Part shown: one piece after another, positions 1 through 64,000 of the stretch
How the letters are laid out: the number at the start of each line of letters is the position of its first letter
Numbering within the stretch: position 1 is the first letter of the stretch
Assembly: GCA_964598765.1 (NCBI GenBank)
Contig: CAZRCZ010000001.1
Coordinates: 342,327-406,326 of the forward strand
Length of the DNA: 64,000 nt
Reading direction: 5' to 3'
Source of the DNA: an uncultured Candidatus Sumerlaeota bacterium
GTDB taxonomy: Bacteria > Sumerlaeota > Sumerlaeia > MVZB01 > JAJFLK01
Notes under the pieces: model-generated
What the model saw: only the letters and a program-made list of their open reading frames with translations
What the model was told of the DNA's origin: nothing
Databases searched by the model: none
Program-made: the position numbers and the translations under genes

Positions 1-3000
1 GGGATGCCCGTTCAGGGCGTTCGTCATGGTCAAGTTTCCCTAACCGAGGGCGTTGCCCTCGGCTACCATGAACCAGACCTTCGGCCTGTCGGATTGAAAC
101 GGGATTTCGATGCGAGGTCGAATTCTGAGACAGAAACGCGATGATCTGATCGAGCGTGCGGAGCTTGCCCATTTGGTCGGGCTGAATCGCGGGAGCGTCG
201 GGAAGTTTTTCCTGAACGGCGGAAAGGATCTCGACCCGCTTGATGGAGTCAATGCCGAGGTCGGATTCCAAATCCATGGAGAGGTTCAGCGTTTCGACCG
301 GATAACCGGTTTTTTCGCCGACGATTTCCAAGAGAAGCGTGGCGAAATCCGTTGAGGGAATTGAATCGGACGTTGTGCCATAGCGCTCTTCGGCTGTGGG
401 CTTGACAACTTCCAACATTGAGTCACGGGCGTCTTGTGCATGAATTGAAGGATTTGTTCCCGGAGCGATCGCAGACGGGACGCCTGCGCCATTTGTGTTG
501 ATAGCGGGCTTCATTCCCAACGCCTGCTCATAGAGTCCCTGCTGGCGGGTCATCAGTTCTTGCAAGGCGCGAAGAGAAGACTCTTGTCCTTCGAGAAATC
601 TGCGATGAATTTGCGTGGTTTGCTCTTGGAGCCTTTGAACCGCGACAAGATTTTCCTGAGCGGTCCTGAGGGCTTCGAGAAGGATTGGATTGGCGGTGGA
701 GTCGGAAAAGGATGGAAGGGGAGACGTTGAAACGGAAGGCGAAGCAGGCGCGGCGGGAAAGGTTTTCGGAGGAGGCGCGGGAGTATGGCGCTTGGGCGCT
801 TCCTGCGGCGAGAATTCGATTTTCGCGGGTTGGGGCGACATCGTGGTTTGGATTTCCTCCCTTGATTCGACAATGGCCGGAGCGCCGTTGCCGTTCTTCT
901 CGGCGGATGAAATTTTCTTTGGCGAAGCGGCGCGATACTGCGCTCCGCAAATTGAAACGGTCATGCGTGAATGTTTTTTGGGTTGAGCGTCGGATTGGGA
1001 CGATTCCGGTTCCCAGAGCCGGAGGTCAACCGGATGCCCTAGAGCGGCCAGTTGTGCCAGCGCGCGAGCGAAATCGGCGATGCCGTCGCCGCGACCCGAA
1101 CTCGCGTCCGCGGCAATGGCGTGATATTCCCGCTCGCCGAGAATTGCCTTGACCAATCCGGTCAGTTTCGCGCCCGGACCCACTTCGACGAACGTTCGCG
1201 CTCCATCTTCATACATTCGCTCGATTTCCGAACGGAAATTGACGGGATTGGCGAGTTGCGTCCCGAGTAGATCCCGCGCTTGATCGGCGTCATCCGGGTA
1301 TGTCTCATTTGTGGTGTTGGAATAAACCGGAATTTTTCCGGGTGAAATCTCGGCTTCGCGCAGGGCTTCGCGGAAGGGCGCTTGCGCCGAGGCGACCAGT
1401 GCGCTGTGAAACGCCGCCCCAACGGGTAGCGTCGCGCAAGTCAGTTTTCGCTTGCGGAAAATTTCAGCCGCTCGCTCGACCTTCGGCGTCGGACCGGATA
1501 AAACAATCTGCCTCGGAGCATTGAGATTGGCGACCGTCAATCCAAGCCGCTCCTCCTCGATCACCCGTACCGCCTCTTCAAGCGACGCTTGAACGGCGAT
1601 CATCGAACCCTTGTTGTCCGAAGCCTTGGCCATCAACTCGCCGCGAACCTTGGCCAGATGCAAGAGGGTCTTGGCGTCAATGCGACCGCCGGTAAATAGC
1701 GCCATCAATTCTCCGAAGCTGTGTCCCGCCGCCATGGCCGGATGCGCGCCGAACATCGTCAGAAGACAAACCATCCCCATGCTGATCGCGCCGATGGCGG
1801 GCTGGGCGACATGCGTGGCGCGGAGCGCAAGCTCGTTAAGTTTCTTGGCTTCCTCGCTGAACGTGGCGTGGGGTAAAATGAAATCGCTCAATTGGCAGGC
1901 CAAATCGGCGACGTCGCCGTAAGCGAGATCGGCTTGCGTGAGCGCCTCCTGCATTTTAGGGAAAAGACAAATCAAATCGCGAGCCATGCCGACGTATTGC
2001 GAGCCTTGGCCGGGGAAAAGAAACGCCAGCTTGCCCGGTTTGCGCGAGCGTCCGAAATAAGCTCCCTCGGGAAGCGACCACGAAACTTTTTCCTTCTCGC
2101 GCACCAACCGATCAAGCGCGCCCCCAAAAAGTTTTTTGAAATCCGCCTTGTCTTTTTCCAAGACCACGACAAGGCGATAAGGATGAAGACTCGAAAATTC
2201 GCGGCGCGACGCGGCGGCCATTCGGCAGGCCGAATCCCACGAATCCATCGCCGACCATCGGGCGATTTCAGTTTTCAAATCGTCCAGTGATTCGGCGGAC
2301 AGCGCGGCAATTTGAACCCGCCCATCCCAATCGGCCCCGCTTTTTTCGGAGCGAAATTCCTCCAACACCGCGTGGAAATTGCTTCCCCCGAATCCGAACG
2401 CGCTGACCGCGGCTCTGCGCGGATGCCCCTTGCGCGCGAGCCACGGCCGCTTTTCCGTGCTCACGTAAAAAGGAGTTTCCTTGTCCACCAGCGCCGGAGC
2501 GGGTTTGGAAACCTTGATCGTCGGCGGAAGAATCTTGTGATGCAACGCAAGAGCGATCTTGATGAGTCCCGCAACGCCGGCCGCCGCCTTGGTGTGGCCG
2601 ATTTGCGATTTGACCGAGCCGAGCGCGCACCAAACGCCCGATTCCCTCGCGGAGCGGTAAACTTTTTTCAGCGCGGAGACCTCGGCGGCGTCTCCCGCTT
2701 TGGTTCCCGTTCCGTGCGCCTCGACCAATTCAACCGTCGCGGGAGAAACTCCGGACAGACGATACGCCTGCTCCAAGGCGCGGACCTGCCCTTCCGCGCT
2801 CGGAGCGTAAATTGCCTTGCCCCGTCCGTCGGACGAAGTGCCGATCCCCTTGATGACGGCGTAAATTTTGTCGCCGTCGCGCTCGGCGTCCTTCAAACGT
2901 TTCAAGACCACCATTCCGATTCCTTCGCCGAGCATCGTTCCGTCGGCGTCGGCGTCGAACGGACGGATGTCGCCGGTCGGCGAAAGCGCGGGGGTCTTGC

Positions 3001-3766
3001 TGAAACACATGAACATGAAAACGTCGTTGAACGTGTCCGCGCCGCCGGTGACGACCATGTCGGATCGCCCCGATGCGAGTTCGAGCGTGGCCAGATGCGC
3101 GGCGCTGATCGAACTGGCGCACGCGGCGTCCACGACGCAATTCGTCCCGCCGAGATCGAGACGATTGGCAATCCGCCCCGCGACGACGTTGCCGAGCAAA
3201 CCGGGGAACGAACCTTCCTGCCATACGACATATTGATCGCCGATGCTCTTGACGATCTCGTCTGCGGGCTTGCCTTTAATTCCGTGGTCCTCGAGCGCGC
3301 GGCGCCAGATCGGATGGCCGAGCCGTCCGCCGAGAGCGATGGAAAGCTGAAGCGTTCCGGTGACGCCGAGGATCACGCCGACGCGCTCGCGGTTGAATTG
3401 GCGGTCCGCGCCGTATCCCGCGTCGGCCAGTGCGCCCTGCGCGACGATCAAACTCAAAATTTGCGAGGAATCGGTAGCCTCAAGCGTGTGGGGAGAAATG
3501 CCGAATTCGGTTGGATCGAAATCCACCGGCGAAAGAAATCCGCCGCGACGGCAATAGGTGTGGTCCGGTTTTTTGGGATCGGCGTCATAGTAATCGTCGG
3601 CGTTCCAATGCGAAGGAGGAACGTCGGAGACCGCATCCACGCCGCGCTTGATGTTGGACCAATACCCGCCAAGGCTCTGCGCCTTGGGAAAAAGGCAACT
3701 CATCCCGACGATGGCGATGGGAGTCGGACGGATTGTTTCTTCGGAGCTAATGGAGGTCTCCCTCAA
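1..3766 (-). CDS. pfaA: PfaA-like polyunsaturated-fatty-acid/polyketide synthase, N-terminal KS-AT-ACP portion (3' end lies beyond window start)
   Basis: Minus-strand frame is open from the window edge to ~3766 (absent from ORF track because it runs off the edge). Translation gives PIAIVGMSCLFP...YCRRGGFLSPVDFDPTEFGISP...DSSQILSLIVA (as at the PfaA N-terminus), KS motifs DAACASS (~3110-3130) and HGTGT, acyltransferase motif GHSFGEL (1707-1727), and ACP motif LGIDSIKRVEILS (~240-280). Start uncertain: TTG 3766 or ATG 3703. Confidence 0.8.
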   Translation of the reverse strand, partial: MRETSISSEETIRPTPIAIVGMSCLFPKAQSLGGYWSNIKRGVDAVSDVPPSHWNADDYYDADPKKPDHTYCRRGGFLSPVDFDPTEFGISPHTLEATDSSQILSLIVAQGALADAGYGADRQFNRERVGVILGVTGTLQLSIALGGRLGHPIWRRALEDHGIKGKPADEIVKSIGDQYVVWQEGSFPGLLGNVVAGRIANRLDLGGTNCVVDAACASSISAAHLATLELASGRSDMVVTGGADTFNDVFMFMCFSKTPALSPTGDIRPFDADADGTMLGEGIGMVVLKRLKDAERDGDKIYAVIKGIGTSSDGRGKAIYAPSAEGQVRALEQAYRLSGVSPATVELVEAHGTGTKAGDAAEVSALKKVYRSARESGVWCALGSVKSQIGHTKAAAGVAGLIKIALALHHKILPPTIKVSKPAPALVDKETPFYVSTEKRPWLARKGHPRRAAVSAFGFGGSNFHAVLEEFRSEKSGADWDGRVQIAALSAESLDDLKTEIARWSAMDSWDSACRMAAASRREFSSLHPYRLVVVLEKDKADFKKLFGGALDRLVREKEKVSWSLPEGAYFGRSRKPGKLAFLFPGQGSQYVGMARDLICLFPKMQEALTQADLAYGDVADLACQLSDFILPHATFSEEAKKLNELALRATHVAQPAIGAISMGMVCLLTMFGAHPAMAAGHSFGELMALFTGGRIDAKTLLHLAKVRGELMAKASDNKGSMIAVQASLEEAVRVIEEERLGLTVANLNAPRQIVLSGPTPKVERAAEIFRKRKLTCATLPVGAAFHSALVASAQAPFREALREAEISPGKIPVYSNTTNETYPDDADQARDLLGTQLANPVNFRSEIERMYEDGARTFVEVGPGAKLTGLVKAILGEREYHAIAADASSGRGDGIADFARALAQLAALGHPVDLRLWEPESSQSDAQPKKHSRMTVSICGAQYRAASPKKISSAEKNGNGAPAIVESREEIQTTMSPQPAKIEFSPQEAPKRHTPAPPPKTFPAAPASPSVSTSPLPSFSDSTANPILLEALRTAQENLVAVQRLQEQTTQIHRRFLEGQESSLRALQELMTRQQGLYEQALGMKPAINTNGAGVPSAIAPGTNPSIHAQDARDSMLEVVKPTAEERYGTTSDSIPSTDFATLLLEIVGEKTGYPVETLNLSMDLESDLGIDSIKRVEILSAVQEKLPDAPAIQPDQMGKLRTLDQIIAFLSQNSTSHRNPVSIRQAEGLVHGSRGQRPRLGKLDHDERPERAS

Positions 3767-3946
3767 TGACCGCGTCGCTCGATGAACCTTCGGATCGCGC
3801 CCATTCTGCAAAATAACCCCCCTCAAATCAATCCTTCATTTCATTCACTCTGGAATTTACATCCGCCGCTGATCGGCGTATCTTGAAAAAGGGATTCGGA
3901 CCGGAATGAAAAGGAATCCGGTCAACGGTCCCATGCTCCCGCTCCC

Positions 3947-6415
3947 GTGAATATCCAAATGGAACCCCTGACGCCCCCCGCATCTCCCGCGCCTCCAACC
4001 ACCGGTCTTGTCGGTCTGCCGGTCATCCCGCAGAAGGACCTCGTGGTCTTTCCCAACAGCGTCATGCCCCTTTTCATCATGCGGCACAAGGATTTGGCTT
4101 CGCTCGAAGCGGGATTGGCGATCAACAAGACGGTCTTTCTGGTCGCGCAACGTTCCCCCGCCGAGGATCATCCCGGTCCCAAGGACCTCTATCGCGTCGG
4201 CACGGCGGCGGACGTCATTCAAGTTTTGCGCCTGCCGGACGGCTCGGCCAAGGTGTTGGTCGAGGGAAATTGGGTCGGGCGCATCGAAACATTCTCCAAG
4301 GATTACGAGTATTTGCGCGGCGAGATTCGGCGGCTCGACTTTTTCGTCGAGGATTCCAAGGAACTTCAGGCGTTGAAACGGGGATTGCTCGGTTTGTTCG
4401 AGCAATACGCCCAGCTCTCCGACAAATTGCCCGAGGACCTTGCCCTCTCGATCAAAGCTCTCGAAGACCCGCTTCAACTCGCCAACGCGATCGCGAACTA
4501 TTGCCGTTTCCGAACCGAGGACAAGCAGAGGGTCCTTGAAGCGCAGGACGTCGCGGAGAAGCTTCAGCTTCTATCCCAACTTCTCGCCGCCGACAACGAA
4601 CTTCTAAAAATCGAAAACAACATTTTGTCGCAGGTCAAAAACAAAATTGGAAAAAGCCAGAAGGAGTATTTCCTCAACGAGCAACTCAAGGTGATCGAGA
4701 AGGAACTGGGGCTTGCCAACGAGGAAGACATCGAGCTGGACGAGCTACAGGACAAAATCAAGAAGGCGCGCATGGGGGAAGCGGGCAAGGAAAAGGCGTA
4801 TCGGGAATTGAACCGTCTGTCGAAAATGGCTCCGCTCAGCCCCGAAGCGACGGTCTGCCGGACTTATATCGAATGGCTGACCGAACTGCCGTGGGGCAAA
4901 TTCACGAAGGATCAAATTGACCTCAAGCGGGCGCAGGAAATTCTGGACGAGGACCACTTCGGATTGGAAAAACCGAAGGAGCGGATCATCGAATATCTGG
5001 CCGTGCATCGGCTCGTCGAAAAAATGCGGGGTCCGATTCTCTGCTTCGTTGGTCCGCCGGGCGTCGGGAAAACTTCGCTGGCCCGATCCATCGCGCGGTC
5101 GCTCCGCAGAAAATTCGTCCGCATTTCTCTGGGGGGCATCCGCGACGAAGCCGAAATCCGCGGACATCGGCGAACCTACATCGGTTCCCTTCCCGGCAAA
5201 ATCATGCAGTGGATGAAGAAGGCCGGCTCGATGAATCCGGTTTTTCTTTTGGACGAAGTGGACAAGATGAGCGCCGATTTTCGCGGCGATCCCGCTTCGG
5301 CTCTGCTTGAGGTTCTCGATCCCGAACAGAACAAAGCCTTCAACGATCATTACATCGAAGTTGACTTCGATCTGTCGCACGTCATGTTCATCACGACGGC
5401 CAACACCACGGCGGGTATTCCGTTTCCGTTGCTCGACCGCATGGAGATCATTCACGTTCCCGGCTACACCGAGGACGAAAAACGGATGATCGCGCTCCAA
5501 CACCTGATCGGCAAACAAACCAAGGCGCACGGGCTTTCCCGTCGTCAAATTGCGTTCCAGCCGGAGGCGATTGACACGATCATTCGCTCTTACACGCATG
5601 AAGCGGGCGTGCGGAATCTGGAGCGCGAGATCGCCGCGATTTGCCGAAAAGCCGCGCGCGACGTCGTCAACAATCCGGCGATTCACCAAATCACCGTTAC
5701 GCCCCAACTGGCGAAGGATTATCTGGGACCGATTCGATTCCAAGACATGGAATTACACGCCGTTCAGGAAATCGGCGTCGCCACCGGATTGGCTTGGACC
5801 GAAGTCGGCGGAGAAATTCTTCCCGTCGAAACGACGCTCATGGCGGGCAAGGGAGTCTTGCTCCTGACCGGAAAGTTGGGCGAGGTCATGCAGGAATCGG
5901 CCAAGGCGGCGCTCTCCTACATTCGCGCGCACTCCGCCGAGTTTGGCGTGGACAAGGACTTTTACAAGAAGCTCGACATTCACGTTCACGTCCCCGAAGG
6001 GGCGATTCCCAAAGACGGCCCTTCGGCGGGAATCACGATGGCGGTTTCGATGCTCTCCGCGTTGACGCGCCGTCCCGTTCGCCGGGACGTCGCCATGACG
6101 GGCGAAATTACCCTTCGCGGCCGGGTTCTTAAAATCGGCGGATTGAAGGAGAAATTGGTCGCCGCGCATCGCGCCCATCTGGAAACCGTGATCATCCCCG
6201 CCGACAACGAGCCCGAACTGGCGGAAATCGGCAAGGCAACACGCGAGGCGTTTCGGTTTGTTCCGGTCAAGACGATTGACGAGGTGATCGCCGTCGCCTT
6301 TGCGCCGCAGGAAGCGAAAAAGCAGCCGGAGGAAAAACCCGCGCTTCCCGAAATTCCGATGCTCAAACCGATTCGCATTCGCGGACGATCGCGCCGCATC
6401 TCCGCCCGGCTTTGA
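3947..6415 (+). CDS. lon: ATP-dependent Lon protease
   Basis: 822-aa ORF with Lon N-domain (LPVIPQKDLVVFPNSVMPLFI), Walker A VGPPGVGKTSLARSIARSL, and C-terminal protease domain (PKDGPSAGITMAVSMLSAL). ORF-track start 3947 is GTG; ATG at 3959 is an alternative. Confidence 0.93.
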   Translation: MNIQMEPLTPPASPAPPTTGLVGLPVIPQKDLVVFPNSVMPLFIMRHKDLASLEAGLAINKTVFLVAQRSPAEDHPGPKDLYRVGTAADVIQVLRLPDGSAKVLVEGNWVGRIETFSKDYEYLRGEIRRLDFFVEDSKELQALKRGLLGLFEQYAQLSDKLPEDLALSIKALEDPLQLANAIANYCRFRTEDKQRVLEAQDVAEKLQLLSQLLAADNELLKIENNILSQVKNKIGKSQKEYFLNEQLKVIEKELGLANEEDIELDELQDKIKKARMGEAGKEKAYRELNRLSKMAPLSPEATVCRTYIEWLTELPWGKFTKDQIDLKRAQEILDEDHFGLEKPKERIIEYLAVHRLVEKMRGPILCFVGPPGVGKTSLARSIARSLRRKFVRISLGGIRDEAEIRGHRRTYIGSLPGKIMQWMKKAGSMNPVFLLDEVDKMSADFRGDPASALLEVLDPEQNKAFNDHYIEVDFDLSHVMFITTANTTAGIPFPLLDRMEIIHVPGYTEDEKRMIALQHLIGKQTKAHGLSRRQIAFQPEAIDTIIRSYTHEAGVRNLEREIAAICRKAARDVVNNPAIHQITVTPQLAKDYLGPIRFQDMELHAVQEIGVATGLAWTEVGGEILPVETTLMAGKGVLLLTGKLGEVMQESAKAALSYIRAHSAEFGVDKDFYKKLDIHVHVPEGAIPKDGPSAGITMAVSMLSALTRRPVRRDVAMTGEITLRGRVLKIGGLKEKLVAAHRAHLETVIIPADNEPELAEIGKATREAFRFVPVKTIDEVIAVAFAPQEAKKQPEEKPALPEIPMLKPIRIRGRSRRISARL

Positions 6416-8907
6416 TGAAATCTCTCATCGCCCGTGAACGCGGACTTCCGCTGTTTTGCTTGGGATCGGCGTTGATTTTGGTGTATGGGCGATTTTTCAT
6501 CGGCTTCGCTCCCGCCGGACGCGACATCGTTCTTCAATATCTCCCATATCAGCAATTGGTCCGGCAGGCGATTTGGCGCGGCCAATGGCCGCTTTGGAAT
6601 CCGGCGACGTTTTGCGGGCGTCCGCTCATGGCCGACATTCAGGTCGGCGTTCTCTATCCTCCGAATTGGCTCCACTGGGTTCTTCCGCTCCCCGTTTCGT
6701 TTGCGATTCTTTTTCTCGCGCACACGGCTTGGTCGCTTTGGGGTTGCTTTCGGTTGGGGAAGACTTGGAATTTCAGTTCTCCGGCTTCTTGCCTCACGGC
6801 GGTTCTTTACACTTTCTGTGGATTTCTCTCGGTCAAACTTCAGACCGGAATCATTTTGTTTCACTACGCGGCGTCGTGGCTTCCGTGGTCCGTGCTCGCC
6901 TTGACGGCGTTGTATCGCGCTCCGTCGCTACGGAGCGCGATTGTTCTGGGGCTCGCTCTTGCCATGTCGTTGTTGGCCGGCGCGCCGCAGATCGCGTTTT
7001 ATTCGTGGCTTCTGGTTGGGGGATTGGCGGTGGGATTGACGTTGGGAGGGAAAAGGGTGGAAGGCGAGGAGCAAAAGGCGATAATCGGAGCGAAAGGAAA
7101 ATTTCTCTGTGGCGTCGCGGGGGCGTTTGGCTTGGCGGTTGCGTTGACGCTGATCCAAACCTATCAGACCTATCAAATGACGAGCGTTTCATTTGATCGG
7201 GGATTGAACGTCGGGATATCGAAACGCTGGGAGACGATGACGGAAGGCTCTTTGCGTCCTGATTTGATGTCCTTGATCCTCGATCCCGATTGGTTCGGTC
7301 CGGGAAATGACGAGATGCAATACGCCGGACCGGAAACGGGCTTCTCCGAGGCGTGCGCTTATCTCCCTTGGCTCGCGTGGGGACTCTTGCTTCCGCTGGG
7401 AGAGTTGATGTGGCGTTCTCTTTCCACTCGGGCGCGCCGAATATTTATTTGTTCGCTCCTCCTTGCAATTTTTTCAGTTTTGATGGCGATGGGACATTAT
7501 TCGCCGATTTTCCGTTTCTTCTTCGATCATGTTCCCGGATTCGATCTTTTCCGCGTTCCCGCGCGATGGATGTTCGGATTCAACGTCGCCGTCTCCGTCG
7601 CCTCCGGAGCGGTTTTCGACGAACTTCTCCGCGCGCGCCCTTTGACGGAAAAATCAAAGTGGACCCTTTTAATTGTGGTTGGTTTGTCTCTTGCCGGCCT
7701 TGCGGCTGTCCGCCTTGGTGTCCGGCAATCGAATTCAGCGCGCGGCGTTGAGACCTTTGCTCCGATTTTCAAACTCTCCATTCCCATCCTTGTAGCAATA
7801 TTCTCGGTGTGGTTATTCGCTTTTTTCCCTGTCCACGTAGGTCGGGCTTGTAGCCAGGCGAATGGTCGCCTTGAAAGGCCGACGTACAATCTTCTCCAAT
7901 TTCTTATTCCGCTATTGGCGACATTGGACCTCGCGCTTGTCGCATGGCCGAATCAAGCCGCCGTCCGCGCCGACAAGTTTTATTCGACCTTCTATTCTCA
8001 AACCCCTCTGGTGAAAAAGTTGAAGGAGATGTCAGCCGGAGGCAGAGTTCTCTGGACCGACGGACTCCTCGACTGGCATCTGGATCAAAACACGCCCGAA
8101 GTCGTCACCAATACCCTCATCATGCAAGGGATGACCGACGCGCGCGGATACGATCCGGTCAACGCGTGGTGGATCGGGACGTGGTTCAATCGTCTCGCGG
8201 GCCTGCCGCCGGAAAATAATCCGAGAGGCTATATGCGCGTCCCGAAAATCGCGCTACCCCCGTGGCTGACGTTGATGGGAGTCGAAACGATTCTGAGCTA
8301 TGAAGACTTGTCATCCCTGCCTGAACTTCAACTTGCGGACCGCGTTGATTTTCCCGAAGGACCGTTGGGGATTTGGACAAACAAAAATTATCGCGGCCTT
8401 GCCTTTGCGGTTCCCTCCGATTCCTCGGAAACAAACGTGGAACTTGATGATCGCGCGAAGGCTCAATCCCTCTCCCAACGCGCCGCTCTTTCGAATCCGA
8501 CCGATCCTCTCAAAGCCGTAGTCTTCGATTCTCTCAATTTTCATCCTTCATCCTTCATCCCTCATCCTTTCGGCGTCCGCGCCGTTGAGGAGGGTCCGAA
8601 TCGTTTTGCCTATCAAACCGATTTCCCCGACGCCGCCCCGTTGCTTTTCGCGCAAAGCGCGTATCCCGGCTGGAGCGTCAAGGTCAACGGCGCTTACGCA
8701 CCGCTTTCCGTCGTGTGCGGCACGTTTTTGGCGGTCGCGGTCCCCGCCGGAAAAAGTCTTGTGGAGTTCGAATATTATCCGCCGTCGGGATTTGAATGGG
8801 CCGAACTGACGAGCCTTGCGACGGCAATCGTCATGATCTTTTGCTTGATCCGCGATTGGCGAAAGGGGAAAACAGACGCTCCGATCAAACCGCAAACTCA
8901 ACCATGA
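6415..8907 (+). CDS. YfhO-family polytopic membrane protein (GT-C-like)
   Basis: ~830-aa ORF, multiple hydrophobic segments, N-terminal region QYLPYQQ...GQWPLWNPATFCGRPLMADIQVGVLYPPNWL resembles YfhO family. ATG at 6415 overlaps the lon stop (TGA 6413-6415); ORF-track start 6412 is TTG. Confidence 0.6.
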   Translation: MKSLIARERGLPLFCLGSALILVYGRFFIGFAPAGRDIVLQYLPYQQLVRQAIWRGQWPLWNPATFCGRPLMADIQVGVLYPPNWLHWVLPLPVSFAILFLAHTAWSLWGCFRLGKTWNFSSPASCLTAVLYTFCGFLSVKLQTGIILFHYAASWLPWSVLALTALYRAPSLRSAIVLGLALAMSLLAGAPQIAFYSWLLVGGLAVGLTLGGKRVEGEEQKAIIGAKGKFLCGVAGAFGLAVALTLIQTYQTYQMTSVSFDRGLNVGISKRWETMTEGSLRPDLMSLILDPDWFGPGNDEMQYAGPETGFSEACAYLPWLAWGLLLPLGELMWRSLSTRARRIFICSLLLAIFSVLMAMGHYSPIFRFFFDHVPGFDLFRVPARWMFGFNVAVSVASGAVFDELLRARPLTEKSKWTLLIVVGLSLAGLAAVRLGVRQSNSARGVETFAPIFKLSIPILVAIFSVWLFAFFPVHVGRACSQANGRLERPTYNLLQFLIPLLATLDLALVAWPNQAAVRADKFYSTFYSQTPLVKKLKEMSAGGRVLWTDGLLDWHLDQNTPEVVTNTLIMQGMTDARGYDPVNAWWIGTWFNRLAGLPPENNPRGYMRVPKIALPPWLTLMGVETILSYEDLSSLPELQLADRVDFPEGPLGIWTNKNYRGLAFAVPSDSSETNVELDDRAKAQSLSQRAALSNPTDPLKAVVFDSLNFHPSSFIPHPFGVRAVEEGPNRFAYQTDFPDAAPLLFAQSAYPGWSVKVNGAYAPLSVVCGTFLAVAVPAGKSLVEFEYYPPSGFEWAELTSLATAIVMIFCLIRDWRKGKTDAPIKPQTQP

Positions 8908-9212
8908 ACAAAACTCCCCCACCCAAAACCCTCAATCACCCATCCAATCTGCCGGATCGCCTCTCGATGGACCGCACGTTGTTATCCAATGAGCGCACCC
9001 TGCTCGCTTACATTCGGACGGCGCTGACGGCGGTGATCGTCGGCATCTCTCTCATCAAATTATTCGCCACCGTGCTGGTTATTGTCATTGGTTGGGCGTT
9101 TTTGGGTCTGGGGATTTTGATTACATGGTGGGGTCTGGTCCGATACCAACAAGTCAAACGCCTCGTGCGAAAAATGGAGGAAGAGGACTTCGGTCCGCGC
9201 GATCCGACGTAA
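8904..9212 (+). CDS. DUF202 (YidH-like) small membrane protein
   Basis: Motif LSNERTLLAYIRTAL followed by two hydrophobic helices. ATG 8904 overlaps the stop of the upstream gene (ATGA). Confidence 0.65.
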   Translation: MNKTPPPKTLNHPSNLPDRLSMDRTLLSNERTLLAYIRTALTAVIVGISLIKLFATVLVIVIGWAFLGLGILITWWGLVRYQQVKRLVRKMEEEDFGPRDPT

Positions 9213-9258
9213 GAATTGGCCTGCGAAAGACGCGAAGGATGCGAAAATTGAATTTGAA

Positions 9259-11223
9259 TTACGGCTTGGACGAAGTCGGTTTCTTCTCGGACGCTTCCGC
9301 AAGCCGATTAACAACCATCGAGACGGTAAGCAATCCATCCGGTAGCACGATTGGCTCGCCCGGGCGTCCAGCGGGAAAAACCACATAGAGCGGCACGCCG
9401 CTCCTGCCGAACTGATGCAGGACTCGGGTGATTTCCGGCGAGCGGTTTGTGTAATCCGCCTTGAGCGTAATTACATTGTATTTCGCAAGAGCGTCTTGAA
9501 TCGCCTGAGTGGCGAGAACGGCTTTTTCATTCACCTTGCATGTCAAGCACCAATCGGCGGTGAAATCCACGAAGACGGTTTTATTTTCCGCCGCCAGCTT
9601 TTCGACCAAATCCACGCTGAACGATTGCCATTGGATTTTGCCATCGGCGATTGAAACTGTTTGGCGCGCGTCAATTCCGGGTTTTTCCTTTACTCTCAGA
9701 AATCTTTCGGGAAAATAAAGATAGGACACAAGAATCAACGCCGATGCTGAAGCGGCGAAGGTGAGCCGCTTCTTATTTGTTGCTCGCAGATCAAATCCGA
9801 GACCGAGCAACCAGCAAGCCAATCCTACCACCGTCAAAAAAGCCAGCGTTTGAATGATACCCTCCGAACCGATTTGTCCTCCCACGACCGACAACAACCA
9901 CACCACAGTCGCCATCAAAAGAAATCCCATTATCTGTTTGAAGACGTCCATCCACGCGCCCGGTTTGGGCATGAATTTGAGCCAGCCCGGTTTGGCGGTC
10001 AGCAAAACGTAAGGCGAGGCTAGCCCGCCGGCAATGGCGAGAAAAAAAAGATAAATGACGAGCGGCGGTTGCGCGAAGGCAAATCCCAAGGCGGGAGCCA
10101 GTAGGGGAGCCGTGCAGGGCGTCGCTAAAGCCGTGGCTAGTACGCCGTTGAAAAACGCCCCAGCCGCCCCCTCACGTCTTTGCAATCCTTCCACCCCTTC
10201 GATGGCCGTCCCGGGCAGTTCGACGGTGAAGACTCCGAAGAGGCTCAACCCGAACGCGAAGACAATCGCGCACATGAGAATCACGAAGCGCGGTTCTTGG
10301 AATTGAAATCCCCACCCGATTTGCGTTCCCGCGCCTTGAACCGCAACGACCACCGACGCCAAGGCGGCGAAGGATGCGAAAACTCCCAAGGCAAAAACAA
10401 GACCGAGCCGGAAAACACGCTTCGGTTCTTCGCCCGATTGTCGGACAAAACTCAAAATTTTGATCGAAAGGACGGGCAAAACGCAGGGCATGATGTTCAG
10501 CAACAGCCCGCCCAAAAACGCGAAGACCAAGAAACCGATCGTTGATTTCTCCGCTTTCGATTCCTTTTTCTCCTTCAAAAAAGAAAATACCTGTCCCTGC
10601 TCCGTCGCCTTGATCCCTTGCTCTTTTGGCGGAGTCGCCGTCGTCGCGACAGGGGTGGAGATCGGAGTCTCGCGTGGAACAGTCTCCGCGTAGTGATCGA
10701 ACAAAGAGGAGAAAGCCGAAGCGGCCGCTTTGCCGGCGGAAAGCGAAAGTTCAATTTCCATTTCTCCCGGAATACATTGGCCGTCCAGCTTGCAGACGAG
10801 CCAGTTCGTCTTGGCGGAAAGCTTATATTTCTTGTCGGACTCCAAATTCGTCGTCGGCGTCACGGAGGCGAAAATCAAAACCTCACTCTCGTAGCCGATA
10901 TTGACGATCCCGGCGGTTTCGATTCTTTTCGGCTCCGGCCATTGCAAGGGTCCGGCGGTGAATCCCTCGGGGAGTTCCCAATGGATTTCGGTCGGCAGGC
11001 CGATTTCTCCCGGCGTGTGCCAATAGATGTGCCACTGTGGGTCTATCTTGAACAACGCGCCGAGCCGGAACGGTTTCCCCGGCTCGATGGCGTCGGTATC
11101 GGCGATCAGCGAAACTTGAACGTGTTCTTCCTTTGCCGAAACCGCCGACGCAAAGCAAAAAGCGGCCATAAAAATTAGCAACGACGTTCGGCCGGTCTGT
11201 GAGCCTTGTTGCATCGAGTTCAT
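9259..11223 (-). CDS. dsbD: Thiol:disulfide interchange protein DsbD
   Basis: Signal peptide, central cytochrome-c-biogenesis-type transmembrane region (NIMPCVLPVLSIK), C-terminal thioredoxin fold with WCLTC motif. Start taken at ATG 11223 (signal peptide MNSMQQ...). Confidence 0.85.
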   Translation of the reverse strand: MNSMQQGSQTGRTSLLIFMAAFCFASAVSAKEEHVQVSLIADTDAIEPGKPFRLGALFKIDPQWHIYWHTPGEIGLPTEIHWELPEGFTAGPLQWPEPKRIETAGIVNIGYESEVLIFASVTPTTNLESDKKYKLSAKTNWLVCKLDGQCIPGEMEIELSLSAGKAAASAFSSLFDHYAETVPRETPISTPVATTATPPKEQGIKATEQGQVFSFLKEKKESKAEKSTIGFLVFAFLGGLLLNIMPCVLPVLSIKILSFVRQSGEEPKRVFRLGLVFALGVFASFAALASVVVAVQGAGTQIGWGFQFQEPRFVILMCAIVFAFGLSLFGVFTVELPGTAIEGVEGLQRREGAAGAFFNGVLATALATPCTAPLLAPALGFAFAQPPLVIYLFFLAIAGGLASPYVLLTAKPGWLKFMPKPGAWMDVFKQIMGFLLMATVVWLLSVVGGQIGSEGIIQTLAFLTVVGLACWLLGLGFDLRATNKKRLTFAASASALILVSYLYFPERFLRVKEKPGIDARQTVSIADGKIQWQSFSVDLVEKLAAENKTVFVDFTADWCLTCKVNEKAVLATQAIQDALAKYNVITLKADYTNRSPEITRVLHQFGRSGVPLYVVFPAGRPGEPIVLPDGLLTVSMVVNRLAEASEKKPTSSKP

Positions 11224-11930
11224 TTTGCCAGCCGCTTTTCTCTCGCGTTCTTGGTGTCCGCCGGGCAATACCGAAAATGGCGTTGAATCGGCGCCCATTC
11301 GTCGAGGCGATGGGATTCGCTTGTGCGCGGCGGATAGGAATCAATAACGAACGGCACTCCGTCGCGGTCGTGTTTATCCGAAACAATTGCGACGTGCCAA
11401 GGATGGCTGGCTTTGGGTTGGATGTAAAAAACAACGTCTCCCGCTTTCCACTCTCCCAACGACGAAGAGTCCATGGCAGTTGCGAGAGATTTGGCGTGGC
11501 GATTGAACCAAACGACAAGGTTTTGGCATCGGCGATGATCTATATTGGGATCGGGTTGTTTGTAATCCCAGATTTGGATTGGATAGGCTTCGGGATGTTC
11601 CCGCCGGTCTTCATGCAACAGTTTTTGAAGGTCAACGCCCGCATTACGAAATGCGCGAATGATCAAGTCGGTGCAAACTCCGGTGTCTCCGGGCACGTCG
11701 CCGCCGGGATATTTTATCGTTTGATATTCCATGATGTAAGGCGTGGCTTTGGCCGCCTCCCGTCTTGCTCCTTCAAGAATCAAGCCGGCAAATTGAGATT
11801 CATTGATTGACGAAGACGAAACAGGATCCGTCCACGCGCGCAAGGGAATAAATTGAGCGAGCGAGCCATACGCCAAGAATAAACAACCAAGAGGAAGCCG
11901 TATGGGAAAACCAGAAACTTTTAGCCGCAT
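11220..11930 (-). CDS. DUF1287 domain protein
   Basis: Motifs GVCTDLIIRAFRNAGVDLQ and PDPNIDHRR typical of DUF1287. Stop overlaps dsbD start (ATGA). Start chosen at ATG 11930 (signal-peptide-like MRLKVSGFPIRLPLGCLFLA), uncertain. Confidence 0.6.
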   Translation of the reverse strand: MRLKVSGFPIRLPLGCLFLAYGSLAQFIPLRAWTDPVSSSSINESQFAGLILEGARREAAKATPYIMEYQTIKYPGGDVPGDTGVCTDLIIRAFRNAGVDLQKLLHEDRREHPEAYPIQIWDYKQPDPNIDHRRCQNLVVWFNRHAKSLATAMDSSSLGEWKAGDVVFYIQPKASHPWHVAIVSDKHDRDGVPFVIDSYPPRTSESHRLDEWAPIQRHFRYCPADTKNAREKRLAK

Positions 11931-12045
11931 GGGTTCGATTCCAAGACGTTGAATTCTCAAGGCTAATCCTGCTAAAAAATAAAGACATTGGCCGCCATAT
12001 GCAAGTTTGGGGTTAAATCGGATCATTGTCTTGGAATCGGAAGTC

Positions 12046-12942
12046 ATGAAATTGCAGGAGGGCGAGGAAACAAAAGTGCGCGAACTGTTCAAGCGTGTCG
12101 GTCTCACGCTCGACATGATCAAATTTCCTCACACGATTTTCGCCCTCCCGTTCGCCCTTCTCTCCATGATCGTCGCCGCCGGAGGATGGCCGATCGGGCG
12201 CGAATTTTTCTGGATCGTCGCGGCGTGCGTCTTCGCCCGGTCGGCGGCGATGGCGTTCAACCGCCTCCATGACGAGCCTTTCGACCGGCAAAACCCCCGA
12301 ACAAAAAATTGGGCGTTGCCGTCCGGCAAACTCTCCCATCGTTTCGTTCTCGTCTTTCTTTTCATCTGCGTCGGCGGATTCGTCCTCTCCGCCGCGATGC
12401 TGAACACGCTGGCGTTATTGCTGTCCCCCGTCGCGCTCGCCATTCTTCTCGGATATTCCGTCACCAAGCGATTCACGGCGGCCAGCCATTTTTTTCTGGG
12501 GCTTGCGCTGGCCATCGCGCCGGTCGGAGCGTGGATTGCGATCCGGGGATCGTTCGCCTTGGCTCCGGTGGTTCTGGCGTTGGGGGTTCTTCTGTGGACC
12601 TCCGGCTTCGACATCATCTATTCCTGTCAGGACGCCGAAATAGACCGCAAACTTGGCCTCTTTTCGCTTCCGTCTAGGTGGGGGTTAAGACGCGCATTGG
12701 CGATTTCGGCGATGTGTCACGTTCTCGCGCTTGGGTCGTTTCTCGCCTTTTGGTGGTTGGTTCCTCTCGGTGGATGGTTTCTTTTCGCGCTCGCGGCTTG
12801 CGGGTGGTTGCTGGCGTATGAGCAGGAAATCATCTCGCCGGATGACCTCTCGCGGGTGGGTCAGGCGTTCTTCACGCTCAACGGCGTGGTCAGCATCGTG
12901 ATCTTCCTCGGCGGTTTGCTGGACATCTTGCTTGCCGGGTAA
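12046..12942 (+). CDS. UbiA-family aromatic prenyltransferase (possibly menaquinone/futalosine pathway)
   Basis: Polytopic membrane protein with NRLHDEPFD (NxxxDxxxD) prenyltransferase motif and a second Asp-rich region (YSCQDAEIDRK). ATG at 12046. Confidence 0.7.
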   Translation: MKLQEGEETKVRELFKRVGLTLDMIKFPHTIFALPFALLSMIVAAGGWPIGREFFWIVAACVFARSAAMAFNRLHDEPFDRQNPRTKNWALPSGKLSHRFVLVFLFICVGGFVLSAAMLNTLALLLSPVALAILLGYSVTKRFTAASHFFLGLALAIAPVGAWIAIRGSFALAPVVLALGVLLWTSGFDIIYSCQDAEIDRKLGLFSLPSRWGLRRALAISAMCHVLALGSFLAFWWLVPLGGWFLFALAACGWLLAYEQEIISPDDLSRVGQAFFTLNGVVSIVIFLGGLLDILLAG

Positions 12943-13042
12943 TTTTACTGGGTAATATTGTTGGATAAGATCGGTTTGGTCCAAGAGGAAACGCTCGCGT
13001 CTCGGTTGGCTCTACCATGCCTGAATTCAAGAAGACGCCCTC

Positions 13043-14485
13043 TCAACTACGCCCGAATCCTTTTCGGAGTTTCATCGCGGCGCGGACCAGAGACGATCCT
13101 TTAAGTGTTTTCATTTCCTTTTCCAGCCGCGCGAGTCCGGCGACCAGTTCCTGATTTTCGGCCATCAGCGAGGATTCTTCATTGCCGCGGCGCCAAAGCT
13201 CGGAGGGCGTCGCGCCTCCGACTCGCCGCCATTCGCGCAGATCTCCAGCGGATTGCGGATTGGAAGCCCAGCGCATGAGGGGACTGAGACATTTTTCCGG
13301 CGAGTATTCCTCCCGAAGATATTTTTGCGCGCCGAGCGTTTGCGCTCGGAACTTTTCGGGGCGTTCCGCGATTTGAACGATGGCGGATGCGACTGCCTCG
13401 GCGTCTGCTTGTTCAACGCCGACAACGTAATCTATCTCGGCCAAATCCAGCGTCAGCTCGCAACCGATGGTCGAGACCACGGGCAATCGCCCCATGATCC
13501 AATCCATGATGCGATTTCGCGTGCCGAGCCAACCTTCCGCCGAGGGGAGGTCCACGTTCAGTCCGAGATCACACTCCTGAATGATTCGGGGAACGCGACC
13601 CAGCGGAATCCAACCGAGCAGATGATAGCGATCTTTATTCGGCGATGAGGCGACGAGGGACTGAAACCGCGCGAACGATTTTTCGTTGTGGCCGGGGATC
13701 GCGCCGCCGGTGCAGGCGAACCGCAATTTGGGAAGGCGCCGCATTGCTATTTCCAGCGCGGCGAACAACGTCTCCACGTCGAGCCAAGTGTTGAAGCCTC
13801 CGGATTGAAAGACGAGGAAGGAATCGGCGGGCGCCGCAACGCCCCTCAAAAAAGGACCCGGCTCCGACGCGGGAGGAATCGGCTCAAGCCAAGGCGGAAC
13901 GAGATTGGCGAGTCGTTCGGCGGCGGTGTGCCGATTGAGCCGCCCCAGCGTCGCCATTTCCCCCAAGAGCGCCCCTACCTGAAACGTCGAACATCCCGAA
14001 ACTCGGTCGGCCCGGCGGAGCGCCGGAGCGAGGGTTTTCCATTGATCCGCTAATCCGTCGTCGCTCTCGTGCAGACGGGCGAGCATTTGCCGCTCGGCCA
14101 TCGGATCGCCGAAGTAATCGCACCAGAGAGGGATATCGGTTTCCATTTGCGCGAGTTCGCGGTTGACCAGATCGGTCGAGCCGATGGCGGCAACCGCGCC
14201 GAATTCACGGGCTTCATTGGCAAAAACTTCGGCGAGCTTGCGCCGTTGGAGATCAAGGACGCGAGGTTTAGGGAAATCGCAACCCGGAGACAAATCGAAC
14301 ACAAAAACTTTTTCGAGCGGCGCTCCCCAAAATTGAACCGTGGCCAAACGAAGGCGATGTCCCCGCGCCAGCAACTGCCGGGCGATTCCCCAAATCCGCA
14401 ATCCGGGCGCGAAGAGCCGGTCCGGATTTTCCGGCGGCAGGGGACCGACTCCGGCGCAAAAGATGGGAGGACGCGGCTCTTTCAT
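13043..14485 (-). CDS. Glycosyltransferase family 1/4-like protein with C-terminal coiled-coil tail
   Basis: 480-aa ORF; central region (LVFQSGGFNTWLDVETLFAAL...LLGWIPLGRVPRIIQECDLGLN) resembles GT-B C-terminal domain. Start taken at ATG 14485; assignment tentative. Confidence 0.45.
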   Translation of the reverse strand: MKEPRPPIFCAGVGPLPPENPDRLFAPGLRIWGIARQLLARGHRLRLATVQFWGAPLEKVFVFDLSPGCDFPKPRVLDLQRRKLAEVFANEAREFGAVAAIGSTDLVNRELAQMETDIPLWCDYFGDPMAERQMLARLHESDDGLADQWKTLAPALRRADRVSGCSTFQVGALLGEMATLGRLNRHTAAERLANLVPPWLEPIPPASEPGPFLRGVAAPADSFLVFQSGGFNTWLDVETLFAALEIAMRRLPKLRFACTGGAIPGHNEKSFARFQSLVASSPNKDRYHLLGWIPLGRVPRIIQECDLGLNVDLPSAEGWLGTRNRIMDWIMGRLPVVSTIGCELTLDLAEIDYVVGVEQADAEAVASAIVQIAERPEKFRAQTLGAQKYLREEYSPEKCLSPLMRWASNPQSAGDLREWRRVGGATPSELWRRGNEESSLMAENQELVAGLARLEKEMKTLKGSSLVRAAMKLRKGFGRS

Positions 14486-14611
14486 CCCCCCAGCTTGGAA
14501 CGATCCCGCGCAAGGCTCAAATCTTTTTTTTGTCACGGATTTTGCGGATTAAACAGATTATGTTTCGAAAAGTCCAAGGCAATATCTGTGTAATCCGCGA
14601 AATCCGCGACT

Positions 14612-14658
14612 TGAAAGAAAAAGCGGGGAGACCGAAGCTTGGACTTCGATCTCCCCGC
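14612..14658 (-). terminator. Intrinsic terminator downstream of sigma-factor gene
   Basis: 15-bp stem gcggggagaccgaag / cttcgatctccccgc (1 mismatch) with 6-nt loop at 14623-14658, followed on the minus strand by a U-rich run (plus-strand gaaagaaaaa 14612-14622). Confidence 0.6.
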
Positions 14659-14694
14659 CGGTTGATGGCCGCGCGTCCTTTGCCGCGCAGACGC

Positions 14695-15522
14695 TCAGAG
14701 CAGTCCGACGACGGCCTCCCGAATCGAAGGCCGGCGGAGCTTGGCGAGGGCGCGTTGTTCGACGCGACGGATTCCCTCCTGACTCATGCCCAGCCGGGCG
14801 CTGACCTTGCGCAGACTGCGCCCCTTGCCGTTGTTCAACCCAAATCGCTCGCTAATGACGGCCGATTCGCGTTCGTTCAAGTTTTGAATGATGGATATAA
14901 TTTTGGCCGACCGCTCGTGCTCCAGACTTTCGTTTTGGGTCGGGCGGTTCCGATTGTCGGGGATAAACTCCAGCAGAGGCGTGCCCTCCTCGTCTATCGG
15001 CGCGTCGAGCGAAAGGACCGTGTCGCCCAAACGAGCCAATTCGCGCGCCTGTGGCTGGGTGATTTTCAACCGCTCGGCCAATTCCCGTTCGGTCGGCGGG
15101 CGCCCCTTGATTGCCCATGACTCCTGAATGAATTCACTCATGAATCCGAGTTGCCGCGCCTTGCGGATGGGGATGCGGATCAGCGAACCGCGTTGGCGGA
15201 TCGCCAATTGAATGGCTTGGCGAATCCAGTAGGCGGCGTAGGTGGAGAAACGATAGCCAAGTTTGTAATCGAATTTTTCAATCGCTTCCAGCAGGCCGAC
15301 GTTTCCCTCTTGGATCAGATCCTCCAAGGGAAGACCCTTGGAGCGAAAGCGCTGGCAAATTTGGACAACGAACTTAAGATTGCACTTGACTAGTTCTTCG
15401 CGCGCGTCGGCGATTCCATCGGCCATTCGCTTGAAAAGGGAGACCTCTTCCTCCCGCGTTAGGACCCGGTTTTGGCTGACCTCGCTCAAATAAAACTGAA
15501 GGCTGGTGACCGTTTCGGACAT
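14695..15522 (-). CDS. RNA polymerase sigma factor, sigma-70 family
   Basis: Region 2 (DLIQEGNVGLLEAIEKFDYKLGYRFSTYAAYWIRQAI) and region 4 HTH (RESAVISERFGL...SLRKVSARLGMSQEGIRRVEQRALAKLR). ATG at 15522. Confidence 0.85.
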   Translation of the reverse strand: MSETVTSLQFYLSEVSQNRVLTREEEVSLFKRMADGIADAREELVKCNLKFVVQICQRFRSKGLPLEDLIQEGNVGLLEAIEKFDYKLGYRFSTYAAYWIRQAIQLAIRQRGSLIRIPIRKARQLGFMSEFIQESWAIKGRPPTERELAERLKITQPQARELARLGDTVLSLDAPIDEEGTPLLEFIPDNRNRPTQNESLEHERSAKIISIIQNLNERESAVISERFGLNNGKGRSLRKVSARLGMSQEGIRRVEQRALAKLRRPSIREAVVGLL

Positions 15523-15805
15523 TCTTGAAAAACCTCACTGAGTCTGTAAAGCAAGTTGGATACCATCGGCGGCCTTAGTTGGCATTAGCTTTGTATGACG
15601 ATATAAAGCTATAATTCACAACAATTTAAGACCAATTTCGGTCCGAAGATTTTGGTGATGGGGAAATAGTCTTCGCACATAATTTGTGCTTTTTTGAGTG
15701 CTACGCCGCCTGCTGTGCGAAAAATCGCACATTGCCGCCGATCCGTGAAATCTCTATAAGGACGGAAAGATTTGGTGTAGATTTCTGAAAGCGAAAGGCA
15801 GACCC

Positions 15806-16081
15806 ATGAACATTTCAAAGACCAGCCGTAACATCATCTTCGGGGCATTGGGGATGGTGGGATTTTGGGCTGGGTTAGTATGTATAGGTTTGTTCTTCGG
15901 TCCACGAATTTTGGACAGCCTGAGCCGGAACGATCCCTCCGCGGAACGACAACAGACGAGGGCGAATTTGGAGTTGAGCCGAAGATTGCTTCAATCGTCG
16001 AAGCCACCGGAAGATGAAATAGATCAGCTTCTGGACGCGAATGGAAATTTGGGGAACGAACATGGAACTGAGCGCAGATAA
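15806..16081 (+). CDS. Hypothetical small membrane protein
   Basis: 91-aa ORF with one hydrophobic helix (IIFGALGMVGFWAGLVCIGLFF); no recognisable family. Confidence 0.3.
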   Translation: MNISKTSRNIIFGALGMVGFWAGLVCIGLFFGPRILDSLSRNDPSAERQQTRANLELSRRLLQSSKPPEDEIDQLLDANGNLGNEHGTERR

Positions 16082-16781
16082 AGTTATCGCGATCACGGGG
16101 GCCTCGAGGGGAATCGGCCGGGCGACGGCGTTGGCGCTCGCGGAGGAAGGAACGCGGCTTGCGATCATGGCGCGCTCGACGGAAGCCTTGAGCGAGCTCG
16201 ATGTTGAATTACGAAAGCGCGGAGCGGTGGATGTTTTTTATCATGCGACCGATTTGACCGAAGAGGGAAGTTGCGAAAAATGGATTCAGGCGATTTTGGA
16301 CCGTTGGGGAAGAATTGACGCGCTCATCAACAACGCGGGAATCGGAATCATGAAACCGGTTGAGCAACTCGCCGACGAAGACTGGGCGCGGGTAATCCGG
16401 ACCAACCTGACCGCGCCGTTTCGCCTGATCCGCTCGGTGATCGGTCCGATGCGCAAACAGGGGGGAGGGCACATCATCAACGTTTCCTCGATCGCCGGCG
16501 AAGTGGGATTCGCCGGAGGGGGAGCCTATTGCGCGAGCAAATTCGGATTGCAGGGACTGTCCGATTGTCTCATGCAGGAAGTCCGGCGCGACGGGATCAA
16601 GGTGACGATTCTCGGACCCGGATCGGTCAACACGAGGTTCGAGGGTAAAGGGGGCGAGGGAGCCTCATGGAAAATTCAACCCGAAGAAATTGCCCGGACC
16701 ATTGTTTATCTTCTGAAATCTCCGGATAATGTCATGGCGACGAAATTGCAAATCAGGCCGACATTGAAGGGGAAGAGTTGA
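16062..16781 (+). CDS. SDR-family short-chain dehydrogenase/reductase
   Basis: N-terminal TGASRGIGRA cofactor motif, NNAG, catalytic YCASK. Start at ATG 16062 (GGGGA 8 nt upstream). Confidence 0.85.
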   Translation: MELSADKVIAITGASRGIGRATALALAEEGTRLAIMARSTEALSELDVELRKRGAVDVFYHATDLTEEGSCEKWIQAILDRWGRIDALINNAGIGIMKPVEQLADEDWARVIRTNLTAPFRLIRSVIGPMRKQGGGHIINVSSIAGEVGFAGGGAYCASKFGLQGLSDCLMQEVRRDGIKVTILGPGSVNTRFEGKGGEGASWKIQPEEIARTIVYLLKSPDNVMATKLQIRPTLKGKS

Positions 16782-16840
16782 AAGGATTTTGGATGAGCGG
16801 GAAGAAGGCGGAGTGAAATGAGATTAAAATTAAGATTAGG

Positions 16841-16888
16841 AGCAAGAGCAAGAGCAAGAGCAAGAGTAAGAGTAAGAGTAAGAGCAAG
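16841..16888 (+). repeat. Hexanucleotide tandem repeat (AGCAAG/AGTAAG) x8 in fmt leader
   Basis: agcaag x4, agtaag x3, agcaag x1 read directly; lies 64-111 nt upstream of fmt ATG. Confidence 0.9.
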
Positions 16889-16951
16889 AGAAGCGGAATC
16901 GGAATCTTAAGTTTCCAACCTCAAAACTCGGATCTAAAATTAAAGTTTAAG

Positions 16952-17911
16952 ATGAAAATTTGTTTCATGGGAACGCCCGACTTCGCGGTGCCGGCTTTGG
17001 ATCGGTTGCTGGCAAGCCGCCACGAGGTTTGTCTCGTCGTCACGCAACCGAGCAAACCGAAAGGGAGGGGACGTAAGATCGCCGATCCGCCGATCAAGAC
17101 TCTCGCCGGCGGGCGCGGGATTCCAGTCCTTCAACCCGTGAGTCTCAAGAAGGAACCGTTGGAGGACAAAATCAAGGAATCCGGCATTGACGCCATCGTC
17201 ATCGTGGCCTACGGAAAAATTTTGCCCGAATCGCTCTTGAACGCGCCGCGATTGGGATGTCTCAACATTCACGCTTCGCTCCTTCCGAAATATCGAGGAG
17301 CCGCGCCGATCCAGCGCGCCTTGATGGACGGACAAATGGAGACCGGCGTGACGATCATGAAGGTCGTTCCGCAATTGGACGCCGGACCCATCATCGCGCA
17401 AGAGCGGGTCGAAATTCACGACGACGACGACGCGCTTTCGCTCGCCAACGTGTTGAGCGTCGTCGGAGCCGATTTGCTTCTCCGCGTGTTGGACGACATC
17501 GAACGGGAAGGGGTCATTGAAGGGGAAGCGCAAGACGAAACCGAAGCGACTTATGCGGCGATGATTTCCAAAAGCGACGGGGAGATTCCGTGGAAAGCGA
17601 CTTCGCATGAGATCATGTTTCGTCTTCGAGCGCTCTCGCCATGGCCGGGACTATTCACCACGCTCGACGGCAAACGACTGCGCGTTCACCAAGCCGAGCC
17701 GATGTCCGAAGATGAAGCGGAGAAGATTGGAGCGGATGATGCCCTCGCGCCGGGATCAGTTTCGGGATTCTTGAAGGAATTCGGATTCGCCATCCGGACG
17801 GGAGACGGGCATTTGCTAATTCGCCAACTTCAACTCGAAGGAAAACAGGCAACCGAAGCCGATGCGTTTCTCCATGGGCATCCCTTGAAGATCGGGACGA
17901 AATTGGGTTAG
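16952..17911 (+). CDS. fmt: Methionyl-tRNA formyltransferase
   Basis: MKICFMGTPDFAVPAL..., HASLLPKYRGAAPIQRAL, C-terminal domain; typical length 319 aa. Confidence 0.93.
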   Translation: MKICFMGTPDFAVPALDRLLASRHEVCLVVTQPSKPKGRGRKIADPPIKTLAGGRGIPVLQPVSLKKEPLEDKIKESGIDAIVIVAYGKILPESLLNAPRLGCLNIHASLLPKYRGAAPIQRALMDGQMETGVTIMKVVPQLDAGPIIAQERVEIHDDDDALSLANVLSVVGADLLLRVLDDIEREGVIEGEAQDETEATYAAMISKSDGEIPWKATSHEIMFRLRALSPWPGLFTTLDGKRLRVHQAEPMSEDEAEKIGADDALAPGSVSGFLKEFGFAIRTGDGHLLIRQLQLEGKQATEADAFLHGHPLKIGTKLG

Positions 17912-18019
17912 CGCGATTTCATCAAAAGAGGATGAGGCGTTCCTCCCCTGAATCAGGGCGCGTATTAATCCTTGCGGGTATTCCGCAACCCCTTCGGGGT
18001 TGAATGGGCATCGCGCCAA

Positions 18020-18081
18020 CCCAAGGTAGCTTCGCATGGCTCGGCAACCTTGGGCTTCGATTCGGGACGCCGTTGGCGTCC
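18020..18081 (+). repeat. REP-like double-hairpin element, copy 1
   Basis: cccaaggtagc...ggcaaccttggg hairpin followed by gggacgcc-gtt-ggcgtcc hairpin; ~80% identical to the reverse complement of 21185-21248. Confidence 0.8.
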
Positions 18082-18106
18082 TCGGAGCATCTTCCAGTTT
18101 ATGAAA

Positions 18107-19621
18107 TCAGCCGCGTCCGCCGGCGGAACCGGAATGAACGACGTCCACGAATTCGGTGCGGTCGCCGAAGAAGAGAAGATCGAATTCACCGGTCGGGCCG
18201 TTGCGCTGTTTGCCGATGTAAACGCGGGCGAGTTCGGCTTCCGGCTTGGCGGCGGGTCCGCCGCTTCCTTTTTCATTGGTTTTATTAAAGTCGCGTTGAA
18301 TGAACATCACGACGTCGGCGTCCTGCTCGATGGCGCCCGATTCGCGCAGATCGGAGAGTTTGGGCTTCTGATCCTTGAGCGTTCTTCCGCCGCGCTGTTC
18401 GATTTGACGGGAAAGTTGCGAGAGGGCGAGAACGGGAATCTCCAAATCGCGCGCCAACCCCTTGAGGGCGCGGGAGACGGCGGAAACTTCCTGCTGGCGA
18501 TTTTCGGTTCGGGAATTCGGCCCGCTCATGAGTTGCAAGTAATCCACGATGATCAGCGAAAGCTGGGGCACTTTCTTCTTCAGCCGACGCGAGCGCGATC
18601 TTAATTCCAGAATTGAAAGGTTGGAGGAATCGTCGAGGTAAAGCGGGGAGTTGCCGAGCCGGATTGTTTGGTCGTGCAACAAGCCGATCTCGGAGTGGGA
18701 CAGCCGATTTTCCCGGACCCTTCGCATCGAGACCCGCGCCAGCGTGCAGAGGAGACGCTGATTCAGTTCCTCGCGCGACATTTCAAGGGAGAAAATGCCG
18801 ACGGGTTTTCCGTGACGGACCGCGACGTTGGTCGCGATGTTCATGGCTAGGGCCGATTTGCCCATCGAAGGGCGCGCCGCCAAGATAATCAAATTGGAGG
18901 GATGCAATCCGGTTGTCAGGTTGTCCAAATCCTTGAACCCGGTCGCCAAGCCGGTCACCTCGGTTGCTCCCTGCTTCGCGCGAGCCTCGATGTTCATCAT
19001 CACGCGCGGGGCGATTTCCTCGACGTGAACAAAATCCCGCGACTCCATTTGTTGCGAGAGATCGAAGATTTTCTGCTCCGAGCGATCAAGAATCTGATCC
19101 ACCTCATCCTCAGAGCGGCGAACCTCGTCGGCGATGGACTCGGCGACGCGCAGGAGGGAGCGCAGACGCCATTTCTCCACGACGATGCGGGCGTATTCGG
19201 GAAGATAGATCGTCGTGACCATCTCCTCCTCCAGCCACCCGAGATAAGGCGCGCCGCCGACGGCCTCGAAGCGTCCCAAGCGGTCCAGTTCCGCGCCGAG
19301 CGTGGTCAAATCCACCGCGCGCTCGCGGGCGTAGAGATCGAGGATGGTCTCGAAGATTTCCTGATTGGCGGGATGGGAAAACAGGGGTTCGTCGGTCGAG
19401 GGGATCGGGGTTCCGCCGATGGTTCTCACGCCGCCGGAAGAGCGCTGAGCTTGCTGGGGAATGAGGGTGATGACTTCGTCAATTTTGCGGTTGTCGAACA
19501 ACATGCCGCTCAGGAGCGCGCGTTCGGCCTCCAAGTTTTGGGGGACCGGACGGGTCGAAGGGAGAGCGGGTGATGCCAGAGCCATGCAGAAAAAATTCCC
19601 GGAAGAATCCGATGCAAACAT
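18107..19621 (-). CDS. dnaB: Replicative DNA helicase DnaB
   Basis: N-terminal domain (LEAERALLSGMLFDNRKIDEV), GLATGFKDLDNLTTGLHPSNLIILAARPSMGKSALAMN Walker A region, RecA-like C-terminal domain. ATG at 19621; ATG at 19585 possible. Confidence 0.93.
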   Translation of the reverse strand: MFASDSSGNFFCMALASPALPSTRPVPQNLEAERALLSGMLFDNRKIDEVITLIPQQAQRSSGGVRTIGGTPIPSTDEPLFSHPANQEIFETILDLYARERAVDLTTLGAELDRLGRFEAVGGAPYLGWLEEEMVTTIYLPEYARIVVEKWRLRSLLRVAESIADEVRRSEDEVDQILDRSEQKIFDLSQQMESRDFVHVEEIAPRVMMNIEARAKQGATEVTGLATGFKDLDNLTTGLHPSNLIILAARPSMGKSALAMNIATNVAVRHGKPVGIFSLEMSREELNQRLLCTLARVSMRRVRENRLSHSEIGLLHDQTIRLGNSPLYLDDSSNLSILELRSRSRRLKKKVPQLSLIIVDYLQLMSGPNSRTENRQQEVSAVSRALKGLARDLEIPVLALSQLSRQIEQRGGRTLKDQKPKLSDLRESGAIEQDADVVMFIQRDFNKTNEKGSGGPAAKPEAELARVYIGKQRNGPTGEFDLLFFGDRTEFVDVVHSGSAGGRG

Positions 19622-19695
19622 TCTTGAGCACGCATCGGGCGAATTTCAATTGCATAATGATTGGGAATGCTTCAACAAAAGCGCGCTACAACAAA

Positions 19696-20994
19696 TCACG
19701 CCAATCCCGACCGTTCGGCGGAACTGATAATCCCCAACTCCAACGCTTTTTCCGCCCGCAGGATGCCCCATGACGTCGCGCGGCGGAGTCGGGCGCGGAG
19801 GTGGCGGTCGGTGGCGCGGTCGGCCATGTAGGCGGCCTTCCCTTCGCCGAGCATTGTCGCGCCGGAGCCGGAGGCGACGCTCGCGCTGTAGGCTTCGATC
19901 TCCTTGAGGTCGCTCTCGACTTGTTTGGCGGGAATCGCGTTGCGATAGGCGGCCATGACCATCAGCAACTGCGCCGGATGGCCGACCCATTTGCCGCTCA
20001 TGCCGAGCGCGATGCCGTGCATGGCGTCGTCGTAAACTTCCTTGAGCGCGCCGAGGATTTTATCTTTGTTGGCCTGCGTTTGCTCGGGCGTGAGGTTTTT
20101 GTCGCGGTAGATCGGCGTCGGGTAGTTGAGCGTCATGCAATCAATCGCCGGGACGTTGAGCGCGCCGGCAACGTTGACAATTTCATATCGCGCCCAGTCG
20201 CAGACCGGATGGTCGTTCTTGATTTTGGGGAGATTGGCGTCGGCGCTGTAATCGGCGATGCCCCAGATGATCCCGGCGAGCCGATGCGCCGAGGTCCGCG
20301 CAAGTTCGTCAATCCGATTAAGCGCGTAACCGGACTCGACGAGGAACTCCAACTTGATCTGATTTTCGGCAAGGCCGAGTTGCTTTTCGACTTTGCCGAG
20401 GATGTCGCAAACCCACGCGATCTCTTCGGGATGCTCGGCCTTGGGCCAGACGATTCCGGCGATGGGATAATTTTCGGGGGCGCGTCCCTTGGCGACTTCG
20501 GTCAGGACGATCAGAATGTCCTCGACGCAGGAATCAAGACGCAATCCCGCCGGACGGAAAAAGGGAAGTGTCGTGCCCCAGTTTTCCTGAGTGAAAACGC
20601 GGATTGCCCCTTGGCGCGCCTTGTGAATCGTGTCCTCCGTCAGCGCGACGGCGTCCTCGGCGTCCACCATGACGAAAGGAGAATTTTTGTTTTCGCCGTG
20701 GAGAATTTCAAGAACCGTGGCCAGCGGCGCGCCGGTCGCGTCGGCGATTTCGTGGGGCGTGATGTGAAACCGCTCCAAAATTTTTGCGACCGCGCTCAGA
20801 CCCTGAATCGCCTTTTCGGGCGTCCCGCTGGCCGGAGTCGTGAAATGCGCCTGCTGGTTCCAGTATCGCAGGGGCATGTCCGCGCTCAGGCGCGAGCGTT
20901 GGCGCAGAAGATCCTGCCGTCGCGCCGAGGCGGTTTCGGCGATGGCTTGATATGTCGGGGCGACTTCCAATTTGGACAAGGCGGCCTGTTCCAT
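19696..20994 (-). CDS. HpcH/HpaI aldolase / citrate-lyase beta-subunit (CitE)-like protein
   Basis: 432-aa ORF with FVMVDAEDA (DxED metal-binding motif of CitE/malyl-CoA lyase family); larger than canonical CitE. Confidence 0.6.
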   Translation of the reverse strand: MEQAALSKLEVAPTYQAIAETASARRQDLLRQRSRLSADMPLRYWNQQAHFTTPASGTPEKAIQGLSAVAKILERFHITPHEIADATGAPLATVLEILHGENKNSPFVMVDAEDAVALTEDTIHKARQGAIRVFTQENWGTTLPFFRPAGLRLDSCVEDILIVLTEVAKGRAPENYPIAGIVWPKAEHPEEIAWVCDILGKVEKQLGLAENQIKLEFLVESGYALNRIDELARTSAHRLAGIIWGIADYSADANLPKIKNDHPVCDWARYEIVNVAGALNVPAIDCMTLNYPTPIYRDKNLTPEQTQANKDKILGALKEVYDDAMHGIALGMSGKWVGHPAQLLMVMAAYRNAIPAKQVESDLKEIEAYSASVASGSGATMLGEGKAAYMADRATDRHLRARLRRATSWGILRAEKALELGIISSAERSGLA

Positions 20995-21184
20995 GCGAGC
21001 GGTTCTCCCTGCGATGCGGTTTGGCGTTCAAAATGCGAGCGGTTGAAATTATCACGCCGGAGGGGGAAGCGTCAATTGCGGGTCACAGCCGCGAGCGTCA
21101 AATCGGGATACGCTTGAATTGCCCGCCTTCATAACTCGTCGGGTTCCGAAGACGCTTGTGTCTCGAGATGCGGAAAATCTGCGG

Positions 21185-21248
21185 GGAACGCCAAGAGGCG
21201 TTCCGGAACAAAGCCCAAGGTCGCCGAGCGTAGCGAGGCTACCTTGGG
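21185..21248 (-). repeat. REP-like double-hairpin element, copy 2 (abuts RAYT gene)
   Basis: ggaacgcc-aaga-ggcgttcc hairpin plus cccaaggtcgcc...ggctaccttggg hairpin; reverse complement aligns with 18020-18081. Confidence 0.8.
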
Positions 21249-21301
21249 TCCCCAAAAGCCACGATTGCAACCTCAACGAGGTTGCGGCATGATTTTCTCC
21301 G

Positions 21302-21712
21302 ATGCCGCAGTCACTTTCCGCCGTTTATCTTCATTTGGTTTTCTCCACGAAAGACCGGCGCCCTCTTCTTCGCGACCACACCCTGCGCGAAAGGTTACAC
21401 GCCTACTTGGCCGGCATTTCCAATCAATTGGATTGTCCTGTCCTCATTGTGGGAGGCGTCGAGGATCACGTTCACTTGTTGGCGCGGTTCGGACGGACGG
21501 TGACTCAGGCTGAATGGGTGAAAGAATTGAAGCGGGTGTCGAGCATCTGGCTTAAGAAACGCGGACGCCAATACGCCGATTTTGCATGGCAATCGGGATA
21601 CGCCGTATTTTCGGTGAGCCAATCCAAATTGAATCACGCGAAAATATATATCGCGCAACAGGAGGACCACCATCGGCGATTGAGATTTCAGGACGAGAGA
21701 CGATGTCAGTGA
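21302..21712 (+). CDS. IS200-like / REP-associated tyrosine transposase (RAYT) family protein, possibly C-terminally truncated
   Basis: AVYLHLVFSTKDRRPLL, HuH motif VEDHVHLL, YAVFSVS, IAQQEDHHRRLRFQDE. Ends soon after FQDE, shorter than I would expect for this family (from memory). Confidence 0.75.
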   Translation: MPQSLSAVYLHLVFSTKDRRPLLRDHTLRERLHAYLAGISNQLDCPVLIVGGVEDHVHLLARFGRTVTQAEWVKELKRVSSIWLKKRGRQYADFAWQSGYAVFSVSQSKLNHAKIYIAQQEDHHRRLRFQDERRCQ

Positions 21713-21862
21713 TGAACGGCACAAGTTCACTTGGCAGCCACATGGTTCGCAATTCACGATCATTGAATATGTGCCGCAGGACAGACTTGCGATCCGTCTC
21801 AAGAAACCTCCCCCAAAGATCGATCGTTCCAAACTACTGAATGAATTGCAGTTTGACAGTTC

Positions 21863-22339
21863 TTGGGTGGAGATACTCAAATCCTAAAAGTGGACACGGT
21901 CAGCGCGAAAAAACGCTCATGGATAATGGCTCAGATAAAATCGGCCGGGAATGAATCAACCGAGGGGCGTCTGGCAAAGCAGTTCCGTAACCACGCAATC
22001 AAGGGTTGGAGGAGAAAATCCAAGCTACTTGGCAAACCGGATTTTGTATTTCGTCGCGCTCGCGTTGCCGTTTTCGTGGATGGATGCTTCTGGCATGGAT
22101 GTCCCACCCATTGCAGATTGCCCACTACGCGACGGGCTTATTGGACGAACAAAATTGCCAAAAACATGCGGCGAGACAGAAATATCCGTGCGGCTCTCAG
22201 GCGTGGCGGGTGGACGGTATGGCGCTTTTGGGAGCATGAAATTCGCTCACCCTCAGTAGAAGAAAAACTTCGAGGATTAAGGCGAACAATTCGAGTCAGG
22301 TCGAAAAAGATGAATCCTCGAGTCGGTCGTCAAGAATGA
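21863..22339 (+). CDS. vsr: Very-short-patch-repair endonuclease (Vsr)
   Basis: Motifs KRSWIMAQIKS, GKPDFVF, AVFVDGCFWHGC, WTVWRFWEHE match Vsr. ORF-track start is TTG; GTG 21890 or ATG 21922 possible. Confidence 0.8.
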   Translation: MGGDTQILKVDTVSAKKRSWIMAQIKSAGNESTEGRLAKQFRNHAIKGWRRKSKLLGKPDFVFRRARVAVFVDGCFWHGCPTHCRLPTTRRAYWTNKIAKNMRRDRNIRAALRRGGWTVWRFWEHEIRSPSVEEKLRGLRRTIRVRSKKMNPRVGRQE

Positions 22340-22475
22340 GACTGATGGCCACGCGGACGCTGTCGCGGCATTCCGCAATGGATTCGCCTTGGCCATTCGC
22401 GCCGGGAACTTCCGGGCAGTAGCCGATGTAAAAGTTCTTTCCCTTTTCAATGATGACGGTAAATTCGCGATGCAT
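22296..22475 (-). CDS. hicB: HicB-like antitoxin domain protein (UPF0150), no adjacent HicA
   Basis: MHREFTVIIEKGKNFYIGYCPEVPGANGQGESIAECRDSVRVAISLIL fits HicB N-terminal fold. Start at ATG 22475 with GGGAG-like RBS upstream; longer ORF-track version overlaps apbE. Confidence 0.55.
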   Translation of the reverse strand: MHREFTVIIEKGKNFYIGYCPEVPGANGQGESIAECRDSVRVAISLILDDRLEDSSFST

Positions 22476-22542
22476 TGAGAGACTCCCTTCGTCTTCGCTA
22501 ATGATATAAGGAAGCGGCAGTATCGCGCCACTCAAACGACGC

Positions 22543-23583
22543 TCACACTCTTCGATAGGATGGAAACTCTCCCACCTGAACAAACTTCAATCCGCCGTTG
22601 GCGTCGAGATCGAGGTTGAGGCCGGAGACGCCCGCCGGAAGAAGATCGGGCGATGCGTCGCGTCCGGCGACAAACAGCGCGGTCGAGGCCGCGTCGGCTT
22701 CCATGCAGGTCGCGGCGAAGGCCGACGAACTGAGATACGTGTTAGATCGTTCGCCTGATTGCGGGTTGAACTTGTCCATCCGTTCCGGCCTGATTTTGAA
22801 GTCGGAGAAATCATAGTTGCCCGACGTGGCGATGGCCTGATTGGCCAGCTCAAAAATCGCGCAGACTCCCGCGCGGGTCGGGTCCTGCAAACCGACTTTC
22901 CAACCGGGCGCGTCGGTCGGACAGCCATGCACGTAGAGGTCGCCGCCGGCCTCGACGATGGCGTTGGCGATTCCCCATTTGTCGCGCAGGACGGCGATGG
23001 CGCGATCCACGGCGTAGCCTTTGGCGATGCCGCCAAGATCAAAACCCATTCCCTTGCGTTGCAATCCCAACTGACGCCCCTCGATCCGAATTTGGCGGTA
23101 ATCCACGAGTTCGCGCGCCTCGGCGATCGTGTCCGGAATGTCGTCGGCCTCGGGATGCAATCCGCCAGCCTTGAGCAAGGGAAGCGCGGTGATGTCGAAC
23201 AGCGCGCCGGATTGTTTCGCCCAGCGCAATCCCGATCGAACGACCTCGATGATGCGGGGATCCACTTCCAACATTTCGCTCCCCGCGACGCGATTGACGC
23301 GCGAGAGGGGTGTGAACCGCCGATGAATGCTCATCAAATCCTCGACGAGTTGGATTTCCGCGATGGCGTCGAGAACGGCCTCGCGCGCCTTGTTCTCCTT
23401 CTCGCCGATGACGACGAGGTGAACGACGGTTCCCATCGCCTGCCATGCCTTGCGGCAATCCTTGTCGGCGACCGACGCCGCCCAGCTTCCTTTCGGGATT
23501 CCCAGCGAGAAAACGGACGATCCGATGCCGACCATGCCAAGTTGCTTCAAAAAATCGCGGCGATCAGGTGATTTGAATGTCAT
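22543..23583 (-). CDS. apbE: FAD:protein FMN transferase (ApbE family), Tat-exported
   Basis: Tat motif RRDFLK at N-terminus; ApbE core (GFDLGGIAKGYAVDRA, TSGNYD). Confidence 0.85.
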   Translation of the reverse strand: MTFKSPDRRDFLKQLGMVGIGSSVFSLGIPKGSWAASVADKDCRKAWQAMGTVVHLVVIGEKENKAREAVLDAIAEIQLVEDLMSIHRRFTPLSRVNRVAGSEMLEVDPRIIEVVRSGLRWAKQSGALFDITALPLLKAGGLHPEADDIPDTIAEARELVDYRQIRIEGRQLGLQRKGMGFDLGGIAKGYAVDRAIAVLRDKWGIANAIVEAGGDLYVHGCPTDAPGWKVGLQDPTRAGVCAIFELANQAIATSGNYDFSDFKIRPERMDKFNPQSGERSNTYLSSSAFAATCMEADAASTALFVAGRDASPDLLPAGVSGLNLDLDANGGLKFVQVGEFPSYRRV

Positions 23584-23615
23584 GTCTTATATCTCCCTAA
23601 ATTCTATGAATACTT

Positions 23616-23709
23616 AAACACAAAGACACAAAGAAGGCACAAAGAATGGTGAGGCCGTGTGTCTTCCTAATCCCTTGTATTCTTTGTGACTCCTTCGTGT
23701 CTTTGTGTA
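23616..23709. repeat. Imperfect palindrome of tandem CACAAAG heptamers (CACAAAG subfamily, copy 1)
   Basis: Arms aaacacaaagacacaaagaaggcacaaagaatg and cattctttgtgactccttcgtgtctttgtgt separated by ~30 nt; shares a 23-nt identical core with 57445-57571. Confidence 0.85.
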
Positions 23710-23715
23710 TAATCT

Positions 23716-25191
23716 TCAAGCGTCGTTTACAATTTTTTCCTGTTTCGAATCCCAACGGACCCGTCTGCCGCGCAGATAGGCTTGATTCGCCATGTGCGCG
23801 ATGACGGCTTCATCGAAGGCCATGTCAATGTTGCAATTCGTTTTCACGTTTCCGCTCCGGACGCACTCGACGAAATTGAGCGCGTGAAGCGCCGTGACGT
23901 TGATCTTCTTGCCGTTGACGATCTCGATGTAAATCGCCTTGCCGAACATCCAATCCAAAGAGCGACTGCTCTTGGCCTTGATCTCCTCCAGACTCTTCAA
24001 ATCCTCCGCGCTCCCGATGTCCACGAACCACTTTTTCTTTTCAAGGTTGTCCAAATAATCGGGACGGTCCGAGTCTTTGTCGAAGATCAACTGCATCCCG
24101 TGGGTCATGTCGAGCGTGGCGTCGTGGCCGAAGAGCGCCCGCTCGCGCGTCTGGCTGTTGGCGAGCGTTCCGGTGTAGGTGACCATGATCTCTTCTTTTT
24201 CATAGTTGAACGTGATTTGGAGAACGTCGGGCGTTTCGCGTCCGTCCTTGTGATAATAAATGCCGCCCGACGCGACCGCCGTGCTCGGGATGCCGAGACC
24301 GGTGATTTGCTGAATCGCGTCCATTTCGTGCGTGAGCAGATCGCCGCATTGCCCCGTGCCGTAGTCCCAGTATTTGCGGAAACGGAAAAAGCGGTCCAAG
24401 TTGAAATCGCGCTTGGGACCTTTGCCCGTGAAGCGCGCCCAATCAATGTTGTCCGGCCCGGCGCCGACGGGAATTTTGTAAATCCAAGCTCCGTTGGCGT
24501 TGTTGCGGTTGGTGTAGGTTTCGATGAGGGTGATTTTGCCGAGCGCGCCCTCGGGACCGATGGAGCCGATGGCTTTCTTGGCCTTGGCCATCGTCGTGCC
24601 GCTTCGGGTCTGGTGGCCGAGTTGGAAAACAACCCCCGCTTGTTTCACGGCGGCGCGATATTCAATGGCGGCCTCGATGGAGTTGGCGAAACTTTTCTCG
24701 GAATAAATGTGTTTTCCGGCCTGCGCGGCGGCGATCCCGACGAGCGAATGATTGTGGTCCGAAGTTCCGATGAAAATCGCGTCCACGTTTTTATCGGCGA
24801 GCAGATCCTCGAAATTGGGATAAACCTTGATGTCCGGCACGGCCCCTTTGGCCCATTCCTGATTTCCTTTGTAGCAATCGCTCATCGCATGGGCGCGGAC
24901 GTTCAGCGGGCGGGGGAGATTCGCGGTCGGGTCTTCCTTCGGCTCGTCCTTCGGAGAAGGATCCTTGGGATTGCTGAATCCGGTGTAGCGCATGTGTTGT
25001 TTGCCGCGCACGCCGACGCCGACGTATCCGAGATTGACTGTGTCGCTCGGTTGCATTTTTTTGATGAACGCCGGAGCCTTTGGTTTTTCCTCCGCGCTCA
25101 TGGCGGCTTGGCCGGCGGAAGCGGCGGTCAAGGCGACGGCGGCGGAAGTTTTCAGAAAATCGCGGCGTTGAAGCATTGCGTCTTCGGACAT
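23716..25191 (-). CDS. Gfo/Idh/MocA-family oxidoreductase, Tat-exported
   Basis: Tat signal MSEDAMLQRRDFLKTSAAVALTAA; Rossmann N-domain. Start at ATG 25191 with GGAGGAGG RBS upstream; ORF-track start 25218 is GTG. Confidence 0.8.
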   Translation of the reverse strand: MSEDAMLQRRDFLKTSAAVALTAASAGQAAMSAEEKPKAPAFIKKMQPSDTVNLGYVGVGVRGKQHMRYTGFSNPKDPSPKDEPKEDPTANLPRPLNVRAHAMSDCYKGNQEWAKGAVPDIKVYPNFEDLLADKNVDAIFIGTSDHNHSLVGIAAAQAGKHIYSEKSFANSIEAAIEYRAAVKQAGVVFQLGHQTRSGTTMAKAKKAIGSIGPEGALGKITLIETYTNRNNANGAWIYKIPVGAGPDNIDWARFTGKGPKRDFNLDRFFRFRKYWDYGTGQCGDLLTHEMDAIQQITGLGIPSTAVASGGIYYHKDGRETPDVLQITFNYEKEEIMVTYTGTLANSQTRERALFGHDATLDMTHGMQLIFDKDSDRPDYLDNLEKKKWFVDIGSAEDLKSLEEIKAKSSRSLDWMFGKAIYIEIVNGKKINVTALHALNFVECVRSGNVKTNCNIDMAFDEAVIAHMANQAYLRGRRVRWDSKQEKIVNDA

Positions 25192-25363
25192 GGAATCCTC
25201 CTCCAAGCTGATAGTCACCGAGCGGACCTTGGTCTCAATTTGATGTTACGGTTCGACGATGACGTTGGCAACGGGAAATTATCCAAGGGAAATTGAACGC
25301 GGATGAACACGCATTGCGCGGATCAAGAATCAATCCGCGCGGTCCGCGCGGAAGGATAATTCA

Positions 25364-25609
25364 CTACGCGCAATAAAACAATACAATGCCCCCGATGAGA
25401 AACGCCCATCCGAGACACATGAACCGCGCGGCTGTTCGATTTTCGCGGAGGTATCGCCAGATGACGCAAACATCATATTCCCATGCCCATACCGTAGGGA
25501 TGTTCTGGGTTTTGTCCTTCCGGCCAGCTTCTGCGCCTCTTGCCAAAAATCCGATAATAAAGATGATCAGAAAACCCCATGCCGCCATGAAAGCTCCGAT
25601 GGCTCGCAT
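25364..25609 (-). CDS. Hypothetical small membrane protein
   Basis: 81-aa ORF with two hydrophobic helices; start codon lies 1 nt after the stop of the upstream aldehyde dehydrogenase gene. Confidence 0.4.
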   Translation of the reverse strand: MRAIGAFMAAWGFLIIFIIGFLARGAEAGRKDKTQNIPTVWAWEYDVCVIWRYLRENRTAARFMCLGWAFLIGGIVLFYCA

Positions 25610-25610
25610 T

Positions 25611-27047
25611 TTACTTCACTCGCGGCTCCATTTGAAACGCCCTCGCGCGAAACAAAAATTCCACGATGTTCCCCTCGTGCGGTTGCATCCAGTCGAGTTT
25701 GATCGTCGGGATCGGACCGAGGTTGAGACGGTCAATGTGAACGGCATCGGTCAATTCGCGCCGAAACTTCGCATCAGCGGTGATCGCAGAGCAAACCAGC
25801 GTCGGTCCCATTGCTTCAATCATCTTCTCTTGCGGGCATTGAACGATCGAGACAAACGGAAACATATATTCTTTCTTGGCGATGGAGGCTTCGGGCGAAT
25901 CGCAATGAGCGACGACGGGGCGCAGATACGCGCATCGTTCTTGCTCCACGAGGCGCGGACCGAATTTTTCCGTCGAGTGCTCGACGCCGTTCTCTCTCAA
26001 ATCGGCGTCAATCATCTTCCAAACCGCCTGCGCCTGTCCCGGAACGGTGAACGCGGCGAGTCCCGCGGCCGGGTCTTCGGGGGGCTTGACGTCAACCGGT
26101 CCGAGCCGCTCGGCGAGCGCGCTGGCGATTTCGCGCGTGTGGCGCGACGCCCAAACGCCCGAACAATTGATGCACCCGCGCCCGCTGTTCAGATAAACGC
26201 TGCCGGCCATCACGTCGAGGTATTTTTCCCAATGATCCGCGGCATCGTCGCCAAGGATGATCTTGCTGAAGCCGGGCCCATGCGCCTGAACGCGGGGATT
26301 GCCCTTATACATTTCCACCGTTTGCGATCCGCCGAAAATCAAGCTTCGGTCGCACGCAGACAGCACCGCCGCGCCGACCTCGCCGCCGCCGGGATAAATC
26401 GAAATCGCCTCGCGCGGAATCCCCGCCTCAAAAAACGCCGATGCCATCCGATAGGGGGTCCACGGCTCCTGCGGTCCCGGTTTCAGGACCAATCCGACCT
26501 GCATTGGAATAATCGGAAGCCAGAGCGTATGCACTCCGGGGGAATTGGAAGGGAGGACGAGGCCGACGACGGGCGATTGCGCCTGAAAGCTGACGATGAC
26601 TTCTCCCGCCGAGCGTTTTTCGACGCCGTAGCCCCGGCTCAAAACCTCAAGCTCAAGCCCGCGCGTCAAGGCGTCCAACATCTCCCCCATGCGCGAGAGA
26701 ACAAAATGATTCTTCTGCATGTTTGCCTTGCACATGTGCTCAGGAAGCCCCGTCGAGGCCGATTGGGCGTGGGCGAATTCGTCGGGAGTTTGAGTTCCGT
26801 CGCCGAGGGGTAGCGTCGCACTGAAATAGAGGTCCGCCGCCTTCTTCACGCGGGCGATCAATTCGGCGCAGGGGATTTCGCGCAGGGCGTCGCGCGCCGC
26901 TTGCGCCTTGCGCATGTCGCGCTGGACGATCCCGCCGTTGGCTTGACTCACCTTGGCGATCGGCTCGCCGGTGATGAAATGCGCGACGGTGTCGGTTTCG
27001 AGGGATTGATACGGTTTGCCCCATCGCAGGGCGGGGATATTGAGCAT
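25611..27047 (-). CDS. Aldehyde dehydrogenase superfamily protein
   Basis: 478-aa ORF with ALDH-like architecture and candidate catalytic Cys region [10 protein letters not shown]; specific subfamily not assignable. Confidence 0.6.
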
Positions 27048-27289
27048 CGAAGCTTCCTTCCAAATACGGAATCGCCAGAATCACCCGCAAATTAGCACGG
27101 TTGGGAATTGGATGAGAAGATTTATTGACGGCGACCCTCGGATTGGGGATGATAGTGGGCTTGGCGGGAGGGGGGAAGAGTTCAAGGTCGCGTCCTACTT
27201 AGGCGACGGCTTGAATGCTTCCGCCCGAAATTTCATCTCGCGCATGGCAAGAAGACCGGGGCGCGACCCGGCAAAGGGAGGAAACTTTG

Positions 27290-27522
27290 TGAGTTTGGTC
27301 CACGTTGACTCAGACGAACCGATTGACCGGGCGTTGAGGCGATTCAAGAAGGAATGTCAAAAATCGGGTATTCTGGCGGAATTACGCCGCCGGGAGTATT
27401 ACGAAAAGCCGAGCGTCCGCAAAAAACGGAAGATGGAAGCCGCCCGCCGAAAACTCCGTCGGCGGCTGATGAAGATTCAACGCAAATTCGACGAAACTCC
27501 CCAACCCGGACGCCGACGCTAA
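27290..27522 (+). CDS. rpsU: 30S ribosomal protein S21
   Basis: [45 protein letters not shown] is typical S21. GTG start at 27290 with GGGAGG RBS 7 nt upstream; the longer ORF-track form (from 27016) is an N-terminal extension. Confidence 0.85.
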
Positions 27523-27545
27523 ACGGCGAGCCGGACCGACTTCAA

Positions 27546-27585
27546 AGCGCCGCGCGGATTTCCGCCGGCGCTTTTTTCATTTTTG
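27546..27585 (+). terminator. Rho-independent terminator after rpsU
   Basis: Stem agcgccg / cggcgct enclosing a gcgg-attt-ccgc inner hairpin, followed by cttttttcattttt. Confidence 0.7.
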
Positions 27586-27608
27586 GCCTCCGATTTGGGG
27601 CAATCTGA

Positions 27609-28262
27609 ATGAACGACCTCAATCCGACTTCCGATGAGCCTCCCTCGCTCGGTCGAACCGTTTCCTGTTTTATTCTTTCCGGTGGGTCTGCCCGCCGGGC
27701 CGAAGGGAAGAACAAGTCATTCCTGATCGCCGAGGGAGAACCGATTCTCGACCAACAAATTCACCGTCTCCGTCCCTCCTTCCACGATGGAATCTTCATT
27801 CTCACCGACCGCTCCGCCGATTTTGAAGGCTACAATCTGATTTGCATGGCCGATCCTCCTCTGCCCGGATTGGGCGATTTGCGTTGCGGCATGAGGGGAC
27901 TTTACTCGGCTCTGTCGCTTTCCCCCACTCCTTGGGTTTTCGTTCTGGCGTGCGATATGCCGTTCCCTGACATGGAGATCGCTCAATCGCTCATCCAAGG
28001 TTTGAGCTTCCAAGCGCGCGAGATGCCGACTCAGTTTCGCGGAATTTGTCTTCGCGGAGCCAAAGGTCCCGAGCCGTTTCATGCGATTTATCACCAAAGC
28101 CTCGCCGAAGATTTGCGCCTCCGCTTGACCGCGTCCGGCGATTTATCGCTCCAGAACTGGATCCGATCCGAACCGCGCATCCTCCTTACTTCCGGCAAGG
28201 AAAATGGAACGAAGAACGCGGCGATCTCGCGTTGTCTTCAGAATTTCAATCAATCATTGTAG
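27609..28262 (+). CDS. MobA-like nucleotidyltransferase (molybdenum cofactor guanylyltransferase-like)
   Basis: ILSGGSARRAEGKNKSFL N-terminal NTP-transferase motif and LACDMPF. Confidence 0.65.
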   Translation: MNDLNPTSDEPPSLGRTVSCFILSGGSARRAEGKNKSFLIAEGEPILDQQIHRLRPSFHDGIFILTDRSADFEGYNLICMADPPLPGLGDLRCGMRGLYSALSLSPTPWVFVLACDMPFPDMEIAQSLIQGLSFQAREMPTQFRGICLRGAKGPEPFHAIYHQSLAEDLRLRLTASGDLSLQNWIRSEPRILLTSGKENGTKNAAISRCLQNFNQSL

Positions 28263-28283
28263 GGGCGACCCGCAGGGTCGCCC
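28263..28283. terminator. Bidirectional hairpin between convergent genes
   Basis: Perfect 9-bp stem gggcgaccc-gca-gggtcgccc immediately after the mobA-like stop and before the kup stop. Confidence 0.55.
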
Positions 28284-28289
28284 AAGAAG

Positions 28290-30275
28290 CTACGCTTTCG
28301 CCTCATTCATCACGGCGGGAATCACGTCAAGCTGGACCGTTTCGGTCGTCAGGCGTCCGTCATCGGTGAGGCCGAAATAGACGGCGGCTGAGGGGACATT
28401 GGCGAGCATTCGCCGGAAAAATTTGAGCCGCAAACGATCCAGACCGGACAAACCGACGAGCGAGATATTTTCGGTTCCCACCAAAATGGACCACTGTCGC
28501 AGGGGAATCTGAATTTTCAATATTCCGGAATCGTTCAACTCGCGCAACGCGACATTCAAATTTGGAGATTCCATGTAACCATACATCGCTTGAACGGTGT
28601 AAAGCGTCCCCAGTTCGCTGTCCTGAAGCGTCAGGACCAAATACCGCTCCTCGGGTTTATGGATGTTCATGTATGGCGAACGATGGGAGATGACCGTCAC
28701 CATGACGAGGTGGCGATAGACGACGCCTTTCAAATGCCCCAATCTGCTTTCCAACGGAGGCGGAACCAAATCTGTCTCGGCCGAAACAGGGCGCGACGAC
28801 AGGACGACCAGAGGCGTCTCGATGTGTCCCATCGCCGGATCGGCCTTCATTCGGGCCAATTCCCCCATGGTCATTTTTCCCTTGGCCTGATACCGCTCCG
28901 CGACCAGTTTGCGTCCCCATTCCCACGTCTGCATCGTCACGAAAAAGCTGACCGCGATCAGGACGGGAACGTAGCCCCCTTGGAGGAATTTTAGGGCGTT
29001 GGCGCTGAAGAAAGTCAAATCCACCGCGATCAGCGCGGCGCAAGCCGGCCCGATGATCCATCCCTTCCATTTCCAGTGGTATCGCGCCACGACGTAAAAG
29101 GCCGCCGTCGTGATTGCCATCGTTCCGGTGACGGCGATTCCATAGGCCGAAGCCAGCGCGTCGGACGTGCGGAACCCGACGACCAGCGTGACGCATCCCG
29201 CGAAGAGCGCCCAATTGATCCAAGGAATGAAAATTTGTCCCTCGACGTTGGGGTTGGTGTGAACGATCCGGAGTCGGGGGAAAACTCCGAGCGCGATGGC
29301 TTGCTGAGTGAGCGAAAATGCGCCGGAAATCAAAGCCTGCGACGCGATGATCGTCGCCGCCGTCGCCAAGGCGATCATCGGATAAATCGCCCAGCCGGGA
29401 ACCAGCGAATAGAAAAGATTGTCGTTCGGAATCTCTCCGGGAGAGAGCAGGCGCGCTCCTTGGCCGAAGTAATTGATAATCAGGCACGGCAAAACGATGG
29501 TCAGCCACGAAAGCCGGATCGCGCGCGGCCCGAAATGCCCCATGTCGGCGTAAAGCGCCTCGGCCCCCGTCACGCAAAGCACGACGGCTCCAAGAATCGG
29601 AAGCGACCGCCCGTCCTGACGGATCAAAAATTCCAATCCGCAAAGAGGATTTAGTCCTCCCAAGACGACCGGATGCCTCCAAATCCAAGGCAATCCGATC
29701 AAGGCGTTGCACACGAGCCAGACGATGACAATCGGTCCGAACAATCCGCCGATTTTGTGCGTCCCGCTCGATTGAAAAAGAAAGAGAACCGTCAGAATCG
29801 CGATGGTTAACGGAACGACGGCGACTTGGAGCGCGGGGGCGGTCACTTCCAATCCCTCGACCGCCGAAAGGACGGAGATGGCGGGCGTAATGACGCCGTC
29901 GCCGTAGAGCAACGCCGCGCCGAGCAAAATTGCGATCCCCGCGCCGAGAAAAATTTGCCTCGGGATCGAGGAGCGTTTCATGCGGATCAAGGCCAGCAGG
30001 GCGAAGATGCCCCCTTCCCCCTCGTTGTCCGCGCGCATGATGAGAAGGACGTATTTGATCGTGACCACGACGATCAAACTCCAAAAGAAAAGCGACAACG
30101 CGCCTTGAACGTTCTCCGTTGTCCGTTCGAGCTGGAAGCGCGAACCGAAAAACGTCGCCTTCATAGCGTAAAGCACCGAGGTCCCGATGTCGCCATACAC
30201 GACGCCCAATGCGCCGAGCATTAAACCCCAAAGGGCCTGCGGCTTGCGTTCGTGCGGCATGGATGGATGGGACAT
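28290..30275 (-). CDS. kup: KUP/HAK/KT-family potassium transporter
   Basis: LGALGVVYGDIGTSVLYA N-terminal signature, 12 TM core, C-terminal cytoplasmic domain. Start at ATG 30275 (GGAG upstream); ORF-track start 30296 is TTG. Confidence 0.9.
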   Translation of the reverse strand: MSHPSMPHERKPQALWGLMLGALGVVYGDIGTSVLYAMKATFFGSRFQLERTTENVQGALSLFFWSLIVVVTIKYVLLIMRADNEGEGGIFALLALIRMKRSSIPRQIFLGAGIAILLGAALLYGDGVITPAISVLSAVEGLEVTAPALQVAVVPLTIAILTVLFLFQSSGTHKIGGLFGPIVIVWLVCNALIGLPWIWRHPVVLGGLNPLCGLEFLIRQDGRSLPILGAVVLCVTGAEALYADMGHFGPRAIRLSWLTIVLPCLIINYFGQGARLLSPGEIPNDNLFYSLVPGWAIYPMIALATAATIIASQALISGAFSLTQQAIALGVFPRLRIVHTNPNVEGQIFIPWINWALFAGCVTLVVGFRTSDALASAYGIAVTGTMAITTAAFYVVARYHWKWKGWIIGPACAALIAVDLTFFSANALKFLQGGYVPVLIAVSFFVTMQTWEWGRKLVAERYQAKGKMTMGELARMKADPAMGHIETPLVVLSSRPVSAETDLVPPPLESRLGHLKGVVYRHLVMVTVISHRSPYMNIHKPEERYLVLTLQDSELGTLYTVQAMYGYMESPNLNVALRELNDSGILKIQIPLRQWSILVGTENISLVGLSGLDRLRLKFFRRMLANVPSAAVYFGLTDDGRLTTETVQLDVIPAVMNEAKA

Positions 30276-30485
30276 GGGGAATCGGTCTCCGCTCAAAGGA
30301 GAGAGGAAGGCACATTACCATTCTAGGAACGGATGTGAAAGTGAGATGTCTTAAATATTAAATCTGCAAGGACCACTGTCGGCGCGATGCTGGTGCCGAC
30401 CGTTCATCTTGTCATGGAGTCGCTACCGGTTTTGGTCATGATCAATCCGTGCTTCTCCGCGTGCAACTGTGTCCAAATTTCCAAC

Positions 30486-30926
30486 CTAAGCCTTGGAATT
30501 CAAAATCTCGACAACCCTTACCGTAAAATTCAAATCTTCTCCCGCCATCGGATGGTTGGCGTCCAGAACGATCCGGTCCTTGCCGACGTGCGCGATGATG
30601 ACAGGCATGAACGCGCCGTTGAGCAGGCGGATTTGAAAGCGTTGCCCGACTTCGACCGGAAGCCCTTCGGGAATTTCATGCGGCTCGGCGGCGAGAATCC
30701 ACTCCTGCCGATGCGGACCGAACGCCTGATCGGAGGAAATCTTGAATTTCTTGGATTGCCCCTTCGCCATGCCGACGATGGCGTGTTCGAATGCCGGAAG
30801 AAATTTTCCCTGACCGAGCGTGAACTGCAACGGCTCACGCCCTTCGGTGCTGTCGAAGACCGCGCCGTCGTTCAGCGTCCCCATGTAGTGAATCTTGACG
30901 GTGTCGCCCTGTTTGACTTGCGCCAT
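30486..30926 (-). CDS. FKBP-type peptidyl-prolyl cis-trans isomerase
   Basis: MAQVKQGDTVKIHYMGTLNDGAVFDSTEGREPLQFTLGQGKFLPAFEHAIVGM is a typical FKBP domain. ATG at 30926. Confidence 0.8.
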   Translation of the reverse strand: MAQVKQGDTVKIHYMGTLNDGAVFDSTEGREPLQFTLGQGKFLPAFEHAIVGMAKGQSKKFKISSDQAFGPHRQEWILAAEPHEIPEGLPVEVGQRFQIRLLNGAFMPVIIAHVGKDRIVLDANHPMAGEDLNFTVRVVEILNSKA

Positions 30927-31080
30927 GGTGTCGGTATCGTGTCCTCGTCCGCCGTTTATGGCGGAATCTTTAACTGAACCGCATTCGCGGTTCAAACCCA
31001 ACCCCAAATCCTAACCATGAGGCAAACCCCTTTTCCAGAGGATATTTTACGCGGAACGTTGATTTGATTTTTTGCCACCC

Positions 31081-31180
31081 TCTTCCCATCATTGCTCCTA
31101 CTCTTACTCATTCTCCTTCTCCTGAGAAAAGCATAAACCGCAAGGTGTTGAGAATGAGGAGGAGTAGGAGTATGAGAATG
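31081..31180 (+). repeat. Purine-rich imperfect inverted repeat in leader of M28 peptidase gene
   Basis: ctcctactcttactcattctcc ... gagaatgaggaggagtaggag(tatgagaatgag); the purine-rich arm ends 9 nt before the ATG at 31189. Confidence 0.7.
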
Positions 31181-31188
31181 AGAACGAT

Positions 31189-32901
31189 ATGGAACCAACC
31201 AACACCGACAAGCGATTTTCATTACGCGACCTTCTCGCTTTCGTGCCGATTCTCGTCTTGGCGCTCTGCGCGGCGTTCGCGTTAATGCGGATCACGCCCC
31301 CCAAACCGAAACCCGCCGACGCGCCCGCCTCGGAATTTTCCGCTGAGCGTGCGCTGATCCATCTGCACCAGATCGCCAAAGCGCCGCATCCCTCCGGCTC
31401 CGAGGAACACCGCCGCGTCCGGGAATACGTCATCGGCGAATTAAAAAAATTGGGTCTGGAGCCGGAAATCCAACAATCGGTTTCGGACGAGAAATCAGGC
31501 GGCCATTCCGCCCCCGGCATGACGTTCACCAACATCATGGCGCGATGGAAGGGAACGGACAATTCCCGCGCTCTCTTGATCGCCTGTCACTACGACAGCG
31601 TGGCGATGGGACCCGGCGCGAGCGACGACGGAGCGGGCGTCGTGGCGGTTCTGGAAACGATCCGCGCCTTAAAATCCGGCGCGCCGCCCAAGAACGATCT
31701 GATCTTTCTTTTCACCGACGGCGAGGAGGTCTGCCTCTGCGGAGCGCGGGCGTTCGCGGAGAATCATCCTTGGGCGAAGGACGTCGGATTGGTCGTGAAT
31801 TTCGAGGCGCGTGGGACCGCCGGACCTTCCATCATGTTCGAGACCAGCGCCGAGAACGGTTGGCTGATCTCCCAATACGCCCGCTCCGCCGTTCATCCCT
31901 CCGCCAGTTCGCTCAGCTACGAAGTCTATAAGCGAATGCCGAACGACACCGATCTGACGGTGTTCAAGAAACGGGGATTCGCGGGATTGAATTTCGCGTT
32001 CATCAAGAACGTCAAATTTTATCACACGGCCAACGACACGGTCGAAAATCTGGACAAGCGGAGCCTCCAGCACCACGGCGAGAACGCGCTGGCCATGGCG
32101 CGATGTTTCGGCAATCTCGATCTGCGGGAAATCAAAAAAACGAACGACGTCTATTTCGACGTCCTCGGCGCGTTTGTCATTCGATATTCTGAACATTGGG
32201 CGATTCCGTTGGCGATATTCGCGGTTCTGTTTTATCTGGTGATTACAATGACGGCGATAAAACTTGGCGAGTTTTCGTGGCGGCTGGGATTATTACGATT
32301 GGGTCTGTCGCTGGCCACATTTATTCTTTGGCCGCTCTTGCTCCATCTCCTCTCACTGGTGGGTCATATCAACTCCATTTCCAAGAAGGACCCATCTGGA
32401 TTTGCTTTCACGACCAATCCCTACGCGCTCTTGGGATTTGTTTTGGCGGCGCTTGCTCCCTTTTTCGGGTACTATTTGGCATGGAAGGGGGGTTCGGTCG
32501 TGGAGAAGACGATTGCCGGAGTATTCTGGTGGGTTATTCTGACCCTCCTGACGGTCTTTTTCCTTCCCGGAGCCAGCTATCTCTTCACTTGGCCGCTCAT
32601 CTTTGCCGCGCTCGGAATAGGATTTGTCCTCCAATCCCAGCGAATAGGAGGAAGTCCGATTGTGAGATCGTTTGCTTTGCTTCCTTTCAGTATTCCCGCC
32701 ATCATCCTTTGGACCCCGACCATCTATCTTCTGTTTTTGGCAATGACGCTCAAACTAACAGGCGTGATCGTCTTATTCGTGATGTTGAATCTTGAACTTT
32801 TTGCCCCTCACTCCGCGCCTTTATCGCCGCGACTACGTTCCGTTGCAATAATCGCAACCGTGGTGATCGGCATCGGCCTTGTAACCTATATTCTCCGGTG
32901 A
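31189..32901 (+). CDS. M28-family metallopeptidase with C-terminal polytopic membrane domain
   Basis: Peptidase M28 motifs (HYDSV, SDDGAGV, DGEE, metal ligands) in N-terminal half; C-terminal half with multiple TM helices. Confidence 0.75.
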   Translation: MEPTNTDKRFSLRDLLAFVPILVLALCAAFALMRITPPKPKPADAPASEFSAERALIHLHQIAKAPHPSGSEEHRRVREYVIGELKKLGLEPEIQQSVSDEKSGGHSAPGMTFTNIMARWKGTDNSRALLIACHYDSVAMGPGASDDGAGVVAVLETIRALKSGAPPKNDLIFLFTDGEEVCLCGARAFAENHPWAKDVGLVVNFEARGTAGPSIMFETSAENGWLISQYARSAVHPSASSLSYEVYKRMPNDTDLTVFKKRGFAGLNFAFIKNVKFYHTANDTVENLDKRSLQHHGENALAMARCFGNLDLREIKKTNDVYFDVLGAFVIRYSEHWAIPLAIFAVLFYLVITMTAIKLGEFSWRLGLLRLGLSLATFILWPLLLHLLSLVGHINSISKKDPSGFAFTTNPYALLGFVLAALAPFFGYYLAWKGGSVVEKTIAGVFWWVILTLLTVFFLPGASYLFTWPLIFAALGIGFVLQSQRIGGSPIVRSFALLPFSIPAIILWTPTIYLLFLAMTLKLTGVIVLFVMLNLELFAPHSAPLSPRLRSVAIIATVVIGIGLVTYILR

Positions 32902-32938
32902 AGATCATGAAACCTGAAAGCACGCAAAGGAACCTTCC

Positions 32939-33454
32939 ATGAGCAACGCCCCCACCGCCCCATCTCTCGACGCCGAGACCGGCTGGAAACCCTTCAACCA
33001 CACCGCTTGGCTGGAGCGGCCCAATTATGTCTCCGGCGATCCGGACGGCAACCGGCTCCGCATCCGCTATTATTACCGCGAGTCGGACATGGCGCTGGTC
33101 GGCAAGGCGTGGTTCGGTCCGGGAACCGAGGGTCCTCCCGGCCATGCGCACGGCGGAAGCATGGCCGCGCTCTTGGACGAGGCGATGGGCACGGCCTCGT
33201 GGATTTCCGGCCATCTCGTCCTCGCCGCGAAGATCGAAGTCAATTTCCGCAAGAAACTCCCGCTCGGCACGGTCGTCAAGGTCGAGGCATGGCTGGAAAA
33301 AGTGAATGGGCGGAAGGTTTTCGTCCGGGGCCAATTGATCGGCCTGGACGATCTGATTTATGCGGAAAGCTCCGGTCTCTTCATCAAACTGGAACCCGAG
33401 CAATTCGGCCAGTTGGGGACTTGGATGGTGCGGAGCACGAAGCCGCGGGAGTGA
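32939..33454 (+). CDS. PaaI-family (hotdog-fold) thioesterase
   Basis: GPGTEGPPGHAHGGSMAALLDEAMG motif of 4HBT/PaaI thioesterases. Confidence 0.7.
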   Translation: MSNAPTAPSLDAETGWKPFNHTAWLERPNYVSGDPDGNRLRIRYYYRESDMALVGKAWFGPGTEGPPGHAHGGSMAALLDEAMGTASWISGHLVLAAKIEVNFRKKLPLGTVVKVEAWLEKVNGRKVFVRGQLIGLDDLIYAESSGLFIKLEPEQFGQLGTWMVRSTKPRE

Positions 33455-33461
33455 TTGACGA

Positions 33462-34625
33462 ATGAAACTCAACCCTTACCCTGCCCTCTCTCTCGGAAAG
33501 GGAGAGGGTTTGCATGGGCAAAAATCCACCCGAGCCGCGACCGTGAGGGAGCGCCCAGCCCGCGAAATTCTTGTTTTCGGGCGCTCCCTCACGGTCGCGG
33601 CTCTGATGTTGCAGTTCTTCTTTTTCTTTGCTCGCGCCGCTGAAATCGCGCTCCATCCCGGGCATCACGAAATCACGTTCAAGAACGGCAAGACCGCCCA
33701 AGGGGAAATTCTGGCCGTCGAAGGGGAAAAATTTCGCTTCCAGCCCTACGAGGGGTCCGCGTTTGTCCTTCCGTTGGATCGAATCCAAACCGCCCGTGCG
33801 CTTTCGCCGGCGGAAGGCGTGCTTTTTCAATCGCGCCAGATGGCGGAGAAGGGAAAGCTCGATGAAGCCGTGCGATTATTGACGCGGAGCGCCGGGATGG
33901 AGGGAGGAGCCGCGCTGGAAGGGGAGCTGATGAGGCGGCTGAACGAATTGAATCGCCTGATAAAAGCGTCGCAGAAAAAAGAATTGGCGGAATTCGAGAA
34001 AAAATTCGAGGAATTACTGGACCGCAATCAACTTCACGACGCGCTCGATCTGGCGAGGCAAACGCTCAAGGATCATCCCGACGATCCCGACCTGCTCGGC
34101 GACGCCGCGCTGGCGGAATTTCGGATTCATCGCGGGCAAGGGGGGATCGCGAGCGAGTTTCGCTCGTTCCATTTGGATCGTTTGAAAAAAGCCGATCCGC
34201 AATCGCCAATCCTGCTCGGGATTCAAGCGGAAATGGGGGTCTCGGAGAAGCTTCAGGCCAAATGGGAATCCGACCGTAAGGCGTTCTTGGCGACCGCCTT
34301 GGACGATGCGGCGCGCTTTTACGAGAATTTCCAACTTCAAGAAGCCAAGGACATCCTCGACAAGGCGCTGGCGCTCGATCCGCCCGATGATCTGCTTGGT
34401 CCGCTGAAGGAACTGGCGGCCAAAGTGGACGCCGAAATTGCCGGCGGGTCCAAGGATCAGGCGCTACGGGAACGCGAACGCCTCCGCGCGCTCGAAGAAA
34501 AAACAAAGATGGAAGGGGAGTCGTCGGGCAAATCGCTGAGTGAATCCGAATCCAAGAAACTGGATAAAAAGCGCGCCCGCAGAATTCAGCAACGCGCGAT
34601 TGACCAAAGCCGTGGACCGAGATGA
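33462..34625 (+). CDS. Hypothetical exported coiled-coil / TPR-like protein
   Basis: 387-aa ORF, hydrophobic N-terminal segment, helical repeat-like C-terminus. True start may be ATG 33606 because 33532-33603 forms a perfect hairpin. Confidence 0.4.
   Translation: MKLNPYPALSLGKGEGLHGQKSTRAATVRERPAREILVFGRSLTVAALMLQFFFFFARAAEIALHPGHHEITFKNGKTAQGEILAVEGEKFRFQPYEGSAFVLPLDRIQTARALSPAEGVLFQSRQMAEKGKLDEAVRLLTRSAGMEGGAALEGELMRRLNELNRLIKASQKKELAEFEKKFEELLDRNQLHDALDLARQTLKDHPDDPDLLGDAALAEFRIHRGQGGIASEFRSFHLDRLKKADPQSPILLGIQAEMGVSEKLQAKWESDRKAFLATALDDAARFYENFQLQEAKDILDKALALDPPDDLLGPLKELAAKVDAEIAGGSKDQALRERERLRALEEKTKMEGESSGKSLSESESKKLDKKRARRIQQRAIDQSRGPR
33532..33603. repeat. Perfect 25-bp inverted repeat (hairpin)
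   Basis: gagccgcgaccgtgagggagcgccc ... gggcgctccctcacggtcgcggctc with 22-nt loop; located 78 nt after the PaaI stop. Confidence 0.85.
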
Positions 34626-34644
34626 GGATTTTTGTCTTGTTGAT

Positions 34645-34962
34645 TCATCGGCGACGTTTCGATTTGGTCCGTTCGATCCAATATCCCGGCTTGCGCCGAT
34701 TATGCATCACGGCAAGAACATGGATCACGCCACCTGCGATCCGATACACGATGCTGTAAGGAAACTTGTTCAGCACGATTCGCCGCGAGCCGGCTTCAAA
34801 GATCGGCCATCGCTCCGGAGCTTCGAGGATCAACTTGATTTTGGATTCGATCTCGATCTGGAAATTTTGCGCGGCGGAAACGCTACGCGCGCGATACCAC
34901 TCGGCCCCGTAAAAAAGTTCCCGTTCGGCCCCCATGTGGAATTCGAGTTTATTTTGCGTCAA
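34645..34962 (-). CDS. Type II toxin, RelE/ParE family
   Basis: LEFHMGAERELFYGAEWY...FPYSIVYRIAGGVIHVLAVMHNRRKPGYW matches ParE/RelE-type toxins. TTG start with AGGA RBS; overlaps antitoxin stop by 14 nt. Confidence 0.7.
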   Translation of the reverse strand: MTQNKLEFHMGAERELFYGAEWYRARSVSAAQNFQIEIESKIKLILEAPERWPIFEAGSRRIVLNKFPYSIVYRIAGGVIHVLAVMHNRRKPGYWIERTKSKRRR

Positions 34963-35185
34963 CGATCCTGCGCAACTTCGCGCGAACCTGCCGCCAAGGG
35001 ATCGTCCGCGCGACGCCTTGATCCAGTTCGTTCATTCGCTTCGCCACTTCCCGTCGCCACTCCTTTTCGACGTCCGCCTCGGTCGAGCCTTCGAGTGCGT
35101 CCACCAACAAGCCGGTGAGCGCAATCCTTTCGCTCGGAGGAAGATTCGACGCTTCTCTGTAGAGTTGGTCAATCCGGTTGGCCAT
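34949..35185 (-). CDS. Addiction-module antitoxin (TIGR02574-like component)
   Basis: LPPSERIALTGLLVDALE...ADVEKEWRREVAKRMNELDQGVARTIPWRQV is typical for the antitoxin partnered with RelE/ParE toxins. Confidence 0.65.
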   Translation of the reverse strand: MANRIDQLYREASNLPPSERIALTGLLVDALEGSTEADVEKEWRREVAKRMNELDQGVARTIPWRQVRAKLRRIVDAK

Positions 35186-35198
35186 GAGCTGAGCCTAT

Positions 35199-35233
35199 CA
35201 ATTGAATGTGCTGAAAGCCATGACGAATTCAAT
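35199..35233 (-). promoter_or_regulatory. Candidate operator palindrome upstream of the antitoxin gene
   Basis: Inverted repeat aattgaat ... attcaatt with ~19-nt spacer, 14-48 nt upstream of the antitoxin ATG (35185). Confidence 0.3.
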
Positions 35234-35316
35234 TATCCGCTTCTGCCGATCACGCTCGGTCGCCATTCATCGTCAGTCACGGACGCGGATCAAATTCGTG
35301 GGTCGGAGCCGCTCCG

Positions 35317-37419
<2,103 letters not shown>

Positions 37420-37571
37420 GTTTCTTTCCACTCTTTCATTTTTCGCGCAATTCTAACTTTGGCTCCAAATGGGGCGCGACCCAAACGGATGCCGGCGCGC
37501 TACGACACAACGCGAATTTACTTCTCCGCGTCGCGCGGGCGTGCTCCATTCAAAAACATTATACCATTATT

Positions 37572-38048
37572 TTACCATCCGTAGTGCGCGAAGGCCTTGT
37601 TGGCCTCGGCCATGCGGTGGGTATCCTCGCGCTTTTTGATCGCCCCGCCGGTTTTGTTGTAGGCGTCGAGGAGTTCTCCGGCCAGACGCTCGGCCATCGT
37701 CTTCTCGCCCCGTTCGCGGGCGGCCTCACGTAACCACCGGAACGAAAGCGCCTCCCGTCTCGGTGGCGAGACTTCGACCGGAATCTGATAGTTAGCCCCG
37801 CCGACGCGCCGCGATTTCACTTCGACGGTCGGTTTGACGTTTTCAATGGCCTGATTAAAAACCTCAATCGGCTTGACGTCGGCGACTTTCTCGCCGATCC
37901 GATCCAGCGCGGTGTAGAAAATCCGCTGGGCCAGCGACTTCTTCCCCTCATACATGATGCAATTGATGAACTTGGAGGCCAGCGCGCTCCCGCATCTGGC
38001 GTCGGGGATGATTTCCCGCTTTTTGGTTTTTCGTTCTTTCCGACTCAT
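37572..38048 (-). CDS. rpsG: 30S ribosomal protein S7
   Basis: 158-aa, typical S7 sequence ([21 protein letters not shown]...). Confidence 0.95.
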
Positions 38049-38067
38049 ACGATCATTCCCTCATTGC

Positions 38068-38442
38068 TCAAGCTTTGGGCTTCTTCGCGCCGTATTTGGA
38101 CCGGCTTTTCTTTCGGTTGGCCACTCCTTGGGTGTCCAAAACGCCCCGCAGGATGTGGTAGCGGATGCCGGGCAGATCCTTGACGCGCCCTCCGCGAATC
38201 AGCACGATCGAGTGCTCTTGAAGGTTGTGCCCCTCCCCCGGAATATAGGCCGTGACCTCGTGGCCGTTGGTCAGCCTCACGCGAGCCACCTTGCGCAGGG
38301 CCGAATTCGGCTTCTTCGGCGTCTGAGTGTAAACTCTCAGGCATACCCCCCGTTTTTGCGGACAGGCGGCGAGGGCGGGAACCTTGTTTTTCTTGCGAAT
38401 GGGAACCCGTCCCTTGCGAATTAGTTGATTGATCGTCGGCAT
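38068..38442 (-). CDS. rpsL: 30S ribosomal protein S12
   Basis: [12 protein letters not shown]...[37 protein letters not shown]; start at internal ATG 38442 of the longer ORF-track entry. Confidence 0.95.
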
Positions 38443-38582
38443 CGAACCTCTCTCTGTTGGCTGGATTCCCCCGGTTTTGTTCTCCAAGGGAATTCCAAAC
38501 CCTTGATTCAACCAGCTTTGATTGCGGGAGTCAAGGGGGGATAGCGTTTTTTTTCTGCTGGGATGGGTATCAAAATTCGGAG

Positions 38583-38624
38583 CCACAACCGAGCAGTGAC
38601 CGCACGGTCGCGGCTCGGTTGTGG
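38583..38624 (-). terminator. Hairpin immediately downstream of hemA stop
   Basis: Perfect 12-bp stem ccacaaccgagc / gctcggttgtgg with 18-nt loop, directly after the hemA stop codon. Confidence 0.5.
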
Positions 38625-38629
38625 TTTCA

Positions 38630-39946
38630 TTAATCCCCGCGATGATGATTTTTCAATTCCTGCATCGAAAGATGAAGGAGCCGTTGTTTGAGGCGGTGTT
38701 GCGCGGCGCGGATTTTTTCGCGGGACGATTCGGACAGATCGCGTTCCATGTCCGTTTGGATTTCGTCAAAAACCTCGTCGAAATGTTTTTTCAAACGCTC
38801 CAGCGCCGGGGCGAGCGAAACCGCCTGAAGCTTGGATCGAAATTTTTCGATCTCCTGCTCGATTAACTCCCACGCTTTCTGCGCGGCGGCGGTCCGTTTG
38901 GCTCGATTCTCGGCGATGATTCCTTCGAGATGGCTGATGTCCAAGAGCGTGACGCCGGGGATGGATCCGATGGCGTGGTCCAGAATGCGCGGGACCGCCG
39001 CGTCAATGAGGCAGACCCGGCGATTTTCGGACCCGGGACCGCGAAGGCTCTCGAACATCGCGCGCGTGACAAGAAAATTCGGCGCGAAAGCCGCGCCGAG
39101 AATCAGATCGGCCTGACGGATCGCGGGAGCCATTTGCGGAATCGGCACGATTTCGGCGTTCAGTCCGCGCGCGACCTCCTGAGCCTTTTCCACCGTGCGG
39201 TTCACGATCAGCAACTTGGCGGGACGACGCTCGGCGATGGCTTCGGCGGCGACGCGCCCGACTTTCCCCGCGCCGATGACGACGCAAACTTTTCCCTCGA
39301 ATGATCCAAGAATTTGCTCGGCGCGGAGCGTCGCGGCCTTGGCGACGGAAAGCGTGCCGACGTTCAAATCGGTTTCGGTCCGGATGCGTTTGGAGCATCG
39401 GTTGGCCGCTTCGATGAGACGATGCAAGTTTGCTCCGGCCATGCCCGTCTGTTTGCTCATTTCATACGCCTGCCCGACCTGCGATTTGATCTCGTTTTCG
39501 CCGAGGATCATCGAATCCAATCCGGCCTCGACCGCGAAGAAATGGCGGACGGCTTCGAGGTCTTCATAATTGTAGAGCGGCGGAACGTGATCCGGCTCCA
39601 ATTTCCCTCCAGCGAGCGAGAGAAAAAATTCGCGCAAGGTTTCGATGAAATTTTCCTCCAGCGGACTATAGACGTAAATTTCGGTTCGATTGCAGGTCGA
39701 AAGAACCAAGGCCTCCCCGGCGAGTCCCTCGTTCCGCAGGCGTTCCAGCGTTTGTAGGCATCGTTCCGGCGCGAGCGCGAATTTCTCGCGGACGCCGATG
39801 GCCGCGCGATCTTGGTTCACGCCGCACACAAAAAGGGTCGAGGTGGATGTGGTCGGGACGGAGTGTGTCTCTCGATCCTTCACGCGCAAATCCTCTCCCT
39901 CGCCCGGCTGTATGGACTTCGCGGAATGTTGAGTCGGTCGGGATCT
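38630..39946 (-). CDS. hemA: Glutamyl-tRNA reductase
   Basis: [20 protein letters not shown]...[14 protein letters not shown] and NADPH-binding domain. ATG 39946 overlaps stop of upstream hemY-like gene (ATGA). Confidence 0.9.
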
Positions 39947-41394
39947 CATGAAGGTCTGCCCGCCACAACGCTGATTTTTTGCGCCTGCGTCCGCGCTAAT
40001 TCGATGCGGTCGTTGATCGAGACGCCTTGCCGCCAGTTGCCGAAAAAATGAAGCCCCGGATGGCGGCGCTCCACGCCTTCGATCAACGCTTCCACCTCGA
40101 AATAATCCATTCCATATCGCGGAATGGCCCGGTTCCATCGCTCGATGTGGATCGCCTTTGCCTTGCCGTTCCAGTCGAGCGCGAATCCGAGATCATGACG
40201 GACCACCTTGAGTATTTCTTCGTCGCTGAGGTTGATCGCGGAAGGATCGAGATCGCCGCCGAGCATGACCGTCAGCGCGGCGCAACCGGCGGGCGCGCGT
40301 CCGGGAAAGATGTTGGAATTGAAAATCGTTCCCAGAATCCGCAATCCCTGATCGCGGGCGACAAGAAATCCGAATCCGGAGGGAATTTTCAGATCGCCGA
40401 CCTCAACGCCAAGGCCGACGCAAATCAGGGGGCAATAGGGAATGGCCTTTAATCGCGACGCCAATTCCGGCTCGAAATGTTCGATCAGCTTCCCGGCCGA
40501 TTGCGTTTCGGAGCTAAGGATGACTAGCTTCGCCCGAAACACTGTTTCTTTTCCCCGCAGTCGGCCCGTGATTTGAAAACCACCGGAATCCGATCCGGCC
40601 ATGATTTCGCAAACCTCCGCTTCCGGTCGGTAGGAGTCTCCGAGAAAATCCGCAAGGGAGTCGGTCAATTGCGCAATACCCTTTTGGAATGAAACGAGAT
40701 GAGTTTCCTTGGATGAGGCGCCGTCTTTCGAGGTAGCGCGTTGCGTCTTCATTCGACTAAAGAAACCCCGGATCACGCTTCGGTGATCAGCCTCAAATTC
40801 CTTCAAGGTTGGGAACGAAGCGCGCGCGCTCATCTGCGCCGGATCGCCTGCCCAAATCCCCTGAACCATCGGCAGGAATGCTCGATGATAAATTTCCTTT
40901 CCCAACCGGCGCACGACGAAATCCTTGAGCGTTTCATCGGCGTCCACGGGGGAAATCCAAGCTTCGCGGGCGAGGCGACACTTTGCTCCAAACGAAAGCA
41001 AGGAGGAGCGGATCAAACTCAGTGGACCCGTCGGAACAATGTGAAGACGGTTGTCGCGCCAAATGTAGCGGTTCTGCGATTTCAGAGGCGCGCGAACCGT
41101 TTGATCTTCCATCCCGGCCAAGTTGAGCAGTTCGTTAAACGCCGCGGATTTGTCCAGAATCGTATTGGGGCCCCGCTCAAAGAGAAATCCGTCCGCTTCA
41201 ATCGAACCGATGACCCCGCCCGGGTGATCGGATTTTTCGAGAACCAAGACGGCCATGCCCGATTTCTTCAGCCATGCGGCGAGAGACAGACCGGAAATTC
41301 CGCCGCCGACGATCATGACGGGTTCATTCGCCGGCGCGGAATCTTCAGGCCGGGGTCTTTGCGAAGAAGAAGAGGTTGCCATCGCCGTCGCCAC
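39946..41394 (-). CDS. hemY: FAD-dependent protoporphyrinogen/coproporphyrinogen oxidase (HemY family)
   Basis: N-terminal FAD-binding VMIVGGGISGLSLAAWL and amine-oxidase-like fold in a heme operon; cannot distinguish PgoX from CgoX by eye. Confidence 0.75.
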   Translation of the reverse strand: MATAMATSSSSQRPRPEDSAPANEPVMIVGGGISGLSLAAWLKKSGMAVLVLEKSDHPGGVIGSIEADGFLFERGPNTILDKSAAFNELLNLAGMEDQTVRAPLKSQNRYIWRDNRLHIVPTGPLSLIRSSLLSFGAKCRLAREAWISPVDADETLKDFVVRRLGKEIYHRAFLPMVQGIWAGDPAQMSARASFPTLKEFEADHRSVIRGFFSRMKTQRATSKDGASSKETHLVSFQKGIAQLTDSLADFLGDSYRPEAEVCEIMAGSDSGGFQITGRLRGKETVFRAKLVILSSETQSAGKLIEHFEPELASRLKAIPYCPLICVGLGVEVGDLKIPSGFGFLVARDQGLRILGTIFNSNIFPGRAPAGCAALTVMLGGDLDPSAINLSDEEILKVVRHDLGFALDWNGKAKAIHIERWNRAIPRYGMDYFEVEALIEGVERRHPGLHFFGNWRQGVSINDRIELARTQAQKISVVAGRPS

Positions 41395-41404
41395 GTTTGA
41401 GTCC

Positions 41405-42820
41405 TCAGAGCGTCCGGGAATAAAGCGGCCGTTTGCTCGCCGCTTGTTGCCGTTTTAGATGCGCGTCAAAGAGCATCGCGACGTTGCGGACGAAAAGCCG
41501 CCCCATGAACGAAAGACGGATCGAATCGCGCTCATTGACGAGCAATTCATCGGCGATCATCGGCGCGAGCGACTGAAGTTCGTCCTCGAAGTAGCGATTG
41601 AAATCAATATGAAAATCCTCGCTGATGCGGAGTTTGTCAATGCGGTCCTTGCACATCAAATCGCCGATAACGCGACGGCGAATTTGATCGTCTTCGTTCA
41701 AGATCAGGCCGCGCTCGATTGGAAATCGCCCCGAGTCCAAAGATTCCGAATAGGCGGTCAGCTTCTTGACGTTCTGCGCGAACATCTCGCGGACCGAACT
41801 GATCGAAGAAACGCCCATCGCGATCAGATCGGTTCCTGCGCGCGTGGTGAAACCCATGAAATTGCGATGCAGGGTTCCTCCATTGAACGCCCGCGCAAGC
41901 TCGTCGTCGGGGAGAGCGAAGTGATCCATGCCGATATAACGATAACCCGCCTCGGTAAATCGGTCGTGCGCGGCGAGAAAAATTCTCAACTTCGCCTCGC
42001 CATCCGGCAAGGAGGCCGGATCGAGCGTCCGCTGATGCGCGAGTCGTTGCGGCAAAAAAGCAAAGTTGTAAAGCGCGATTCGGTCGGGGCGCGAGGTCAA
42101 AACTTTTTCGAGCGTCTCGGAAAAAGTTTCCTCCGTTTGATAGGGCAAGCCGTAAATCAAATCGTAGTTGATTCCGGAGAATCCGACCTCACGGGCGAGC
42201 CGCGTGATTGCGTCCGTTCGCTCGTAACTTTGGAGCCGATGGACAGCGCGTTGCGTCCGTTCGTTGAAATCCTGAACTCCCATCGAAAGGCGGTTGAATC
42301 CAAGTTGCGCCAGCGTCCGAATTTGCTCGTCGGTTGTGATCGGCGGATGAATCTCGATGGAATTTTCGCAGTCGGAGGCGAGATGAAACCGGTCCGCGAT
42401 CATGGCGTGGGTCCGCCGAATCTGGTCGCAATCCAAATAAGTCGGCGTTCCGCCTCCCCAATGAAATTGGACGACCGGCCGCGACGGATCATTGTGACGC
42501 GCGTGCAACTCAATCTCGCGCTCCAGCTTTTCCAAGTATGGATCGGAGACCTCGCGTCCCTTCGCGCTGATGATCACGTTGCACGCGCAAAACGTGCAGT
42601 GCTCCTCGCAGAAGGGAATATGCAGGTAGATGGAAAGGGGGCGTCCCTCCCAATCGGCCTTGACCCGATCCAGATGCCGCGCGAATTCCTCGTGGCCGAC
42701 CGATTCGTTCCACTCCGGTGCGGTCGGATAGGACGTGTAGCGCGGTCCGGCCAAATCGTATCGGCGGAGAAATTCCCGATCGAGATCGCGCAGGCGGCGC
42801 GTTTCGTTAACAGACGCCAT
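41405..42820 (-). CDS. hemN: Oxygen-independent coproporphyrinogen III oxidase-like radical SAM protein (HemN family)
   Basis: GPRYTSYPTAPEW, radical-SAM cluster motif HIPFCEEHCTFCACN, 471 aa. Confidence 0.85.
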   Translation of the reverse strand: MASVNETRRLRDLDREFLRRYDLAGPRYTSYPTAPEWNESVGHEEFARHLDRVKADWEGRPLSIYLHIPFCEEHCTFCACNVIISAKGREVSDPYLEKLEREIELHARHNDPSRPVVQFHWGGGTPTYLDCDQIRRTHAMIADRFHLASDCENSIEIHPPITTDEQIRTLAQLGFNRLSMGVQDFNERTQRAVHRLQSYERTDAITRLAREVGFSGINYDLIYGLPYQTEETFSETLEKVLTSRPDRIALYNFAFLPQRLAHQRTLDPASLPDGEAKLRIFLAAHDRFTEAGYRYIGMDHFALPDDELARAFNGGTLHRNFMGFTTRAGTDLIAMGVSSISSVREMFAQNVKKLTAYSESLDSGRFPIERGLILNEDDQIRRRVIGDLMCKDRIDKLRISEDFHIDFNRYFEDELQSLAPMIADELLVNERDSIRLSFMGRLFVRNVAMLFDAHLKRQQAASKRPLYSRTL

Positions 42821-43898
42821 AGCGTTTCACCGCCTCGACGAGCCTGCACGCATTTTCCACGGGCGTTTGGGGAAGAACGCCATGACCGAGATTGAAAACG
42901 TGTCCGGTGGCCGGAGGGAACTGCGCGAACAAATCACGGACCGCCAGTTCGACCGTGTCGGGATTGGTGTAGAGAACCAAAGGGTCGAGATTGCCTTGAA
43001 GCGACGCGCCTCCGTTGGGGCGCTGGCTTTCCAGATTGCGTTCCTCATCATTGACAATCGCGCGCGCAGAGGCGAGATCAAGTCGCCAATCAATGCTGAG
43101 GCAATCGGCTCCGATGCGGGCGAGCGACGGGAGGTAAGGCGCGCAACCGTTGACGTAAACGATTACCGGCGCGCCCAGTCCTCGGACCGATTCGATGATC
43201 CGGCGAATCCACTTTCCGGAAAATCGCTCGTAATCCGACTGCCGCAGGGCCGAACCCCACGTGTCGAAAATCTGAACGGCGTCGGCTCCGGCCTCGATCT
43301 GAATCCGAAGATACTGCGCCGCGACTTGGGTAATGCGCTCCAGAATTGAATCGAGCAGATTTGGTTTTTCCCAACGCAAGCGGAGGATGGATTCAAAATT
43401 GCGCGACATGACCCCTTCGATCCAATAGGCCGCGAGCGTCCACGGCGCGCCGACGAATCCGAGAATGGGGAAATCGCGTCCCGCGCGTTCGCGGACGGTT
43501 TGGATCGTCCGCGCGACCGGTTCCTCGGCGTCCAATGCGCGTCCGCGAAGATTCCGCAAATCTTCTTCGGAACGAATCGGGTTGAGAATCTGCGGACCGC
43601 GGTCGTCGAATTTGATCTTCGCTCCCGCCGACTCCAGCGGAATGAGGATGTCGTTGAAAATGATGATCGCGTCCGCATCGAGCGCTTCGACGGGTTGGAT
43701 CGAAACCTCCGTCGCCGCGCGAGGCGTCTTGCAAAGCGTCAGGAAATCGTATTCCTTTCGGACCTTCTGATATTGCGGCAAATAACGTCCCGCTTGCCGC
43801 ATCAACCAAACGGGAACGCGATCCACCGGTTTTCGCCGCAGTGCGTTGAGCAACCGCTCGCGCGGGGTGAGAACGGGTTTGGTTGGATTAAGATTCAT
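42807..43898 (-). CDS. hemE: Uroporphyrinogen decarboxylase
   Basis: RRKPVDRVPVWLMRQAGRYLPQY signature; start at ATG 43898 (MNLNPTK). Overlaps hemN start by 14 nt. Confidence 0.9.
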   Translation of the reverse strand: MNLNPTKPVLTPRERLLNALRRKPVDRVPVWLMRQAGRYLPQYQKVRKEYDFLTLCKTPRAATEVSIQPVEALDADAIIIFNDILIPLESAGAKIKFDDRGPQILNPIRSEEDLRNLRGRALDAEEPVARTIQTVRERAGRDFPILGFVGAPWTLAAYWIEGVMSRNFESILRLRWEKPNLLDSILERITQVAAQYLRIQIEAGADAVQIFDTWGSALRQSDYERFSGKWIRRIIESVRGLGAPVIVYVNGCAPYLPSLARIGADCLSIDWRLDLASARAIVNDEERNLESQRPNGGASLQGNLDPLVLYTNPDTVELAVRDLFAQFPPATGHVFNLGHGVLPQTPVENACRLVEAVKRYGVC

Positions 43899-44150
43899 GA
43901 TACGATCGCGGCCAAGGGAGAAGCGGGTCTGCCAAAAGCTCCTTCCCCCTAGGCACACACTTCCATCATGCCCGTCGCGCCGAATCGCGGTCAAGCGAGA
44001 AGGAACGAACGGCGATATCGCGGGAGTAATCATGGCGTTGAAAGCGGGCCTTTGACCGAAGCGCCTGCCTCACTCTCTACAACCTGTTCAAGAGTTGAAC
44101 TGAAACCGGGAAAACGCCAATATGATTTCGAGAAGCTCGCAAGACAAGGC

Positions 44151-44522
44151 ATGAAAGTTCTCAGTATTTGCATGGATACTTCAATCATCGGGGGGTCCGA
44201 CGAGGAGTTCGCCGAGGAAGGCCGCGCGTTACTCGAAAACGCCAAAGCCGGGGAGGCGAACTTGGTGGCTTCTGACCTTTAGCCGGAGGCACTTGCCAGA
44301 GCGCCTGTGGAAGTGAAATCCGTTTTCAACGCGTTGTCCGAAGAATGTCAAGAGCGGGTTCTCGCCGACGTCCAATCCGAGCCTCTGAAGGACCAATTTG
44401 CGGTGGTGGGCGTTCTCGAACCTGTTTCCAAACAGGACGCGCATCACGTCGCGCTGTCGACCGCTTCCGATTGCGCTGTGATCGTAAGTTGGAATTTCAA
44501 ACACATTGTGAATTTTAGGTAA
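44151..44522 (+). pseudogene. PIN-domain (VapC-like) gene interrupted by an in-frame TAG at 44280-44282
   Basis: ORF-track entries 43968-44282 and 44307-44522 are in the same frame, separated by one amber codon. Joined product ~123 aa with MKVLSICMDTSIIGG N-terminus, QDAHHVALSTASDCAVIVSWNFKHIV C-terminus, resembling PIN nucleases. Confidence 0.5.
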
Positions 44523-44601
44523 ATTCCGACGTATAATGCCGTCAACATCCTGAGGGGATATTTGGACGGTCCAATGTTTTCTCCTTTGGAGGTTGTAACT
44601 G

Positions 44602-44835
44602 ATGCCAAACAGGTCCAAGAGATTCGACTGCGTAGGGATGAATTGTCAAGGCGCAGACAAGATTCGCCGCGCGATCAGAGGAATGAACCAGAACGAAGAG
44701 TTGGTCTATCGGTCGCAGGGAACGGCGCGATTGCTGGAACAGCAGGCGTCAATTCGGCGGACGATGGGAAACGCTCCGAACGGAAGAAAGCCCAGTGGAA
44801 GGATTGGAGTTCGAGTTGAAGGCATCGGGAATTAG
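44602..44835 (+). CDS. Hypothetical small protein
   Basis: 77-aa ORF with GGAGG 9 nt upstream of ATG; no recognisable family. Confidence 0.25.
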   Translation: MPNRSKRFDCVGMNCQGADKIRRAIRGMNQNEELVYRSQGTARLLEQQASIRRTMGNAPNGRKPSGRIGVRVEGIGN

Positions 44836-44908
44836 GTTGGAGGTCGCTTCCTGCGCACTTGAGGATTTATTTGGGGTAAATCCCTTCGATGACTTTACGG
44901 CGATAGAG

Positions 44909-45289
44909 ATGAGTTGGATTACGACAGATAAAAAGGCGATTCGCGGTTTTCTCTACGGAAGCGTGGTCATTTCCATGCTGACCCCCAAAATCCTCTTGGC
45001 TTTGGGAGCGGAACCGTTGAAAATCGGATGGATTGTCGGTTTCTCGGTCATGGTTTACCCGTTCTTGTGCCTTGTAGTTGGGGGTTGCCTCTTGCTAAAC
45101 CGACCCGCAGAAATTCTTATATCGAAGTTCGGCTCCGGAAAATTTAGGGGCGGAGTAATTCTGCTGGTCAAGATGATGCAAGGCGCGATGGCCGCCGCAC
45201 TGATGCTCATTGTCGGGTTGATCGCTATTATTATTTTGGGATTTGCTGTGGAGGTGTTGCGTGGAACTATAAGGGGATCGCCGAATTGA
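44909..45289 (+). CDS. Small polytopic membrane protein, paralog A
   Basis: 126 aa from ATG 44909 (MSWITTDKKAIRGF...); 3-4 hydrophobic helices; paralogous to 45327-45707. Confidence 0.5.
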   Translation: MSWITTDKKAIRGFLYGSVVISMLTPKILLALGAEPLKIGWIVGFSVMVYPFLCLVVGGCLLLNRPAEILISKFGSGKFRGGVILLVKMMQGAMAAALMLIVGLIAIIILGFAVEVLRGTIRGSPN

Positions 45290-45326
45290 TGCCTCGACGC
45301 GGAGATATCGTGGGTGTCGCGAGAAC

Positions 45327-45707
45327 ATGAGTTGGATTTCCACTCGCAAAAAAGGAATCCGTGCTCTGTTCTGGGTTTCTTACCTCCTTTGCATTCTGGC
45401 CTTCTTACTTGGACCCATCAAATTGCCGTTCGATCCGGCGTGGTCTTCCCTTTTGCTCGTTATATCCATCTTTTGCGTCGTGTCTTTGTGGCTGTTGATG
45501 GTCTATGAAACGCTTTCACTCAAAATAATCCGGTGGCTCGGACCGGGGAAACCCGGCGAGAAAACGAATTGGGCGAAGAAAGCCGCTCTACAGCTATTGC
45601 TTTTGTTGTCTACTCTCGTGATCGGAATCACGTTGCCGACAATGGTAGTGATTTGTCTGTCTCTGATCTTCTTCTATGCCTCGCGAAAATTGGTAGGCTT
45701 GTTCTAG
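45327..45707 (+). CDS. Small polytopic membrane protein, paralog B
   Basis: 126 aa (MSWISTRKKGIRALF...), same length and N-terminal motif as paralog A; similar nucleotides upstream of both start codons. Confidence 0.5.
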   Translation: MSWISTRKKGIRALFWVSYLLCILAFLLGPIKLPFDPAWSSLLLVISIFCVVSLWLLMVYETLSLKIIRWLGPGKPGEKTNWAKKAALQLLLLLSTLVIGITLPTMVVICLSLIFFYASRKLVGLF

Positions 45708-45730
45708 CCGTTGACGGTAAAATCGCCTTA

Positions 45731-46876
45731 ATGAAGGGATCCTTGCAAGAACTCGCTCTCGGTTCCATCCGCGATCCTGAAATTGATCCGCTCCTCAAAC
45801 GTGCGGTTGCGGGCAGGCGTCTCTGCGACGCCGAGGCCGAGCGGCTTTTTGAGAGCCATGATCTCTTGGCAATCGGTCGCGCGGCACACGCCGTCCGGAT
45901 GCATAAGCATCCCGAACCGGTCGTCACCTTTAACGTTGACCGCAACATCAATTACACGAACATCTGTGAAATTGATTGCTCGTTTTGCGCATTCTATCGC
46001 AAAGAGGGAAACAGCGACGCCTACGTTCTGACGCGCGAGCAATTCCGCCAAAAGATCCACGAATTGATCGAGGCGGGAGGAAATCAAATCCTCATGCAGG
46101 GGGGATTGCATCCCGATCTGCCGTTCGAGTGGTATGAGGATCTTCTGCGCTGGTTGCGAACCGAATTTCCGATGATCCATCTCCATTGCTTTTCGCCGAC
46201 GGAGATTTCGTTTTTCCGCGACAAATTTGGTCTCTCGCTTGAGGAGATCATTTCGCGGCTGATGAAGGCGGGGCTTCATTCGATCCCCGGCGGCGGGGCT
46301 GAAATTTTGAGCGACCGCATCCGCGACAAAATCTCCCCCGAAAAAACCTCCGCCGACGATTGGCTGGAGGTCATGCGCGTCGCGCATCGGCTCGGTCTGC
46401 GCACCAGCGCAACGATGATGTTCGGCATCATTGAATCTTACGCCGACCGCGTCGAGCACCTGCGGAGACTGCGCGATCTGCAGGACGAAACGGGAGGCTT
46501 CACCGCGTTCATCGCTTGGACGTTCCAGCCAAAAAACACCCCCTACAAGGACCGCTTCTGCGGCGCGTTCGAGTATCTGAAAACCGTCGCCATTGCGCGG
46601 CTCTATCTCGACAACTTCGAGAATCTTCAGGCGAGTTGGGTGACGCAGGGGGAGAAAATCGCCCAGCTTTCGCTTCTGTTCGGCGTCAACGACTTGGGAT
46701 CGCTCATGCTGGAGGAAAACGTCGTCCGCGCCGCAGGAACCAACTTTATGCTGACCAAAACCGACCTCAAGGCGATGGCCGAGGAACTCGGCTTTGAACT
46801 CCGCCAGCGCAATTTCTTTTACCAGCCGTTCACCCCTCCGGCGCGTCCGATTGCCGATCCGGTATTGGCGGCGTAA
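45731..46876 (+). CDS. Radical SAM protein of the MqnC/MqnE (futalosine-pathway menaquinone biosynthesis) family
   Basis: CEIDCSFCAFYR radical-SAM cluster motif and overall similarity to MqnC/MqnE/CofH-type enzymes; subfamily not resolved. ATG at 45731. Confidence 0.65.
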   Translation: MKGSLQELALGSIRDPEIDPLLKRAVAGRRLCDAEAERLFESHDLLAIGRAAHAVRMHKHPEPVVTFNVDRNINYTNICEIDCSFCAFYRKEGNSDAYVLTREQFRQKIHELIEAGGNQILMQGGLHPDLPFEWYEDLLRWLRTEFPMIHLHCFSPTEISFFRDKFGLSLEEIISRLMKAGLHSIPGGGAEILSDRIRDKISPEKTSADDWLEVMRVAHRLGLRTSATMMFGIIESYADRVEHLRRLRDLQDETGGFTAFIAWTFQPKNTPYKDRFCGAFEYLKTVAIARLYLDNFENLQASWVTQGEKIAQLSLLFGVNDLGSLMLEENVVRAAGTNFMLTKTDLKAMAEELGFELRQRNFFYQPFTPPARPIADPVLAA

Positions 46877-46882
46877 TTAAAA

Positions 46883-46957
46883 TTCACCACAGAGACACAG
46901 AGAGGGTGAAAAAATGCGGACTCGCACTTTTCTACTTCTCTGTGTCTGCGTGGTGAA
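46883..46957. repeat. Imperfect palindrome of tandem CACAGAG heptamers (between convergent genes)
   Basis: Arms ttcaccacagagacacagagagg and cttctctgtgtctgcgtggtgaa; loop ~29 nt; sits between the mqn-like stop and the GT4 stop. Confidence 0.85.
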
Positions 46958-46958
46958 C

Positions 46959-48140
46959 TCATTCCGGCCAAGGGATGTTCTTATCGGCGAATAATCGCCG
47001 ATAGACTTTTTTTTGCTTCTCGATCACCATTTCCTCGCTGAAAAATTCCTCGGCGCGGCGTCTTCCGGCTTCGCCCACTTTTTTTCTCAGATCGGGGGAG
47101 GCGAGAAGCTCGGCCAAGGCGTCGGCCAGCGCGTCGGCGTCGCGCGGCGGGATGAGCCGTCCGGTCCGGCTGTCCACGACCTCCTCCCGGCAACCGCGAA
47201 TGTCGGACGCGATCACCGGCAATCCGCTGGCCATCGCCTCCAGAATCGAGCGCGGCATACCCTCGCGCCAAGAGGGAAGAACGAACAGGTCGCTTGCGGC
47301 CAGCAGACGCGGAACGTCACGGCGCAATCCCGCGAAAATGACGCAATCGGCCAGATGGAATTCGTTGACCTTGGCGTGGATTTCTTCAGCCGAACGGTCA
47401 TGTTCGCTCGGCAATGCCTCGCCTATGACGACGGCGCGCGCGTTGGGGAAGCGTTCTCGAATTTTTGCCCACGCCTTCAAAAATTCCAGATACCCCTTCT
47501 CCCGCACGAGCCGCCCCATCATCGTCACGACGGGACCTTCGCCGGGTTTGATTCCCAATCCGGCGCGAACCTCGGCGCGCTCGTCCACGCGCAAAAGATC
47601 GGGACGGAATTTTTGGAGGTCAACCCCGTTGCCGATGGTCATGGCGCGGTCGAGCGGCGCGATCTTGCAGGCGACGGCGGTTTGCAGGTCTTCCTCGCTC
47701 TGCGAAAAAAGAAAGTCGGCTTTGCGTTGCGCCCAACGCTCCAGCGCGATGTAAACCGCGCGGACGAGCGGACTCATCCGGTCATGAAAATAAAATCCGT
47801 GCGCAGTGTAAAGGACGAGCGGGACGCCGGAGCGTCGCGCCGCCGGACGCCCCAGCAACGCCGCGACCGGCGTGTGAACGTGAACGACCGTGTAATCCGC
47901 CGTCTTGAACAACTTGCGAAGCCCGCGATAACCTTGGATTAGTTTCAGCGGATTTTTGCTCCGGGAGATCGGCACGGCGCGGACGGGGAATCCCTCGGCC
48001 TGAATCGCCGGAACAAAAACCCCGGGCGCGCAGGCCAACTCGACTTCAAATCCCCATTCCCTCTGCGCGCGCATCAGGGGCAGGAGAAAATGATAAGCCG
48101 TGAAATCCACGGCGCAGAGCTGGAGGACGCGGGGTTTCAT
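46959..48140 (-). CDS. Glycosyltransferase family 4 (GT-B fold)
   Basis: 393-aa; GT4 C-terminal signature (GLPVIASDIRGCREEVVDSRTGRLIPP). Confidence 0.8.
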   Translation of the reverse strand: MKPRVLQLCAVDFTAYHFLLPLMRAQREWGFEVELACAPGVFVPAIQAEGFPVRAVPISRSKNPLKLIQGYRGLRKLFKTADYTVVHVHTPVAALLGRPAARRSGVPLVLYTAHGFYFHDRMSPLVRAVYIALERWAQRKADFLFSQSEEDLQTAVACKIAPLDRAMTIGNGVDLQKFRPDLLRVDERAEVRAGLGIKPGEGPVVTMMGRLVREKGYLEFLKAWAKIRERFPNARAVVIGEALPSEHDRSAEEIHAKVNEFHLADCVIFAGLRRDVPRLLAASDLFVLPSWREGMPRSILEAMASGLPVIASDIRGCREEVVDSRTGRLIPPRDADALADALAELLASPDLRKKVGEAGRRRAEEFFSEEMVIEKQKKVYRRLFADKNIPWPE

Positions 48141-48187
48141 GCGGGAGCGAGCAACTCAGAGCGGCGTGGCTTCATGCAACGTGATTT

Positions 48188-48281
48188 AACGCAGAGGCGC
48201 GGAGGACGCAGAGATTGAATGAAGGTCTTGTCTCAATTTGAAATACTCTGCGTTTCTCCGCGTTCTCTGCGCCTCTGCGTT
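48188..48281. repeat. Imperfect palindrome of tandem CGCAGAG units
   Basis: Arms aacgcagaggcgcggaggacgcagag and ctctgcgtttctccgcgttctctgcgcctctgcgtt; between MaoC-like stop and GT4 start. Confidence 0.85.
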
Positions 48282-48317
48282 GATTGTCCCTTTCAAATAT
48301 TTTACCGCCAAGATGAT

Positions 48318-49142
48318 TCACCTTAACCGCACAATCGCCGAATGTTTGATCGTCTGAATCGCCCGTTCTTCCTCGCCGAAGATCGCCAAATCGCAAACGA
48401 CGAATTCATTTCCGCGCTTCTCGAACGCATCCGCAATTTTGCCGCGCAGGGAAAGCGGCTCCCCATCGCGCGGTTCGGCGAAATGGCGGACTTCGCTTGC
48501 CGTGTGAATCCACGGACCGAGATCAACATTGTCGCGAAGAATGAAATTCGCCTGCGCCAGAAGAAAGGCGGGATGGCATGCGGCGTCGGGACCGCGATAA
48601 ATCGGAAGCGGATCGTGCACGTCGCGGACGAAGGTTCGTTCGACTTCCGATGAATCCCATCTGAAATGGAATGAACCGAGAATGCTTCCCGGGCGCAATA
48701 CTGAGATCGAAGGGTGCAGACGCTGATCCAACGGCGGAGCGGGACGGTCCGGATAATCATCCGGTTTCGGAGGATCGGTGGATCGCAGGAACGCGGCTTC
48801 TCCGACCGCGCGAAGAATTTCCATTGAATCCAAAACTTGAATCTCGATTCTCATTGGATCAATTTCGGCGACTCTCGCGCGAACCGTCACCGCCTCGCCT
48901 TCGTAAACCGGTTTCAGAGATTTCGCCTTCATCGTCCCCCGCGCGAGCCAATCGTGCCCCAGCGCCTCGACGACCGGTTTGGTCATATACGCATAGACCG
49001 CAATCCCCGGAACCAACCCGCCGGAAAAACCATGCAGGCGCGCGACCTCGTCGCCGTGGATTTTATTTTCCGAATCGGGCGCGTAGTTCCGCGAAATCAA
49101 TCGATACGGGGAAAGTTCCTCTCCAAGCGCGAGGGAATTCAT
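48318..49142 (-). CDS. MaoC-like / hotdog-fold dehydratase domain protein
   Basis: 274-aa ORF with hotdog-like regions; family call tentative. Confidence 0.45.
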   Translation of the reverse strand: MNSLALGEELSPYRLISRNYAPDSENKIHGDEVARLHGFSGGLVPGIAVYAYMTKPVVEALGHDWLARGTMKAKSLKPVYEGEAVTVRARVAEIDPMRIEIQVLDSMEILRAVGEAAFLRSTDPPKPDDYPDRPAPPLDQRLHPSISVLRPGSILGSFHFRWDSSEVERTFVRDVHDPLPIYRGPDAACHPAFLLAQANFILRDNVDLGPWIHTASEVRHFAEPRDGEPLSLRGKIADAFEKRGNEFVVCDLAIFGEEERAIQTIKHSAIVRLR

Positions 49143-49155
49143 AAAAAATCCGCGT

Positions 49156-52100
49156 TCACTTCAGCGTCGAGATGAACTCCACCAAATCGCGCAATTCGGA
49201 TTTGGCGAGATTTTCAGAAATGTCTTCGGGCATCGAGGAGAGATTGTGCTGGCGGGAGACGATTTGATCCTTGGGGAGCGTCATCTTCGTCACTCGCGGG
49301 CCTTTAGTGGCTTCCGACTCCCACTTTTCGTTCTTATCCTTCTCCTTCTCATCCTCCTTTTCGTCCTTTTTTGCTTCCGTCCCCTTCGGCGCATCCTCCT
49401 CCTCGACAAATTCCTCCCCTTCTTCTTGGACTGGAATCTCCAGTAGAATCTGGTTTCCTTCTTCTTCCAGAACCCGTCCGGCGTATTCCTTGCCGTCTTT
49501 CATCGTCAGCGTGACGTTCTCAAATCCCTCGGCGATTTGCGCGTTGGGATGAAGAATGGATTCGAGGATGTATTCGCGCCCCTTGCGTGTGCCGACGCTC
49601 GGTAGCTCCGGCCCGACTTCGCCTCCCACTTTGCTTTTAACCGTATGGCATTTCTGGCAGGTGACTTCAGTTTTCTCGAAGAAAATTTTCTCTCCCCGCT
49701 CGGCGTTGCCGCCGAAGAGCGACTCGCGGAATCCGCCGAGCGGATCATCCGTGGAAATCGCGGATTGATACCGCGCCAACTTCATTTTGATCTCATCGTT
49801 CGGATGCTTCTGGGCCGCTTCGAGCAGATCGAGTTGAATTTCGGCGGGGACTTTTTTCGCCGCCAGCGAATCGAGCCACGTCGAGAGCAGTTGATCGAAT
49901 TGCGCTCCCTCCAAATCGGCGAGCGTCGCCAGCGCCCCTTGCTTTTCGAGGATGCTTCCCCCGTTGAGCGCCGTCGCCAAGACGCTCGCCGCTCCGGCGG
50001 GATCGAGTTTGGCGAGTTGAGCGTTCCCCTCGTTGCGTAGCGCGTCGGCGGCGTCGGCGCGGGCGAGGTTCACCGCCTTGGCGAGGTTGGGGTCCTCGAA
50101 TTCGCCGAGCGCCCTCAGCGCCTCAACTCGCGCCTCGGTTGGCTTTTTCGCGTCGGAGAGCAACGCAAAGAGGGGCGCGCCCGCCTCAGCGACTTGATAC
50201 TGTCCGGCGAGTTGCGCGCAGGCCTGCAAAATTTTGTTCGGCGCGGAGCGGAGAAGTTCGGGCAGGATCGGCCTCAAGGCGCGAGCCGCGGTTTCGGGAT
50301 CGCGCTTGGGCAGAGGACGCCAGACGCCGATCACGCGGTCGCGCCCCGACGGAGACGCCCAATCTTTTAACTCGCCGAGCGCTTCGAGCCTCACGACCTC
50401 GGGCGGCTCCGAGCGCGACGCGAATTCGGCGATGGCTTTGGCGTTCTCCGCGCCGCCCAATCGGAAATTCGCGTTGAGAATCCTCAACATCACCGGCTTG
50501 CCGACCACGTCGGCGTCGGCCATTTTCAGAATGTTTTCGCTCTGGCCGATCATCCCCGCCAGTTCGGGTAGGGCGTCGGCAATCGGAACGTCGTTGATCG
50601 CATGAGCCGCCTCGCTGACGAGCGCCGGATCGCGGTCCTTGAGGAATCGCGCAATTTCCGGTTTTTGCATTCGACGCAAGGCGAGCAAAATTCCCATCCG
50701 CACCGCCGACGATTCGTCATCGGCGTGTTTCAGCAACGCCTCCGCGTCGCCAATCCCGACCAATCCCATCACTCCGGCATGGCGCAGATACGGATCGGCG
50801 TCGTTATTTTCGCGAAGCATTTCCGCCAGCGCGGAGATGTATCTGGTTTTAATTTCTTCCGATGGAGGCATCGCCGGAACGCCGGGATTGACGATCTTGC
50901 CAAGACTCATCGCCGTAAAAAAACGGACGCGAAGACTTGCATCTTTGAGTAGATCCAATAATTCCGTCAAATGTGACTCATTTGAATTTAATATTACCGA
51001 ATGTATGTCGCTCAAGACCTTGATTGCTTGGGCACGAATTTCGGCGTTTTCGTCTTTCAAGCACTCAACCAAGACGGCCTCTCCGCGATTGCGCGGATCA
51101 GACAAAAATTCTCCAAGTCCTTTGCCCAACAGTTCGCCTGCCGCTTTTTCCCCTTCTGGTCCTAACTTAAGATCGTTTCCGGAAATTAAAGTAGAGACGA
51201 CAAGAGAAAAAATGAATTGGAACTCTTTCTCTTTATCTTGGGGAGATTGGGCTACGGCTTCGGATTTCGGCTCGACCTTAGGTCCGAGTTTGCTCAGAAC
51301 TTCTCCGATTCCCCAAATTGCGTGGAGCCGTGCCCATGGGCTTCGAGAGCATTTCTCAGCCAATTGTAAAAGCGCCCGTGCTTGAGCATCCGGGTATTCT
51401 CCCGATGTCCAAGAATTTTTGAACTCCTCGGAGTAGGTTTGCGGACTTATGAATGCAATCGTGCCCAGCGTTCCAAATAGCATAAAATCCGAATCACGCC
51501 CAGTCTGGAGCCTTCTCAAATCCCTCCGTGCCAACTCATACTGCGCCTCGAACCGCACTCTTTGATCCTGGTGCGCGAGCAGTTCCCCCAACTCATAATC
51601 GCTGTAGCGATCCAGATTCCCCGCGAGGATTTCCTTTGCCTCCTTGACGAGCGGATCGTTTTTCACCGCGGGATCGAAGGCGTGATAGAGGCGTCCCTTG
51701 TGCGGCTGATCCCAACCTTCGGTCCAATCGGTCCAATAAATGCCCCCCTCAGCGCCGAAATCCACGTCGGTCACGAGGGACCCCTTGAGGAAATCCTCGC
51801 GGTCGGTCATCTCGAACGAGGCCCCCTTGGGTTGGACCTTGAAGGTGTGAATCAGGCTTATCCCCGCTCCGCCGCGAAAATCGCACAGAAAAAAATGATC
51901 CTTGTATCGTTCCGGCATTCCCGTGCCGGGATAAAACGCGAACCCCGCCGGTCCGGCGGCGACGTGCGCGACGGGAGGCACGATATACGCGGCCTGTCCC
52001 TTCCACGGGAGGTGCCAGATTTTTTCGCCGTTCCACGGACCGCGCTGGACCGGCTTTTCGATCCACTGGTAGCCGATCCGCCAGCCGCTGTCGCCCCCCT

Positions 52101-53061
52101 CGACGCAATAGACGAGCCGCGCCTTGTCGCCGGCGTCGGAGTTGTTGTCGCCGGTGAAGAGATTGCCGTAGTCGTCAAAGACGAGTTCCTGCGGGTTGCG
52201 GAGTCCGGTGCAGAACGGCTCCAATTGCGAGCCGTCGGGATTGCAACGGAAGACCGCGCCGGTGTCGGGAAGGTCAATGACGCGCCCTTCGGTTTCGATA
52301 TGCGCGCCGCGGTCGCCGATGCTGAAATAAAGTTTGCCGTCGGGGCCTTTGCGCAGACCGTGGAGATCGTGGCCGAGAAAATTAAAGTGGACGCCGTAGC
52401 CCGTGCTGAGCGATTTGCGTTCGTCGGCCTTGCCATCGCCGTCGGTGTCGCGCAGTTTCCAGAGATCCGGGATGCAGGTGTAGTAAATGTCCCCTTGATC
52501 GGCGAGTAATCCCGCGCCGACGCCGTCCTCCGCGTGGTTGAATCCGTCGGCATAAACGACGGCGCGGTCGGCTTTGCCGTCGCCGTCGGTGTCTTCGAGC
52601 AGACGGATGCGCTCGTGCTGTTTGTCGTAGTCCGCGAACGACTCGCCGAGGTTTTTCTTCATCGCGGCGAGCCGATCCGCGACGGTCCGGCTCGCCAGAT
52701 CGTCGTCGAGCCAGAGGCGGTGCGTCCGCATGTCAAGCACGCCGTCATAGAGGCGGAACGTCTCGCCGACGTAAAACCGCCCCTTGTTGTCCAAGCAGAA
52801 ACAGACCGGATTGGCGAGCATCGGCTCGGCGGCGAAAAGCTCGATCTTGAATCCGTCGGCGATTTTGAATTTCTTGATCGCCTTTTCCCCTTCGTCGGAG
52901 GCGGGGTTGATTTGGGGATGATAGGCGGGGTCTTCGGCAAAGGCGAAGGTAAAAAGGGAAAATAAAATCACCACAGAGGCGCAGAGGCACAGAGTAGGGG
53001 CGACCCGTTGAGTCGCCCGCTTTCTTCTCTGTGTCTCTGTGACTCTGTGGTTTTTCTTCAT
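49156..53061 (-). CDS. Large exported protein with beta-propeller 'membrane-bound dehydrogenase'-like domain, HEAT repeats and C-terminal cytochrome-c (CxxCH) domain
   Basis: 1301 aa; N-terminal signal-like segment, HEAT-repeat middle, CQKCH heme-binding motif near C-terminus, acidic Lys/Glu-rich tail. Confidence 0.75.
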   Translation of the reverse strand: MKKNHRVTETQRRKRATQRVAPTLCLCASVVILFSLFTFAFAEDPAYHPQINPASDEGEKAIKKFKIADGFKIELFAAEPMLANPVCFCLDNKGRFYVGETFRLYDGVLDMRTHRLWLDDDLASRTVADRLAAMKKNLGESFADYDKQHERIRLLEDTDGDGKADRAVVYADGFNHAEDGVGAGLLADQGDIYYTCIPDLWKLRDTDGDGKADERKSLSTGYGVHFNFLGHDLHGLRKGPDGKLYFSIGDRGAHIETEGRVIDLPDTGAVFRCNPDGSQLEPFCTGLRNPQELVFDDYGNLFTGDNNSDAGDKARLVYCVEGGDSGWRIGYQWIEKPVQRGPWNGEKIWHLPWKGQAAYIVPPVAHVAAGPAGFAFYPGTGMPERYKDHFFLCDFRGGAGISLIHTFKVQPKGASFEMTDREDFLKGSLVTDVDFGAEGGIYWTDWTEGWDQPHKGRLYHAFDPAVKNDPLVKEAKEILAGNLDRYSDYELGELLAHQDQRVRFEAQYELARRDLRRLQTGRDSDFMLFGTLGTIAFISPQTYSEEFKNSWTSGEYPDAQARALLQLAEKCSRSPWARLHAIWGIGEVLSKLGPKVEPKSEAVAQSPQDKEKEFQFIFSLVVSTLISGNDLKLGPEGEKAAGELLGKGLGEFLSDPRNRGEAVLVECLKDENAEIRAQAIKVLSDIHSVILNSNESHLTELLDLLKDASLRVRFFTAMSLGKIVNPGVPAMPPSEEIKTRYISALAEMLRENNDADPYLRHAGVMGLVGIGDAEALLKHADDESSAVRMGILLALRRMQKPEIARFLKDRDPALVSEAAHAINDVPIADALPELAGMIGQSENILKMADADVVGKPVMLRILNANFRLGGAENAKAIAEFASRSEPPEVVRLEALGELKDWASPSGRDRVIGVWRPLPKRDPETAARALRPILPELLRSAPNKILQACAQLAGQYQVAEAGAPLFALLSDAKKPTEARVEALRALGEFEDPNLAKAVNLARADAADALRNEGNAQLAKLDPAGAASVLATALNGGSILEKQGALATLADLEGAQFDQLLSTWLDSLAAKKVPAEIQLDLLEAAQKHPNDEIKMKLARYQSAISTDDPLGGFRESLFGGNAERGEKIFFEKTEVTCQKCHTVKSKVGGEVGPELPSVGTRKGREYILESILHPNAQIAEGFENVTLTMKDGKEYAGRVLEEEGNQILLEIPVQEEGEEFVEEEDAPKGTEAKKDEKEDEKEKDKNEKWESEATKGPRVTKMTLPKDQIVSRQHNLSSMPEDISENLAKSELRDLVEFISTLK
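52968..53052. repeat. Imperfect palindrome of tandem CACAGAG units (overlaps 5' end of the large dehydrogenase ORF)
   Basis: Arms atcaccacagaggcgcagaggcacagag and ttctctgtgtctctgtgactctgtggtt with an inner gggcgac-ccgttga-gtcgccc hairpin. Confidence 0.85.
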
Positions 53062-53064
53062 TGT

Positions 53065-54015
53065 TCAATCCTTCAAATACTTCGACAAATCGGGCGAGAT
53101 CAATTCCTTGATCTCCGGCGTCTCCAGATTTTCCTTCGTCACCAATTCCAATCGCGTGCGGATCGTCTTCTCGACTTTTTGTCCGCGCAACTGCGCGACC
53201 ATCGCCCGGACCCCTTGCTCGCCGATGTTGACGGGGTCCTGAACGACCAGACCCTGAATCTCATCCTTGCGCAGGGCTTCGATCAGGCGGTCGGTTGCGT
53301 CGAAGCCGACGAACCTGATTTTGCCCGCGCGACCGGCTCCGCGCAAAGCCAAAAGCATTCCATAGGTCACCGGCGCGTTGGGGCAAAAGACGCCGTCAAT
53401 TTGCGGAAAGCGATTGAGCAAATCCTCTCCCTTCTGTTGCGCCCCTTCGACCGTCGCTCCGGCAAATTGATTGGAGGAGATGATTTCGATTTTCGGGAAT
53501 TGTTTTTTGATCCCCGCGAGAAATCCTTCCTCCCGATTCGTGTTGCTCGCCGAGCCTTCGACGTAACGGAGAAGGACGACCTTCCCCTGACCGTTCAACA
53601 ATTTGCCGAGCCGCTCGGCCGCCAATTCGCCGCCGCGAGAATTGTCGGTCGCGACAAAACTGACATGCTCGTCCCCCTGCAAATCGGAATCAATCACGAC
53701 GGTCGGGATTCCGGCCTTTTTCGCGTCGCGCACGGGATGGACCAGCGCCTTATCGTCGAGCGGAGCCAAGACAATGCCGTTCACTTTTCGGCTGATAAAA
53801 TCCTCGACGACCTGAATCTGTTGCTCGCGGTCGTCTTCGCGCTGGGGTCCCTTCCAAATGATCTTCACGTTCAGATCGCGCGCGGCCTTTTCCGCTCCGG
53901 CATGGACTGATTTCCAAAATTCGTGCGTCGTGCCTTTGGGAATGACGGCGATGGTTTGAGCGAGCGCGAAGCGGCCCATGAGCGACAGGCTTAACAGGCA
54001 TATGTTGATCTTCAT
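53065..54015 (-). CDS. Periplasmic sugar-binding protein (ABC transporter substrate-binding, RbsB/LacI-type fold)
   Basis: Signal peptide MKINICLLSLSLMGRFALA; type I periplasmic binding fold motifs (KVNGIVLAPLD, IPTVVIDSD). Start at ATG 54015. Confidence 0.75.
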   Translation of the reverse strand: MKINICLLSLSLMGRFALAQTIAVIPKGTTHEFWKSVHAGAEKAARDLNVKIIWKGPQREDDREQQIQVVEDFISRKVNGIVLAPLDDKALVHPVRDAKKAGIPTVVIDSDLQGDEHVSFVATDNSRGGELAAERLGKLLNGQGKVVLLRYVEGSASNTNREEGFLAGIKKQFPKIEIISSNQFAGATVEGAQQKGEDLLNRFPQIDGVFCPNAPVTYGMLLALRGAGRAGKIRFVGFDATDRLIEALRKDEIQGLVVQDPVNIGEQGVRAMVAQLRGQKVEKTIRTRLELVTKENLETPEIKELISPDLSKYLKD

Positions 54016-54031
54016 GTTTATTCCCTTCTTA

Positions 54032-54113
54032 TTCACCACAGAGACGCAGAGGTACAGAGAAATACTTGGACGCTTTTCACTTCTTCTCTGTGTCTCCTTG
54101 CCTCTGTGGTGAA
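54032..54113. repeat. Imperfect palindrome of tandem CACAGAG units
   Basis: Arms ttcaccacagagacgcagaggtacagagaa and ttctctgtgtctccttgcctctgtggtgaa; immediately upstream of the sugar-binding-protein start. Confidence 0.85.
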
Positions 54114-54766
54114 TCATCTTTTACTTTTCGATACCTCCCCACAAACACCACCGGTTCCGCGGTCGCCTTATCACCGTAAATACCGCTCCCCTCAACGCAA
54201 TGCGCATCCCCCTCCACCCACTCGCGGAACGACTCAAGAACGCTCGGCGCGGAGCGGGACCAGAACAAATAATTCCCTTCGATCTTCCCAGTGCGAAAAA
54301 TCACCTCGCCGCCGTTTTTGCGGATGATCTTGCACCGGATCGTTTTCAGTTCGAAGTCCGCGCTGTAGAGCGCGCTCTCGCGTACCGTCTTGCCGGTCTT
54401 GGGATCGGTGATCTCGAAATGCCCCTCCTGCTGAAATTCCTTGTCGGCGAGGACGTGGCGATAATCCTGTCGGACTTTGACCTTGGAGACCGGCTCGCCG
54501 GTGAATTTGTAGGTGGCGAGCTCTCCCTCCCAAACTCCATCCCATGCCTTGAAGGGAGAAGCGACCGATTGCGCCGTCGCGGGAACCGAGAGGGCTTTGA
54601 TGAGCGCCAAGACGCCAAACCCCGAGATCCACAGAAGGAGAACTATGACCAACAGACGCGAAACCCAGAGGGGATAAGCGCGTTCCGATTTGTCTTCAGA
54701 AGATTCCAAGGATTTTTTTCCGTTTCTTGTCAGAGGCGGGCTTCTTTGCGTTGCCGTTTTCCGCAT
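54077..54766 (-). CDS. Hypothetical membrane-anchored protein
   Basis: 229-aa ORF with one N-terminal TM helix; overlaps upstream peptidase gene end and the 54032-54113 repeat; start uncertain. Confidence 0.4.
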   Translation of the reverse strand: MRKTATQRSPPLTRNGKKSLESSEDKSERAYPLWVSRLLVIVLLLWISGFGVLALIKALSVPATAQSVASPFKAWDGVWEGELATYKFTGEPVSKVKVRQDYRHVLADKEFQQEGHFEITDPKTGKTVRESALYSADFELKTIRCKIIRKNGGEVIFRTGKIEGNYLFWSRSAPSVLESFREWVEGDAHCVEGSGIYGDKATAEPVVFVGRYRKVKDDSPQRQGDTEKK

Positions 54767-57371
54767 CGAGTTTCTTCTTCACATCCTCCAAATCCTTCTT
54801 CATCTTTTCATTCTCTTTTTTGAGGTCCATCACTTCGGATCGGAGGTCGCCCAATTCGACGGGAACCTTCTTTACATCGCGCAGGGACTTCATCGCTTCA
54901 ATCGCCGCGCGCCCGGCCGGGTCTTTCTCTCCCGCCGAAGCGAAGGTCTCCACGACGGAAATTGCTTTTGGGTCCTTCAGGGTTCCCAGCGCGGAAATCG
55001 CCGCGATTTGCACGGCGCGCTTTTTGTGGTCCACCCGCGCTGATAAAAATTCGCGCACCGCGTCCTTTTTTTCCTCGTTACGCGCGATGTAGGCGAGAGT
55101 GTCCAGCCCGCGTCCGAATCCCCAAGAGGTGAATTCTTTTTCGCGCTCGGCGAGAACTGTCCTCAGCGGATCAATAAGCGATGGATCATCGAGTGTACGA
55201 ATCGCTCGGATCGAAGCGTCGGCGAGCGCGTTTTTATAGGAACTTGATTTGAGGAATTGAAGAATCAATTGTCGCGCGCCTTCATCCTGATACCGCCCCA
55301 AATTTTCAATCGCCGCCGCAAGAATGTCGGGATTCTTTTCCGAATCAAGCGTCTTTTTCGCCGCCGCAAGGCTTGCGTCCGAATAAAACTGCCCCAAATC
55401 CAAAGCCACTTGTCGTCGAACCCTCGCGTCGGATTGAGCCGTCGAAGTTGCCAGCGCCTCGAATGCCTCCTGCGTGTGGATTTCCCGCAGGGCTTTCGAC
55501 GCCTCAACTCGAACACCGTAAAACGGATCGTTATTCAAAACGGCTTTCAATCGCCCGACGGTCTCCTGATCCTTCTTGGCCTTGAGCAATTCAATTGCCA
55601 CAATCCGTCCCATCACATCGGATTTATCCTCCAGCTGGGCGTTCAACATCTGCGCCGGAGGATTAAACGCAATTTTGCCGAGGATGCCGTATTCGGGATC
55701 AAACCGAACCGTCGCCGGCGCTTCGCTCATCGGAAAATAAAAATCCTGCTCTTTCTCCTTGATCTCGATTTCCCGATCCACCGCGCCCGATTTGGTTTTG
55801 AACCGCACCTTGGTCGGGAGATCAAATAGAAAAACCTTGTCGGAGACCGACTGCGTTTGCTTGACGCTAACTTTCGCCAATTTCTCCGTTTCGCTCCAAC
55901 TGTAACTCACTTCCAATTCCGGGTATCGCGCATGATATACCCACTGATCGAAGAACGAATCGTACGAACGTCCCGACAATTCCTCGACGACGGCGCGAAG
56001 GTCTTCGGTCACGACGTTCCCCAAGGCGTGGCGTTCGAGATACGTCTTGATGCACCGGCGATATAACTGTTCGCCCAACTGAACCCGAAGCATTCTCAAA
56101 ATCCATCCCCCCTTGGGATAGGCGCGAAAGTCGAACTGCTCCATCGAATCCTTGTATTCCCGATAGACAATCGGCTTCGGCGAGTCTTCCCCTGCTCCCA
56201 ACACCTGCTTCGCGTCGTTCCAAAATCCATAGAGCATCGCGTCGTTTCCGTCCTGATGCCCTTCGTAAAGATGCGCGTAAAACGTGGCGAAACCCTCGTT
56301 GAGCCAGATGTGGCTCCAGTCCTTGCAAGTGACGTAATCGCCGAACCACTGATGGGCGAGTTCGTGTGCGACGAGGTTCGTGCTGGAACGGATGTTCTCG
56401 GTCGCGTCGGTGAAAAGGGTCCGGTCGGTCAGGACCGTCAGCGTTGTGTTTTCCATCCCGCCGTGATTGAAGTCGTCCACGACAACCTGATAATACTTCG
56501 TCCAAGGATACGAAACGCCGATTTCGCTCTCATAAAACGCGAGCATGTCGGCGGTGTCGCGGAAAGAATTTTGGGCTTGCGCGATTTGCGACCTCGGCGT
56601 GTAGAACGCAATCGGAACATCTTTGTATTTTCCCTCAACCTTCTCAAAATTACCTGCCGCGAGCGCGATCAGATAATTGGCGTGGGGCTTGTCCTGTGAC
56701 CATCGGACAACCTTGAGTCCCGTCTCGGGCTCGGAAGTTTCGGAAATCATTTTTCCATTGGAGAGGACCGTCATCGTCGGCGGGACGTGGCCGATCACCT
56801 CGGAGGTGAATTTTTGGTTCGGATAATCCGGACAAGGAAACCAATGCCGCGCCTCCTGTGTTTCTCCTTGCGTCCAGCAGTGAACGTCCTCTTCCTTGTA
56901 GCCCATCTCGGGCGTGCGGAAATAAAGACCCTCCTTCGGCTCGGCGCGATGGGCGAACGTGACCGTCGTCTCCGCGCCCGGCGTGATCGGCTCGGCGAAC
57001 GTCACGATCACTTCCTCGTTCGTCACCTGCCAGCCGCCGATTTTTGCGGTGGATTCAACCGAAGAAATCGTCAGATCAACGGCGTTCAACCGCAACTCGC
57101 GCAACGATTTGGCGATCGGCGCGAAGCGGATCGTCGTTTTGCCAGAGACGCTCCGCGTCTTGAAATCCGGCGTCACATCGAGAATGAAATGACGAATTTC
57201 AATCTGGCGATCCGGCGCGTATTGGCGCGATCCCACCGAAGTCGTCGCAAAACCGGATTTATCGCATCGGATTTCCGTTTCAGTTCCCTCCGAGACTGCA
57301 ACGGATAAAATTCCCGAAGTGAATATCCCCATGGCAATTTGCAGAATTTTCCAACGATTCATGGACACCAT
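54696..57371 (-). CDS. pepN: M1-family zinc aminopeptidase (aminopeptidase N-like) with C-terminal HEAT repeats
   Basis: HELAHQWFGD (HEXXH) and WLNEGFATF (downstream Glu ligand); signal peptide from ATG 57371. Confidence 0.85.
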   Translation of the reverse strand: MVSMNRWKILQIAMGIFTSGILSVAVSEGTETEIRCDKSGFATTSVGSRQYAPDRQIEIRHFILDVTPDFKTRSVSGKTTIRFAPIAKSLRELRLNAVDLTISSVESTAKIGGWQVTNEEVIVTFAEPITPGAETTVTFAHRAEPKEGLYFRTPEMGYKEEDVHCWTQGETQEARHWFPCPDYPNQKFTSEVIGHVPPTMTVLSNGKMISETSEPETGLKVVRWSQDKPHANYLIALAAGNFEKVEGKYKDVPIAFYTPRSQIAQAQNSFRDTADMLAFYESEIGVSYPWTKYYQVVVDDFNHGGMENTTLTVLTDRTLFTDATENIRSSTNLVAHELAHQWFGDYVTCKDWSHIWLNEGFATFYAHLYEGHQDGNDAMLYGFWNDAKQVLGAGEDSPKPIVYREYKDSMEQFDFRAYPKGGWILRMLRVQLGEQLYRRCIKTYLERHALGNVVTEDLRAVVEELSGRSYDSFFDQWVYHARYPELEVSYSWSETEKLAKVSVKQTQSVSDKVFLFDLPTKVRFKTKSGAVDREIEIKEKEQDFYFPMSEAPATVRFDPEYGILGKIAFNPPAQMLNAQLEDKSDVMGRIVAIELLKAKKDQETVGRLKAVLNNDPFYGVRVEASKALREIHTQEAFEALATSTAQSDARVRRQVALDLGQFYSDASLAAAKKTLDSEKNPDILAAAIENLGRYQDEGARQLILQFLKSSSYKNALADASIRAIRTLDDPSLIDPLRTVLAEREKEFTSWGFGRGLDTLAYIARNEEKKDAVREFLSARVDHKKRAVQIAAISALGTLKDPKAISVVETFASAGEKDPAGRAAIEAMKSLRDVKKVPVELGDLRSEVMDLKKENEKMKKDLEDVKKKLDAENGNAKKPASDKKRKKILGIF

Positions 57372-57444
57372 CCCTCTCTCACGCTTTAATTGCTCTGGAA
57401 TCGTGCAGAAAATCTCTGAAATCCGCAAGGGAGTTGGCAGAGGG

Positions 57445-57571
57445 ATTAAACACAAAGACACAAAGAAGGCGCAAAGGTCACAAAGAATGAAGGGATTCCG
57501 CGAATGAAAATCAGAGGCGGATGTTATTCCTTCGTGTCCTTCGTGCCTTCTTTGTGTCTTTGTGTTTAATC
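57445..57571. repeat. Imperfect palindrome of tandem CACAAAG heptamers (CACAAAG subfamily, copy 2)
   Basis: Arms gattaaacacaaagacacaaagaaggcgcaaaggtcacaaagaatgaagg and ccttcgtgtccttcgtgccttctttgtgtctttgtgtttaatc. Confidence 0.85.
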
Positions 57572-57584
57572 TTCTCCCGCCGAA

Positions 57585-59229
57585 TCACCAGCTTCCCCGC
57601 GCGATCGGCATGTGCCGCCCATAGCCGAACGCCTTGCCGGTGACCTTCAGTCCGGTCGGCATTTGCTGGCGCTTGTATTCGTTGCGGTCAATCATTCGGA
57701 CCACCCGCTGGACAAGCTCCTTGTTGCCTCGGCGGGCAACGATCTCTTGGAGGCTGACACGTTGCTCCACGTAATCCGCGATGATCGGATCGAGGAGGTC
57801 GTAGGGGGGAAGCGAATCGGTATCGAGTTGGTTGGGACGCAATTCTGCCGACGGGGGTTTCTCGATACTGTTTTTCGGGATGCGCTCTTTCTCGCGGTTG
57901 ACCCAACGCGAGAGCGAATAAACCCGCGTCTTCAAGACGTCCGAGAGAACCGCCAGCCCACCGCTCATGTCGCCGTAGAGTGTGCAGTAGCCCGTTGCCA
58001 ATTCCGATTTGTTTCCTGTGGTCAGCACCAGCCAGCCAAATTTGTTGGAGATCGTCATGAGGAAATTGCCGCGGATCCGCGCCTGCAAATTTTCTTCGGC
58101 GAGTCCGAACGGCGCGCCCTTGAAAATTTCATTCAGCGATTTCAACGCCGACTCAAAGACGGATTGAATCGGCAAGAGATGAAATTCGATTCCCAAATTC
58201 TTCGCCAGTTGTTTCGCATCGGTGCGGCTGTGCTCCGAACTGAACTGCGACGGCATGGCGACGCCGCAGACGTTTTCCGGTCCCAAGGCGTCGGCGGCGA
58301 TCACCGCCGTCAGCGCCGAATCAATCCCGCCGGAAAGTCCGATCACGACCTTCTTGAAACCGCATTTCCCGACGTAATCGCGCACACCGAGCGTCAATGC
58401 CCTGTAAATTTCTTCGTTCGAGTCTATTTCCGCAAACGTCCCATGTCCGACCGAATTGGAATCTATCCCCACGACGCTCAGGTCTTCCTGAAAAGAGGGA
58501 GATTGATGAAGGACCTTGCCCTCTATGCCCCACGCCTCGCTCCGCCCGTCAAAAATCAGATTGTCGTTTCCGCCGACCAGATTGACGAACACTAGCGGAA
58601 TTTTGTAGCGGGTCGTCGCCAGCGAATACATTTCCGCGCGGATTTTCGGTTTGCCAAGACAATAGGGCGAAGCCGAAATGTTGATCATCAAATCCGGCTT
58701 TTGTTCGGCGAGCGTTTGCACCGGATCAACGGGGTAAATGCGATTGCGCCAATAGAGTCGGTCGTTCCAGAAATCCTCGCAGATCGTCAGCGCGATGTGA
58801 AGCCCGCGAAACTCGGCGATTTGAACCGATGGAGCCGGTTGAAAATGCCGCGCCTCGTCGAAAACGTCATAGGTCGGAAGAAGTGTTTTGAAATGACGCG
58901 ATACGATTTTTCCCCGATCCAACACGGCGGCGGCGTTGTAAAGTCCTTTTCCATCTCCTTCGGCTCGCCGCTCGACGTAACCGATGATTGCGCCCGGTTT
59001 GCCTTCTCCCCGCGTCGCCTCCGCCAATTCCTCCAGCGCGCGGCGATTGGCGTCAATGAACGAAGGATGCTCAAGCAAATCCTTGGGCGGATAACCGGTG
59101 AGCGTAAGTTCGGGAAACACGACAATTTCCGCGCCTTGCTTTCCCGCGCGATCCATCGCGTCGAGGATTTTCCGTTTGTTCTCCTGAACGGCTCCAACCG
59201 TGGTGTTGATTTGTGCCAACGCGATCCGC
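57585..59229 (-). CDS. nadE: Glutamine-dependent NAD+ synthetase
   Basis: N-terminal nitrilase-like domain (LRIALAQINTTVG, VVFPELTLTGY) and C-terminal NAD-synthetase domain (VVIGLSGGIDSALTAVIA). Start chosen at TTG 59229 (AAGGA upstream); the longer ORF-track form translates the hexamer repeat as KSKSKSKK. Confidence 0.85.
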
Positions 59230-59253
59230 AATTTTTCCTTGCTCCATGCCCTT

Positions 59254-59289
59254 TTCTTGCTCTTGCTCTTACTCTTGCATCTGCTCTTA
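59254..59289 (-). repeat. Hexanucleotide (AAGAGC-like) tandem repeat in nadE leader
   Basis: Plus-strand cttgct cttgct cttact cttgca tctgct cttaat; in nadE sense it reads attaagagcagatgcaagagtaagagcaagagcaag, 25-60 nt upstream of the proposed start. Confidence 0.85.
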
Positions 59290-59431
59290 ATCCAGAAGAA
59301 ATTCGCCGGGTTTGTTTCAAAAACGGCCGGAACGCGACAATGATGAGAAGACTCACGCGAGCGGGAAATTATTGACACCCCATGTAAATTGACCGCATGA
59401 TACGGCGCATTAGGCTGGCGAGGTTGCCCCC

Positions 59432-59866
59432 ATGAAACTTGAGGAAATCCGCGAACTGATCCAATTGATGCGCGAGAACCAGATTACGGAAATTGATCTG
59501 GAGGAGGAAGGCAAGCGTATTCGCCTCGTTTCGGCTCAGGCGCAATCGTATCATCCGCAACCGATTACTGCTATCGCCGCGTCGCCCGAACCGATCGGGC
59601 CGGTTCTCGGTTCCGTGGCTCCGGCTCCCGCCTCCGACGCTCCCAAGGTTCCGACGACCACGATCAACAGCCCGATCGTCGGGACGTTCTACCGTTCCCC
59701 CTCGCCGGAAAGCGCTCCCTTCGTCAGCGTAGGCGACGAAATTGAGGAGGAATCAGTTTTGGGGATCGTCGAGGCGATGAAGGTGATGAACGAAATCAAG
59801 GCCGAGATCAAGGGGAAGATTCTCGAAGTCTTCTGCGCGAACGGACATCCGGTCGAATTCGGCTAG
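59432..59866 (+). CDS. accB: Acetyl-CoA carboxylase biotin carboxyl carrier protein
   Basis: Pro/Ala-rich linker and biotinyl domain with EAMKVMNEI biotinylation motif. Confidence 0.93.
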   Translation: MKLEEIRELIQLMRENQITEIDLEEEGKRIRLVSAQAQSYHPQPITAIAASPEPIGPVLGSVAPAPASDAPKVPTTTINSPIVGTFYRSPSPESAPFVSVGDEIEEESVLGIVEAMKVMNEIKAEIKGKILEVFCANGHPVEFG

Positions 59867-59942
59867 CCCCTGTTCCGCGTGAATCCCGCGTTTTAGGTTT
59901 CTTCGGGGTCATTGATCTTCGGTCCACGGAATTCCGGTCTGC

Positions 59943-61280
59943 ATGTTCCAAAAAATCCTCATCGCCAATCGGGGCGAAATCGCCCTCCGAATCATTCGAA
60001 CGTGCAGGGAAATGGGTATCGCCACGGTCGCCGTCTATTCCTCCGCCGACCGCGATTCGCTTCACGTCCGCTTCGCCGATCAAGAAGTCTGCATCGGTCC
60101 TCCGCCCAGCCAGCAAAGCTACCTGAACATGGCGCAGATTCTTTCGGCGGCTGAAATCACCGACTCCGAGGCGATCCATCCCGGCTACGGATTTCTCGCC
60201 GAAAACGCCGATTTCGCCCAGCTTTGCAGTCAGTGCAAGATCACCTTCATCGGTCCCAAAGCCGACTCCATCCGCAAGATGGGGGACAAAGCGATGGCGC
60301 GCAAGACGATGATGGACGTCAAGGTTCCCGTTCTCCCGGGGAGCGACGGCGTCTTGAAAACCGCCGACGAGGCGCGCGTCGTTGCCAACAAAATCGGTTA
60401 TCCCATTATCATCAAGGCGGCGGCCGGTGGAGGCGGGCGCGGCATGAGGGTCGCGCACACCGACGTCGCGCTTCCGACTGCGTTTCAGGCGGCGCAGACC
60501 GAAGCCGAAGCCGCGTTCGGCAACGGCGACGTTTACATTGAGAAATATCTGATGAATCCGCGCCACGTAGAATTTCAGATTCTCGGCGACGCGAAGGGAA
60601 ACATCGTTCATCTCGGCGAGCGCGATTGCTCGACGCAACGCCGCCACCAAAAATTGATCGAGGAATCCCCCAGCCCGGCGGTGGACGAAAAACTTCGCCG
60701 GACCATCGGCGACGCGGCGATCAAGGCCGCCAAGGCCGTCGGCTACATTGGCGCCGGGACCGTCGAGTTCCTCGTGGACGGACGCGACTATTACTTCATG
60801 GAAATGAACACGCGCATTCAGGTCGAGCATCCCGTCACTGAGGAGGTGATGGGCATGGATTTGATTCAGGAGCAAATCCGAATCGCCGCCGGAGAGCGAT
60901 TGACGATCAGCCAGAAGCACGTCAATCTGCGCGGCCACGCGATGGAGTTCCGCATCAACGCCGAGGATCCCGACCGCAATTTTGCCCCGTGCCCGGGCAA
61001 AATCACCGCCTATCACGTTCCCGGCGGTCGCGGCGTTCGCGTGGATTCGCACGTTTATGACGAATACGTCATTCCCCCCTATTACGATTCGATGATCGCC
61101 AAGCTCATCATCTCGGCCCCCTCGCGTGAGGAGGTTCTGCGCCGCGCCGAACGCGCCCTCGATGAATTCGTGATCGAAGGGATCAAGACGACCCTTCCCT
61201 TCCACCGCGCCATGTTGCGCAACGAAAAATTCCTTTCCGGCAATTTCACGACCAATTCGTTGGCGGAGATGATGAAATGA
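59943..61280 (+). CDS. accC: Acetyl-CoA carboxylase biotin carboxylase subunit
   Basis: [19 protein letters not shown]...; ATP-grasp fold, 445 aa. Confidence 0.95.
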
Positions 61281-61293
61281 TGGGGATAAAACC

Positions 61294-61842
61294 ATGACGG
61301 TAGTAAGCGAAATCATCAAGCTCTGGCGCGAGCGCGGCGGATCCAATTACGGACACGAGCCGGTGACGCAACTGGAGCACGCGCTTCAAACAGCCGCGTT
61401 CGCGTTGTGCGAAAACGCGAGCCATGAGCTTGTCGCCGCCGCGCTGTTGCACGACGTCGGGCATCTGCTCCACGATCTTCACGACGACGCCCCCGACGAG
61501 GGCATAGATGATCGGCACGAAATCCTGGGCCAACGCTGGCTGGAGCGGCACTTCGGACCCGCCGTCACCGAACCGGTCCGATTGCACGTCGCGGCCAAAC
61601 GGTTCCTTTGCGCGACCGATTCCTCATACGAATCCCAGTTGAGCGAACCATCGCGCGTGAGTTTGCGGCTTCAAGGGGGCGTGATGTCCGCCGGAGAGGT
61701 TGCGGAGTTCAACGCCTTGCCGTTCGCGCGCGACGCCGTCCGTCTGCGCCGCTGGGATGACGAGGCGAAAATGGTTGGCATGACAACTCCCGGCTTGGAG
61801 GATTTCCGTCCCCATCTCGAAGCGGCGTTGAAGGCAAACTGA
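61294..61842 (+). CDS. HD-domain phosphohydrolase-like protein
   Basis: H...HD motif region (AALLHDVGHLLHD), 182 aa. Confidence 0.6.
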   Translation: MTVVSEIIKLWRERGGSNYGHEPVTQLEHALQTAAFALCENASHELVAAALLHDVGHLLHDLHDDAPDEGIDDRHEILGQRWLERHFGPAVTEPVRLHVAAKRFLCATDSSYESQLSEPSRVSLRLQGGVMSAGEVAEFNALPFARDAVRLRRWDDEAKMVGMTTPGLEDFRPHLEAALKAN

Positions 61843-61980
61843 AGCCTGAAAACCGTTTAGCCGTTCCCAATTTCCATTCCCCGCTTGATTCTAAGACCGC
61901 TTTGGCGCACAATCTTCCGTTTGAGCCTTGGCGGAAGATCGTAAGGTCGAGGCGGAGAGAACTCCGAGGGTAATGGAACC

Positions 61981-62487
61981 ATGCTGTATTGGTGGCTGAT
62001 TTTAATTCTGCTCGTCTATTTTTTTGTCTGTCTTCTTTTAATCGGCGTCATTCTGATCCAATCGGGCAAAGGGGGAGGATTGTCGAGTCTGGCGCAGTCC
62101 ACGGGCGGAATTTCGGACGCGCTGGGCGCGACGGGAGCGGAAAGAACGCTCAACAAGATCACCTCCTTCATCGCGGTCAGTTTCATGGTGTTGGCGATTT
62201 TTCTTTCCATCGCCACAAGTTGCAATAAACAGGGACATTCGGCGTCGAAATTATTGGGCGAGCCTTCTCCGACCAAGCCGAACGCTCCGGGCGCGACGGC
62301 TCCCGCTGTCCCCCCGGCCAATCAAACCGGGGATGAAATTCCGGTTCAAGCGCCGCCAGCACCCGCGCCTCCCGCGAATCCCCCGCAACAAGGCGCGAAT
62401 GCTCCGGCAACCGTATCCGCTCCGCCGCCTGCTCCGGCTCAGCCCGCGCCCGCTTCGCCTCCGGCGGCCCCGGCGCAGGAGAAATAA
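61981..62487 (+). CDS. secG: Preprotein translocase subunit SecG with Pro/Ala-rich C-terminal extension
   Basis: N-terminal TM helix followed by ILIQSGKGGGLS (SecG signature) and second TM; ~90-aa low-complexity tail. Confidence 0.75.
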   Translation: MLYWWLILILLVYFFVCLLLIGVILIQSGKGGGLSSLAQSTGGISDALGATGAERTLNKITSFIAVSFMVLAIFLSIATSCNKQGHSASKLLGEPSPTKPNAPGATAPAVPPANQTGDEIPVQAPPAPAPPANPPQQGANAPATVSAPPPAPAQPAPASPPAAPAQEK

Positions 62488-62526
62488 TTTCGCGGCGCGG
62501 TCTTTCATTGGCCTGCGTTTTCAGCC

Positions 62527-63390
62527 ATGACCTACGGCACTCCCCTTGACGAACCCCAACTTTCCGAGTGGGAAGCCCGCGAGCAACTCTGCGAGGTGGG
62601 ACGCTGGCTTTGGCAACGTCAATACGTCGAGGCTAACGGCGGAAACATGTCGTATCGCCTATCCGACGGGCGCATCCTCGCCACGCCGACGATGATCAGC
62701 AAAGGAATGATGAAGCCCGAGGACATGGTCATTCTCGACATCAACGGCAATCAACTGGCGGGAAAACGGAACAAAACCTCCGAAATTCTCGTTCATCTCT
62801 TGATTCTCAAGAACCGTCCCGATATTCGTTGCGTGATCCATTGTCACCCGCCTCATGCGACGACCTTTGCGATTTCCGGCAAAGCGTTGCCCAAGTGCGT
62901 CCATCCGGAACAGGAGGTATTCTTGGGGGAAGTGCCGATCGCGCCCTATGAAACACCCGGAACGCAAAAAGTCGCCGACACGCTTTTGCCCTACGTCAAT
63001 GACTTCAATGTTTTTCTTCTGGCAAGCCACGGCGCGGTCTCGGCCGGTCGCGGAATTCTCGACGCCTATTGGAAAACCGAAATCGTCGAAGCCTATTGCC
63101 GCTTGATTATTTTGTCGCAGGCCCTTGGCGGACCAACGACGCTCAACCAACAACAGATGAGCGAACTTTTGCAGATCAAGCGAAACCTCGGCATCCATGA
63201 CCGCCGCCATTCGGATCCTTCCGCCGTTCCGTGTGATCGGCCTTCTCCCGCTCCACCCGAATTTTCACCCGTCGAGCCTCCCTGTTCCTGTTCGTCCGAA
63301 TCCAAGGCCCAAACCTCAGTTTTGCCGAATCCCGACGCCGAATTGGTCAAGCGCGTGACCGAAGCGGTGATGAAAAAATTACGGGGATAA
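62527..63390 (+). CDS. Class II aldolase/adducin-family protein with ~55-aa C-terminal extension
   Basis: Class II aldolase core (EANGGNMSYR, HCHPPHATTFAISG, SHGAVSAG) followed by Pro/Ser-rich linker and terminal helix DAELVKRVTEAVMKKLRG. Confidence 0.8.
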   Translation: MTYGTPLDEPQLSEWEAREQLCEVGRWLWQRQYVEANGGNMSYRLSDGRILATPTMISKGMMKPEDMVILDINGNQLAGKRNKTSEILVHLLILKNRPDIRCVIHCHPPHATTFAISGKALPKCVHPEQEVFLGEVPIAPYETPGTQKVADTLLPYVNDFNVFLLASHGAVSAGRGILDAYWKTEIVEAYCRLIILSQALGGPTTLNQQQMSELLQIKRNLGIHDRRHSDPSAVPCDRPSPAPPEFSPVEPPCSCSSESKAQTSVLPNPDAELVKRVTEAVMKKLRG

Positions 63391-63462
63391 GATTCGCCCG
63401 CCTCAACTTTTTCCGGCGATTTGCTTTCCTCTTCGAACGGGCAACCCGATGAGAAGGGTCTT

Positions 63463-64000
63463 ATGACCGAACCGACCGCCGACCGCCATCCTTCCCATCT
63501 TGCGCGTCTCTACGACCGTCTGGTTCTCGAAGGGCCGATGCCCGCGCTCATCGTGTTCTCGTTTCTCGTCGTCACGGCGCTTTTGGGGTTCCGCATCCGA
63601 AATTTTCAGGTGGACGCTTCCGCCGATTCCATCTGTCTCGAAACAGACAAGGATCTTCAGTATTACGATCAGTCGCGGCTCGTCTTCGGAAGCGATGAAT
63701 ACATCGTCGTCGTCGTGCAAGCCCCCTCGATGGAGGACCTTCTGTCAGAACATTATTTGTCCATTCTCAGCGAATTCACGGGGGAGATCGCCAAGGCTAA
63801 GGACGTGGAATCCACGCTGAGCATTCTGGACGTTCCGCTGTTCCACAGTCCCGATATTTCGGTGCTTCAGTTGGCCAAGGGCTACAACACGCTCTCGATG
63901 TTGCTCCGCCCCGACGTGAGTCCGGCGAAGAAGAAACAAATCCGCGAAGGAGCCAAACAGGAACTGATCGAAAGCCCGCTCTTCAACGATTACATCATCA
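63463..64000 (+). CDS. RND-superfamily / MMPL-like exporter, N-terminal part (continues beyond window end)
   Basis: Open frame from ATG 63463 to window end; N-terminal TM helix then periplasmic-loop-like sequence (DASADSICLETDKDLQYYDQSRLVFGSDEYIVVVVQ) typical of MMPL/HpnN-type exporters. Not in ORF track because it runs off the edge. Confidence 0.55.
   Translation, partial: MTEPTADRHPSHLARLYDRLVLEGPMPALIVFSFLVVTALLGFRIRNFQVDASADSICLETDKDLQYYDQSRLVFGSDEYIVVVVQAPSMEDLLSEHYLSILSEFTGEIAKAKDVESTLSILDVPLFHSPDISVLQLAKGYNTLSMLLRPDVSPAKKKQIREGAKQELIESPLFNDYII

What the first reader, a model, noticed from the sequence alone, without database searches (positions are those of the whole stretch)
1..3766. 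PfaA-like PUFA/polyketide synthase with a long low-complexity and coiled-coil linker between AT and ACP
KS and AT domains are canonical and the ACP carries the PUFA-synthase-type LGIDSIKRVEILS motif. Between AT and ACP there are ~200 residues of Pro/Ser/Ala-rich low complexity and a predicted helical segment (ANPILLEALRTAQENLVAVQRLQEQTTQIHRRFLEGQ). Only one ACP is visible before the window edge. The gene is divergent from lon; the rest of the cluster lies outside the window.
Basis: partly seen in the sequence, partly recalled or inferred. Interest (0 to 1): 0.55.

Follow-up and report, generated by a model that had tools for sequence, protein, structure and literature searches.

The report
Ordinary PfaA-type lipid synthase gene fragment
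This is the first ~1,255 codons of an ordinary PfaA-type (polyunsaturated fatty acid synthase-like) gene cut off by the window edge, and its long linker with a helical segment is a normal feature of the whole enzyme family.

Summary
Window 1-3766 (minus strand) encodes KS, AT, a ~220-residue linker and one ACP, and the ORF is still open at base 1. lon is divergent.

The PfaA reading also holds. The truncated protein already exceeds NCBIfam's PfaA cut-off (TIGR02813, 1066 vs 1010 bits). Its 120 best homologues are ~2,100-2,200-aa KS-AT-ACP(2-4)-KR-DH proteins. Where context was visible, they sit beside pfaD, a fused pfaBC and often oleABC(D).

The linker is not unusual. All 120 homologues carry the same helix (LH-x2-FL-x2-Q core; H1054, L1058 and Q1061 invariant). 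Shewanella PfaA and a cyanobacterial homologue carry two tandem copies. The AT-to-ACP distance (314 aa) lies within the family range of 225-345.

AlphaFold2 models one 56-residue helix (pLDDT ~95) between disordered spacers. It shows heptad periodicity, so a dimerising or docking coiled coil is likely, but that is inferred. No Pfam family or solved structure covers it.

The rest of the gene and its partners could not be recovered, and none lies in the window. The host is probably related to Sumerlaeota, where PUFA-type KS domains are already reported.

Verdict: new member of a known kind, low interest.

The parts
1..3766 (-). 5' part (1,255 codons) of a pfaA-like gene. The ORF is open at base 1. 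The start may be TTG 3766, 3811 or 3826.
   Evidence: Translation. TIGR02813 1066 bits against cut-off 1010. Start candidates and ribosome-binding site. Logan gene call. Homologue N-termini.
2510..3721 (-). Ketosynthase domain (aa 16-419), with C216, H351 and H391.
   Evidence: Pfam PF00109 and PF02801. Motif positions.
2168..2482 (-). KS-AT interdomain linker (aa 429-533).
   Evidence: Pfam PF16197 KAsynt_C_assoc, 38.7 bits.
1139..2023 (-). Malonyl-type acyltransferase domain (aa 582-876), with S683, R708 and the AAFHS motif.
   Evidence: Pfam PF00698, E 1.6e-34. TIGR00128 fabD-like, 205 bits. Motifs.
1010..1138 (-). Post-AT linker (aa 877-919).
   Evidence: Lies between the Pfam AT end and the start of the low-complexity stretch. 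Aligned to PKS KS-AT structures up to about aa 915-921. The boundaries are approximate.
689..1009 (-). Disordered spacer 1 (aa 920-1026), rich in Ser, Pro and Ala.
   Evidence: Composition S 17%, P 16%, A 13%. Variable in length and sequence among homologues. AlphaFold2 pLDDT 64-72 for the modelled end.
521..688 (-). Conserved 56-residue amphipathic heptad helix (aa 1027-1082) with invariant H1054, L1058 and Q1061. Probably a coiled-coil dimerisation or docking element.
   Evidence: Present in 120 of 120 homologues. Invariant columns. Periodicity peak at 3.5 residues. AlphaFold2 gives a single helix at pLDDT 94-96. No Pfam family and no PDB sequence match.
347..520 (-). Disordered spacer 2 (aa 1083-1140).
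   Evidence: AlphaFold2 pLDDT about 50. Unalignable and length-variable among homologues.
131..334 (-). First acyl carrier protein domain (aa 1145-1212). The phosphopantetheine-bearing serine S1174 is at nt 245-247, within DLGIDSIKRVEILS.
   Evidence: Pfam PF00550. AlphaFold2 four-helix bundle at pLDDT above 90. The motif is identical to Shewanella PfaA ACPs.
2..127 (-). 42 residues after ACP1 (aa 1214-1255). Probably an inter-ACP linker, cut by the window edge. Contains an 11-nt inverted repeat at 41-65.
   Evidence: Frames and comparison with homologues' inter-ACP linkers. Inverted repeat. Codon-position GC is atypical but uninformative.
3947..6415 (+). Divergently transcribed lon protease gene. 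It is a neighbour, not part of the synthase.
   Evidence: Pfam Lon_C, LON_substr_bdg, AAA and Lon_lid. 100% identical to database protein P0121.

Best explanation
The region is the N-terminal ~57% of subunit A (PfaA) of an iterative type I FAS/PKS 'PUFA-synthase-like' secondary-lipid synthase. It belongs to the clade found in Geobacter, Desulfuromonadales, Gemmataceae, Elusimicrobiota and many uncultured bacteria, which is 'Type I' in Shulse & Allen 2011.

Shown here:
- An intact KS with its Cys-His-His residues.
- A malonyl-type AT.
- One PUFA-type ACP.
- A tether between AT and ACP made of a disordered spacer, a conserved 56-residue heptad helix and a second disordered spacer.

Inferred from homologues:
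- The missing part holds one to three more ACPs, then KR and a PKS-type DH. These may be on the same polypeptide or on a separate KR-DH protein.
- The enzyme works with a PfaD enoyl reductase, a fused PfaBC (KS-CLF-AT-2xFabA) and an Sfp-type phosphopantetheinyl transferase encoded elsewhere.
- The AT loads malonyl units on the ACPs. The KS elongates the chain iteratively. The product is a long polyunsaturated acyl chain. In most relatives this chain is probably handed to adjacent OleABCD enzymes to make a polyolefin hydrocarbon.

Inferred from anatomy:
- The helix cannot be stable alone. It most likely pairs with its twin in the KS-mediated homodimer, or with a partner subunit. That would anchor the flexible ACP array near the catalytic core, while the spacers give the ACPs reach.
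For: Family:
- TIGR02813 scores above its cut-off.
- Pfam domain order.
- The 120 best homologues are 47-66% identical, about 2,100-2,200 aa, and carry KS, AT, PP-binding, KR and PS-DH. They have 2-4 ACPs.

Context in relatives:
- In the closest relative, P0001 (66% identity), a KS-CLF-AT-FabA gene starts 17 nt after pfaA.
- L029 reads PfaD (TIGR02814, 636 bits, cut-off 449), pfaA, pfaBC, an OleA-like gene, an OleB-like gene and an olefin beta-lactone synthetase-like gene.
- The same order occurs in L002, L030/L031 and L033.
- L032 adds oleBCD and a phosphopantetheinyl transferase.
- Shulse & Allen (PMC3098273) define this cluster type and link it to olefin synthesis.

Helix:
- Conserved in 120 of 120 homologues.
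- Invariant H, L and Q; Pro at most 2% in any column across aa 1034-1075 in 121 sequences; periodicity peak at 3.5 residues.
- AlphaFold2 single helix at pLDDT about 95, flanked by segments at pLDDT about 50.
- Present at the same position in Shewanella PfaA and Moorena, in two copies.
- A profile of the helix hits only 597 of 1.84 billion representatives, at about position 1000 of 2,000-2,300-aa proteins or in fragments.
Against: - Nothing beyond ACP1 is visible, and the source contig could not be extended.
- No pfaD, pfaBC, ole or phosphopantetheinyl transferase gene lies anywhere in the 64-kb window.
- pfaD sits directly upstream of pfaA in nearly all relatives, but not here and not in the closest relative. 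Gene order in this sub-lineage therefore differs.
- No product has been determined for this clade in the papers read.
- Helix pairing is untested. Only a monomer model could be made.
Confidence: 0.82

Rival explanations
1. It is a split-type PfaA. The polypeptide would hold only KS-AT-ACP(n) and end shortly beyond the window edge, with KR-DH encoded by a separate downstream gene.
For: Two relatives have exactly this arrangement. L032 has a 1,449-aa KS-AT-ACP protein followed by a 777-aa KR-DH protein. L033 has 1,422 aa followed by 786 aa. Shulse & Allen describe a split pfaA in their Type H.
Against: Most homologues, and the closest one, are single KS-AT-ACP-KR-DH proteins. The ORF is still open at base 1. 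The splits seen elsewhere may be frameshifts in repetitive ACP DNA: the two genes in L033 overlap by 20 nt.
Confidence: 0.12
2. It is one module of a standard modular type I PKS or PKS/NRPS hybrid that makes a secondary metabolite, not a PUFA-synthase-like lipid synthase.
For: The KS-AT didomain matches DEBS, CurL and MAS structures at E about 1e-100. PUFA-like genes do occur inside hybrid PKS-NRPS clusters (PMC13291983).
Against: - The PfaA model is the top NCBIfam hit by far and is above its cut-off, while the modular-PKS models are far below theirs.
- The ACP motif is identical to the PUFA-synthase ACP motif.
- The family-specific pre-ACP helix is present.
- None of the relatives examined has NRPS or extra PKS modules.
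Confidence: 0.03
3. It is a PfaA homologue, but the product is another secondary lipid rather than a PUFA or polyolefin precursor. Examples are a heterocyst-glycolipid-like or hydroxylated very-long-chain alkyl chain, or a phenolic-lipid precursor.
For: The family makes diverse products. The product of this clade is uncharacterised in the papers read. No ole genes are visible here. L002 has an extra methyltransferase-like (LCM) gene in its cluster.
Against: Identity to the cyanobacterial homologues is lower (44-46%) than to the pfaD-pfaA-pfaBC-ole clade (47-66%). FabA-type dehydratase/isomerase domains, which introduce cis double bonds, are present in the relatives' pfaBC genes. ole genes are adjacent in five of the relative clusters examined.
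Confidence: 0.15
4. The conserved helix is not a homodimerising coiled coil. It would instead be a docking site for another subunit (PfaBC, PfaD or the phosphopantetheinyl transferase), or it packs back onto KS-AT.
For: Strictly conserved polar residues (H1054, Q1061, T1050, Q1075) fall on or next to the hydrophobic seam. That is unusual for a simple structural coiled coil. Some lineages have two tandem copies, which could pair with each other.
Against: None directly. The tools allowed only a monomer model and returned no contact information.
Confidence: 0.35

Closest known systems
PfaA of marine gammaproteobacterial EPA/DHA synthases (Shewanella, Photobacterium, Moritella); NCBIfam TIGR02813
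   Same: - KS-AT-linker-ACP order.
- Identical DLGIDSIKRVEIL ACP motif.
- A long (>300 aa) stretch between AT and the first ACP holding the LH-x2-FL helix.
- The family model scores above its cut-off.
   Different: - Only 39-46% identity.
- Shewanella has two tandem helix copies and five ACPs. This clade has one helix and usually 2-4 ACPs.
- Partners in this clade are a fused pfaBC rather than separate pfaB and pfaC.
'Type I' secondary-lipid synthase cluster of Shulse & Allen 2011 (Geobacter, Desulfuromonas, Pelobacter, Gemmata): pfaD, pfaA, fused pfaBC, often next to oleABCD
   Same: The best full-coverage homologues come from exactly these taxa, at 50-54% identity. The architecture and helix are the same. 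The closest relative also has pfaBC directly downstream.
   Different: pfaD is not upstream here; lon is. Partner and ole genes are not visible. The host is probably related to Sumerlaeota rather than Desulfuromonadota or Planctomycetota.
HglE-type heterocyst glycolipid synthases of cyanobacteria
   Same: KS-AT-helix-ACP(n)-KR layout and the same ACP motif.
   Different: Lower identity (44-46%). Two diverged helix copies (HxQYL). Cyanobacterial host and different partner genes.
Intramodule dimerisation element of modular PKSs (Pfam PKS_DE) and coiled-coil docking domains. This comparison is recalled from general knowledge of PKS structure.
   Same: A short helical element that follows the KS-AT part of a homodimeric synthase and is flanked by flexible linkers. 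It may work the same way.
   Different: No sequence relationship was detected. Pfam finds no family on aa 918-1085 at E <= 0.1. Here the model shows one 56-residue helix rather than a two-helix element. It precedes an ACP array rather than a KR.

Membership tests
PfaA (PUFA-synthase subunit A) family, TIGR02813 | Whole-protein score above the curated family cut-off | tested here: met
   1066.4 bits against a cut-off of 1010.1, although only 1,255 of about 2,150 residues are present. The alignment runs from query 12-1078 to model 4-1075.
PfaA (PUFA-synthase subunit A) family, TIGR02813 | N-terminal KS with Cys-His-His, followed by a malonyl-specific AT | tested here: met
   Pfam domains. C216, H351, H391; S683, R708, AAFHS.
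PfaA (PUFA-synthase subunit A) family, TIGR02813 | Tandem ACP domains (two or more) carrying the LGIDSIKRVEIL motif | tested here: inconclusive
   One ACP with the exact motif is present. The window ends 42 residues later. Homologues have 2-4 ACPs.
PfaA (PUFA-synthase subunit A) family, TIGR02813 | C-terminal KR and PKS-type DH | not testable with these tools
   These lie beyond base 1. The source contig was not retrievable. They are present in nearly all homologues.
PUFA-synthase-like gene cluster (pfaA with pfaB/C, pfaD, pfaE) | Partner genes encoding KS-CLF-DH(FabA), a PfaD enoyl reductase and an Sfp-type phosphopantetheinyl transferase in the same genome | not testable with these tools
   None lies in the 64-kb window. 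Partner genes are present next to pfaA in every relative examined.
Conserved pre-ACP helix of PfaA/HglE-type synthases (an element defined here, not a curated family) | About 55-residue proline-free heptad helix with an LH-x2-[FY]L-x2-Q core, lying between AT and the first ACP | tested here: met
   Window aa 1027-1082. The profile finds 597 representatives.
Modular-PKS dimerisation element (Pfam PKS_DE) | Sequence match to the Pfam model | tested here: not met
   No Pfam family hits aa 918-1085 at E <= 0.1.
Modular type I PKS module (for example DEBS-like) | Best match to modular-PKS family models, and a multi-module or NRPS context | tested here: not met
   Modular-PKS NCBIfam models are far below their cut-offs, for example PKS_plus_SDR at 601 against 1740. 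Relatives show no extra modules.

The most novel reading that the evidence does not exclude
The 56-residue heptad helix with invariant His, Leu and Gln, which precedes the ACP array, could be an undescribed structural element common to all PfaA/HglE-type synthases. It would act as a dimerisation or subunit-docking coiled coil that positions the tandem ACPs. It is present once in this clade and twice in Shewanella and cyanobacteria. No Pfam model or solved structure covers it, and the PUFA-synthase papers I read do not mention it. The novelty would belong to the family, not to this locus.
Probability: 0.4. Interest if true: 0.4.

Novelty: new member of a known kind. Interest (0 to 1): 0.15.

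Why it matters
It adds one more, incomplete, PfaA homologue from a poorly studied lineage that is probably related to Sumerlaeota. PUFA-type KS domains have already been reported for that phylum (PMC7472256).

The one point of wider use concerns the whole family. PfaA-type synthases carry a strongly conserved, unannotated helix ahead of their ACP array. If it is a dimerisation or docking element, it bears on how these synthases assemble and on efforts to engineer them for omega-3 production. This window offers no special access to that question.

Tried and rejected
Extending the gene past base 1 failed by four routes:
- A scan of 185,579 species genomes found only relatives at 66% identity or less.
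- A scan of JGI metagenome contigs found relatives at 57% or less.
- A protein search with ACP1 plus the unique tail found no identical fragment.
- The neighbouring Lon is 100% identical to a protein recorded on a 454,576-bp NCBI contig. Only a 4,955-bp Logan contig (SRR12313479) could be fetched, and it stops 71 codons into pfaA. A cluster look-up gave no accession or name.

Neither a full nor a partial copy of this PfaA is in the protein collection, although its neighbour is. The contig may therefore end in the repetitive ACP region. This is conjecture.

Other negative results:
- Solved structures: none matches the helix by sequence.
- Pfam on the linker: nothing.
- Rfam on the whole window: nothing.
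- Tandem DNA repeats in the gene: none of note.
- Literature: searches for a described AT-ACP helix or coiled coil in PfaA found nothing relevant.

Considered and left open: a frameshift or gene end in the last 125 nt. An inverted repeat lies at 41-65, and a possible RBS+ATG lies near base 27 in another frame. The codon-position GC there is explained by amino-acid composition.

A fold search was not run, because a single helix plus an ACP would not be informative.
Full report
**What is there**

The minus-strand frame from window base 3766 to base 1 is open for 1,255 codons. ORF listing omits it only because it runs off the window.

Pfam places these domains:
- ketoacyl-synt at residues 16-294 and Ketoacyl-synt_C at 302-419;
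- the KS-AT linker family KAsynt_C_assoc at 429-533;
- Acyl_transf_1 at 582-876;
- PP-binding at 1145-1212.

The catalytic residues are all present:
- KS: C216, H351 and H391.
- AT: GQGSQ, S683 in GHSFGE, R708 and a malonyl-type AAFHS motif.
- ACP: S1174 in DLGIDSIKRVEILS.

That ACP motif is letter-for-letter the one in all five ACPs of a Shewanella PfaA and in a Moorena homologue. lon (Lon_C, LON_substr_bdg, AAA, Lon_lid) lies on the plus strand at 3947/3959-6415, so the two genes are divergent.

Two small corrections apply:
- The start codon is uncertain. TTG 3811 has a strong GAGGGGGG ribosome-binding site. A public gene call on an identical contig uses TTG 3826. Homologue N-termini fit 3766 best.
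- Only the first of the two spacers is clearly Ser/Pro/Ala-rich.

**Family**

NCBIfam's PfaA model TIGR02813 scores 1066 bits against a curated cut-off of 1010, although less than 60% of a full-length protein is present. Its alignment runs without a break from residue 12 to 1078, that is, through the helical segment. Modular-PKS models fall far below their cut-offs.

The 120 best database homologues are 47-66% identical and mostly 2,100-2,200 residues long. They carry KS, AT, PP-binding, KR and PS-DH, with two to four ACPs. The named ones come from Geobacter, Pelotalea, Desulfuromonadales, Trichloromonadaceae, Gemmataceae, Elusimicrobiota and others.

[quoted passage not shown] They define it by a fused pfaBC and tentatively link it to polyolefin synthesis (PMC3098273).

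**Context in relatives**

- The closest relative is P0001, 66% identical over KS-AT. Its architecture is KS-AT-helix-2xACP-KR-DH. A gene for KS-CLF-AT-FabA starts 17 nt downstream and is cut by the contig end.
- L029 (Elusimicrobia; 60% identical) reads in this order:
  - PfaD (TIGR02814, 636 bits, cut-off 449);
  - pfaA;
  - pfaBC (KS-CLF, a PfaB-like AT, two FabA domains);
  - a KAS-III/thiolase-like gene (OleA-like);
  - a haloalkane-dehalogenase-like hydrolase (OleB-like);
  - an olefin beta-lactone synthetase-like ligase (OleC-like).
- The same order recurs in L002/L003, L030/L031 and L033.
- L032 adds oleBCD and an Sfp-type phosphopantetheinyl transferase next to pfaD and pfaA.
- In L032 and L033 pfaA is split into KS-AT-ACP and KR-DH genes. 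A split version cannot be excluded here.

A tblastn of PfaD, PfaBC, OleA-D and the transferase against all fetched loci and the window gave two results:
- pfaD lies directly upstream of pfaA in nearly all relatives, but not in the window or in the closest relative.
- None of these genes occurs anywhere in the 64-kb window.

Pfam scans of the other ORFs found only housekeeping genes.

**The linker**

The stretch between AT and ACP1 has four parts:
- the post-AT linker (to about residue 919);
- spacer 1 (920-1026; S 17%, P 16%, A 13%);
- a helix (1027-1082);
- spacer 2 (1083-1140).

It is not distinctive.
- A BLAST of the helix region against the 120 homologues finds it in all 120.
- An alignment of 31 diverse members shows H1054, L1058 and Q1061 invariant, and L1033, Q1044, T1050, L1053, F1057, L1071 and Q1075 at least 90% conserved. 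The spacers on both sides are unalignable and vary in length.
- Measured the same way, the distance from the FVEVGP motif at the end of AT to the ACP serine is 314 residues here. The family range is 225-345 with a median of 277, and the closest relative has 345.
- Canonical Shewanella PfaA has an even longer AT-to-ACP stretch, with two tandem copies of the element (…ATLHQQFLAIPQQ… and …LQSHTQFLTLQAQ…). A Moorena HglE-like protein also has two copies.

**What the helix is likely to be**

- Across 121 sequences, no column between 1034 and 1075 has more than 2% proline. Mean hydropathy shows a sustained 3-4-3-4 spacing, with the strongest periodicity at 3.5 residues (amplitude 1.01, against 0.93 at 3.6 and at most 0.5 elsewhere).
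- AlphaFold2, run with the 31-sequence alignment, models residues 1027-1082 as one uninterrupted helix at pLDDT 94-96. The flanks are at about 50 and ACP1 is above 90.
- A 56-residue Leu/Gln/Ala-rich helix between disordered tethers should not be stable on its own. Type I FAS/PKS KS domains are homodimeric, which is established knowledge. The simplest reading is therefore a coiled coil pairing the two chains, or a docking site for a partner subunit. It would anchor the ACP array near the catalytic core while the spacers provide reach.
- This step is inference. Only a monomer model was possible, and no contact data are returned.

**How well the helix is annotated**

- No Pfam family covers residues 918-1085 at E <= 0.1, so it is not the modular-PKS dimerisation element by sequence.
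- No PDB chain matches it.
- A profile of the helix alone finds 597 of 1.84 billion representative proteins (285 at E <= 1e-10). The matches sit near residue 1000 of 2,000-2,300-residue proteins or in fragments. The element is therefore family-specific.
- The PUFA-synthase papers I could read do not mention it. They treat PfaA-MAT as ending near residue 960 and the first ACP as starting near 1269 in Shewanella baltica.

**Source and limits**

- The neighbouring Lon is 100% identical to a database protein recorded on a 454,576-bp NCBI contig and in a Logan assembly of SRR12313479. More distant Lon relatives (58-66% identical) that carry names are from Sumerlaeota/BRC1. The host is probably related to that phylum.
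- PUFA-type KS domains have already been reported from Sumerlaeota MAGs (PMC7472256).
- The genome is absent from the species-genome and JGI collections. Only a 4,955-bp Logan contig was retrievable. No identical PfaA fragment exists in the protein collection.
- The number of ACPs, the KR-DH end and the partner genes of this particular locus therefore remain unseen.
- The 42 residues after ACP1 resemble the polar inter-ACP linker of the closest relative. An 11-nt inverted repeat lies at 41-65. Nothing decisive can be said about the last 125 nt.

**Verdict**

This is a correctly recognised but ordinary PfaA-type gene fragment: a new member of a known family from an under-sampled lineage. The 'long low-complexity and coiled-coil linker' is the family norm. 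The only mildly interesting by-product is that this family-wide pre-ACP helix appears to be unannotated and uncharacterised. Interest is low.

Noticed in passing
L029:8463-26228; L030/L031; L002:8328-26423; L033; L032:2972-16782: In relatives, the pfaD-pfaA-pfaBC genes are directly followed by OleA-, OleB- and OleC-like genes. In L032 they are instead preceded by OleB-, OleC- and OleD-like genes plus an Sfp-type phosphopantetheinyl transferase. This supports the proposed link between this pfa clade and polyolefin hydrocarbon synthesis.
   Followed up: partly
L007 (Shewanella metallivivens PfaA aa ~1058-1156); L009 (Moorena aa ~1304-1411): Canonical PfaA and a cyanobacterial HglE-like protein carry two tandem copies of the LH-x2-[FY]L helix. 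The window's clade carries one copy.
   Followed up: partly
L032:10001-16782; L033:3013-9622: pfaA is split into a KS-AT-ACP gene and a KR-DH gene in two relatives. In L033 the two genes overlap by 20 nt, which may indicate a frameshift or an assembly error in the ACP repeats.
   Followed up: no
window 1-3826 compared with database protein P0121 (Lon, window 3959-6415): Lon is in the protein collection at 100% identity, recorded on a 454,576-bp NCBI contig. Neither a full nor a partial copy of the adjacent PfaA is present. The source contig may end in the ACP repeat region at the window start.
   Followed up: partly
window 41-65: An 11-nt inverted repeat (TAACCGAGGGC / GCCCTCGGCTA, 3-nt loop) lies inside the ORF tail after ACP1. 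An RBS-like AGGGAAA plus an ATG follows near base 27 in another frame. Its significance is unknown.
   Followed up: partly
window 38630-44033 (- strand): A haem biosynthesis gene block: glutamyl-tRNA reductase, a protoporphyrinogen-oxidase-like amine oxidase, a HemN-like radical SAM enzyme and uroporphyrinogen decarboxylase. The first two ORFs overlap by about 190 nt as listed, probably because of start-codon choice.
   Followed up: no
window 49156-53061 (- strand): A 1,301-aa protein with DUF7133, a glucose/sorbosone-dehydrogenase-like domain and HEAT repeats. An M1 peptidase with HEAT repeats lies at 54696-57461.
   Followed up: no
window 35317-38586 (- strand): The ribosomal S12, S7 and EF-G (rpsL-rpsG-fusA) operon. 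No RNA family reached its gathering threshold anywhere in the window (Rfam).
   Followed up: no
window 27016-27522 (+ strand): The ribosomal protein S21 domain occupies only residues 95-148 of a 168-aa ORF. Either the real start is internal or there is an N-terminal extension.
   Followed up: no
window 21863-22339 (+ strand); 32939-33454 (+ strand); 59943-61280 (+ strand): A Vsr-like mismatch endonuclease, a 4HBT hotdog thioesterase and biotin carboxylase (accC). The thioesterase is about 29 kb from pfaA and there is no evidence linking the two.
   Followed up: no
window 13043-14536 (-), 33462-34625 (+), 48318-49142 (-), 54077-54766 (-), 30387-30977 (+): Several sizeable ORFs (196-497 aa) have no Pfam match at the thresholds used.
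   Followed up: no

Follow-up and report, generated by a model that had tools for sequence, protein, structure and literature searches.

The window analysed here, a stretch of 64,000 nucleotides from an uncultured Candidatus Sumerlaeota bacterium, encodes a methionyl-tRNA formyltransferase (fmt, 16952-17911, + strand), recognized by its Pfam domains Formyl_trans_N and Formyl_trans_C and by the annotation of homologues. Between fmt and an upstream short-chain dehydrogenase gene (16041-16781, +) lies a core array of hexamers at 16840-16893 (+), which reads GAGCAA four times, GAGTAA three times, then GAGCAA and GAGAAG, and ends 58-63 nt before the fmt ATG. An earlier sequence-only reading had described eight units upstream of fmt at 16841-16888 (four AGCAAG, three AGTAAG and one AGCAAG), and re-reading the DNA gave the same units at the same position. 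It had also singled out a gattag/gattaag motif before both this array and a related one near nadE. These letters are present, but they do not form a separate motif. They are degenerate repeat units, read from the sequence as GATTAA AATTAA GATTAG at 16822-16839 (+) in front of the fmt core. GATTAA-type units are also frequent in arrays of this kind elsewhere. Tandem Repeats Finder reports the fmt array with a period of 6 and about 10 copies (score 81 for the rows with periods of 12 and 18), and the array is a tandem repeat in that its units run head to tail, are no longer than 9 nt and exceed chance expectation. A 12-nt inverted repeat, AAAATTAAGATT and AATCTTAAGTTT (92% complementary; 16826-16837 and 16903-16914), flanks the fmt array. 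It is AT-rich, possibly due to chance, and unused in the minimum-energy fold.

A second array precedes nadE (57585..59231, -), which encodes a glutamine-dependent NAD+ synthetase with a Pfam CN_hydrolase domain. The predicted TTG start of nadE at 59231 is supported because the CN_hydrolase domain begins at residue 2, because the gene caller's product (P0121) is the same protein of 548 amino acids, and because relatives begin with MRIALAQIN. On the minus strand, positions 59292-59251 read GATTAA GAGCAG ATGCAA GAGTAA GAGCAA GAGCAA GAAAAG. Decayed units (GGCATG GAGCAA GGAAAA) continue in the same 6-nt register as far as the TTG, and the whole occupies 59232..59292 (-). These decayed units carry Shine-Dalgarno-like GGAG/AGGA. 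With the TTG at 59231 as the start, the earlier placement of a related array about 25-60 nt upstream of nadE, in sense orientation to that gene, is approximately correct.

Beyond these two, a search for further arrays finds two more in the window and, as described below, very many in other genomes. Both additional arrays are located back to back in the 262-nt gap between two divergent genes, one for a SlyD-like FKBP-type peptidyl-prolyl isomerase (30486..30926, -) and the other for a membrane M28 peptidase (31189..32901, +). The FKBP-side array (31092-31121, -) reads GAGAAG GAGAAT GAGTAA GAGTAG GAGCAA and is 165 nt from the ATG of its gene at 30926. The M28-side array (31150-31185, +) reads GAGAAT GAGGAG GAGTAG GAGTAT GAGAAT GAGAAC, contains Shine-Dalgarno-like GAGGAGGAG/GGAG/GAG, and is only 3 nt from the ATG at 31189. 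Scanning the window for GAGNANGAGNANGAGNA, the (GAGNAN)3 pattern, with at most one mismatch yields 20 matches where 0.25 are expected. A relaxed (GAGNAN)4 scan of the 64 kb returns the four intergenic arrays and one coding stretch rich in Glu, Asp and Lys (49327-49368, -), compared with 0.5 in shuffled sequence. All four arrays keep G1, A2, G3 and A5; positions 4 and 6 vary, giving the consensus GAG-N-A-N. All four are intergenic, and in each the purine-rich strand is the sense strand of the nearest gene, although four of four corresponds to a p value of only about 0.06. The nadE and M28 arrays, two of the four, reach the start codon; the fmt and FKBP arrays do not.

The arrays can be compared with independent Logan assemblies of the runs SRR12313479 and SRR12313480, which contain the same organism and probably both sample one population. 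The nadE array is exact in a contig of SRR12313479 (L138), and the whole FKBP-M28 intergenic region recurs base for base in contigs of both runs (L140 and L141). Another contig (L139), which includes the dehydrogenase gene, stops within the fmt array and contains only its first five units, (GAGCAA)4 GAGTAA. Its other end lies in ordinary coding sequence, so we attribute the break to fragmentary assembly and not to polymorphism. Because the Logan contigs reproduce the arrays, these are not assembly artefacts; the arrays are real and far from random. No change in copy number was seen in the nadE array or the 31-kb pair between the window and the Logan contigs, which probably represent a single population. 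In the collections searched, exact-protein look-ups gave Logan contigs of the two runs and no other strain of this species, and a metagenome scan for relatives of Fmt gave one close relative.

For both Fmt and NadE, the closest named homologues belong to Candidatus Sumerlaeota (BRC1). The remaining genes of the window encode ordinary housekeeping proteins, without an obvious RNA-binding regulator; among the window proteins scanned there was no Hfq, CsrA, CSP or S1 gene, and likewise no gene for TRAP (mtrB). Searches of the window with Rfam at gathering thresholds, and for tRNA and tmRNA, gave no match. A large gene resembling type I polyketide or fatty-acid synthases (KS-AT-ACP; 5-3826, -) extends beyond the left edge of the window.

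The sequence-only reading had assigned the fmt array to the fmt leader, a label that may not hold. The sole sigma-70-like site in the fmt upstream region, the candidate promoter TTTCCA-17-TAAAAT (16912-16940, +; a consensus match only), sits 3' of the array, between it and the ATG, and ends 11 nt before the ATG. No Shine-Dalgarno sequence precedes the fmt ATG. A promoter-like site downstream of the array, together with the missing Shine-Dalgarno sequence, indicates that the array is possibly outside the mRNA, and it may lie upstream of the promoter of a near-leaderless message. The promoter scan found no convincing promoter for nadE. None of the arrays is positioned between predicted -35 and -10 hexamers.

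No GAGNAN array precedes fmt or nadE in the closest relatives available, which share 59-71% protein identity. In two of these (L001 and L137; 68% identity) fmt and the gene before it overlap, in three (L002-L004; 59%) the two genes abut, and in one (L136; 69%) unrelated sequence is found upstream of fmt. The nadE upstream regions of L142 (71%) and L143 (68%, with accB-nadE synteny kept) also have no array. The fmt and nadE upstream regions do not align with those of the nearest relatives past the start codon, and the relaxed scan applied to 67 kb of relatives' DNA identified no comparable intergenic array. Given that they are missing from the same positions in relatives, the arrays look evolutionarily young and lineage-specific.

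The only strong matches of the relaxed scan in relatives are in L142, inside a called Pro/Ser/Thr-rich ORF and on the other strand. In this contig (L142:61-1894), a recombinase-like gene and the Pro/Ser/Thr-rich ORF, of 192 amino acids, precede nadE, and the opposite strand of the ORF is a 220-nt purine-rich, hexamer-periodic tract with GAGTGG/GAGAAG/GAGTAA units. We do not consider this tract comparable to the arrays, since it lies within a called ORF beside a recombinase gene and on the opposite strand. In yet another relative (L121; 67%), (CCCCAAG)4 ends 10 nt before the fmt ATG, and an inverted (AGGCTTG)2.4 is found further upstream (2155-2171, 2230-2298). The position of (CCCCAAG)4 is equivalent, so different repeats occupy the fmt upstream region in related genomes.

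Beyond this lineage, we scanned for exact copies of GAGYAAGAGYAAGAGYAAGAG, which corresponds to 3.5 units of GAGYAA. At least 116 stretches were found in a species-representative genome collection, against an estimated expectation of about 2, and at least 120 in viral contigs. Arrays of the (GAGYAA)n type are therefore a very frequent feature, both of viral contigs and of many phyla of bacteria. The matches listed include Planctomycetota, Verrucomicrobiota, Acidobacteriota, Desulfobacterales, Pseudomonas and Bacteroidota, among others. Depending on the criterion, about one quarter to one third of the 122 arrays listed are in long open frames that encode (EQ)n or (SK)n. The others listed are non-coding and mix GAGCAA, GAGTAA, GATTAA and GATAAA, as do the arrays in the window. 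Of the listed arrays, those no more than 70 nt from a gene start are in sense orientation in 20 cases and antisense in 6, compared with 14 and 16 for those adjoining gene ends; both counts are based on crude ORF calls and are indicative only. A search of the literature for the repeat sequence itself gave nothing relevant.

Desulfobacterales bacterium HSG2 alone carries the repeat at 8 or more loci (including L008, L064, L079, L081, L106, L108 and L118), many of them long arrays in which GATAAA, GATTAA and GAGCAA are mixed and which reach 24-27 units; some are back-to-back inverted pairs that would form very long hairpins between genes. In Pseudomonas spp. (L035, L059 and L095), (AAGCAA/GAGCAA)n arrays share the 5' flank gcgcgcttag, which points to either a conserved gene end or a repeated element.

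In the window, the RNA of the fmt and nadE upstream regions has no predicted folding advantage over shuffled sequence (z = +0.30 and z = +1.55, respectively), and the arrays are predicted to be unpaired. Consecutive A-R-N triplets number 19 in the fmt array (16838-16894), 9 in the nadE array, 6 in the FKBP array and 5 in the M28 array; other A-R-N runs of 5 in the window are at chance level. The sense strand of the fmt array contains no start codon and its antisense strand five, and the corresponding counts for nadE are one and three. The sense strands of the M28 and FKBP arrays contain three and two ATG codons, so it is untrue that all four arrays are poor in start codons. The mean purine fraction of upstream regions in this genome is 0.52. 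Upstream regions are thus not generally purine-rich, and the arrays are not merely the extreme of a background trend.

The explanation we favour, to which we give about an even chance of being right, is that the arrays are GAG-N-A-N hexanucleotide microsatellites that were born by slippage and are tolerated, or mildly used, in 5' regions in sense orientation. They would arise and grow by replication slippage, of which blocks of identical units, such as four GAGCAA followed by three GAGTAA, are a signature. Their persistence in 5' regions would be limited to the orientation whose transcript does no harm or is of slight use. The sense tract is predicted to be purine-rich, unfoldable and poor in start codons, and its GAG/GGAG and (ARN)n elements could serve as a landing pad for ribosomes or for an Hfq-type protein. 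The opposite orientation would place TTG start codons, poly-Leu frames and anti-Shine-Dalgarno-like CUC/CUCC runs in the leader. Changes in copy number would then shift leader length, or the spacing from promoter to upstream sequence, gradually and without on/off switching. Against this explanation stand the unchanged copy number in the Logan contigs of what is probably one population, the p value of about 0.06 for orientation, the ATG codons in the M28 and FKBP sense strands, the ordinary purine content of upstream regions in general, and the conservation of G1, A2, G3 and A5 across four independent arrays, which hints at selection on the sequence that goes beyond tolerance.

If they are only tolerated microsatellites, the arrays would provide strain-typing markers and a warning for assembly and gene calling, as illustrated by the Logan contig that ends in the fmt array and by the spurious poly-Leu and (SK)n frames. 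If they are used as landing pads, they would represent a cheap, evolvable form of translation tuning in a little-studied phylum with few obvious Shine-Dalgarno sequences.

By analogy, the closest described counterpart is the TAACTGA heptamer, which forms direct repeats in marine Beggiatoaceae, some Cyanobacteria and Bacteroidetes (MacGregor 2015, PMC4679880). Both are short intergenic tandem direct repeats in forward orientation before unrelated, partly essential genes, and both are patchy across phyla with an unproven function. TAACTGA repeats are likewise abundant in some genomes and missing from close relatives (PMC4679880). They differ in that the unit here is a purine-rich GAGNAN hexamer in 5-10 copies, whereas TAACTGA mostly occurs in 2-6 copies. 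Contact with the start codon is another difference, as it is seen in only two of the four arrays here, a proportion known from 64 kb alone. As landing pads, the GAGNAN arrays would join the TAACTGA repeats as a second, independent example. Cyanobacterial STRR heptamer repeats and the VNTR loci used for MLVA typing are also intergenic tandem repeats, with units of 6-9 nt, and are strain- or lineage-specific like the arrays described here, but the unit sequence here is different. The arrays belong with intergenic simple sequence repeats near gene starts, a known type of element, and their function is unproven.

A second explanation, which we consider rather unlikely, is that the arrays are dedicated RNA cis-elements, namely 5' UTR platforms on which an oligomeric RNA-binding protein co-regulates the translation of unrelated genes. 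One candidate for this protein is Hfq, since (A-R-N)n is the motif bound by its distal face; another is a TRAP-like ring recognizing GAG triplets at 3-nt spacing. Distal-face sites for Hfq are exemplified by the 6ARN site of Pseudomonas amiE, bound with Hfq-Crc (PMC9890229), and Hfq with Crc represses translation via ARN clusters in Pseudomonas initiation regions (PMC9890229). Like such sites, the arrays are A-R-N runs, predicted to be single-stranded in fmt and nadE, at or just upstream of the ribosome-binding site, and two of them overlap the translation initiation region. In fmt the run is a perfect (ARN)19, and all four arrays contain at least the 4-6 triplets of known sites. The GAG-N-A-N pattern common to the four arrays lends a platform some support: the invariant A2, A5 and G3 coincide with A and R sites, and position 4, which varies most, coincides with an N site. 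A similar network has also been proposed for the TAACTGA repeats (PMC4679880). However, known Hfq sites have 4-6 triplets and no tandem hexamers. The R site of the M28 array is often T (in ATG units), which breaks the rule, and GAT units, frequent across phyla, break it as well. We therefore rejected the Hfq ARN rule as a constraint that holds across phyla, where only position 2 is clearly protected.

Sites for TRAP (MtrB) in Bacillus consist of 9-11 (G/U)AG triplets separated by 2-3 nt. The arrays resemble these in their GAG triplets at fixed spacing, with nine GAG and 3-nt spacers in the fmt array and five to six GAG in the others. Unlike TRAP, which regulates tryptophan genes, the arrays precede unrelated genes and are accompanied by no TRAP gene in the window, and near-identity of units, as seen in them, typifies slippage rather than binding sites under selection. 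TRAP is known only from Bacillota. Whichever protein is considered, an RNA platform is also disfavoured by the missing conservation of the arrays at the same genes in relatives, by the lack of a common pathway among the downstream genes, by the window encoding no RNA-binding protein candidate, and by the promoter-like site downstream of the fmt array, which may leave that array untranscribed.

A broader form of this idea is a post-transcriptional network with the GAGNAN arrays as its cis-elements, in which an oligomeric RNA-binding protein, Hfq-like or another reader of GAG triplets, would bind the repeats in 5' UTRs and so set the translation of many unrelated housekeeping genes. We regard this as quite improbable. 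If true, such a network would have arisen or spread more than once and would extend to Planctomycetota, Verrucomicrobiota, Acidobacteriota, Desulfobacterota and others, and would be a purine-rich counterpart of the network proposed for TAACTGA.

It is also unlikely, in our judgement, that the arrays act at the DNA level, as variable spacers or upstream elements 5' of promoters whose slippage leads to graded or phase-variable transcription. The fmt locus fits such a role, as TTTCCA-17-TAAAAT lies 3' of the array and close to an ATG without a Shine-Dalgarno sequence, the arrangement expected for a near-leaderless mRNA. The 165 nt between the FKBP array and its ATG leave room for a promoter, and long perfect runs of units are prone to slippage. 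Comparable variation is known from contingency loci of host-adapted bacteria such as the 7-bp repeats in the 5' region of Haemophilus influenzae hmw1/hmw2 and the TAAA tract of Neisseria nadA. These are likewise short tandem repeats in promoter or leader DNA, in which slipped-strand mispairing can alter copy number and thereby modulate expression. The arrays studied here, in contrast, belong to a free-living environmental bacterium and accompany housekeeping genes, not genes for surface antigens. They also lack the features of a phase-variable contingency locus, in that the 6-nt unit keeps the frame, all arrays are intergenic and none separates promoter hexamers. The nadE and M28 arrays lie directly at the start codon, and only if the mRNAs of these two genes were leaderless could they escape transcription. 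A 6-bp period loses helical phase, the strand-specific orientation is unexpected for a simple spacer, and the nadE array and the 31-kb pair have the same length in the Logan contigs, as noted above for what is probably one population.

A role as hairpin-forming repeat elements, with inverted pairs acting as REP-like elements, terminators or RNA stabilisers, appears very doubtful. The pair at 31 kb does form an inverted repeat: 21 nt of the 31150-31185 array are 90% complementary to 31095-31115 and, if present on one transcript, would fold with z = -3.3 to -3.5. HSG2 (L079 and L108) has inverted (TTGCTC)n(GAGCAA)n pairs as well, set back to back between co-directional or convergent genes, and the genome studied here is rich in hairpins of tandem 8-mers. 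Against this, the fmt and nadE arrays lack inverted counterparts and their predicted folding is poorer than that of shuffled sequence, the pair at 31 kb is between divergent gene starts and not at gene ends, and the GAGNAN units are unlike those of the CACA[A/G]AG family. The likeness between the hexamer and the units of this palindrome family, proposed in the sequence-only reading, is consequently weak: the 31-kb pair is an inverted repeat as the likeness would have it, but the two kinds of unit are different, and the arrays at fmt and nadE stand alone.

The hairpins of tandem 8-mers in the window are long and consist of ACACAAAG / CACAGAGG with the complements on the other arm (23617-23712, 46884-46958, 52966-53052 and 57448-57570). 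They are intergenic, located between convergent or co-directional genes and in one case just upstream of the start of an ApbE gene. A like element follows fmt in the relative with 69% identity (L136:1200-1300), which indicates that the 8-mer hairpins are a lineage-wide REP-like family.

We rejected the idea that the repeats are translated, either as a small Arg-rich leader peptide (16818-16910, MRLKLRLGARARARARVRVRVRAREAESES) or as an (SK)n N-terminal extension, and consider it highly improbable. The small ORF exists and has GGAG upstream, and the Ser-Lys frame is free of stops from 16817 into fmt and from a GTG at 59378 into nadE. Nevertheless, possible start codons are in different repeat frames among the four arrays, the M28 array contains in-frame TAG stops, the frame that would extend fmt has no canonical start codon, and downstream of the small ORF there is neither a terminator nor an antiterminator structure. 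The N-termini of homologues are contrary to an extension as well, given that gene callers and relatives start NadE at MRIALAQIN and that Fmt homologues align from residue 1. The open (Ser-Lys)n frame into fmt (16817-16951) and nadE (59232-59378, -) is judged a coincidence.

A replication origin with a DnaA-trio was rejected, as no DnaA box is near the arrays (two one-mismatch matches in the window, at 23704 and 61281, against 4.7 expected) and the presence of four arrays is a further argument against it.

Two other tandem repeats were observed in the window. One, (TGCGAAAGA)2.8 at 9221-9246, occupies a short gap between a convergent DUF202-like ORF and dsbD; its units resemble those of the 8-mer palindrome family, and it has no obvious inverted partner. 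The other is the heptamer repeat (TTCATCC)4.3 at 8540-8569, which is inside a membrane-protein ORF (6412-8907), where a 7-nt period in coding sequence is unusual.

Follow-up and report, generated by a model that had tools for sequence, protein, structure and literature searches.

Hairpin units and a Y1 transposase gene in the window

The DNA analysed here is a 64-kb stretch (hereafter the window), in which a gene for an IS200-like Y1 (HUH) single-strand DNA transposase of 136 aa lies on the plus strand at 21302..21712, followed by a gene for a Vsr-like mismatch endonuclease (PF03852, 21863-22339) as its next neighbour. The Y1 protein matches Pfam PF01797 (Y1_Tnp) with E = 1.7e-24. The original prediction had taken it for a REP-associated tyrosine transposase (RAYT); however, it fails the NCBIfam RAYT model NF047646 (22.4 bits, cut-off 80) and passes the IS200 model NF033573 (63.1 bits, cut-off 55), so that this assignment was not upheld. 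The nearest solved structures are the TnpA proteins of IS608 and ISDra2, and TnpA_REP was absent among its PDB matches. The HUH, WQ and Y---Q--HH motifs, which are invariant in our protein alignment A3, are all retained by the window protein (DHVH, WQ and YIAQQEDHH), its Y motif being YIAQQEDHH and not YIxxNP.

More than 8000 homologues were found at about 70-77% identity, mostly of 151 aa and ending in ...FQDELRALLRKHEIEWDEKYVWD. The window protein is without the conserved C-terminal ~15 residues (...LRALLRKHEIEWDEKYVWD): it diverges after RFQDE and then stops, and the likeness of the gene to its relatives stops near 21693. An independent Logan assembly contig of 1.1 kb is 100% identical over 21224-22361, and therefore the truncation is not peculiar to one assembly. 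The break may be an insertion or deletion junction, and the C-terminally truncated gene may be inactive. No tnpB adjoins the gene, only one Y1 copy is present in the window, and a covariance-model search of the window found no repeat unit downstream of the gene.

Two copies of a 113-nt module with three hairpins (Ha, Hb and Hc) lie in this region. We named the order Ha-Hb-Hc 'R' and its reverse complement 'F'. Unit A, at 21179..21295, is matched by the covariance model (R1) on the minus strand and is thus an F unit, which in plus-strand reading comprises Hc' (21185-21204), Hb' (21214-21248) and Ha' (21268-21284). Unit B, a solo module at 17975..18088, is R on the plus strand and comprises Ha (17986-18002), Hb (18020-18054; CCCAAG-GTAG-...-CAACCTTGGG) and Hc (18065-18081). 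Both are matched by R1 with high scores, unit A over its full length (71.4 bits, E = 3.9e-15) and unit B with 73.4 bits (E = 1.3e-15), and the DNA fold predicted for the region (z-score -4.5) contains the hairpins of unit A. Between the end of unit A and the ATG of the Y1 gene there are 6 nt, which is the usual 5' arrangement of the relatives. Unit B is located in a 195-nt gap between fmt (ending at 17911) and the convergent dnaB (minus strand, ending at 18107), both neighbours being identified by open reading frames and Pfam; it is an old solo module at a typical REP-like site between convergent genes.

The original prediction had described a ~62-64-bp element with a second, inverted copy downstream of dnaB, and had placed four hairpins within 21185-21307. 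The second copy was confirmed: a global alignment of 21185-21248 (64 bp) with the reverse complement of 18020-18081 (62 bp) gave 52/64 identities (81%), and a repeat finder returned an inverted match of 53 nt without gaps (83%) between 18019-18071 and 21197-21249. The repeat is thus real, but its extent had been drawn too short, the full unit being ~113 nt and including a third hairpin. All four hairpins were verified at their coordinates, namely ggaacgcc-aaga-ggcgttcc (21185-21204), the longer and imperfect cccaaggt...accttggg (21214-21248), caacctc-aac-gaggttg (21268-21284) and cggcat...atgccg (21285-21307), which includes the ATG at 21302. The two that had been seen as additions after the copy both exist, but the third is part of the unit and the fourth, with the ATG, is specific to this locus and not conserved. 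In unit B the third hairpin is caacccc-ttc-ggggttg (17986-18002), with a compensatory change from T:A to C:G relative to unit A, and a short GCGG/CCGC stem is found where the unit A region has its fourth hairpin.

That the resemblance of A and B arose by chance, or belongs to a larger segmental duplication as the original prediction had allowed, has in its favour that only two copies lie within the window. Both notions are refuted. The core pattern occurs at 2 sites in the 64-kb window against 0 expected (100 shuffles), both units score >70 bits against the family model, and hundreds of related units exist elsewhere. The identity of A and B is ~70-71% across the whole 113-nt unit and falls to ~50% in the flanks, which rules out a segmental duplication. 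A and B are as close to units from other phyla as they are to one another, and are old, independent members of the family; nothing in the window indicates recent activity.

A filter-free search of the 64-kb window with R1 detected no further units, the next best matches scoring at most 16 bits. Both units lie within 3.3 kb of the Y1 gene, as two singles 3.1 kb apart in R...F order; a REPIN-type inverted doublet with short spacing is not present in the window, nor is a BIME-like array, which the original prediction had had in mind. We also considered whether units A and B could be the ends of one mobile 3.3-kb segment carrying dnaB. This was rejected, as their R...F orientation is opposite to that of the cassette described below, the segment contains the replicative helicase gene dnaB, and A and B are no more alike than random members of the family.

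The locus-specific hairpin at 21284..21308 (plus strand; gcggcat-(11 nt)-atgccgc) holds the start codon in its 3' arm and is predicted in both DNA and RNA folds; the GCGGC that commonly extends Ha' forms its 5' arm and here pairs with the gene start. When the window and 77 relatives were compared, full pairing of the ATG was predicted in 23 of these 78 loci, the background paired fraction being 0.47, and sequestering of the start codon was therefore rejected as a family feature. A promoter scan around both units found no promoter-like site on the plus strand upstream of the Y1 gene. Between the fmt stop codon and unit B (17912-17975), we observed 'gaggcgttcc', which is the 3' half of Hc' of unit A, a short palindrome 'ccctga-a-tcaggg', and 'ccttgcgg-gtatt-ccgcaa', which is similar to the centre of the F-R doublets described below. 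Taken together, they resemble the reduced remains of a partner F unit, but R1 has no match in this stretch.

Architecture and covariation of the module

Across the family, the consensus of Ha is CAACCnn-GTT-nnGGTTG and that of Hc is AATCCC-GTT-GGGATT or AACGCC-GTT-GGCGTT, while Hb consists of CCCARGGTAG, then a variable GC-rich hairpin, and then CAACCYTGGGCT. In the units from loci selected by protein, whose alignment was fitted to the covariance model, 98.4% of cells were paired and compensatory changes were found in 12 of 19 pairs (151 cells); none of 500 shuffles reached as high, and slid controls had 27-57% paired. The outer Hb stem, for example, alternates between AAGG/CCTT and AGGG/CCCT. 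Similar covariation was observed in the set selected by pattern, for the pairs that the search pattern does not fix (Ha, Hc and the inner Hb stem). Such covariation points to structural selection on the hairpins of the module.

The GTAG preceding the variable GC-rich inner hairpin of Hb is nearly invariant, although a GTGG variant exists, and its two G positions showed no variation across 68 units. It lies within the outer stem of Hb (G:C, T:A, A unpaired, G:C) with a conserved A.A mismatch. It is therefore not a free 5' tag here, unlike in classical REPs, in which the tag is an unpaired 5' GT[AG]G (PMC3733652, PMC6006769).

A run of 13 nt from the 5' half of Hc (CCACAATCCCTTTGGGATTG) recurs at the beginning of the Y1 gene (ATGCCACAATCCCTTTCC) in Verrucomicrobial loci, L002 (9955-10020) among them. 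This identity could be due to chance, or could be a trace of the origin of the module.

Linkage to the transposase gene and dispersal away from it

To sample loci by protein, metagenomic sequences were scanned with alignment A3, in which the repeat was not used, and the arrangement of the resulting 80 loci was parsed with tblastn and nhmmer. In total, R1 identified 189 units in these loci. An inverted pair, with F upstream and R downstream of the gene, was found in 44 of the 80, the F unit as a rule ending 7-30 nt upstream of the ATG and the R unit as a rule beginning anywhere from 4 nt before to 28 nt after the end of the stop codon; most of the remainder had too little flank or one unit. Three loci (L180, L199 and L202) had no unit by nhmmer, and the covariance model found one in each. 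The normal cassette is thus an F-unit, the gene and an R-unit, together ~710 bp, with the units inverted and separated from the start and stop codons by a few to ~30 nt; some of the Verrucomicrobial loci carry an additional R unit between F and the gene. At the homologue loci L002 to L004, for instance, a unit adjoins the gene in both orientations with the same flanking arrangement. Flanking of the gene on both sides in other copies, for which the original prediction had suggested a test, was accordingly found.

The F and R units are 76% alike within a cassette and 68% between cassettes, and in 15 of 39 cases the best match of a unit is its own partner; common descent, and not the specificity of the enzyme, could account for this likeness. 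Identities among the homologues range continuously over 50-90%, without sets of near-identical copies, and no second copy of the Y1 gene was seen in any fetched flank or in the window. The close association of units and gene supports the modules as the probable DNA partner of this Y1 gene family. Measured against the normal cassette, the window locus, which has the upstream unit A only, is a decayed cassette, in which the left module and 135 codons are intact and the C-terminal tail and right module are gone.

This bracketing also bears on whether the modules function chiefly in RNA, as transcription terminators, mRNA stabilisers or small RNAs, with the Y1 linkage being secondary. Covariation as a sign of selection for hairpins would fit such a role. 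So would the GC-rich Ha, often followed by T-rich sequence (Ha' of the window was flagged as terminator-like), the position of unit B between convergent genes, and the R units that begin at the Y1 stop codon. However, both orientations of the unit are found, as are inverted doublets, and no Rfam match was obtained at E ≤ 1 over 16500-23000, a region that covers both window units, which places neither in a curated RNA family. A role in RNA alone would leave unexplained why one enzyme gene is bracketed by inverted units near-universally and at constrained distances, and we regard it as very improbable.

A second sample was selected by the repeat, by scanning one genome per species with the pattern CCCAAGGTAGN{9,19}ACCTTGGGCT, for which ~12 chance matches were calculated; this yielded at least 119 genome stretches. 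Among the matches listed, the Y1 gene was present in 12 of 119 stretches (each fetched up to 8 kb) and absent in 107, and therefore the units are dispersed, as REPs are. Although the gene is strongly enriched in the vicinity of units, ~90% of the units among the same matches lie elsewhere, and all stretches carry Ha and Hc, which are outside the search pattern. The hosts among the matches listed were mostly Verrucomicrobiota metagenome-assembled genomes (MAGs), the others being Planctomycetota (Pirellulales, Phycisphaerae, Gemmatales and Schlesneria), Acidobacteriota, Sumerlaeota and a Fimbriimonadaceae MAG. Dispersal is thus seen in other genomes; the window itself has only two units in 64 kb, both near the gene, and dispersal in its own genome is a conjecture.

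In the first 61 of these repeat-selected loci, R1 identified 128 units, and the dominant form was a gene-less inverted F-R doublet of ~230 bp, made of a minus-strand unit, 4-20 nt and a plus-strand unit. The inverted pairing that the original prediction had suggested looking for was therefore observed in other genomes. Units were often located at contig ends or were cut by them. In the MAG CAMASH01, three contigs (L007, L093 and L108) carry an identical doublet with differing right flanks, and two of them break inside the doublet; identical doublets with differing flanks are the behaviour of a multi-copy, recently copied repeat.

Several further observations were made on these stretches. The CAMASH01 doublets continue into a tail of ~30 nt ending in ...CCTGCACCC, beyond which the flanks diverge, and the left side of L007 has the inverted tail GGGTGCGGGACAAA; given these common tails, the mobile unit in that genome seems longer than the doublet. 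In L039, from a Sumerlaeota MAG, the Ha hairpin of the R unit in a doublet is identical in sequence to that of unit A. The window probably comes from Candidatus Sumerlaeota as well, the best named relatives of its DnaB being 64% identical. The stretches L009, L021, L028, L029, L045 and L111 are titled Bifidobacteriaceae, Bifidobacterium, Klebsiella, Chitinophaga pinensis or Treponema denticola. These titles are implausible because the element is otherwise found mainly in Verrucomicrobiota, Planctomycetota and Acidobacteriota, and the bins are probably mislabelled. A phage-borne origin was rejected: the three viral-contig matches to the pattern, about the number that we estimate for chance, were not confirmed by the unit HMM, and there is no Y1 gene beside any of them.

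Relation to known systems and a proposed mechanism

The system was compared with REP/RAYT and REPIN systems, of which E. coli TnpA_REP with REP/BIME and the Pseudomonas fluorescens RAYT with REPINs are examples. As in those, inverted palindromic repeats bracket a Y1/HUH gene, the repeat is dispersed without the gene and mostly as inverted doublets, a GTAG adjoins a GC-rich hairpin, and the gene is not multi-copy in the fetched flanks. There are also differences. The present protein is on the IS200 side, with Y---Q--HH instead of Y..NP, and falls short of NF047646; the unit is 113 nt with three hairpins, whereas a REP is 20-40 nt; and the GTAG is base-paired in a stem rather than unpaired. REPs are usually lineage-specific, whereas the sequence of the present module is conserved across phyla. 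Hence, the candidate REP/RAYT pair of the original prediction stands insofar as the repeat is the likely partner of the gene family (inverted pairs in 44/80 loci, 107/119 listed stretches without the gene), but the pair is not a strict RAYT system.

Other families that combine tyrosine transposases with repeats were also considered. TIRtrons with their TIRYTs (Di Nocera et al., 2013; PMC3733652) are similar in having tyrosine-transposase genes with long inverted repeats that are partly self-folding, in moderately abundant, dimeric families; however, the TIR motif GGGGWSAS does not match the present module. Identity of the module with the GTAG families of Opitutus terrae or Rhodopirellula baltica was rejected, as the repeat-encoded peptides and the supplementary text do not match, and the strings CCAAGG and AAGGTAG are absent from the supplementary text of PMC3733652.

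As for the protein, Quentin et al. (2018) defined a TnpA_Y1 subclass 1.2 by DH[IV]H, WQ and Y---Q--HH, with a median of 148 aa, a conserved C-terminal domain and low copy number, recorded it as 'REP: no', and found it in Cyanobacteria and Bacteroidetes (PMC6006769). The present family agrees with it in motifs, in a length of ~150 aa, in the conserved C-terminal tail (the window copy being without the C-terminal domain) and in behaving unlike an insertion sequence. It differs in that its genes come from Verrucomicrobiota, Planctomycetota, Acidobacteriota and Sumerlaeota, and in that nearly all 80 loci carry structured flanking units, against none published. The system is functionally REP/RAYT-like or TIRtron-like (PMC3733652). 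Its protein is a member of subclass 1.2, a group of the IS200 side without any reported partner DNA (PMC6006769).

The comparison with IS200/IS605 elements and their gene-less derivatives (PATEs/MITEs) raises the question of whether the cassette is an ordinary autonomous IS200-type insertion sequence. In that case the whole ~710-bp F-gene-R unit would be mobile, the copy in the window would be dead and 3'-deleted, with unit B as a solo end or MITE remnant, and there would be no domesticated REP-like system. The closest protein relatives are indeed the TnpA of IS608 and ISDra2, hairpins lie beside the ends, the cassette is compact (~700 bp) and, like IS200, carries a single gene, and its protein scores above the cut-off of the IS200 NCBIfam model. 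Moreover, the short gene-less doublets resemble non-autonomous derivatives made from the cassette by internal deletion, and truncated copies such as that of the window are typical of decaying insertion sequences.

IS200/IS605 elements carry their end hairpins on the same strand and have no inverted termini. The ends of the present cassette are inverted, by contrast, its flanking units being mutual reverse complements with F upstream and R downstream, and the present locus is without tnpB. Neither the window nor the fetched flanks hold a second gene copy, let alone multi-copy identical genes, and the continuum of homologues at 50-90% identity contains no near-identical sets. In addition, the published copy number of subclass 1.2 is low (mean 1.7), with 36% identity between copies (PMC6006769). 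On balance, we consider an autonomous insertion sequence unlikely.

We therefore prefer the reading, at a probability of roughly 0.7, that the modules and the IS200-like Y1/HUH transposase of TnpA_Y1 subclass 1.2 together form a REP/RAYT-like system, of which the window locus is a decayed cassette. The modules would be the cognate DNA of the transposase, in a family that spans several phyla and whose gene-less F-R doublets (~230 bp) and single units are scattered over other parts of the same genomes. Analogy with IS608 TnpA and REP/RAYT suggests that the enzyme would bind the hairpins in their folded form on single-stranded DNA, such as that exposed at the replication fork, and, as IS608 TnpA and E. 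coli TnpA_REP do, would then cut and rejoin beside them, so that the gene-less modules may be mobilised or maintained in trans. It is from these analogies that we infer binding, cleavage and mobility, as well as any activity that the window copy may have had.

A broader proposal is put forward more tentatively, at somewhat less than even odds: the 113-nt module may be the missing DNA partner of subclass 1.2, in an undescribed REPIN/RAYT-like system on the IS200 side that extends over at least Verrucomicrobiota, Planctomycetota, Acidobacteriota and Sumerlaeota, with a recognition module conserved across phyla far beyond classical REPs. Full-text literature searches found no later description of the module/transposase system. 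If the proposal is true, systems of a REP-like enzyme and dispersed hairpins would have evolved from Y1 transposases on two or more occasions, in the RAYT clade and separately in the IS200-like subclass 1.2, and the orphan subclass 1.2 would gain a concrete DNA substrate. The length, strong structure and cross-phylum conservation of the module could also make it a convenient substrate for studying how HUH enzymes read several hairpins. The window alone contributes modestly, with a decayed cassette and one solo unit.

The units also affect genome annotation, in that they create many spurious small ORFs (PKVA, TLGW, NPFG) and break MAG assemblies. In over-long ORF calls of the homologues, the peptides APKVAP, NLGLE, TLGWR and NPFGIE recur upstream of the true start, and these are translated hairpins (CCCAAGGT..., ...ACCTTGGG and AACCCCTTCGGGGTT). 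Gene callers run ORFs through the units, as in P0002-P0005, P0013, P0027 and the window ORF 17972-18604, which yields false N-terminal extensions and small 'hypothetical proteins' with PKVA, NLGLE, TLGW and NPFG.

Follow-up and report, generated by a model that had tools for sequence, protein, structure and literature searches.

Here, we ask why the Y1 (HuH) transposase gene at positions 21302-21712 of the window, i.e., of the whole 64-kb stretch of DNA that was analyzed, ends only four residues after its FQDE motif. The open reading frame (ORF), on the plus strand, encodes 136 amino acids, including HVHLL at residues 56-60 and RLRFQDE at residues 126-132, after which only RRCQ, a TGA and, directly behind it, a second TGA follow. 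The initial annotation had described the ORF in the same way, i.e., with HVHLL, a conserved body and a stop soon after RLRFQDE. We argue that, very probably, a single deletion fused a 3'-truncated Y1 gene of the subclass 1.2 type to a 5'-truncated neighbor and that the product is likely a recent, inactivated remnant. The feature is thus unremarkable in kind: a truncated gene of a mobile element, from a transposase family that is already known. What changes is mainly the mechanism, which is a gene-fusing deletion and not a frameshift, and with it a downstream DERH string is removed as a false lead. The features on which the argument is built are collected in Table 1.

Table 1. Features of the locus (positions in the window, unless a related locus is named)
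Feature	Position	Strand	Basis or remark
Three-hairpin module, second copy	17984-18084	+	Pattern searches, sequence, fold (z = -3.1), alignment
Three-hairpin module, upstream reverse copy	21185-21285	-	Inverted repeats, fold, alignment
8-bp perfect inverted repeat, TGCGGCAT/ATGCCGCA	21283-21309	+	3' arm holds the ATG; significance unverified
Y1 (HuH) transposase gene, conserved part, codons 1-132	21302-21697	+	Pfam, NCBIfam, nhmmer
Deletion junction	21695-21702		Homology to the transposase up to 21697, to the ~244-aa gene from ~21702
Four non-family codons (RRCQ) and TGA	21698-21712	+	Out-of-frame reading of the neighbor fragment
Orphan 3' fragment (residues ~186-244 and stop) of a conserved, unannotated ~244-aa gene	21702-21887	+	Homologs
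Intact vsr, very-short-patch repair endonuclease	21890-22339	+	Pfam Vsr, 5.7e-16; TIGR00632, 105 bits (cut-off 97.85)
Loci of the ~244-aa family	L086:1-624, L082:5486-6222, L084:1428-2131

The transposase core and its lost C-terminal tail

Several lines of evidence bear on the class of the transposase. First, residues 6-120 align with positions 3-121 of the 121 positions of Pfam Y1_Tnp (PF01797; E 1.7e-24), a full-length match with 86.7 bits against a cut-off of 23. Second, the ORF passes the NCBIfam IS200/IS605 model NF033573 (63.1 bits, cut-off 55) and fails the RAYT model NF047646 (REP_Tyr_transpos; 22.4 bits, cut-off 80). Third, in an alignment to ISDra2 TnpA (2xm3/2fyx), by which the catalytic Tyr was assigned, H56-V-H58 (H56, 21467-21469; H58, 21473-21475), Y116 (21647-21649; within K-I-Y-I-A-Q-Q) and Q120 (21659-21661) align with ISDra2 and DR_0177, whose Tyr motif is QYIE(N/S)Q. 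All residues of the catalytic core are accounted for in this way and, therefore, the whole core is present. H123 and H124 are present as well, and residues 116-124, YIAQQEDHH, have the subclass 1.2 signature Y---Q--HH; where class-2 RAYT proteins have the Tyr motif Y---NP, the ORF reads YIAQQE. Thus, of the initial description as RAYT/IS200-like, the second half holds and the first, in the strict sense, does not. Subclass 1.2 proteins also have a C-terminal domain, from which the ORF keeps FQDE and has lost the following 19 residues; because this domain is gone from the copy under study, its assignment to subclass 1.2 rests on the core. Judged by these features, the family fits TnpA-Y1 "subclass 1.2" and is nearer to IS200 than to RAYT, although many homologs carry the label 'RayT' at JGI.

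The relatives, mostly from metagenome-assembled genomes (MAGs) of Verrucomicrobiota, Planctomycetota and Acidobacteriota, define the length that the protein should have. Exactly 151 amino acids are found in 70 of the 120 best homologs, nearly all of which have 19 residues after FQDE, and homologs longer than 151 amino acids look like over-extended start calls. In species-representative genomes, 64 of 80 loci encode exactly 151 amino acids, and 75 of 80 encode an intact protein of 148-161 amino acids, whose tail is the same even at 52% identity. The typical ending is FQDE-LRALLRKHEIE[WF]DE[KR]YVWD; hence, the initial expectation that the family runs on for ~20 residues to a DERY-type motif was accurate, the actual values being 19 residues and DE[KR]YVWD. 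The 136-aa ORF falls short of its relatives by 15 residues, and 19 residues of the family are missing from it. These are by no means the least constrained ones: among 132 distinct full-length sequences, mean column identity is 0.79 in the tail and in the core alike, and R134, D145, E146, Y148 and W150 of the tail are each at least 95% conserved. For a full-length relative, AlphaFold predicts a structure (mean pLDDT 77) whose best Foldseek matches are the TnpA proteins of ISDra2, IS608 and IS200 (E ~4e-7). In this model, the tail folds into two helices, one at 129-139 and a short one at 146-149; the pLDDT of the tail, 62-72, is too low for its contacts to be deduced.

No other sequence shares the end point of the ORF, and the homologs that do end early do so at scattered positions. 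Approximately 6% of the related loci (L022, L040, L050 and L074) are disrupted, each at a different position, and two database proteins (P0093 and P0033) end eight residues after FQDE. Such scattered ends reflect sporadic decay and thus neither a natural short form nor a conserved isoform. The protein cluster of the 136-aa ORF has one member, and nothing more than 78% identical to the ORF was found in species-representative genomes.

The window holds one copy of the Y1 gene and, within its 64 kb, no multi-copy identical insertion sequence was seen. Some genomes have two or more diverged copies that are 64-69% identical to the query, which is more in keeping with multiple old paralogs in each genome than with recent bursts of the kind seen with insertion sequences. 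Among the related loci, L016 and L029 share contig JBKJKE010000235.1, and L006 and L073 share the MAG JANOQV01. At its 5' end, the gene in the window has a perfect inverted repeat (TGCGGCAT/ATGCCGCA) that places the transposase ATG inside a hairpin arm; in the upstream flanks of the homologs, inspected by eye only, no obvious counterpart was seen. The arrangement recalls IS200 of Salmonella, in which a stem-loop occludes the start site.

The junction and the genes downstream of it

To locate the end of the homology, a family DNA profile was built from 64 codon-aligned genes of 456 nt. In nhmmer searches, positions 1-397 of this model align without a gap over 21302-21698 (E 3.4e-98), and the alignment stops exactly past the GAG of FQDE. 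Beyond this point, the tail was searched for at three levels. A DNA profile of the last 72 nt of the family gene, applied to 21698-21900 with a threshold as lax as E ≤ 1000, has no match; for the 19-aa tail, a protein HMM likewise has none in any frame of the six-frame translation of this interval; and Smith-Waterman alignments of 21698-21890 to the 3' ends of ~70 homologs are scattered, mutually inconsistent and, by comparison with shuffled sequences, at chance level. We also considered that an inserted cassette displaced the tail and the right-hand module beyond vsr and rejected this idea, as the window holds no other match to either except the module copy at 17984-18084.

What lies downstream of the junction is part of another gene. 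The 58-aa translation of 21711-21884 has nine homologs (E 3e-17 to 1e-8, coverage 88-95%), all of which are themselves partial gene calls, and the fragment keeps every invariant block of the family, FTWQPHGSQFTI as well as SWVEI. Related loci show more of the gene: at L086, its frame is open from the start of the contig for 200 residues, and at L082 and L084, it is split by a frameshift or a run of N. With a reconstructed sequence of 245 amino acids, 2,168 homologs were found at E ≤ 0.001; among the best 120 of these, the commonest length is 244 amino acids, and Pfam domains and informative names are absent throughout. In tblastn searches with the proteins P0126 and P0127 and with the L082 reconstruction, the alignments to the window start at 21702. 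Only residues 186-244 of the ~244-aa protein are present (21702-21881), and its N-terminal 185 residues are found nowhere in the 64-kb window. As far as sequence comparison can place it, the junction is, within a few nucleotides, the point at which a 3'-truncated Y1 gene is joined to a 5'-truncated neighbor. The Y1 frame enters the fragment of this neighbor out of frame and, therefore, the ORF stops early, with a TGA after four codons.

The fragment also accounts for the DERH string (21711-21722) that the initial annotation had noticed in another frame immediately downstream. The string is real and lies in the +1 frame, inside the fragment, and its H matches a position ahead of FTWQ that is often H in the ~244-aa family (..SNEH-[IV]-FTWQ, ..GARH-A-FTWQ). 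As a remnant of the lost tail, DERH is ruled out by the tail HMMs and by alignments no better than chance.

The gene context of the ~244-aa family offers a clue to its role. In two contigs (L082 and L084), the gene is located just downstream of a C5 DNA methylase, and in L086 it is directly followed by vsr with an overlap of 8 nt. Searches of Pfam, NCBIfam and PDB sequences with the ~244-aa protein gave nothing significant, the N-terminal region of EcoKMcrA being the only weak PDB match (E 0.03). From gene context only, we consider the gene a candidate for a restriction endonuclease or for another kind of restriction-modification partner. In one metagenome contig (L083:2153-2837), a protein (P0122) with the C-terminal part of the family and a different N-terminus overlaps a PDDEXK_3 nuclease gene; this arrangement may represent another, independent 5' replacement of the ~244-aa gene.

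In the window, the stop codon of the fragment (21885-21887) abuts the start of the intact vsr gene, a pairing as in L086. The 64-kb window contains no C5 cytosine methylase, and vsr may have been orphaned by the same deletion. A convergent small ORF on the minus strand (22296-22583) overlaps the 3' end of vsr by ~44 nt; its product (FTVIIEKGKNFYIGYCPEVPGANGQGES...) presumably resembles HicB-type antitoxins, and a 60-aa version of it has no Pfam match at E ≤ 0.001. The Y1 gene, the fragment, vsr and this small ORF (21300-22600) have a G+C content of 0.48-0.55 compared to 0.58-0.64 in the flanking housekeeping genes, which fits an accessory islet.

Flanking modules and the history of the locus

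IS200/IS605 TnpA enzymes act on single-stranded DNA hairpins at the ends of their elements. Upstream of the Y1 gene, we identified a reverse copy of a module composed of three hairpins (arms 21185-21192/21197-21204, 21214-21225/21237-21248 and 21267-21274/21278-21285) that is predicted to fold as single-stranded DNA with z = -4.1. Its central hairpin ends 54 nt 5' of the ATG, and the commonest spacing in the family is 54-73 nt. Because the second copy in the window lies away from the Y1 gene, between the convergent genes fmt and dnaB, the module is dispersed in the genome.

In the flanks of the relatives, the module recurs as a composite element of ~100 nt. Hairpin 1 reads CAACCnC-loop-GnGGTTG and is followed by a spacer of ~20 nt; hairpin 2 reads CCCARGGTAGC...CAACCYTGGGCT, with an A/A mismatch within GGTAG; and hairpin 3 is variable in sequence, often AATCCC-TTT-GGGATT. 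Within 260 nt of the gene, the central hairpin is found upstream in 52, downstream in 48 and on both sides in 41 of the 75 intact loci. In the commonest layout, the gene lies inside an inverted pair, the reverse copy ending 54-73 nt ahead of the ATG and the forward copy beginning 39-65 nt past the stop codon; L016 (a module at 2877-2991 and a copy downstream of the stop) is an almost perfect example of it. For 61 modules, 59 of them from related loci, RNAalifold predicts three hairpins, and compensatory double changes occur in 13 of 20 stem pairs, with few pairs broken. The module around most relatives thus covaries and suggests that subclass 1.2 Y1 proteins have REP-like partner elements of their own. 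Rfam gave zero matches over the whole window at gathering thresholds, and a full-text literature search for the module strings returned unrelated primer sequences only, which by itself does not prove novelty. We consider the chances evenly balanced that, in Verrucomicrobiota, Planctomycetota and Acidobacteriota, subclass 1.2 genes and the inverted three-hairpin modules paired with them constitute a yet-undescribed REPtron-like system. Both these modules and the large, unannotated family of ~244-aa partners of methylase and vsr genes are leads of more interest than the truncated gene itself.

In the window, the left-hand module of the Y1 gene is present and the right-hand one is absent. Compared to the reverse complement of the gene's own upstream module, the downstream DNA scores 14, with shuffled sequences averaging 14.3; it has no unusual fold (z = -0.06) and no match to the module pattern. 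A remnant of the forward module downstream of the gene was therefore rejected, and the deletion would have removed the right-hand module, too.

Altogether, these findings support a model for the history of the locus. No relative more than 78% identical to the ORF was found with the ancestral arrangement, so the state before the deletion is reconstructed from distant loci. The ancestor would have consisted of a reverse module, a Y1 gene of 151 codons and a forward module, followed at some distance by the ~244-aa gene and vsr; a C5 methylase may have lain between them, and the whole would be expected between the HpcH-like and ApbE genes. A deletion from just past codon 132 of the Y1 gene to approximately codon 185 of the ~244-aa gene would have taken away the final 19 codons of the Y1 gene together with its stop codon, the right-hand module and all DNA in between. 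The frame of the Y1 gene would then have run out of frame into the 3' fragment of the neighbor, adding RRCQ before the TGA, and the predicted product has the complete catalytic core minus the subclass-specific C-terminal domain. By its sequence, the junction at 21697/21698 is the trace of a deletion or of an equivalent rearrangement, and would look the same after one event and after several. Of the two causes proposed initially, deletion is borne out by the clean end of the homology at 21697/98, whereas a frameshift finds no tail remnant in any frame to support it.

The state of the two fused pieces informs on timing and function. The Y1 body has no deviations at the 36 columns that are at least 98% conserved and one at the 47 columns that are at least 95% conserved, which is typical of intact members. 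The orphan fragment, with neither a start codon nor its N-terminus, is likewise still open and keeps every invariant residue. Taken together, the undegraded Y1 body and the undegraded orphan fragment fit a recent event better than long maintenance; the Y1 body by itself is equally compatible with continued selection. The conservation of the tail suggests that the protein lost its function with it.

The alternative that fares best is that the short form is a maintained functional variant, domesticated or deregulated, whose core works without the tail. We consider this improbable. In its favor, the Pfam core is complete with all catalytic residues, the highly conserved columns are free of deviations, and ISDra2 TnpA itself ends ~8 residues past its Tyr. 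Moreover, in E. coli TnpAREP, a non-homologous extension of ~25 amino acids blocks the active site and its removal raises cleavage (PMC3479197); cut back to residue 152, the protein exceeds its full-length form in activity, the extension being auto-inhibitory and dispensable for catalysis (PMC3479197). By analogy, the tail-less 136-aa protein could still be active. A more specific version, in which the tail is regulatory and the 136-aa protein would be a competent, perhaps deregulated, single-stranded DNA nuclease acting on the two modules in the window (21185-21285 and 17984-18084), appears slightly less probable still. However, the tail is conserved like the core across relatives as distant as 52% identity, the end point is unique to a one-member cluster and the junction, searched for as a 24-mer, is absent from JGI metagenome contigs, the other short homologs stop elsewhere, and the right-hand module has been lost together with the tail. 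In addition, the startless fragment of the neighbor is as undegraded as the Y1 body, pointing to recency rather than selection. Thus, of decay and domestication, both raised initially, decay is the most likely, and nothing that we found speaks for domestication of the truncated form.

It is very improbable that the junction is an assembly chimera or a sequencing artefact joining unrelated loci. Metagenome-type assemblies can misjoin at repeats, and a Logan contig of SRR12313480 (L001) breaks inside the upstream module, at 21224. However, this contig, from a different pipeline, spans the junction and is 100% identical to the window over 21224-22361; there is no repeat at the junction, the only modules being the two in Table 1; and coherent genes continue on both flanks. 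The contig, which possibly derives from the window's own reads, excludes an error particular to one assembler, though not an artefact in the reads themselves.

Least credible of all is a small frameshift or internal deletion, possibly programmed, that shifted the DERY motif into the +1 frame as DERH: although the string follows FQDE by 13 nt in that frame, occurs naturally as a form of the family motif in P0091, L070 and L081, and lies where L061 matches 15 of 17 nt (21710-21726), the tail models are silent at 21698-21900, the pairwise DNA matches are what chance gives in ~70 comparisons, neither VWD-stop nor a forward module follows, no recognizable slippery site is read at CAG-TGA, and the +1 frame has strong homology to a different family of proteins (H-[KIV]-FTWQPHGSQFTII...SWVEI, E down to 3e-17). 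Because this frame belongs to another gene, the frameshift is refuted as far as sequence analysis can show, and the programmed +1 frameshift, for which a test was proposed initially, falls with it, the ~244-aa family being unrelated and having no homology to the tail. In annotation, a mark of truncation is warranted for the 136-aa ORF, and 21702-21887 should be labeled as a gene fragment.

Relation to known transposase systems

The closest published group is subclass 1.2, which comprises IS200-like proteins with the motif Y---Q--HH, a conserved and specific C-terminal domain and a low copy number (Quentin et al. 2018, BMC Genomics 19:475, PMC6006769). The Y116-IAQ-Q120-ED-H123-H124 motif of the window copy and the C-terminal domain of its relatives agree with this description; the window copy itself differs in having lost that domain. 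Subclass 1.2 is described as generally devoid of typical terminal secondary structures (PMC6006769), whereas most relatives analyzed here are bracketed by inverted three-hairpin modules. Because terminal structures are reported as generally absent, the association of such modules with subclass 1.2 may be undescribed.

With the TnpA proteins of the IS200/IS605 family (IS608, ISDra2; PDB 2a6m, 2vhg, 2xm3), the ORF shares the HuH/Y1 fold, in line with the Pfam and NCBIfam cut-offs that it passes. In contrast to these proteins, to which sequence identity is only ~21-26%, the family adds a conserved tail of 19 amino acids, and its flanking structures, composite modules of three hairpins, are also found at a distance from the gene, as at 17984-18084. 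Partial sequences are frequent among copies of the IS200 family (Quentin et al., PMC6006769), and the locus resembles such decayed copies in having a truncated ORF and lacking one element end. It differs from them in that the truncation is precisely explained by the fusion to an identifiable fragment of a neighboring gene.

The layout of the family is REPtron-like and in this respect is reminiscent of RAYT/TnpAREP systems (E. coli YafM, PDB 4er8; Nunvar 2010; Bertels and Rainey 2011; Messing 2012), in which a Y1 gene likewise lies between inverted palindromic repeats that are also dispersed intergenically. Both have a C-terminal extension past the IS200 core, but the tails are not homologous. 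Finally, the repeats themselves set the two apart: instead of single REPs of 20-40 nt, the modules described here are three-hairpin composites of ~100 nt.

Follow-up and report, generated by a model that had tools for sequence, protein, structure and literature searches.

Endonucleases of the Vsr family act on T:G mismatches that lie within the context recognized by a cognate m5C methyltransferase: they bind the mismatch and nick the DNA 5' of the T, which starts short-patch repair. Such mismatches arise on deamination of 5-methylcytosine. As the reference we used the enzyme of the E. coli Dcm-Vsr pair (1CW0), in which we take D51, H64 and H69 to be the catalytic residues, F67, W68 and W86 to be the intercalating residues, and C66, H71, C73 and C117 to form the zinc site. 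The second point of reference is the hicBA type of toxin-antitoxin module; toxin-antitoxin modules in decay are common, as are orphan antitoxins. Linkage between vsr and a methyltransferase gene is usual, but not obligatory: the vsr-like gene vsrA of Caulobacter crescentus is unlinked to the gene of its methyltransferase ScmA, yet its product is functional, and solitary vsr genes have also been noted among sequenced genomes (PMC12907096). The vsr genes of Neisseria adjoin C5-methyltransferase genes, sometimes truncated (as summarised in PMC12907096).

The DNA analysed here, referred to as the window, is a stretch of 64 kb from an uncultured Candidatus Sumerlaeota bacterium. It contains a patch of ~1.5 kb of accessory DNA (20995-22542) made of three unrelated leftovers: a gene for an IS200-like Y1 transposase, an intact vsr, and the 5' part of a hicB gene whose end overlaps that of vsr. 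We propose, with a probability of about 0.75, that this patch is what decay has left of mobile restriction-modification/vsr and hicBA modules, in which a deletion-type join produced the overlap. Otherwise the window is occupied by housekeeping genes (Pfam analysis of ~45 ORFs: Lon, DsbD, UbiA, sigma-70, fmt, DnaB, ApbE, GFO oxidoreductase, Kup, EF-G, S7, S12, haem-synthesis, NAD synthase and biotin carboxylase, among others), and the patch lies between two of them. On its left is a gene assigned by Pfam to DUF6986, resembling HpcH-type lyases (19696-20994, minus strand), the closest relatives of which come from Sumerlaeota MAGs (71-75% identity); on its right is apbE (FAD:protein FMN transferase family; 22543-23583, minus strand). 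The GC content is 0.49-0.53 across 21350-22550 vs ~0.6 in the flanks. At third codon positions (GC3) vsr has 0.49 and the Y1 transposase gene 0.60, vs 0.688 +/- 0.045 in host genes (n = 35, minimum 0.61). Vsr is thus compositionally foreign, and its low GC3 marks it as recently acquired. An Rfam search over 17.5-24 kb reported only sub-threshold matches to miRNA precursors, on a long hairpin at 23615-23711.

A comparison of synteny with related genomes was proposed together with the original prediction. The protein search found no relative of ApbE above 53% identity besides ApbE itself, and in the nearest one (about 52-53%) the GFO-ApbE gene pair is kept; the gene after it is convergent and unrelated, and hicB, vsr and Y1 are all missing downstream of apbE. 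No syntenic close relative was found in the collections: a scan for the DUF6986 neighbour yielded 16 loci, and the neighbouring genes were not common to any of them.

The vsr gene encodes a protein of 149 aa (21890-22339, plus strand) if translation starts at the GTG codon 21890; the maximal ORF starts at TTG 21863 and would give 158 aa. The GTG start is favoured by the N-termini of the family (MDTxS...) and by an independent gene call (P0001, 149 aa, 100% identical to the GTG-start form); the 149-aa form is on record, while the 158-aa form has no exact match there. Profile HMM searches confirmed that the ORF does not result from chance and that its product is a member of the Vsr family (TIGR00632: 105.3 bits, curated NCBIfam cut-off 97.85, E-value 2e-30; PF03852: 58.6 bits, cut-off 27; the Vsr model of PADLOC: 59.7 bits), with 4,486 homologues at E <= 1e-5. 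As in the E. coli enzyme, the key residues are conserved: the alignment to E. coli Vsr (1CW0/1VSR, E-value 4e-16) shows D51, C66, F67, W68, H69, W86, N93 and D97 in place, and the zinc ligands of 1CW0 are retained with Cys/His swaps (C/C/C/H). Unlike in E. coli, the position of H64 is occupied by Asp, which is however invariant throughout this subfamily (22-sequence alignment); all 35 of the 35 invariant columns of the same family alignment are kept. Judging from this conservation, the protein is probably still active as a nicking endonuclease, and it would take part in very-short-patch repair of the ordinary kind, provided that the genome encodes a C5-methyltransferase at another site. The family-conserved part of the gene corresponds to 21890-22285 (to about residue 132 of the 149-aa form), and the remaining 17 codons (22286-22339) encode a tail that is unconserved in the family alignment.

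A further difference from the E. coli pair is that no dcm gene is adjacent to vsr or present in the 64-kb window. We found no C5-methyltransferase (PF00145-type) in it by any of three approaches. Tblastn searches with M.HhaI and two methyltransferases from vsr relatives reported nothing significant. A Dcm profile HMM, built locally from more than 40 methyltransferases adjoining vsr relatives and run with filters off against the six-frame translation, gave a best match with an E-value of 0.13, far from vsr, and detected no fragment of a methyltransferase. Pfam analysis of the ~45 ORFs was also negative. Within the window, the 21.9 kb to the left of vsr and the 41.7 kb to its right are thus free of such genes. 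A 14-aa motif-like tblastn match at the vsr/hicB junction (TRGFIFFDLTRIVR, 22323-22282, minus strand, E-value 0.34) was considered as a possible remnant of dcm and judged to be a chance hit: it has a stop two codons upstream, no ENV motif follows it, and the Dcm HMM did not recover it.

We compared this situation with 83 loci of vsr relatives (80 from a metagenome scan and three further ones). A C5-methyltransferase gene lies within 3.3 kb of vsr in 48 of them, at less than 300 nt in 24 and at 0.3-3.3 kb in another 24, often with an intervening gene (for instance, the order M-R-V in L003, which like L002 is a further vsr locus with a linked C5-methyltransferase). Sequence of 3.9 kb or more is available on each side of vsr in 17 loci, and 16 of these have a C5-methyltransferase within 3.9 kb. 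The vsr of the window hence belongs to a small minority, and since nearly all well-flanked relatives have a methyltransferase nearby, it probably descends from a linked vsr-dcm (restriction-modification) module from which it was later separated. As in Neisseria, vsr would then have outlived the decay of its partner module; in the window, however, methyltransferase fragments are not detectable.

The hicB ORF encodes 59 aa on the minus strand, from ATG 22475 down to 22296 (the maximal ORF extends to 22583), with a Shine-Dalgarno-like GGGAG box 8 nt upstream of the ATG. It starts 68 nt downstream of the stop codon of apbE, on the same strand. HMM searches, which the original prediction had named as a check for both genes, supported the assignment of Vsr as described above, while that of HicB was left without confirmation at this level: the score against the Pfam family UPF0150 (PF21748) is 19.2 bits, below the cut-off of 27.3, and neither NCBIfam nor PADLOC reported a match. 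The evidence comes instead from its 718 homologues (E <= 1e-3), nearly all of them 71 aa long. The closest reaches 85% identity, and the source records describe many of them as "HicB family antitoxin" or "RNase H-like HicB family nuclease". Used as a tblastn query, the best relative aligns to 22475-22314 with an E-value of 4e-29. Hence, despite the low Pfam score, the homology to HicB/UPF0150 is clear on the grounds of sequence similarity, and the ORF is clearly not a chance one.

Comparison with 17 relatives revealed that codons 1-54 (22314-22475) are homologous to the 71-aa HicB/UPF0150 proteins, up to the sequence ...LILDDRLED. As in the type II hicBA modules with a short, 71-aa HicB, these 54 residues (60-85% identical) include the invariant IGYCPEVPGANGQG block. 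Codons 55-59, in contrast, read SSFST followed by a stop and are non-homologous, in place of the family sequence GLRGxPxDAIRETxVVE, which extends to residue 71; the nearly invariant L56, G58, P60 and A63 (36-sequence alignment) are absent. Nor did tblastn detect the missing C-terminus in the other frames or at any other place in the window. The sequence comparison therefore shows hicB to be truncated at codon 54 of 71. Weak structural relatives of this short HicB type are TTHA1756 (2YZT), TTHA0281 (2DSY) and HicB (6G1C). The closest full-length relative, modelled with AlphaFold2 (AF2; pLDDT 91), has three strands, a helix at residues 33-56 and coil at 57-71. According to this model the truncation would take away the conserved tail and leave the beta-beta-beta-alpha core. 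The stump may therefore be able to fold even now, and a HicA made from another locus could be its target. Given the good ribosome-binding site and the same orientation as apbE, the stump may also still be expressed.

For this subfamily the original prediction is right in that HicB normally has HicA as its partner, in the order hicB then hicA: hicA lies directly downstream of hicB in 4 of 5 independent relatives. The two genes overlap by 4 nt at the hicB stop codon in L005-L008 (hicB 3001-3216, hicA 3213-3398) and in L108 (hicB 1501-1716, hicA 1713-1910), and in L009/L010, L109 and L110 hicA is there although the gene-calling pipelines left it uncalled. The only relative without hicA is L107, with a full-length solitary hicB. 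In the window, a local HicA HMM run on the six-frame translation with filters off found no hicA anywhere in the 64 kb (best E-value 0.82), and below 22296, where it is expected, one finds the 3' part of vsr on the opposite strand. It is the constant order of the subfamily that makes the deletion of hicA visible here. The claim that neither dcm nor hicA lies in the window is thus borne out by tblastn, by HMMs with filters off and by Pfam, all of them negative. We also scanned viral contigs with the HicB alignment and found no relatives. With its last 17 residues and the downstream hicA lost, the stump is a remnant and not a module, and most likely it is a decaying one that lacks a toxin in cis. 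It is worth mentioning that the hicA genes downstream of hicB in this subfamily are often left uncalled in public contigs.

Vsr (plus strand) and hicB (minus strand) converge, and their tail-to-tail overlap at 22296-22339 comprises 44 nt including both stop codons, exactly as the ORF list and the sequence had been read in the original prediction (~44 bp). The family alignments and the end-points of the tblastn matches divide the region 22286-22339 into two parts. The 28 nt at 22286-22313 are homologous to neither family, and we refer to them as the junction; it includes the five non-native codons and the stop of hicB (22296-22313) as well as part of the non-native tail of vsr. The following 26 nt (22314-22339) are derived from hicB, of which they represent codons 46-54 (LILDDRLED, family consensus LILQDRLED), and vsr reads them in antisense as far as its TGA. 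In other words, this vsr ends in eight sense codons and a stop codon that are antisense hicB, which is another feature that sets it apart from its E. coli counterpart. Because this stretch is antisense to conserved hicB codons, the present end of vsr cannot be the native one. The length of the tail by itself does not show the loss of the native stop, since its 34 aa after the WE motif are within the range of the family (13 of 117 relatives have one as long); that loss is indicated solely by the fact that 22314-22339 belongs to hicB. As the end of vsr consists of hicB DNA, the overlap is a read-through of a join that removed both native stops and not a designed arrangement. A scan for promoters and terminators between the two genes gave nothing informative.

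In terms of mechanism, a single rearrangement, most simply a deletion, would have brought codon 54 of hicB up against the 3' region of vsr, with the loss of both native stop codons, hicB codons 55-71, hicA and anything that lay between. Each ORF would then run across the 28-nt junction to the first chance stop, which yields the 44-nt overlap. We infer the deletion from the present arrangement; none of the relatives in the collections is close enough to display the ancestral state, with an intact hicBA and an adjacent dcm. The truncated hicB, the missing hicA, the foreign vsr without a methyltransferase and the read-through of the junction all agree with the earlier suggestion of a small mobile or defence islet of which a remnant is left. 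A C5-methyltransferase gene on the downstream side of vsr, alone or together with a restriction gene, could also have been lost in the same deletion. In 16 of the 24 adjacent loci dcm is downstream of vsr, i.e. on the side that corresponds to the junction in the window; however, over all 48 linked loci the methyltransferase is upstream about as often as downstream, and for this reason we put forward the joint loss only tentatively.

A join of this kind in a metagenome-assembled genome, with an islet whose composition is unlike that of its flanks, might also come from chimeric assembly or binning. This is exceedingly improbable, since a separately assembled Logan contig (L001, run SRR12313479) is 100% identical to the window over 5,201 nt that span Y1, vsr, hicB, apbE and GFO, including the vsr/hicB junction; moreover, both ORFs are open across the join and hicB is found in the expected place and on the expected strand after apbE.

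The original prediction had offered, as an alternative to a remnant, that the solitary genes have new roles. One version of it is that vsr and the short hicB form a functional, selected convergent pair, for instance one in which the hicB transcript exerts antisense control over a nicking endonuclease, or a new pairing in defence. Both ORFs are indeed open, hicB keeps a good ribosome-binding site and a predicted core, convergent transcription would give complementary 3' ends, and a perfect 9-bp inverted repeat (22270-22278 / 22313-22321) brackets the junction. The repeat, however, is weak (z = -2.1; 7 of 200 shuffled sequences fold as well), the tails that overlap are the unconserved parts of both proteins, and hicB is deprived of residues that are nearly invariant in its family. 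In addition, the arrangement is unique: hicB occurs near none of the 83 relatives of vsr, no vsr was seen beside those hicB relatives whose contigs were fetched, and PADLOC recognizes nothing beyond its ordinary Vsr model. A vsr gene without a linked methyltransferase has a precedent in the ordinary role (Caulobacter VsrA, PMC12907096). We therefore regard a selected pair as highly improbable and this part of the original prediction as unsupported. The juxtaposition of vsr and hicB is idiosyncratic and does not recur among the 83 loci; what we observe is ordinary gene decay, and both genes are ordinary members of known families that do not constitute a new system.

The third gene of the patch (21302-21712, plus strand) encodes a 136-aa protein with the Y1 (HUH) domain (PF01797, E-value 1.7e-24). 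The label "RAYT" given to it in the original prediction is not supported, as the protein fails the curated RAYT model (NF047646, REP_Tyr_transpos; 22.4 bits vs the cut-off of 80) and passes that of IS200 (NF033573; 63.1 bits vs 55). Upstream of the gene there is a REP-like hairpin element of 53 nt, CCCAAGGT...ACCTTGGG (21197-21249, plus strand), and a second hairpin (21265-21287, plus strand) ends 14 nt before the start codon; the fold of 21190-21301 has a z-score of -3.15, and this two-hairpin layout resembles the left end of IS200. An inverted second copy of the REP-like element is located ~3.1 kb away, between fmt and the 3' end of dnaB (18019-18071, minus strand). The two copies are 83% complementary, their core pattern found no match in 100 shuffled sequences, and they are the only ones in the 64 kb searched. 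The locus thus shares with the IS200/RAYT transposases the HUH/Y1 domain, the two upstream hairpins and one further hairpin copy, and differs from them in failing the RAYT model, in the low number of copies and in that no link to vsr is seen elsewhere.

These features allow for a different origin of the islet, namely the insertion of an IS200-like Y1 element carrying vsr as cargo into an intact hicBA, which it would have split. Y1 and vsr have the same orientation, with the Y1 gene 150-177 nt upstream; the three genes share one low-GC patch, and the hairpins upstream of the Y1 gene are of the IS200 type. Nevertheless, an insertion should have left the remainder of hicB and hicA on its far side, and neither is present in the window. 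No significant hairpin is present between Y1 and vsr (z = 0.07), vsr lies beyond the limits of an IS200 unit of normal size, the GC3 values of the two genes differ, and Y1 transposase genes were found near 0 of the 83 vsr loci. We thus consider the cargo scenario unlikely; the data fit an IS200-like or RAYT-like gene that happens to lie beside vsr rather than an element that carries it.

Returning to the decayed remnant as the preferred explanation, one may ask which methylation systems its Vsr could have served. CCWGG occurs 5 times in the window vs ~85 expected (O/E 0.06) and GCWGC 3 times vs ~91 (O/E 0.03), while the next-lowest 5-mer has an O/E of 0.56. CTWGG and GTWGC, the products of deamination, show no excess, and among the 5-mers of the window the hybrid words CCWGC/GCWGG are over-represented most strongly. 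The pattern looks like restriction avoidance, and such 5-mer statistics are an indirect hint that m5C methyltransferase systems exist or existed in the lineage, but no evidence of a partner. They bear on one more alternative, in which the lone vsr has been kept to act with one or more unlinked C5-methyltransferases, and the transcript of the truncated hicB, fully complementary to the 3' end of vsr, damps vsr expression. CCWGG and GCWGC, both almost absent from the window, would be the candidate specificities of the partners. By analogy, a vsr kept in this way would stabilise methyltransferase genes by damaging the DNA upon loss of methylation, a role proposed for VsrA of Caulobacter (PMC12907096). 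The window vsr is similar to vsrA in having no C5-methyltransferase gene as a neighbour; however, the partner of VsrA is known from elsewhere on its chromosome, whereas the gene described here is foreign, is positioned at a deletion scar and was read within 64 kb of sequence. We judge retention of the gene for such a function, together with damping by hicB, to be distinctly unlikely.

For biology at large the locus matters little. It illustrates cleanly how the scar of a deletion between two mobile modules can mimic an "overlapping orphan gene pair", and such overlaps need to be checked against the lengths typical of the families before they are read as new systems. As for the organism itself, the unusually strong avoidance of CCWGG and GCWGC makes the host lineage a reasonable one in which to seek active m5C restriction-modification systems that vsr might serve.

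Among the public contigs that carry relatives of the window's hicB gene (a 71-aa subfamily with hicA normally downstream), four contain a hicA gene of 61-65 aa that overlaps the hicB stop codon and was left uncalled by the source pipelines (L009, 3195-3404; L109, 1698-1907; L110, 1683-1901; and also L010). Since the pipelines missed hicA in several contigs, "orphan hicB" annotations in this subfamily are frequently gene-calling artefacts. Truly solitary members do exist, as illustrated by contig L107, in which a full-length 71-aa hicB gene of the same subfamily (1501-1716) is flanked by two CoA-transferase genes, with no hicA beside it.

The junction between vsr and the truncated hicB in the window is flanked on both sides by a perfect 9-bp inverted repeat, TCGAGGATT / AATCCTCGA (22270-22278 / 22313-22321). 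Its statistical support is low (z = -2.1; equal folding in 7 of 200 shuffles), and it could be due to chance or represent a relic of the rearrangement.

Other repeats in the window include a family of long intergenic palindromes built of CACAAAG/CACAGAG-type heptamers (23614-23712, 46882-46913, 52952-53062, 54031-54128 and 57444-57571), with arms of 31-45 nt and 78-97% complementarity, situated between genes within gene strings of the minus strand. For one of them (23615-23711) Rfam reported matches to miRNA precursors, all of them below the threshold; these reflect only the hairpin shape. Two further strong hairpins, intergenic or intragenic, at 33527-33608 (arms of 30 nt, 93% complementary) and 48188-48281 (27 nt, 89%), show no relation to the other repeat families of the window, and two distant AAGAGC/AAGAGT hexamer microsatellite tracts (16829-16890 and 59255-59291) are found in opposite orientations.

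The collections searched contained no close relative of the window's organism (window as a whole; L011, L024, L111). The best match of the ApbE gene that flanks the islet on the right exhibits 53% identity, the best matches of the DUF6986 lyase-like gene on the left (71-75% identity) come from Candidatus Sumerlaeota MAGs, and the top named Vsr matches are likewise from Sumerlaeota. Two loci encode close relatives of the window's Vsr in compact three-gene modules, with the order vsr-dcm-DUF4928 in L002 (6001-8505) and dcm, an unknown 245-aa gene and vsr in L003 (4267-6420); each of the two modules probably constitutes a type II restriction-modification system to which a Vsr is attached.

Oligonucleotide counts over the entire window (1-64000) revealed 5 CCWGG sites vs ~85 expected (O/E 0.06; 7854, 33343, 36024, 51567, 61524) and 3 GCWGC sites vs ~91 expected (O/E 0.03; 6322, 21734, 26199), one of the latter three being located in the islet. 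The 5-mer counts over the same range showed no excess of the deamination products of CCWGG or GCWGC, and the most over-represented 5-mers are CCWGC/GCWGG. GTAC is found 8 times vs 58 expected, and several palindromic 6-mers (CTCGAG, GTCGAC, ATCGAT, GCATGC, AGATCT) exhibit O/E of ~0.1. On the basis of these word counts, the extreme scarcity of CCWGG, GCWGC and GTAC in the window, together with that of the palindromic 6-mers, looks like restriction avoidance.
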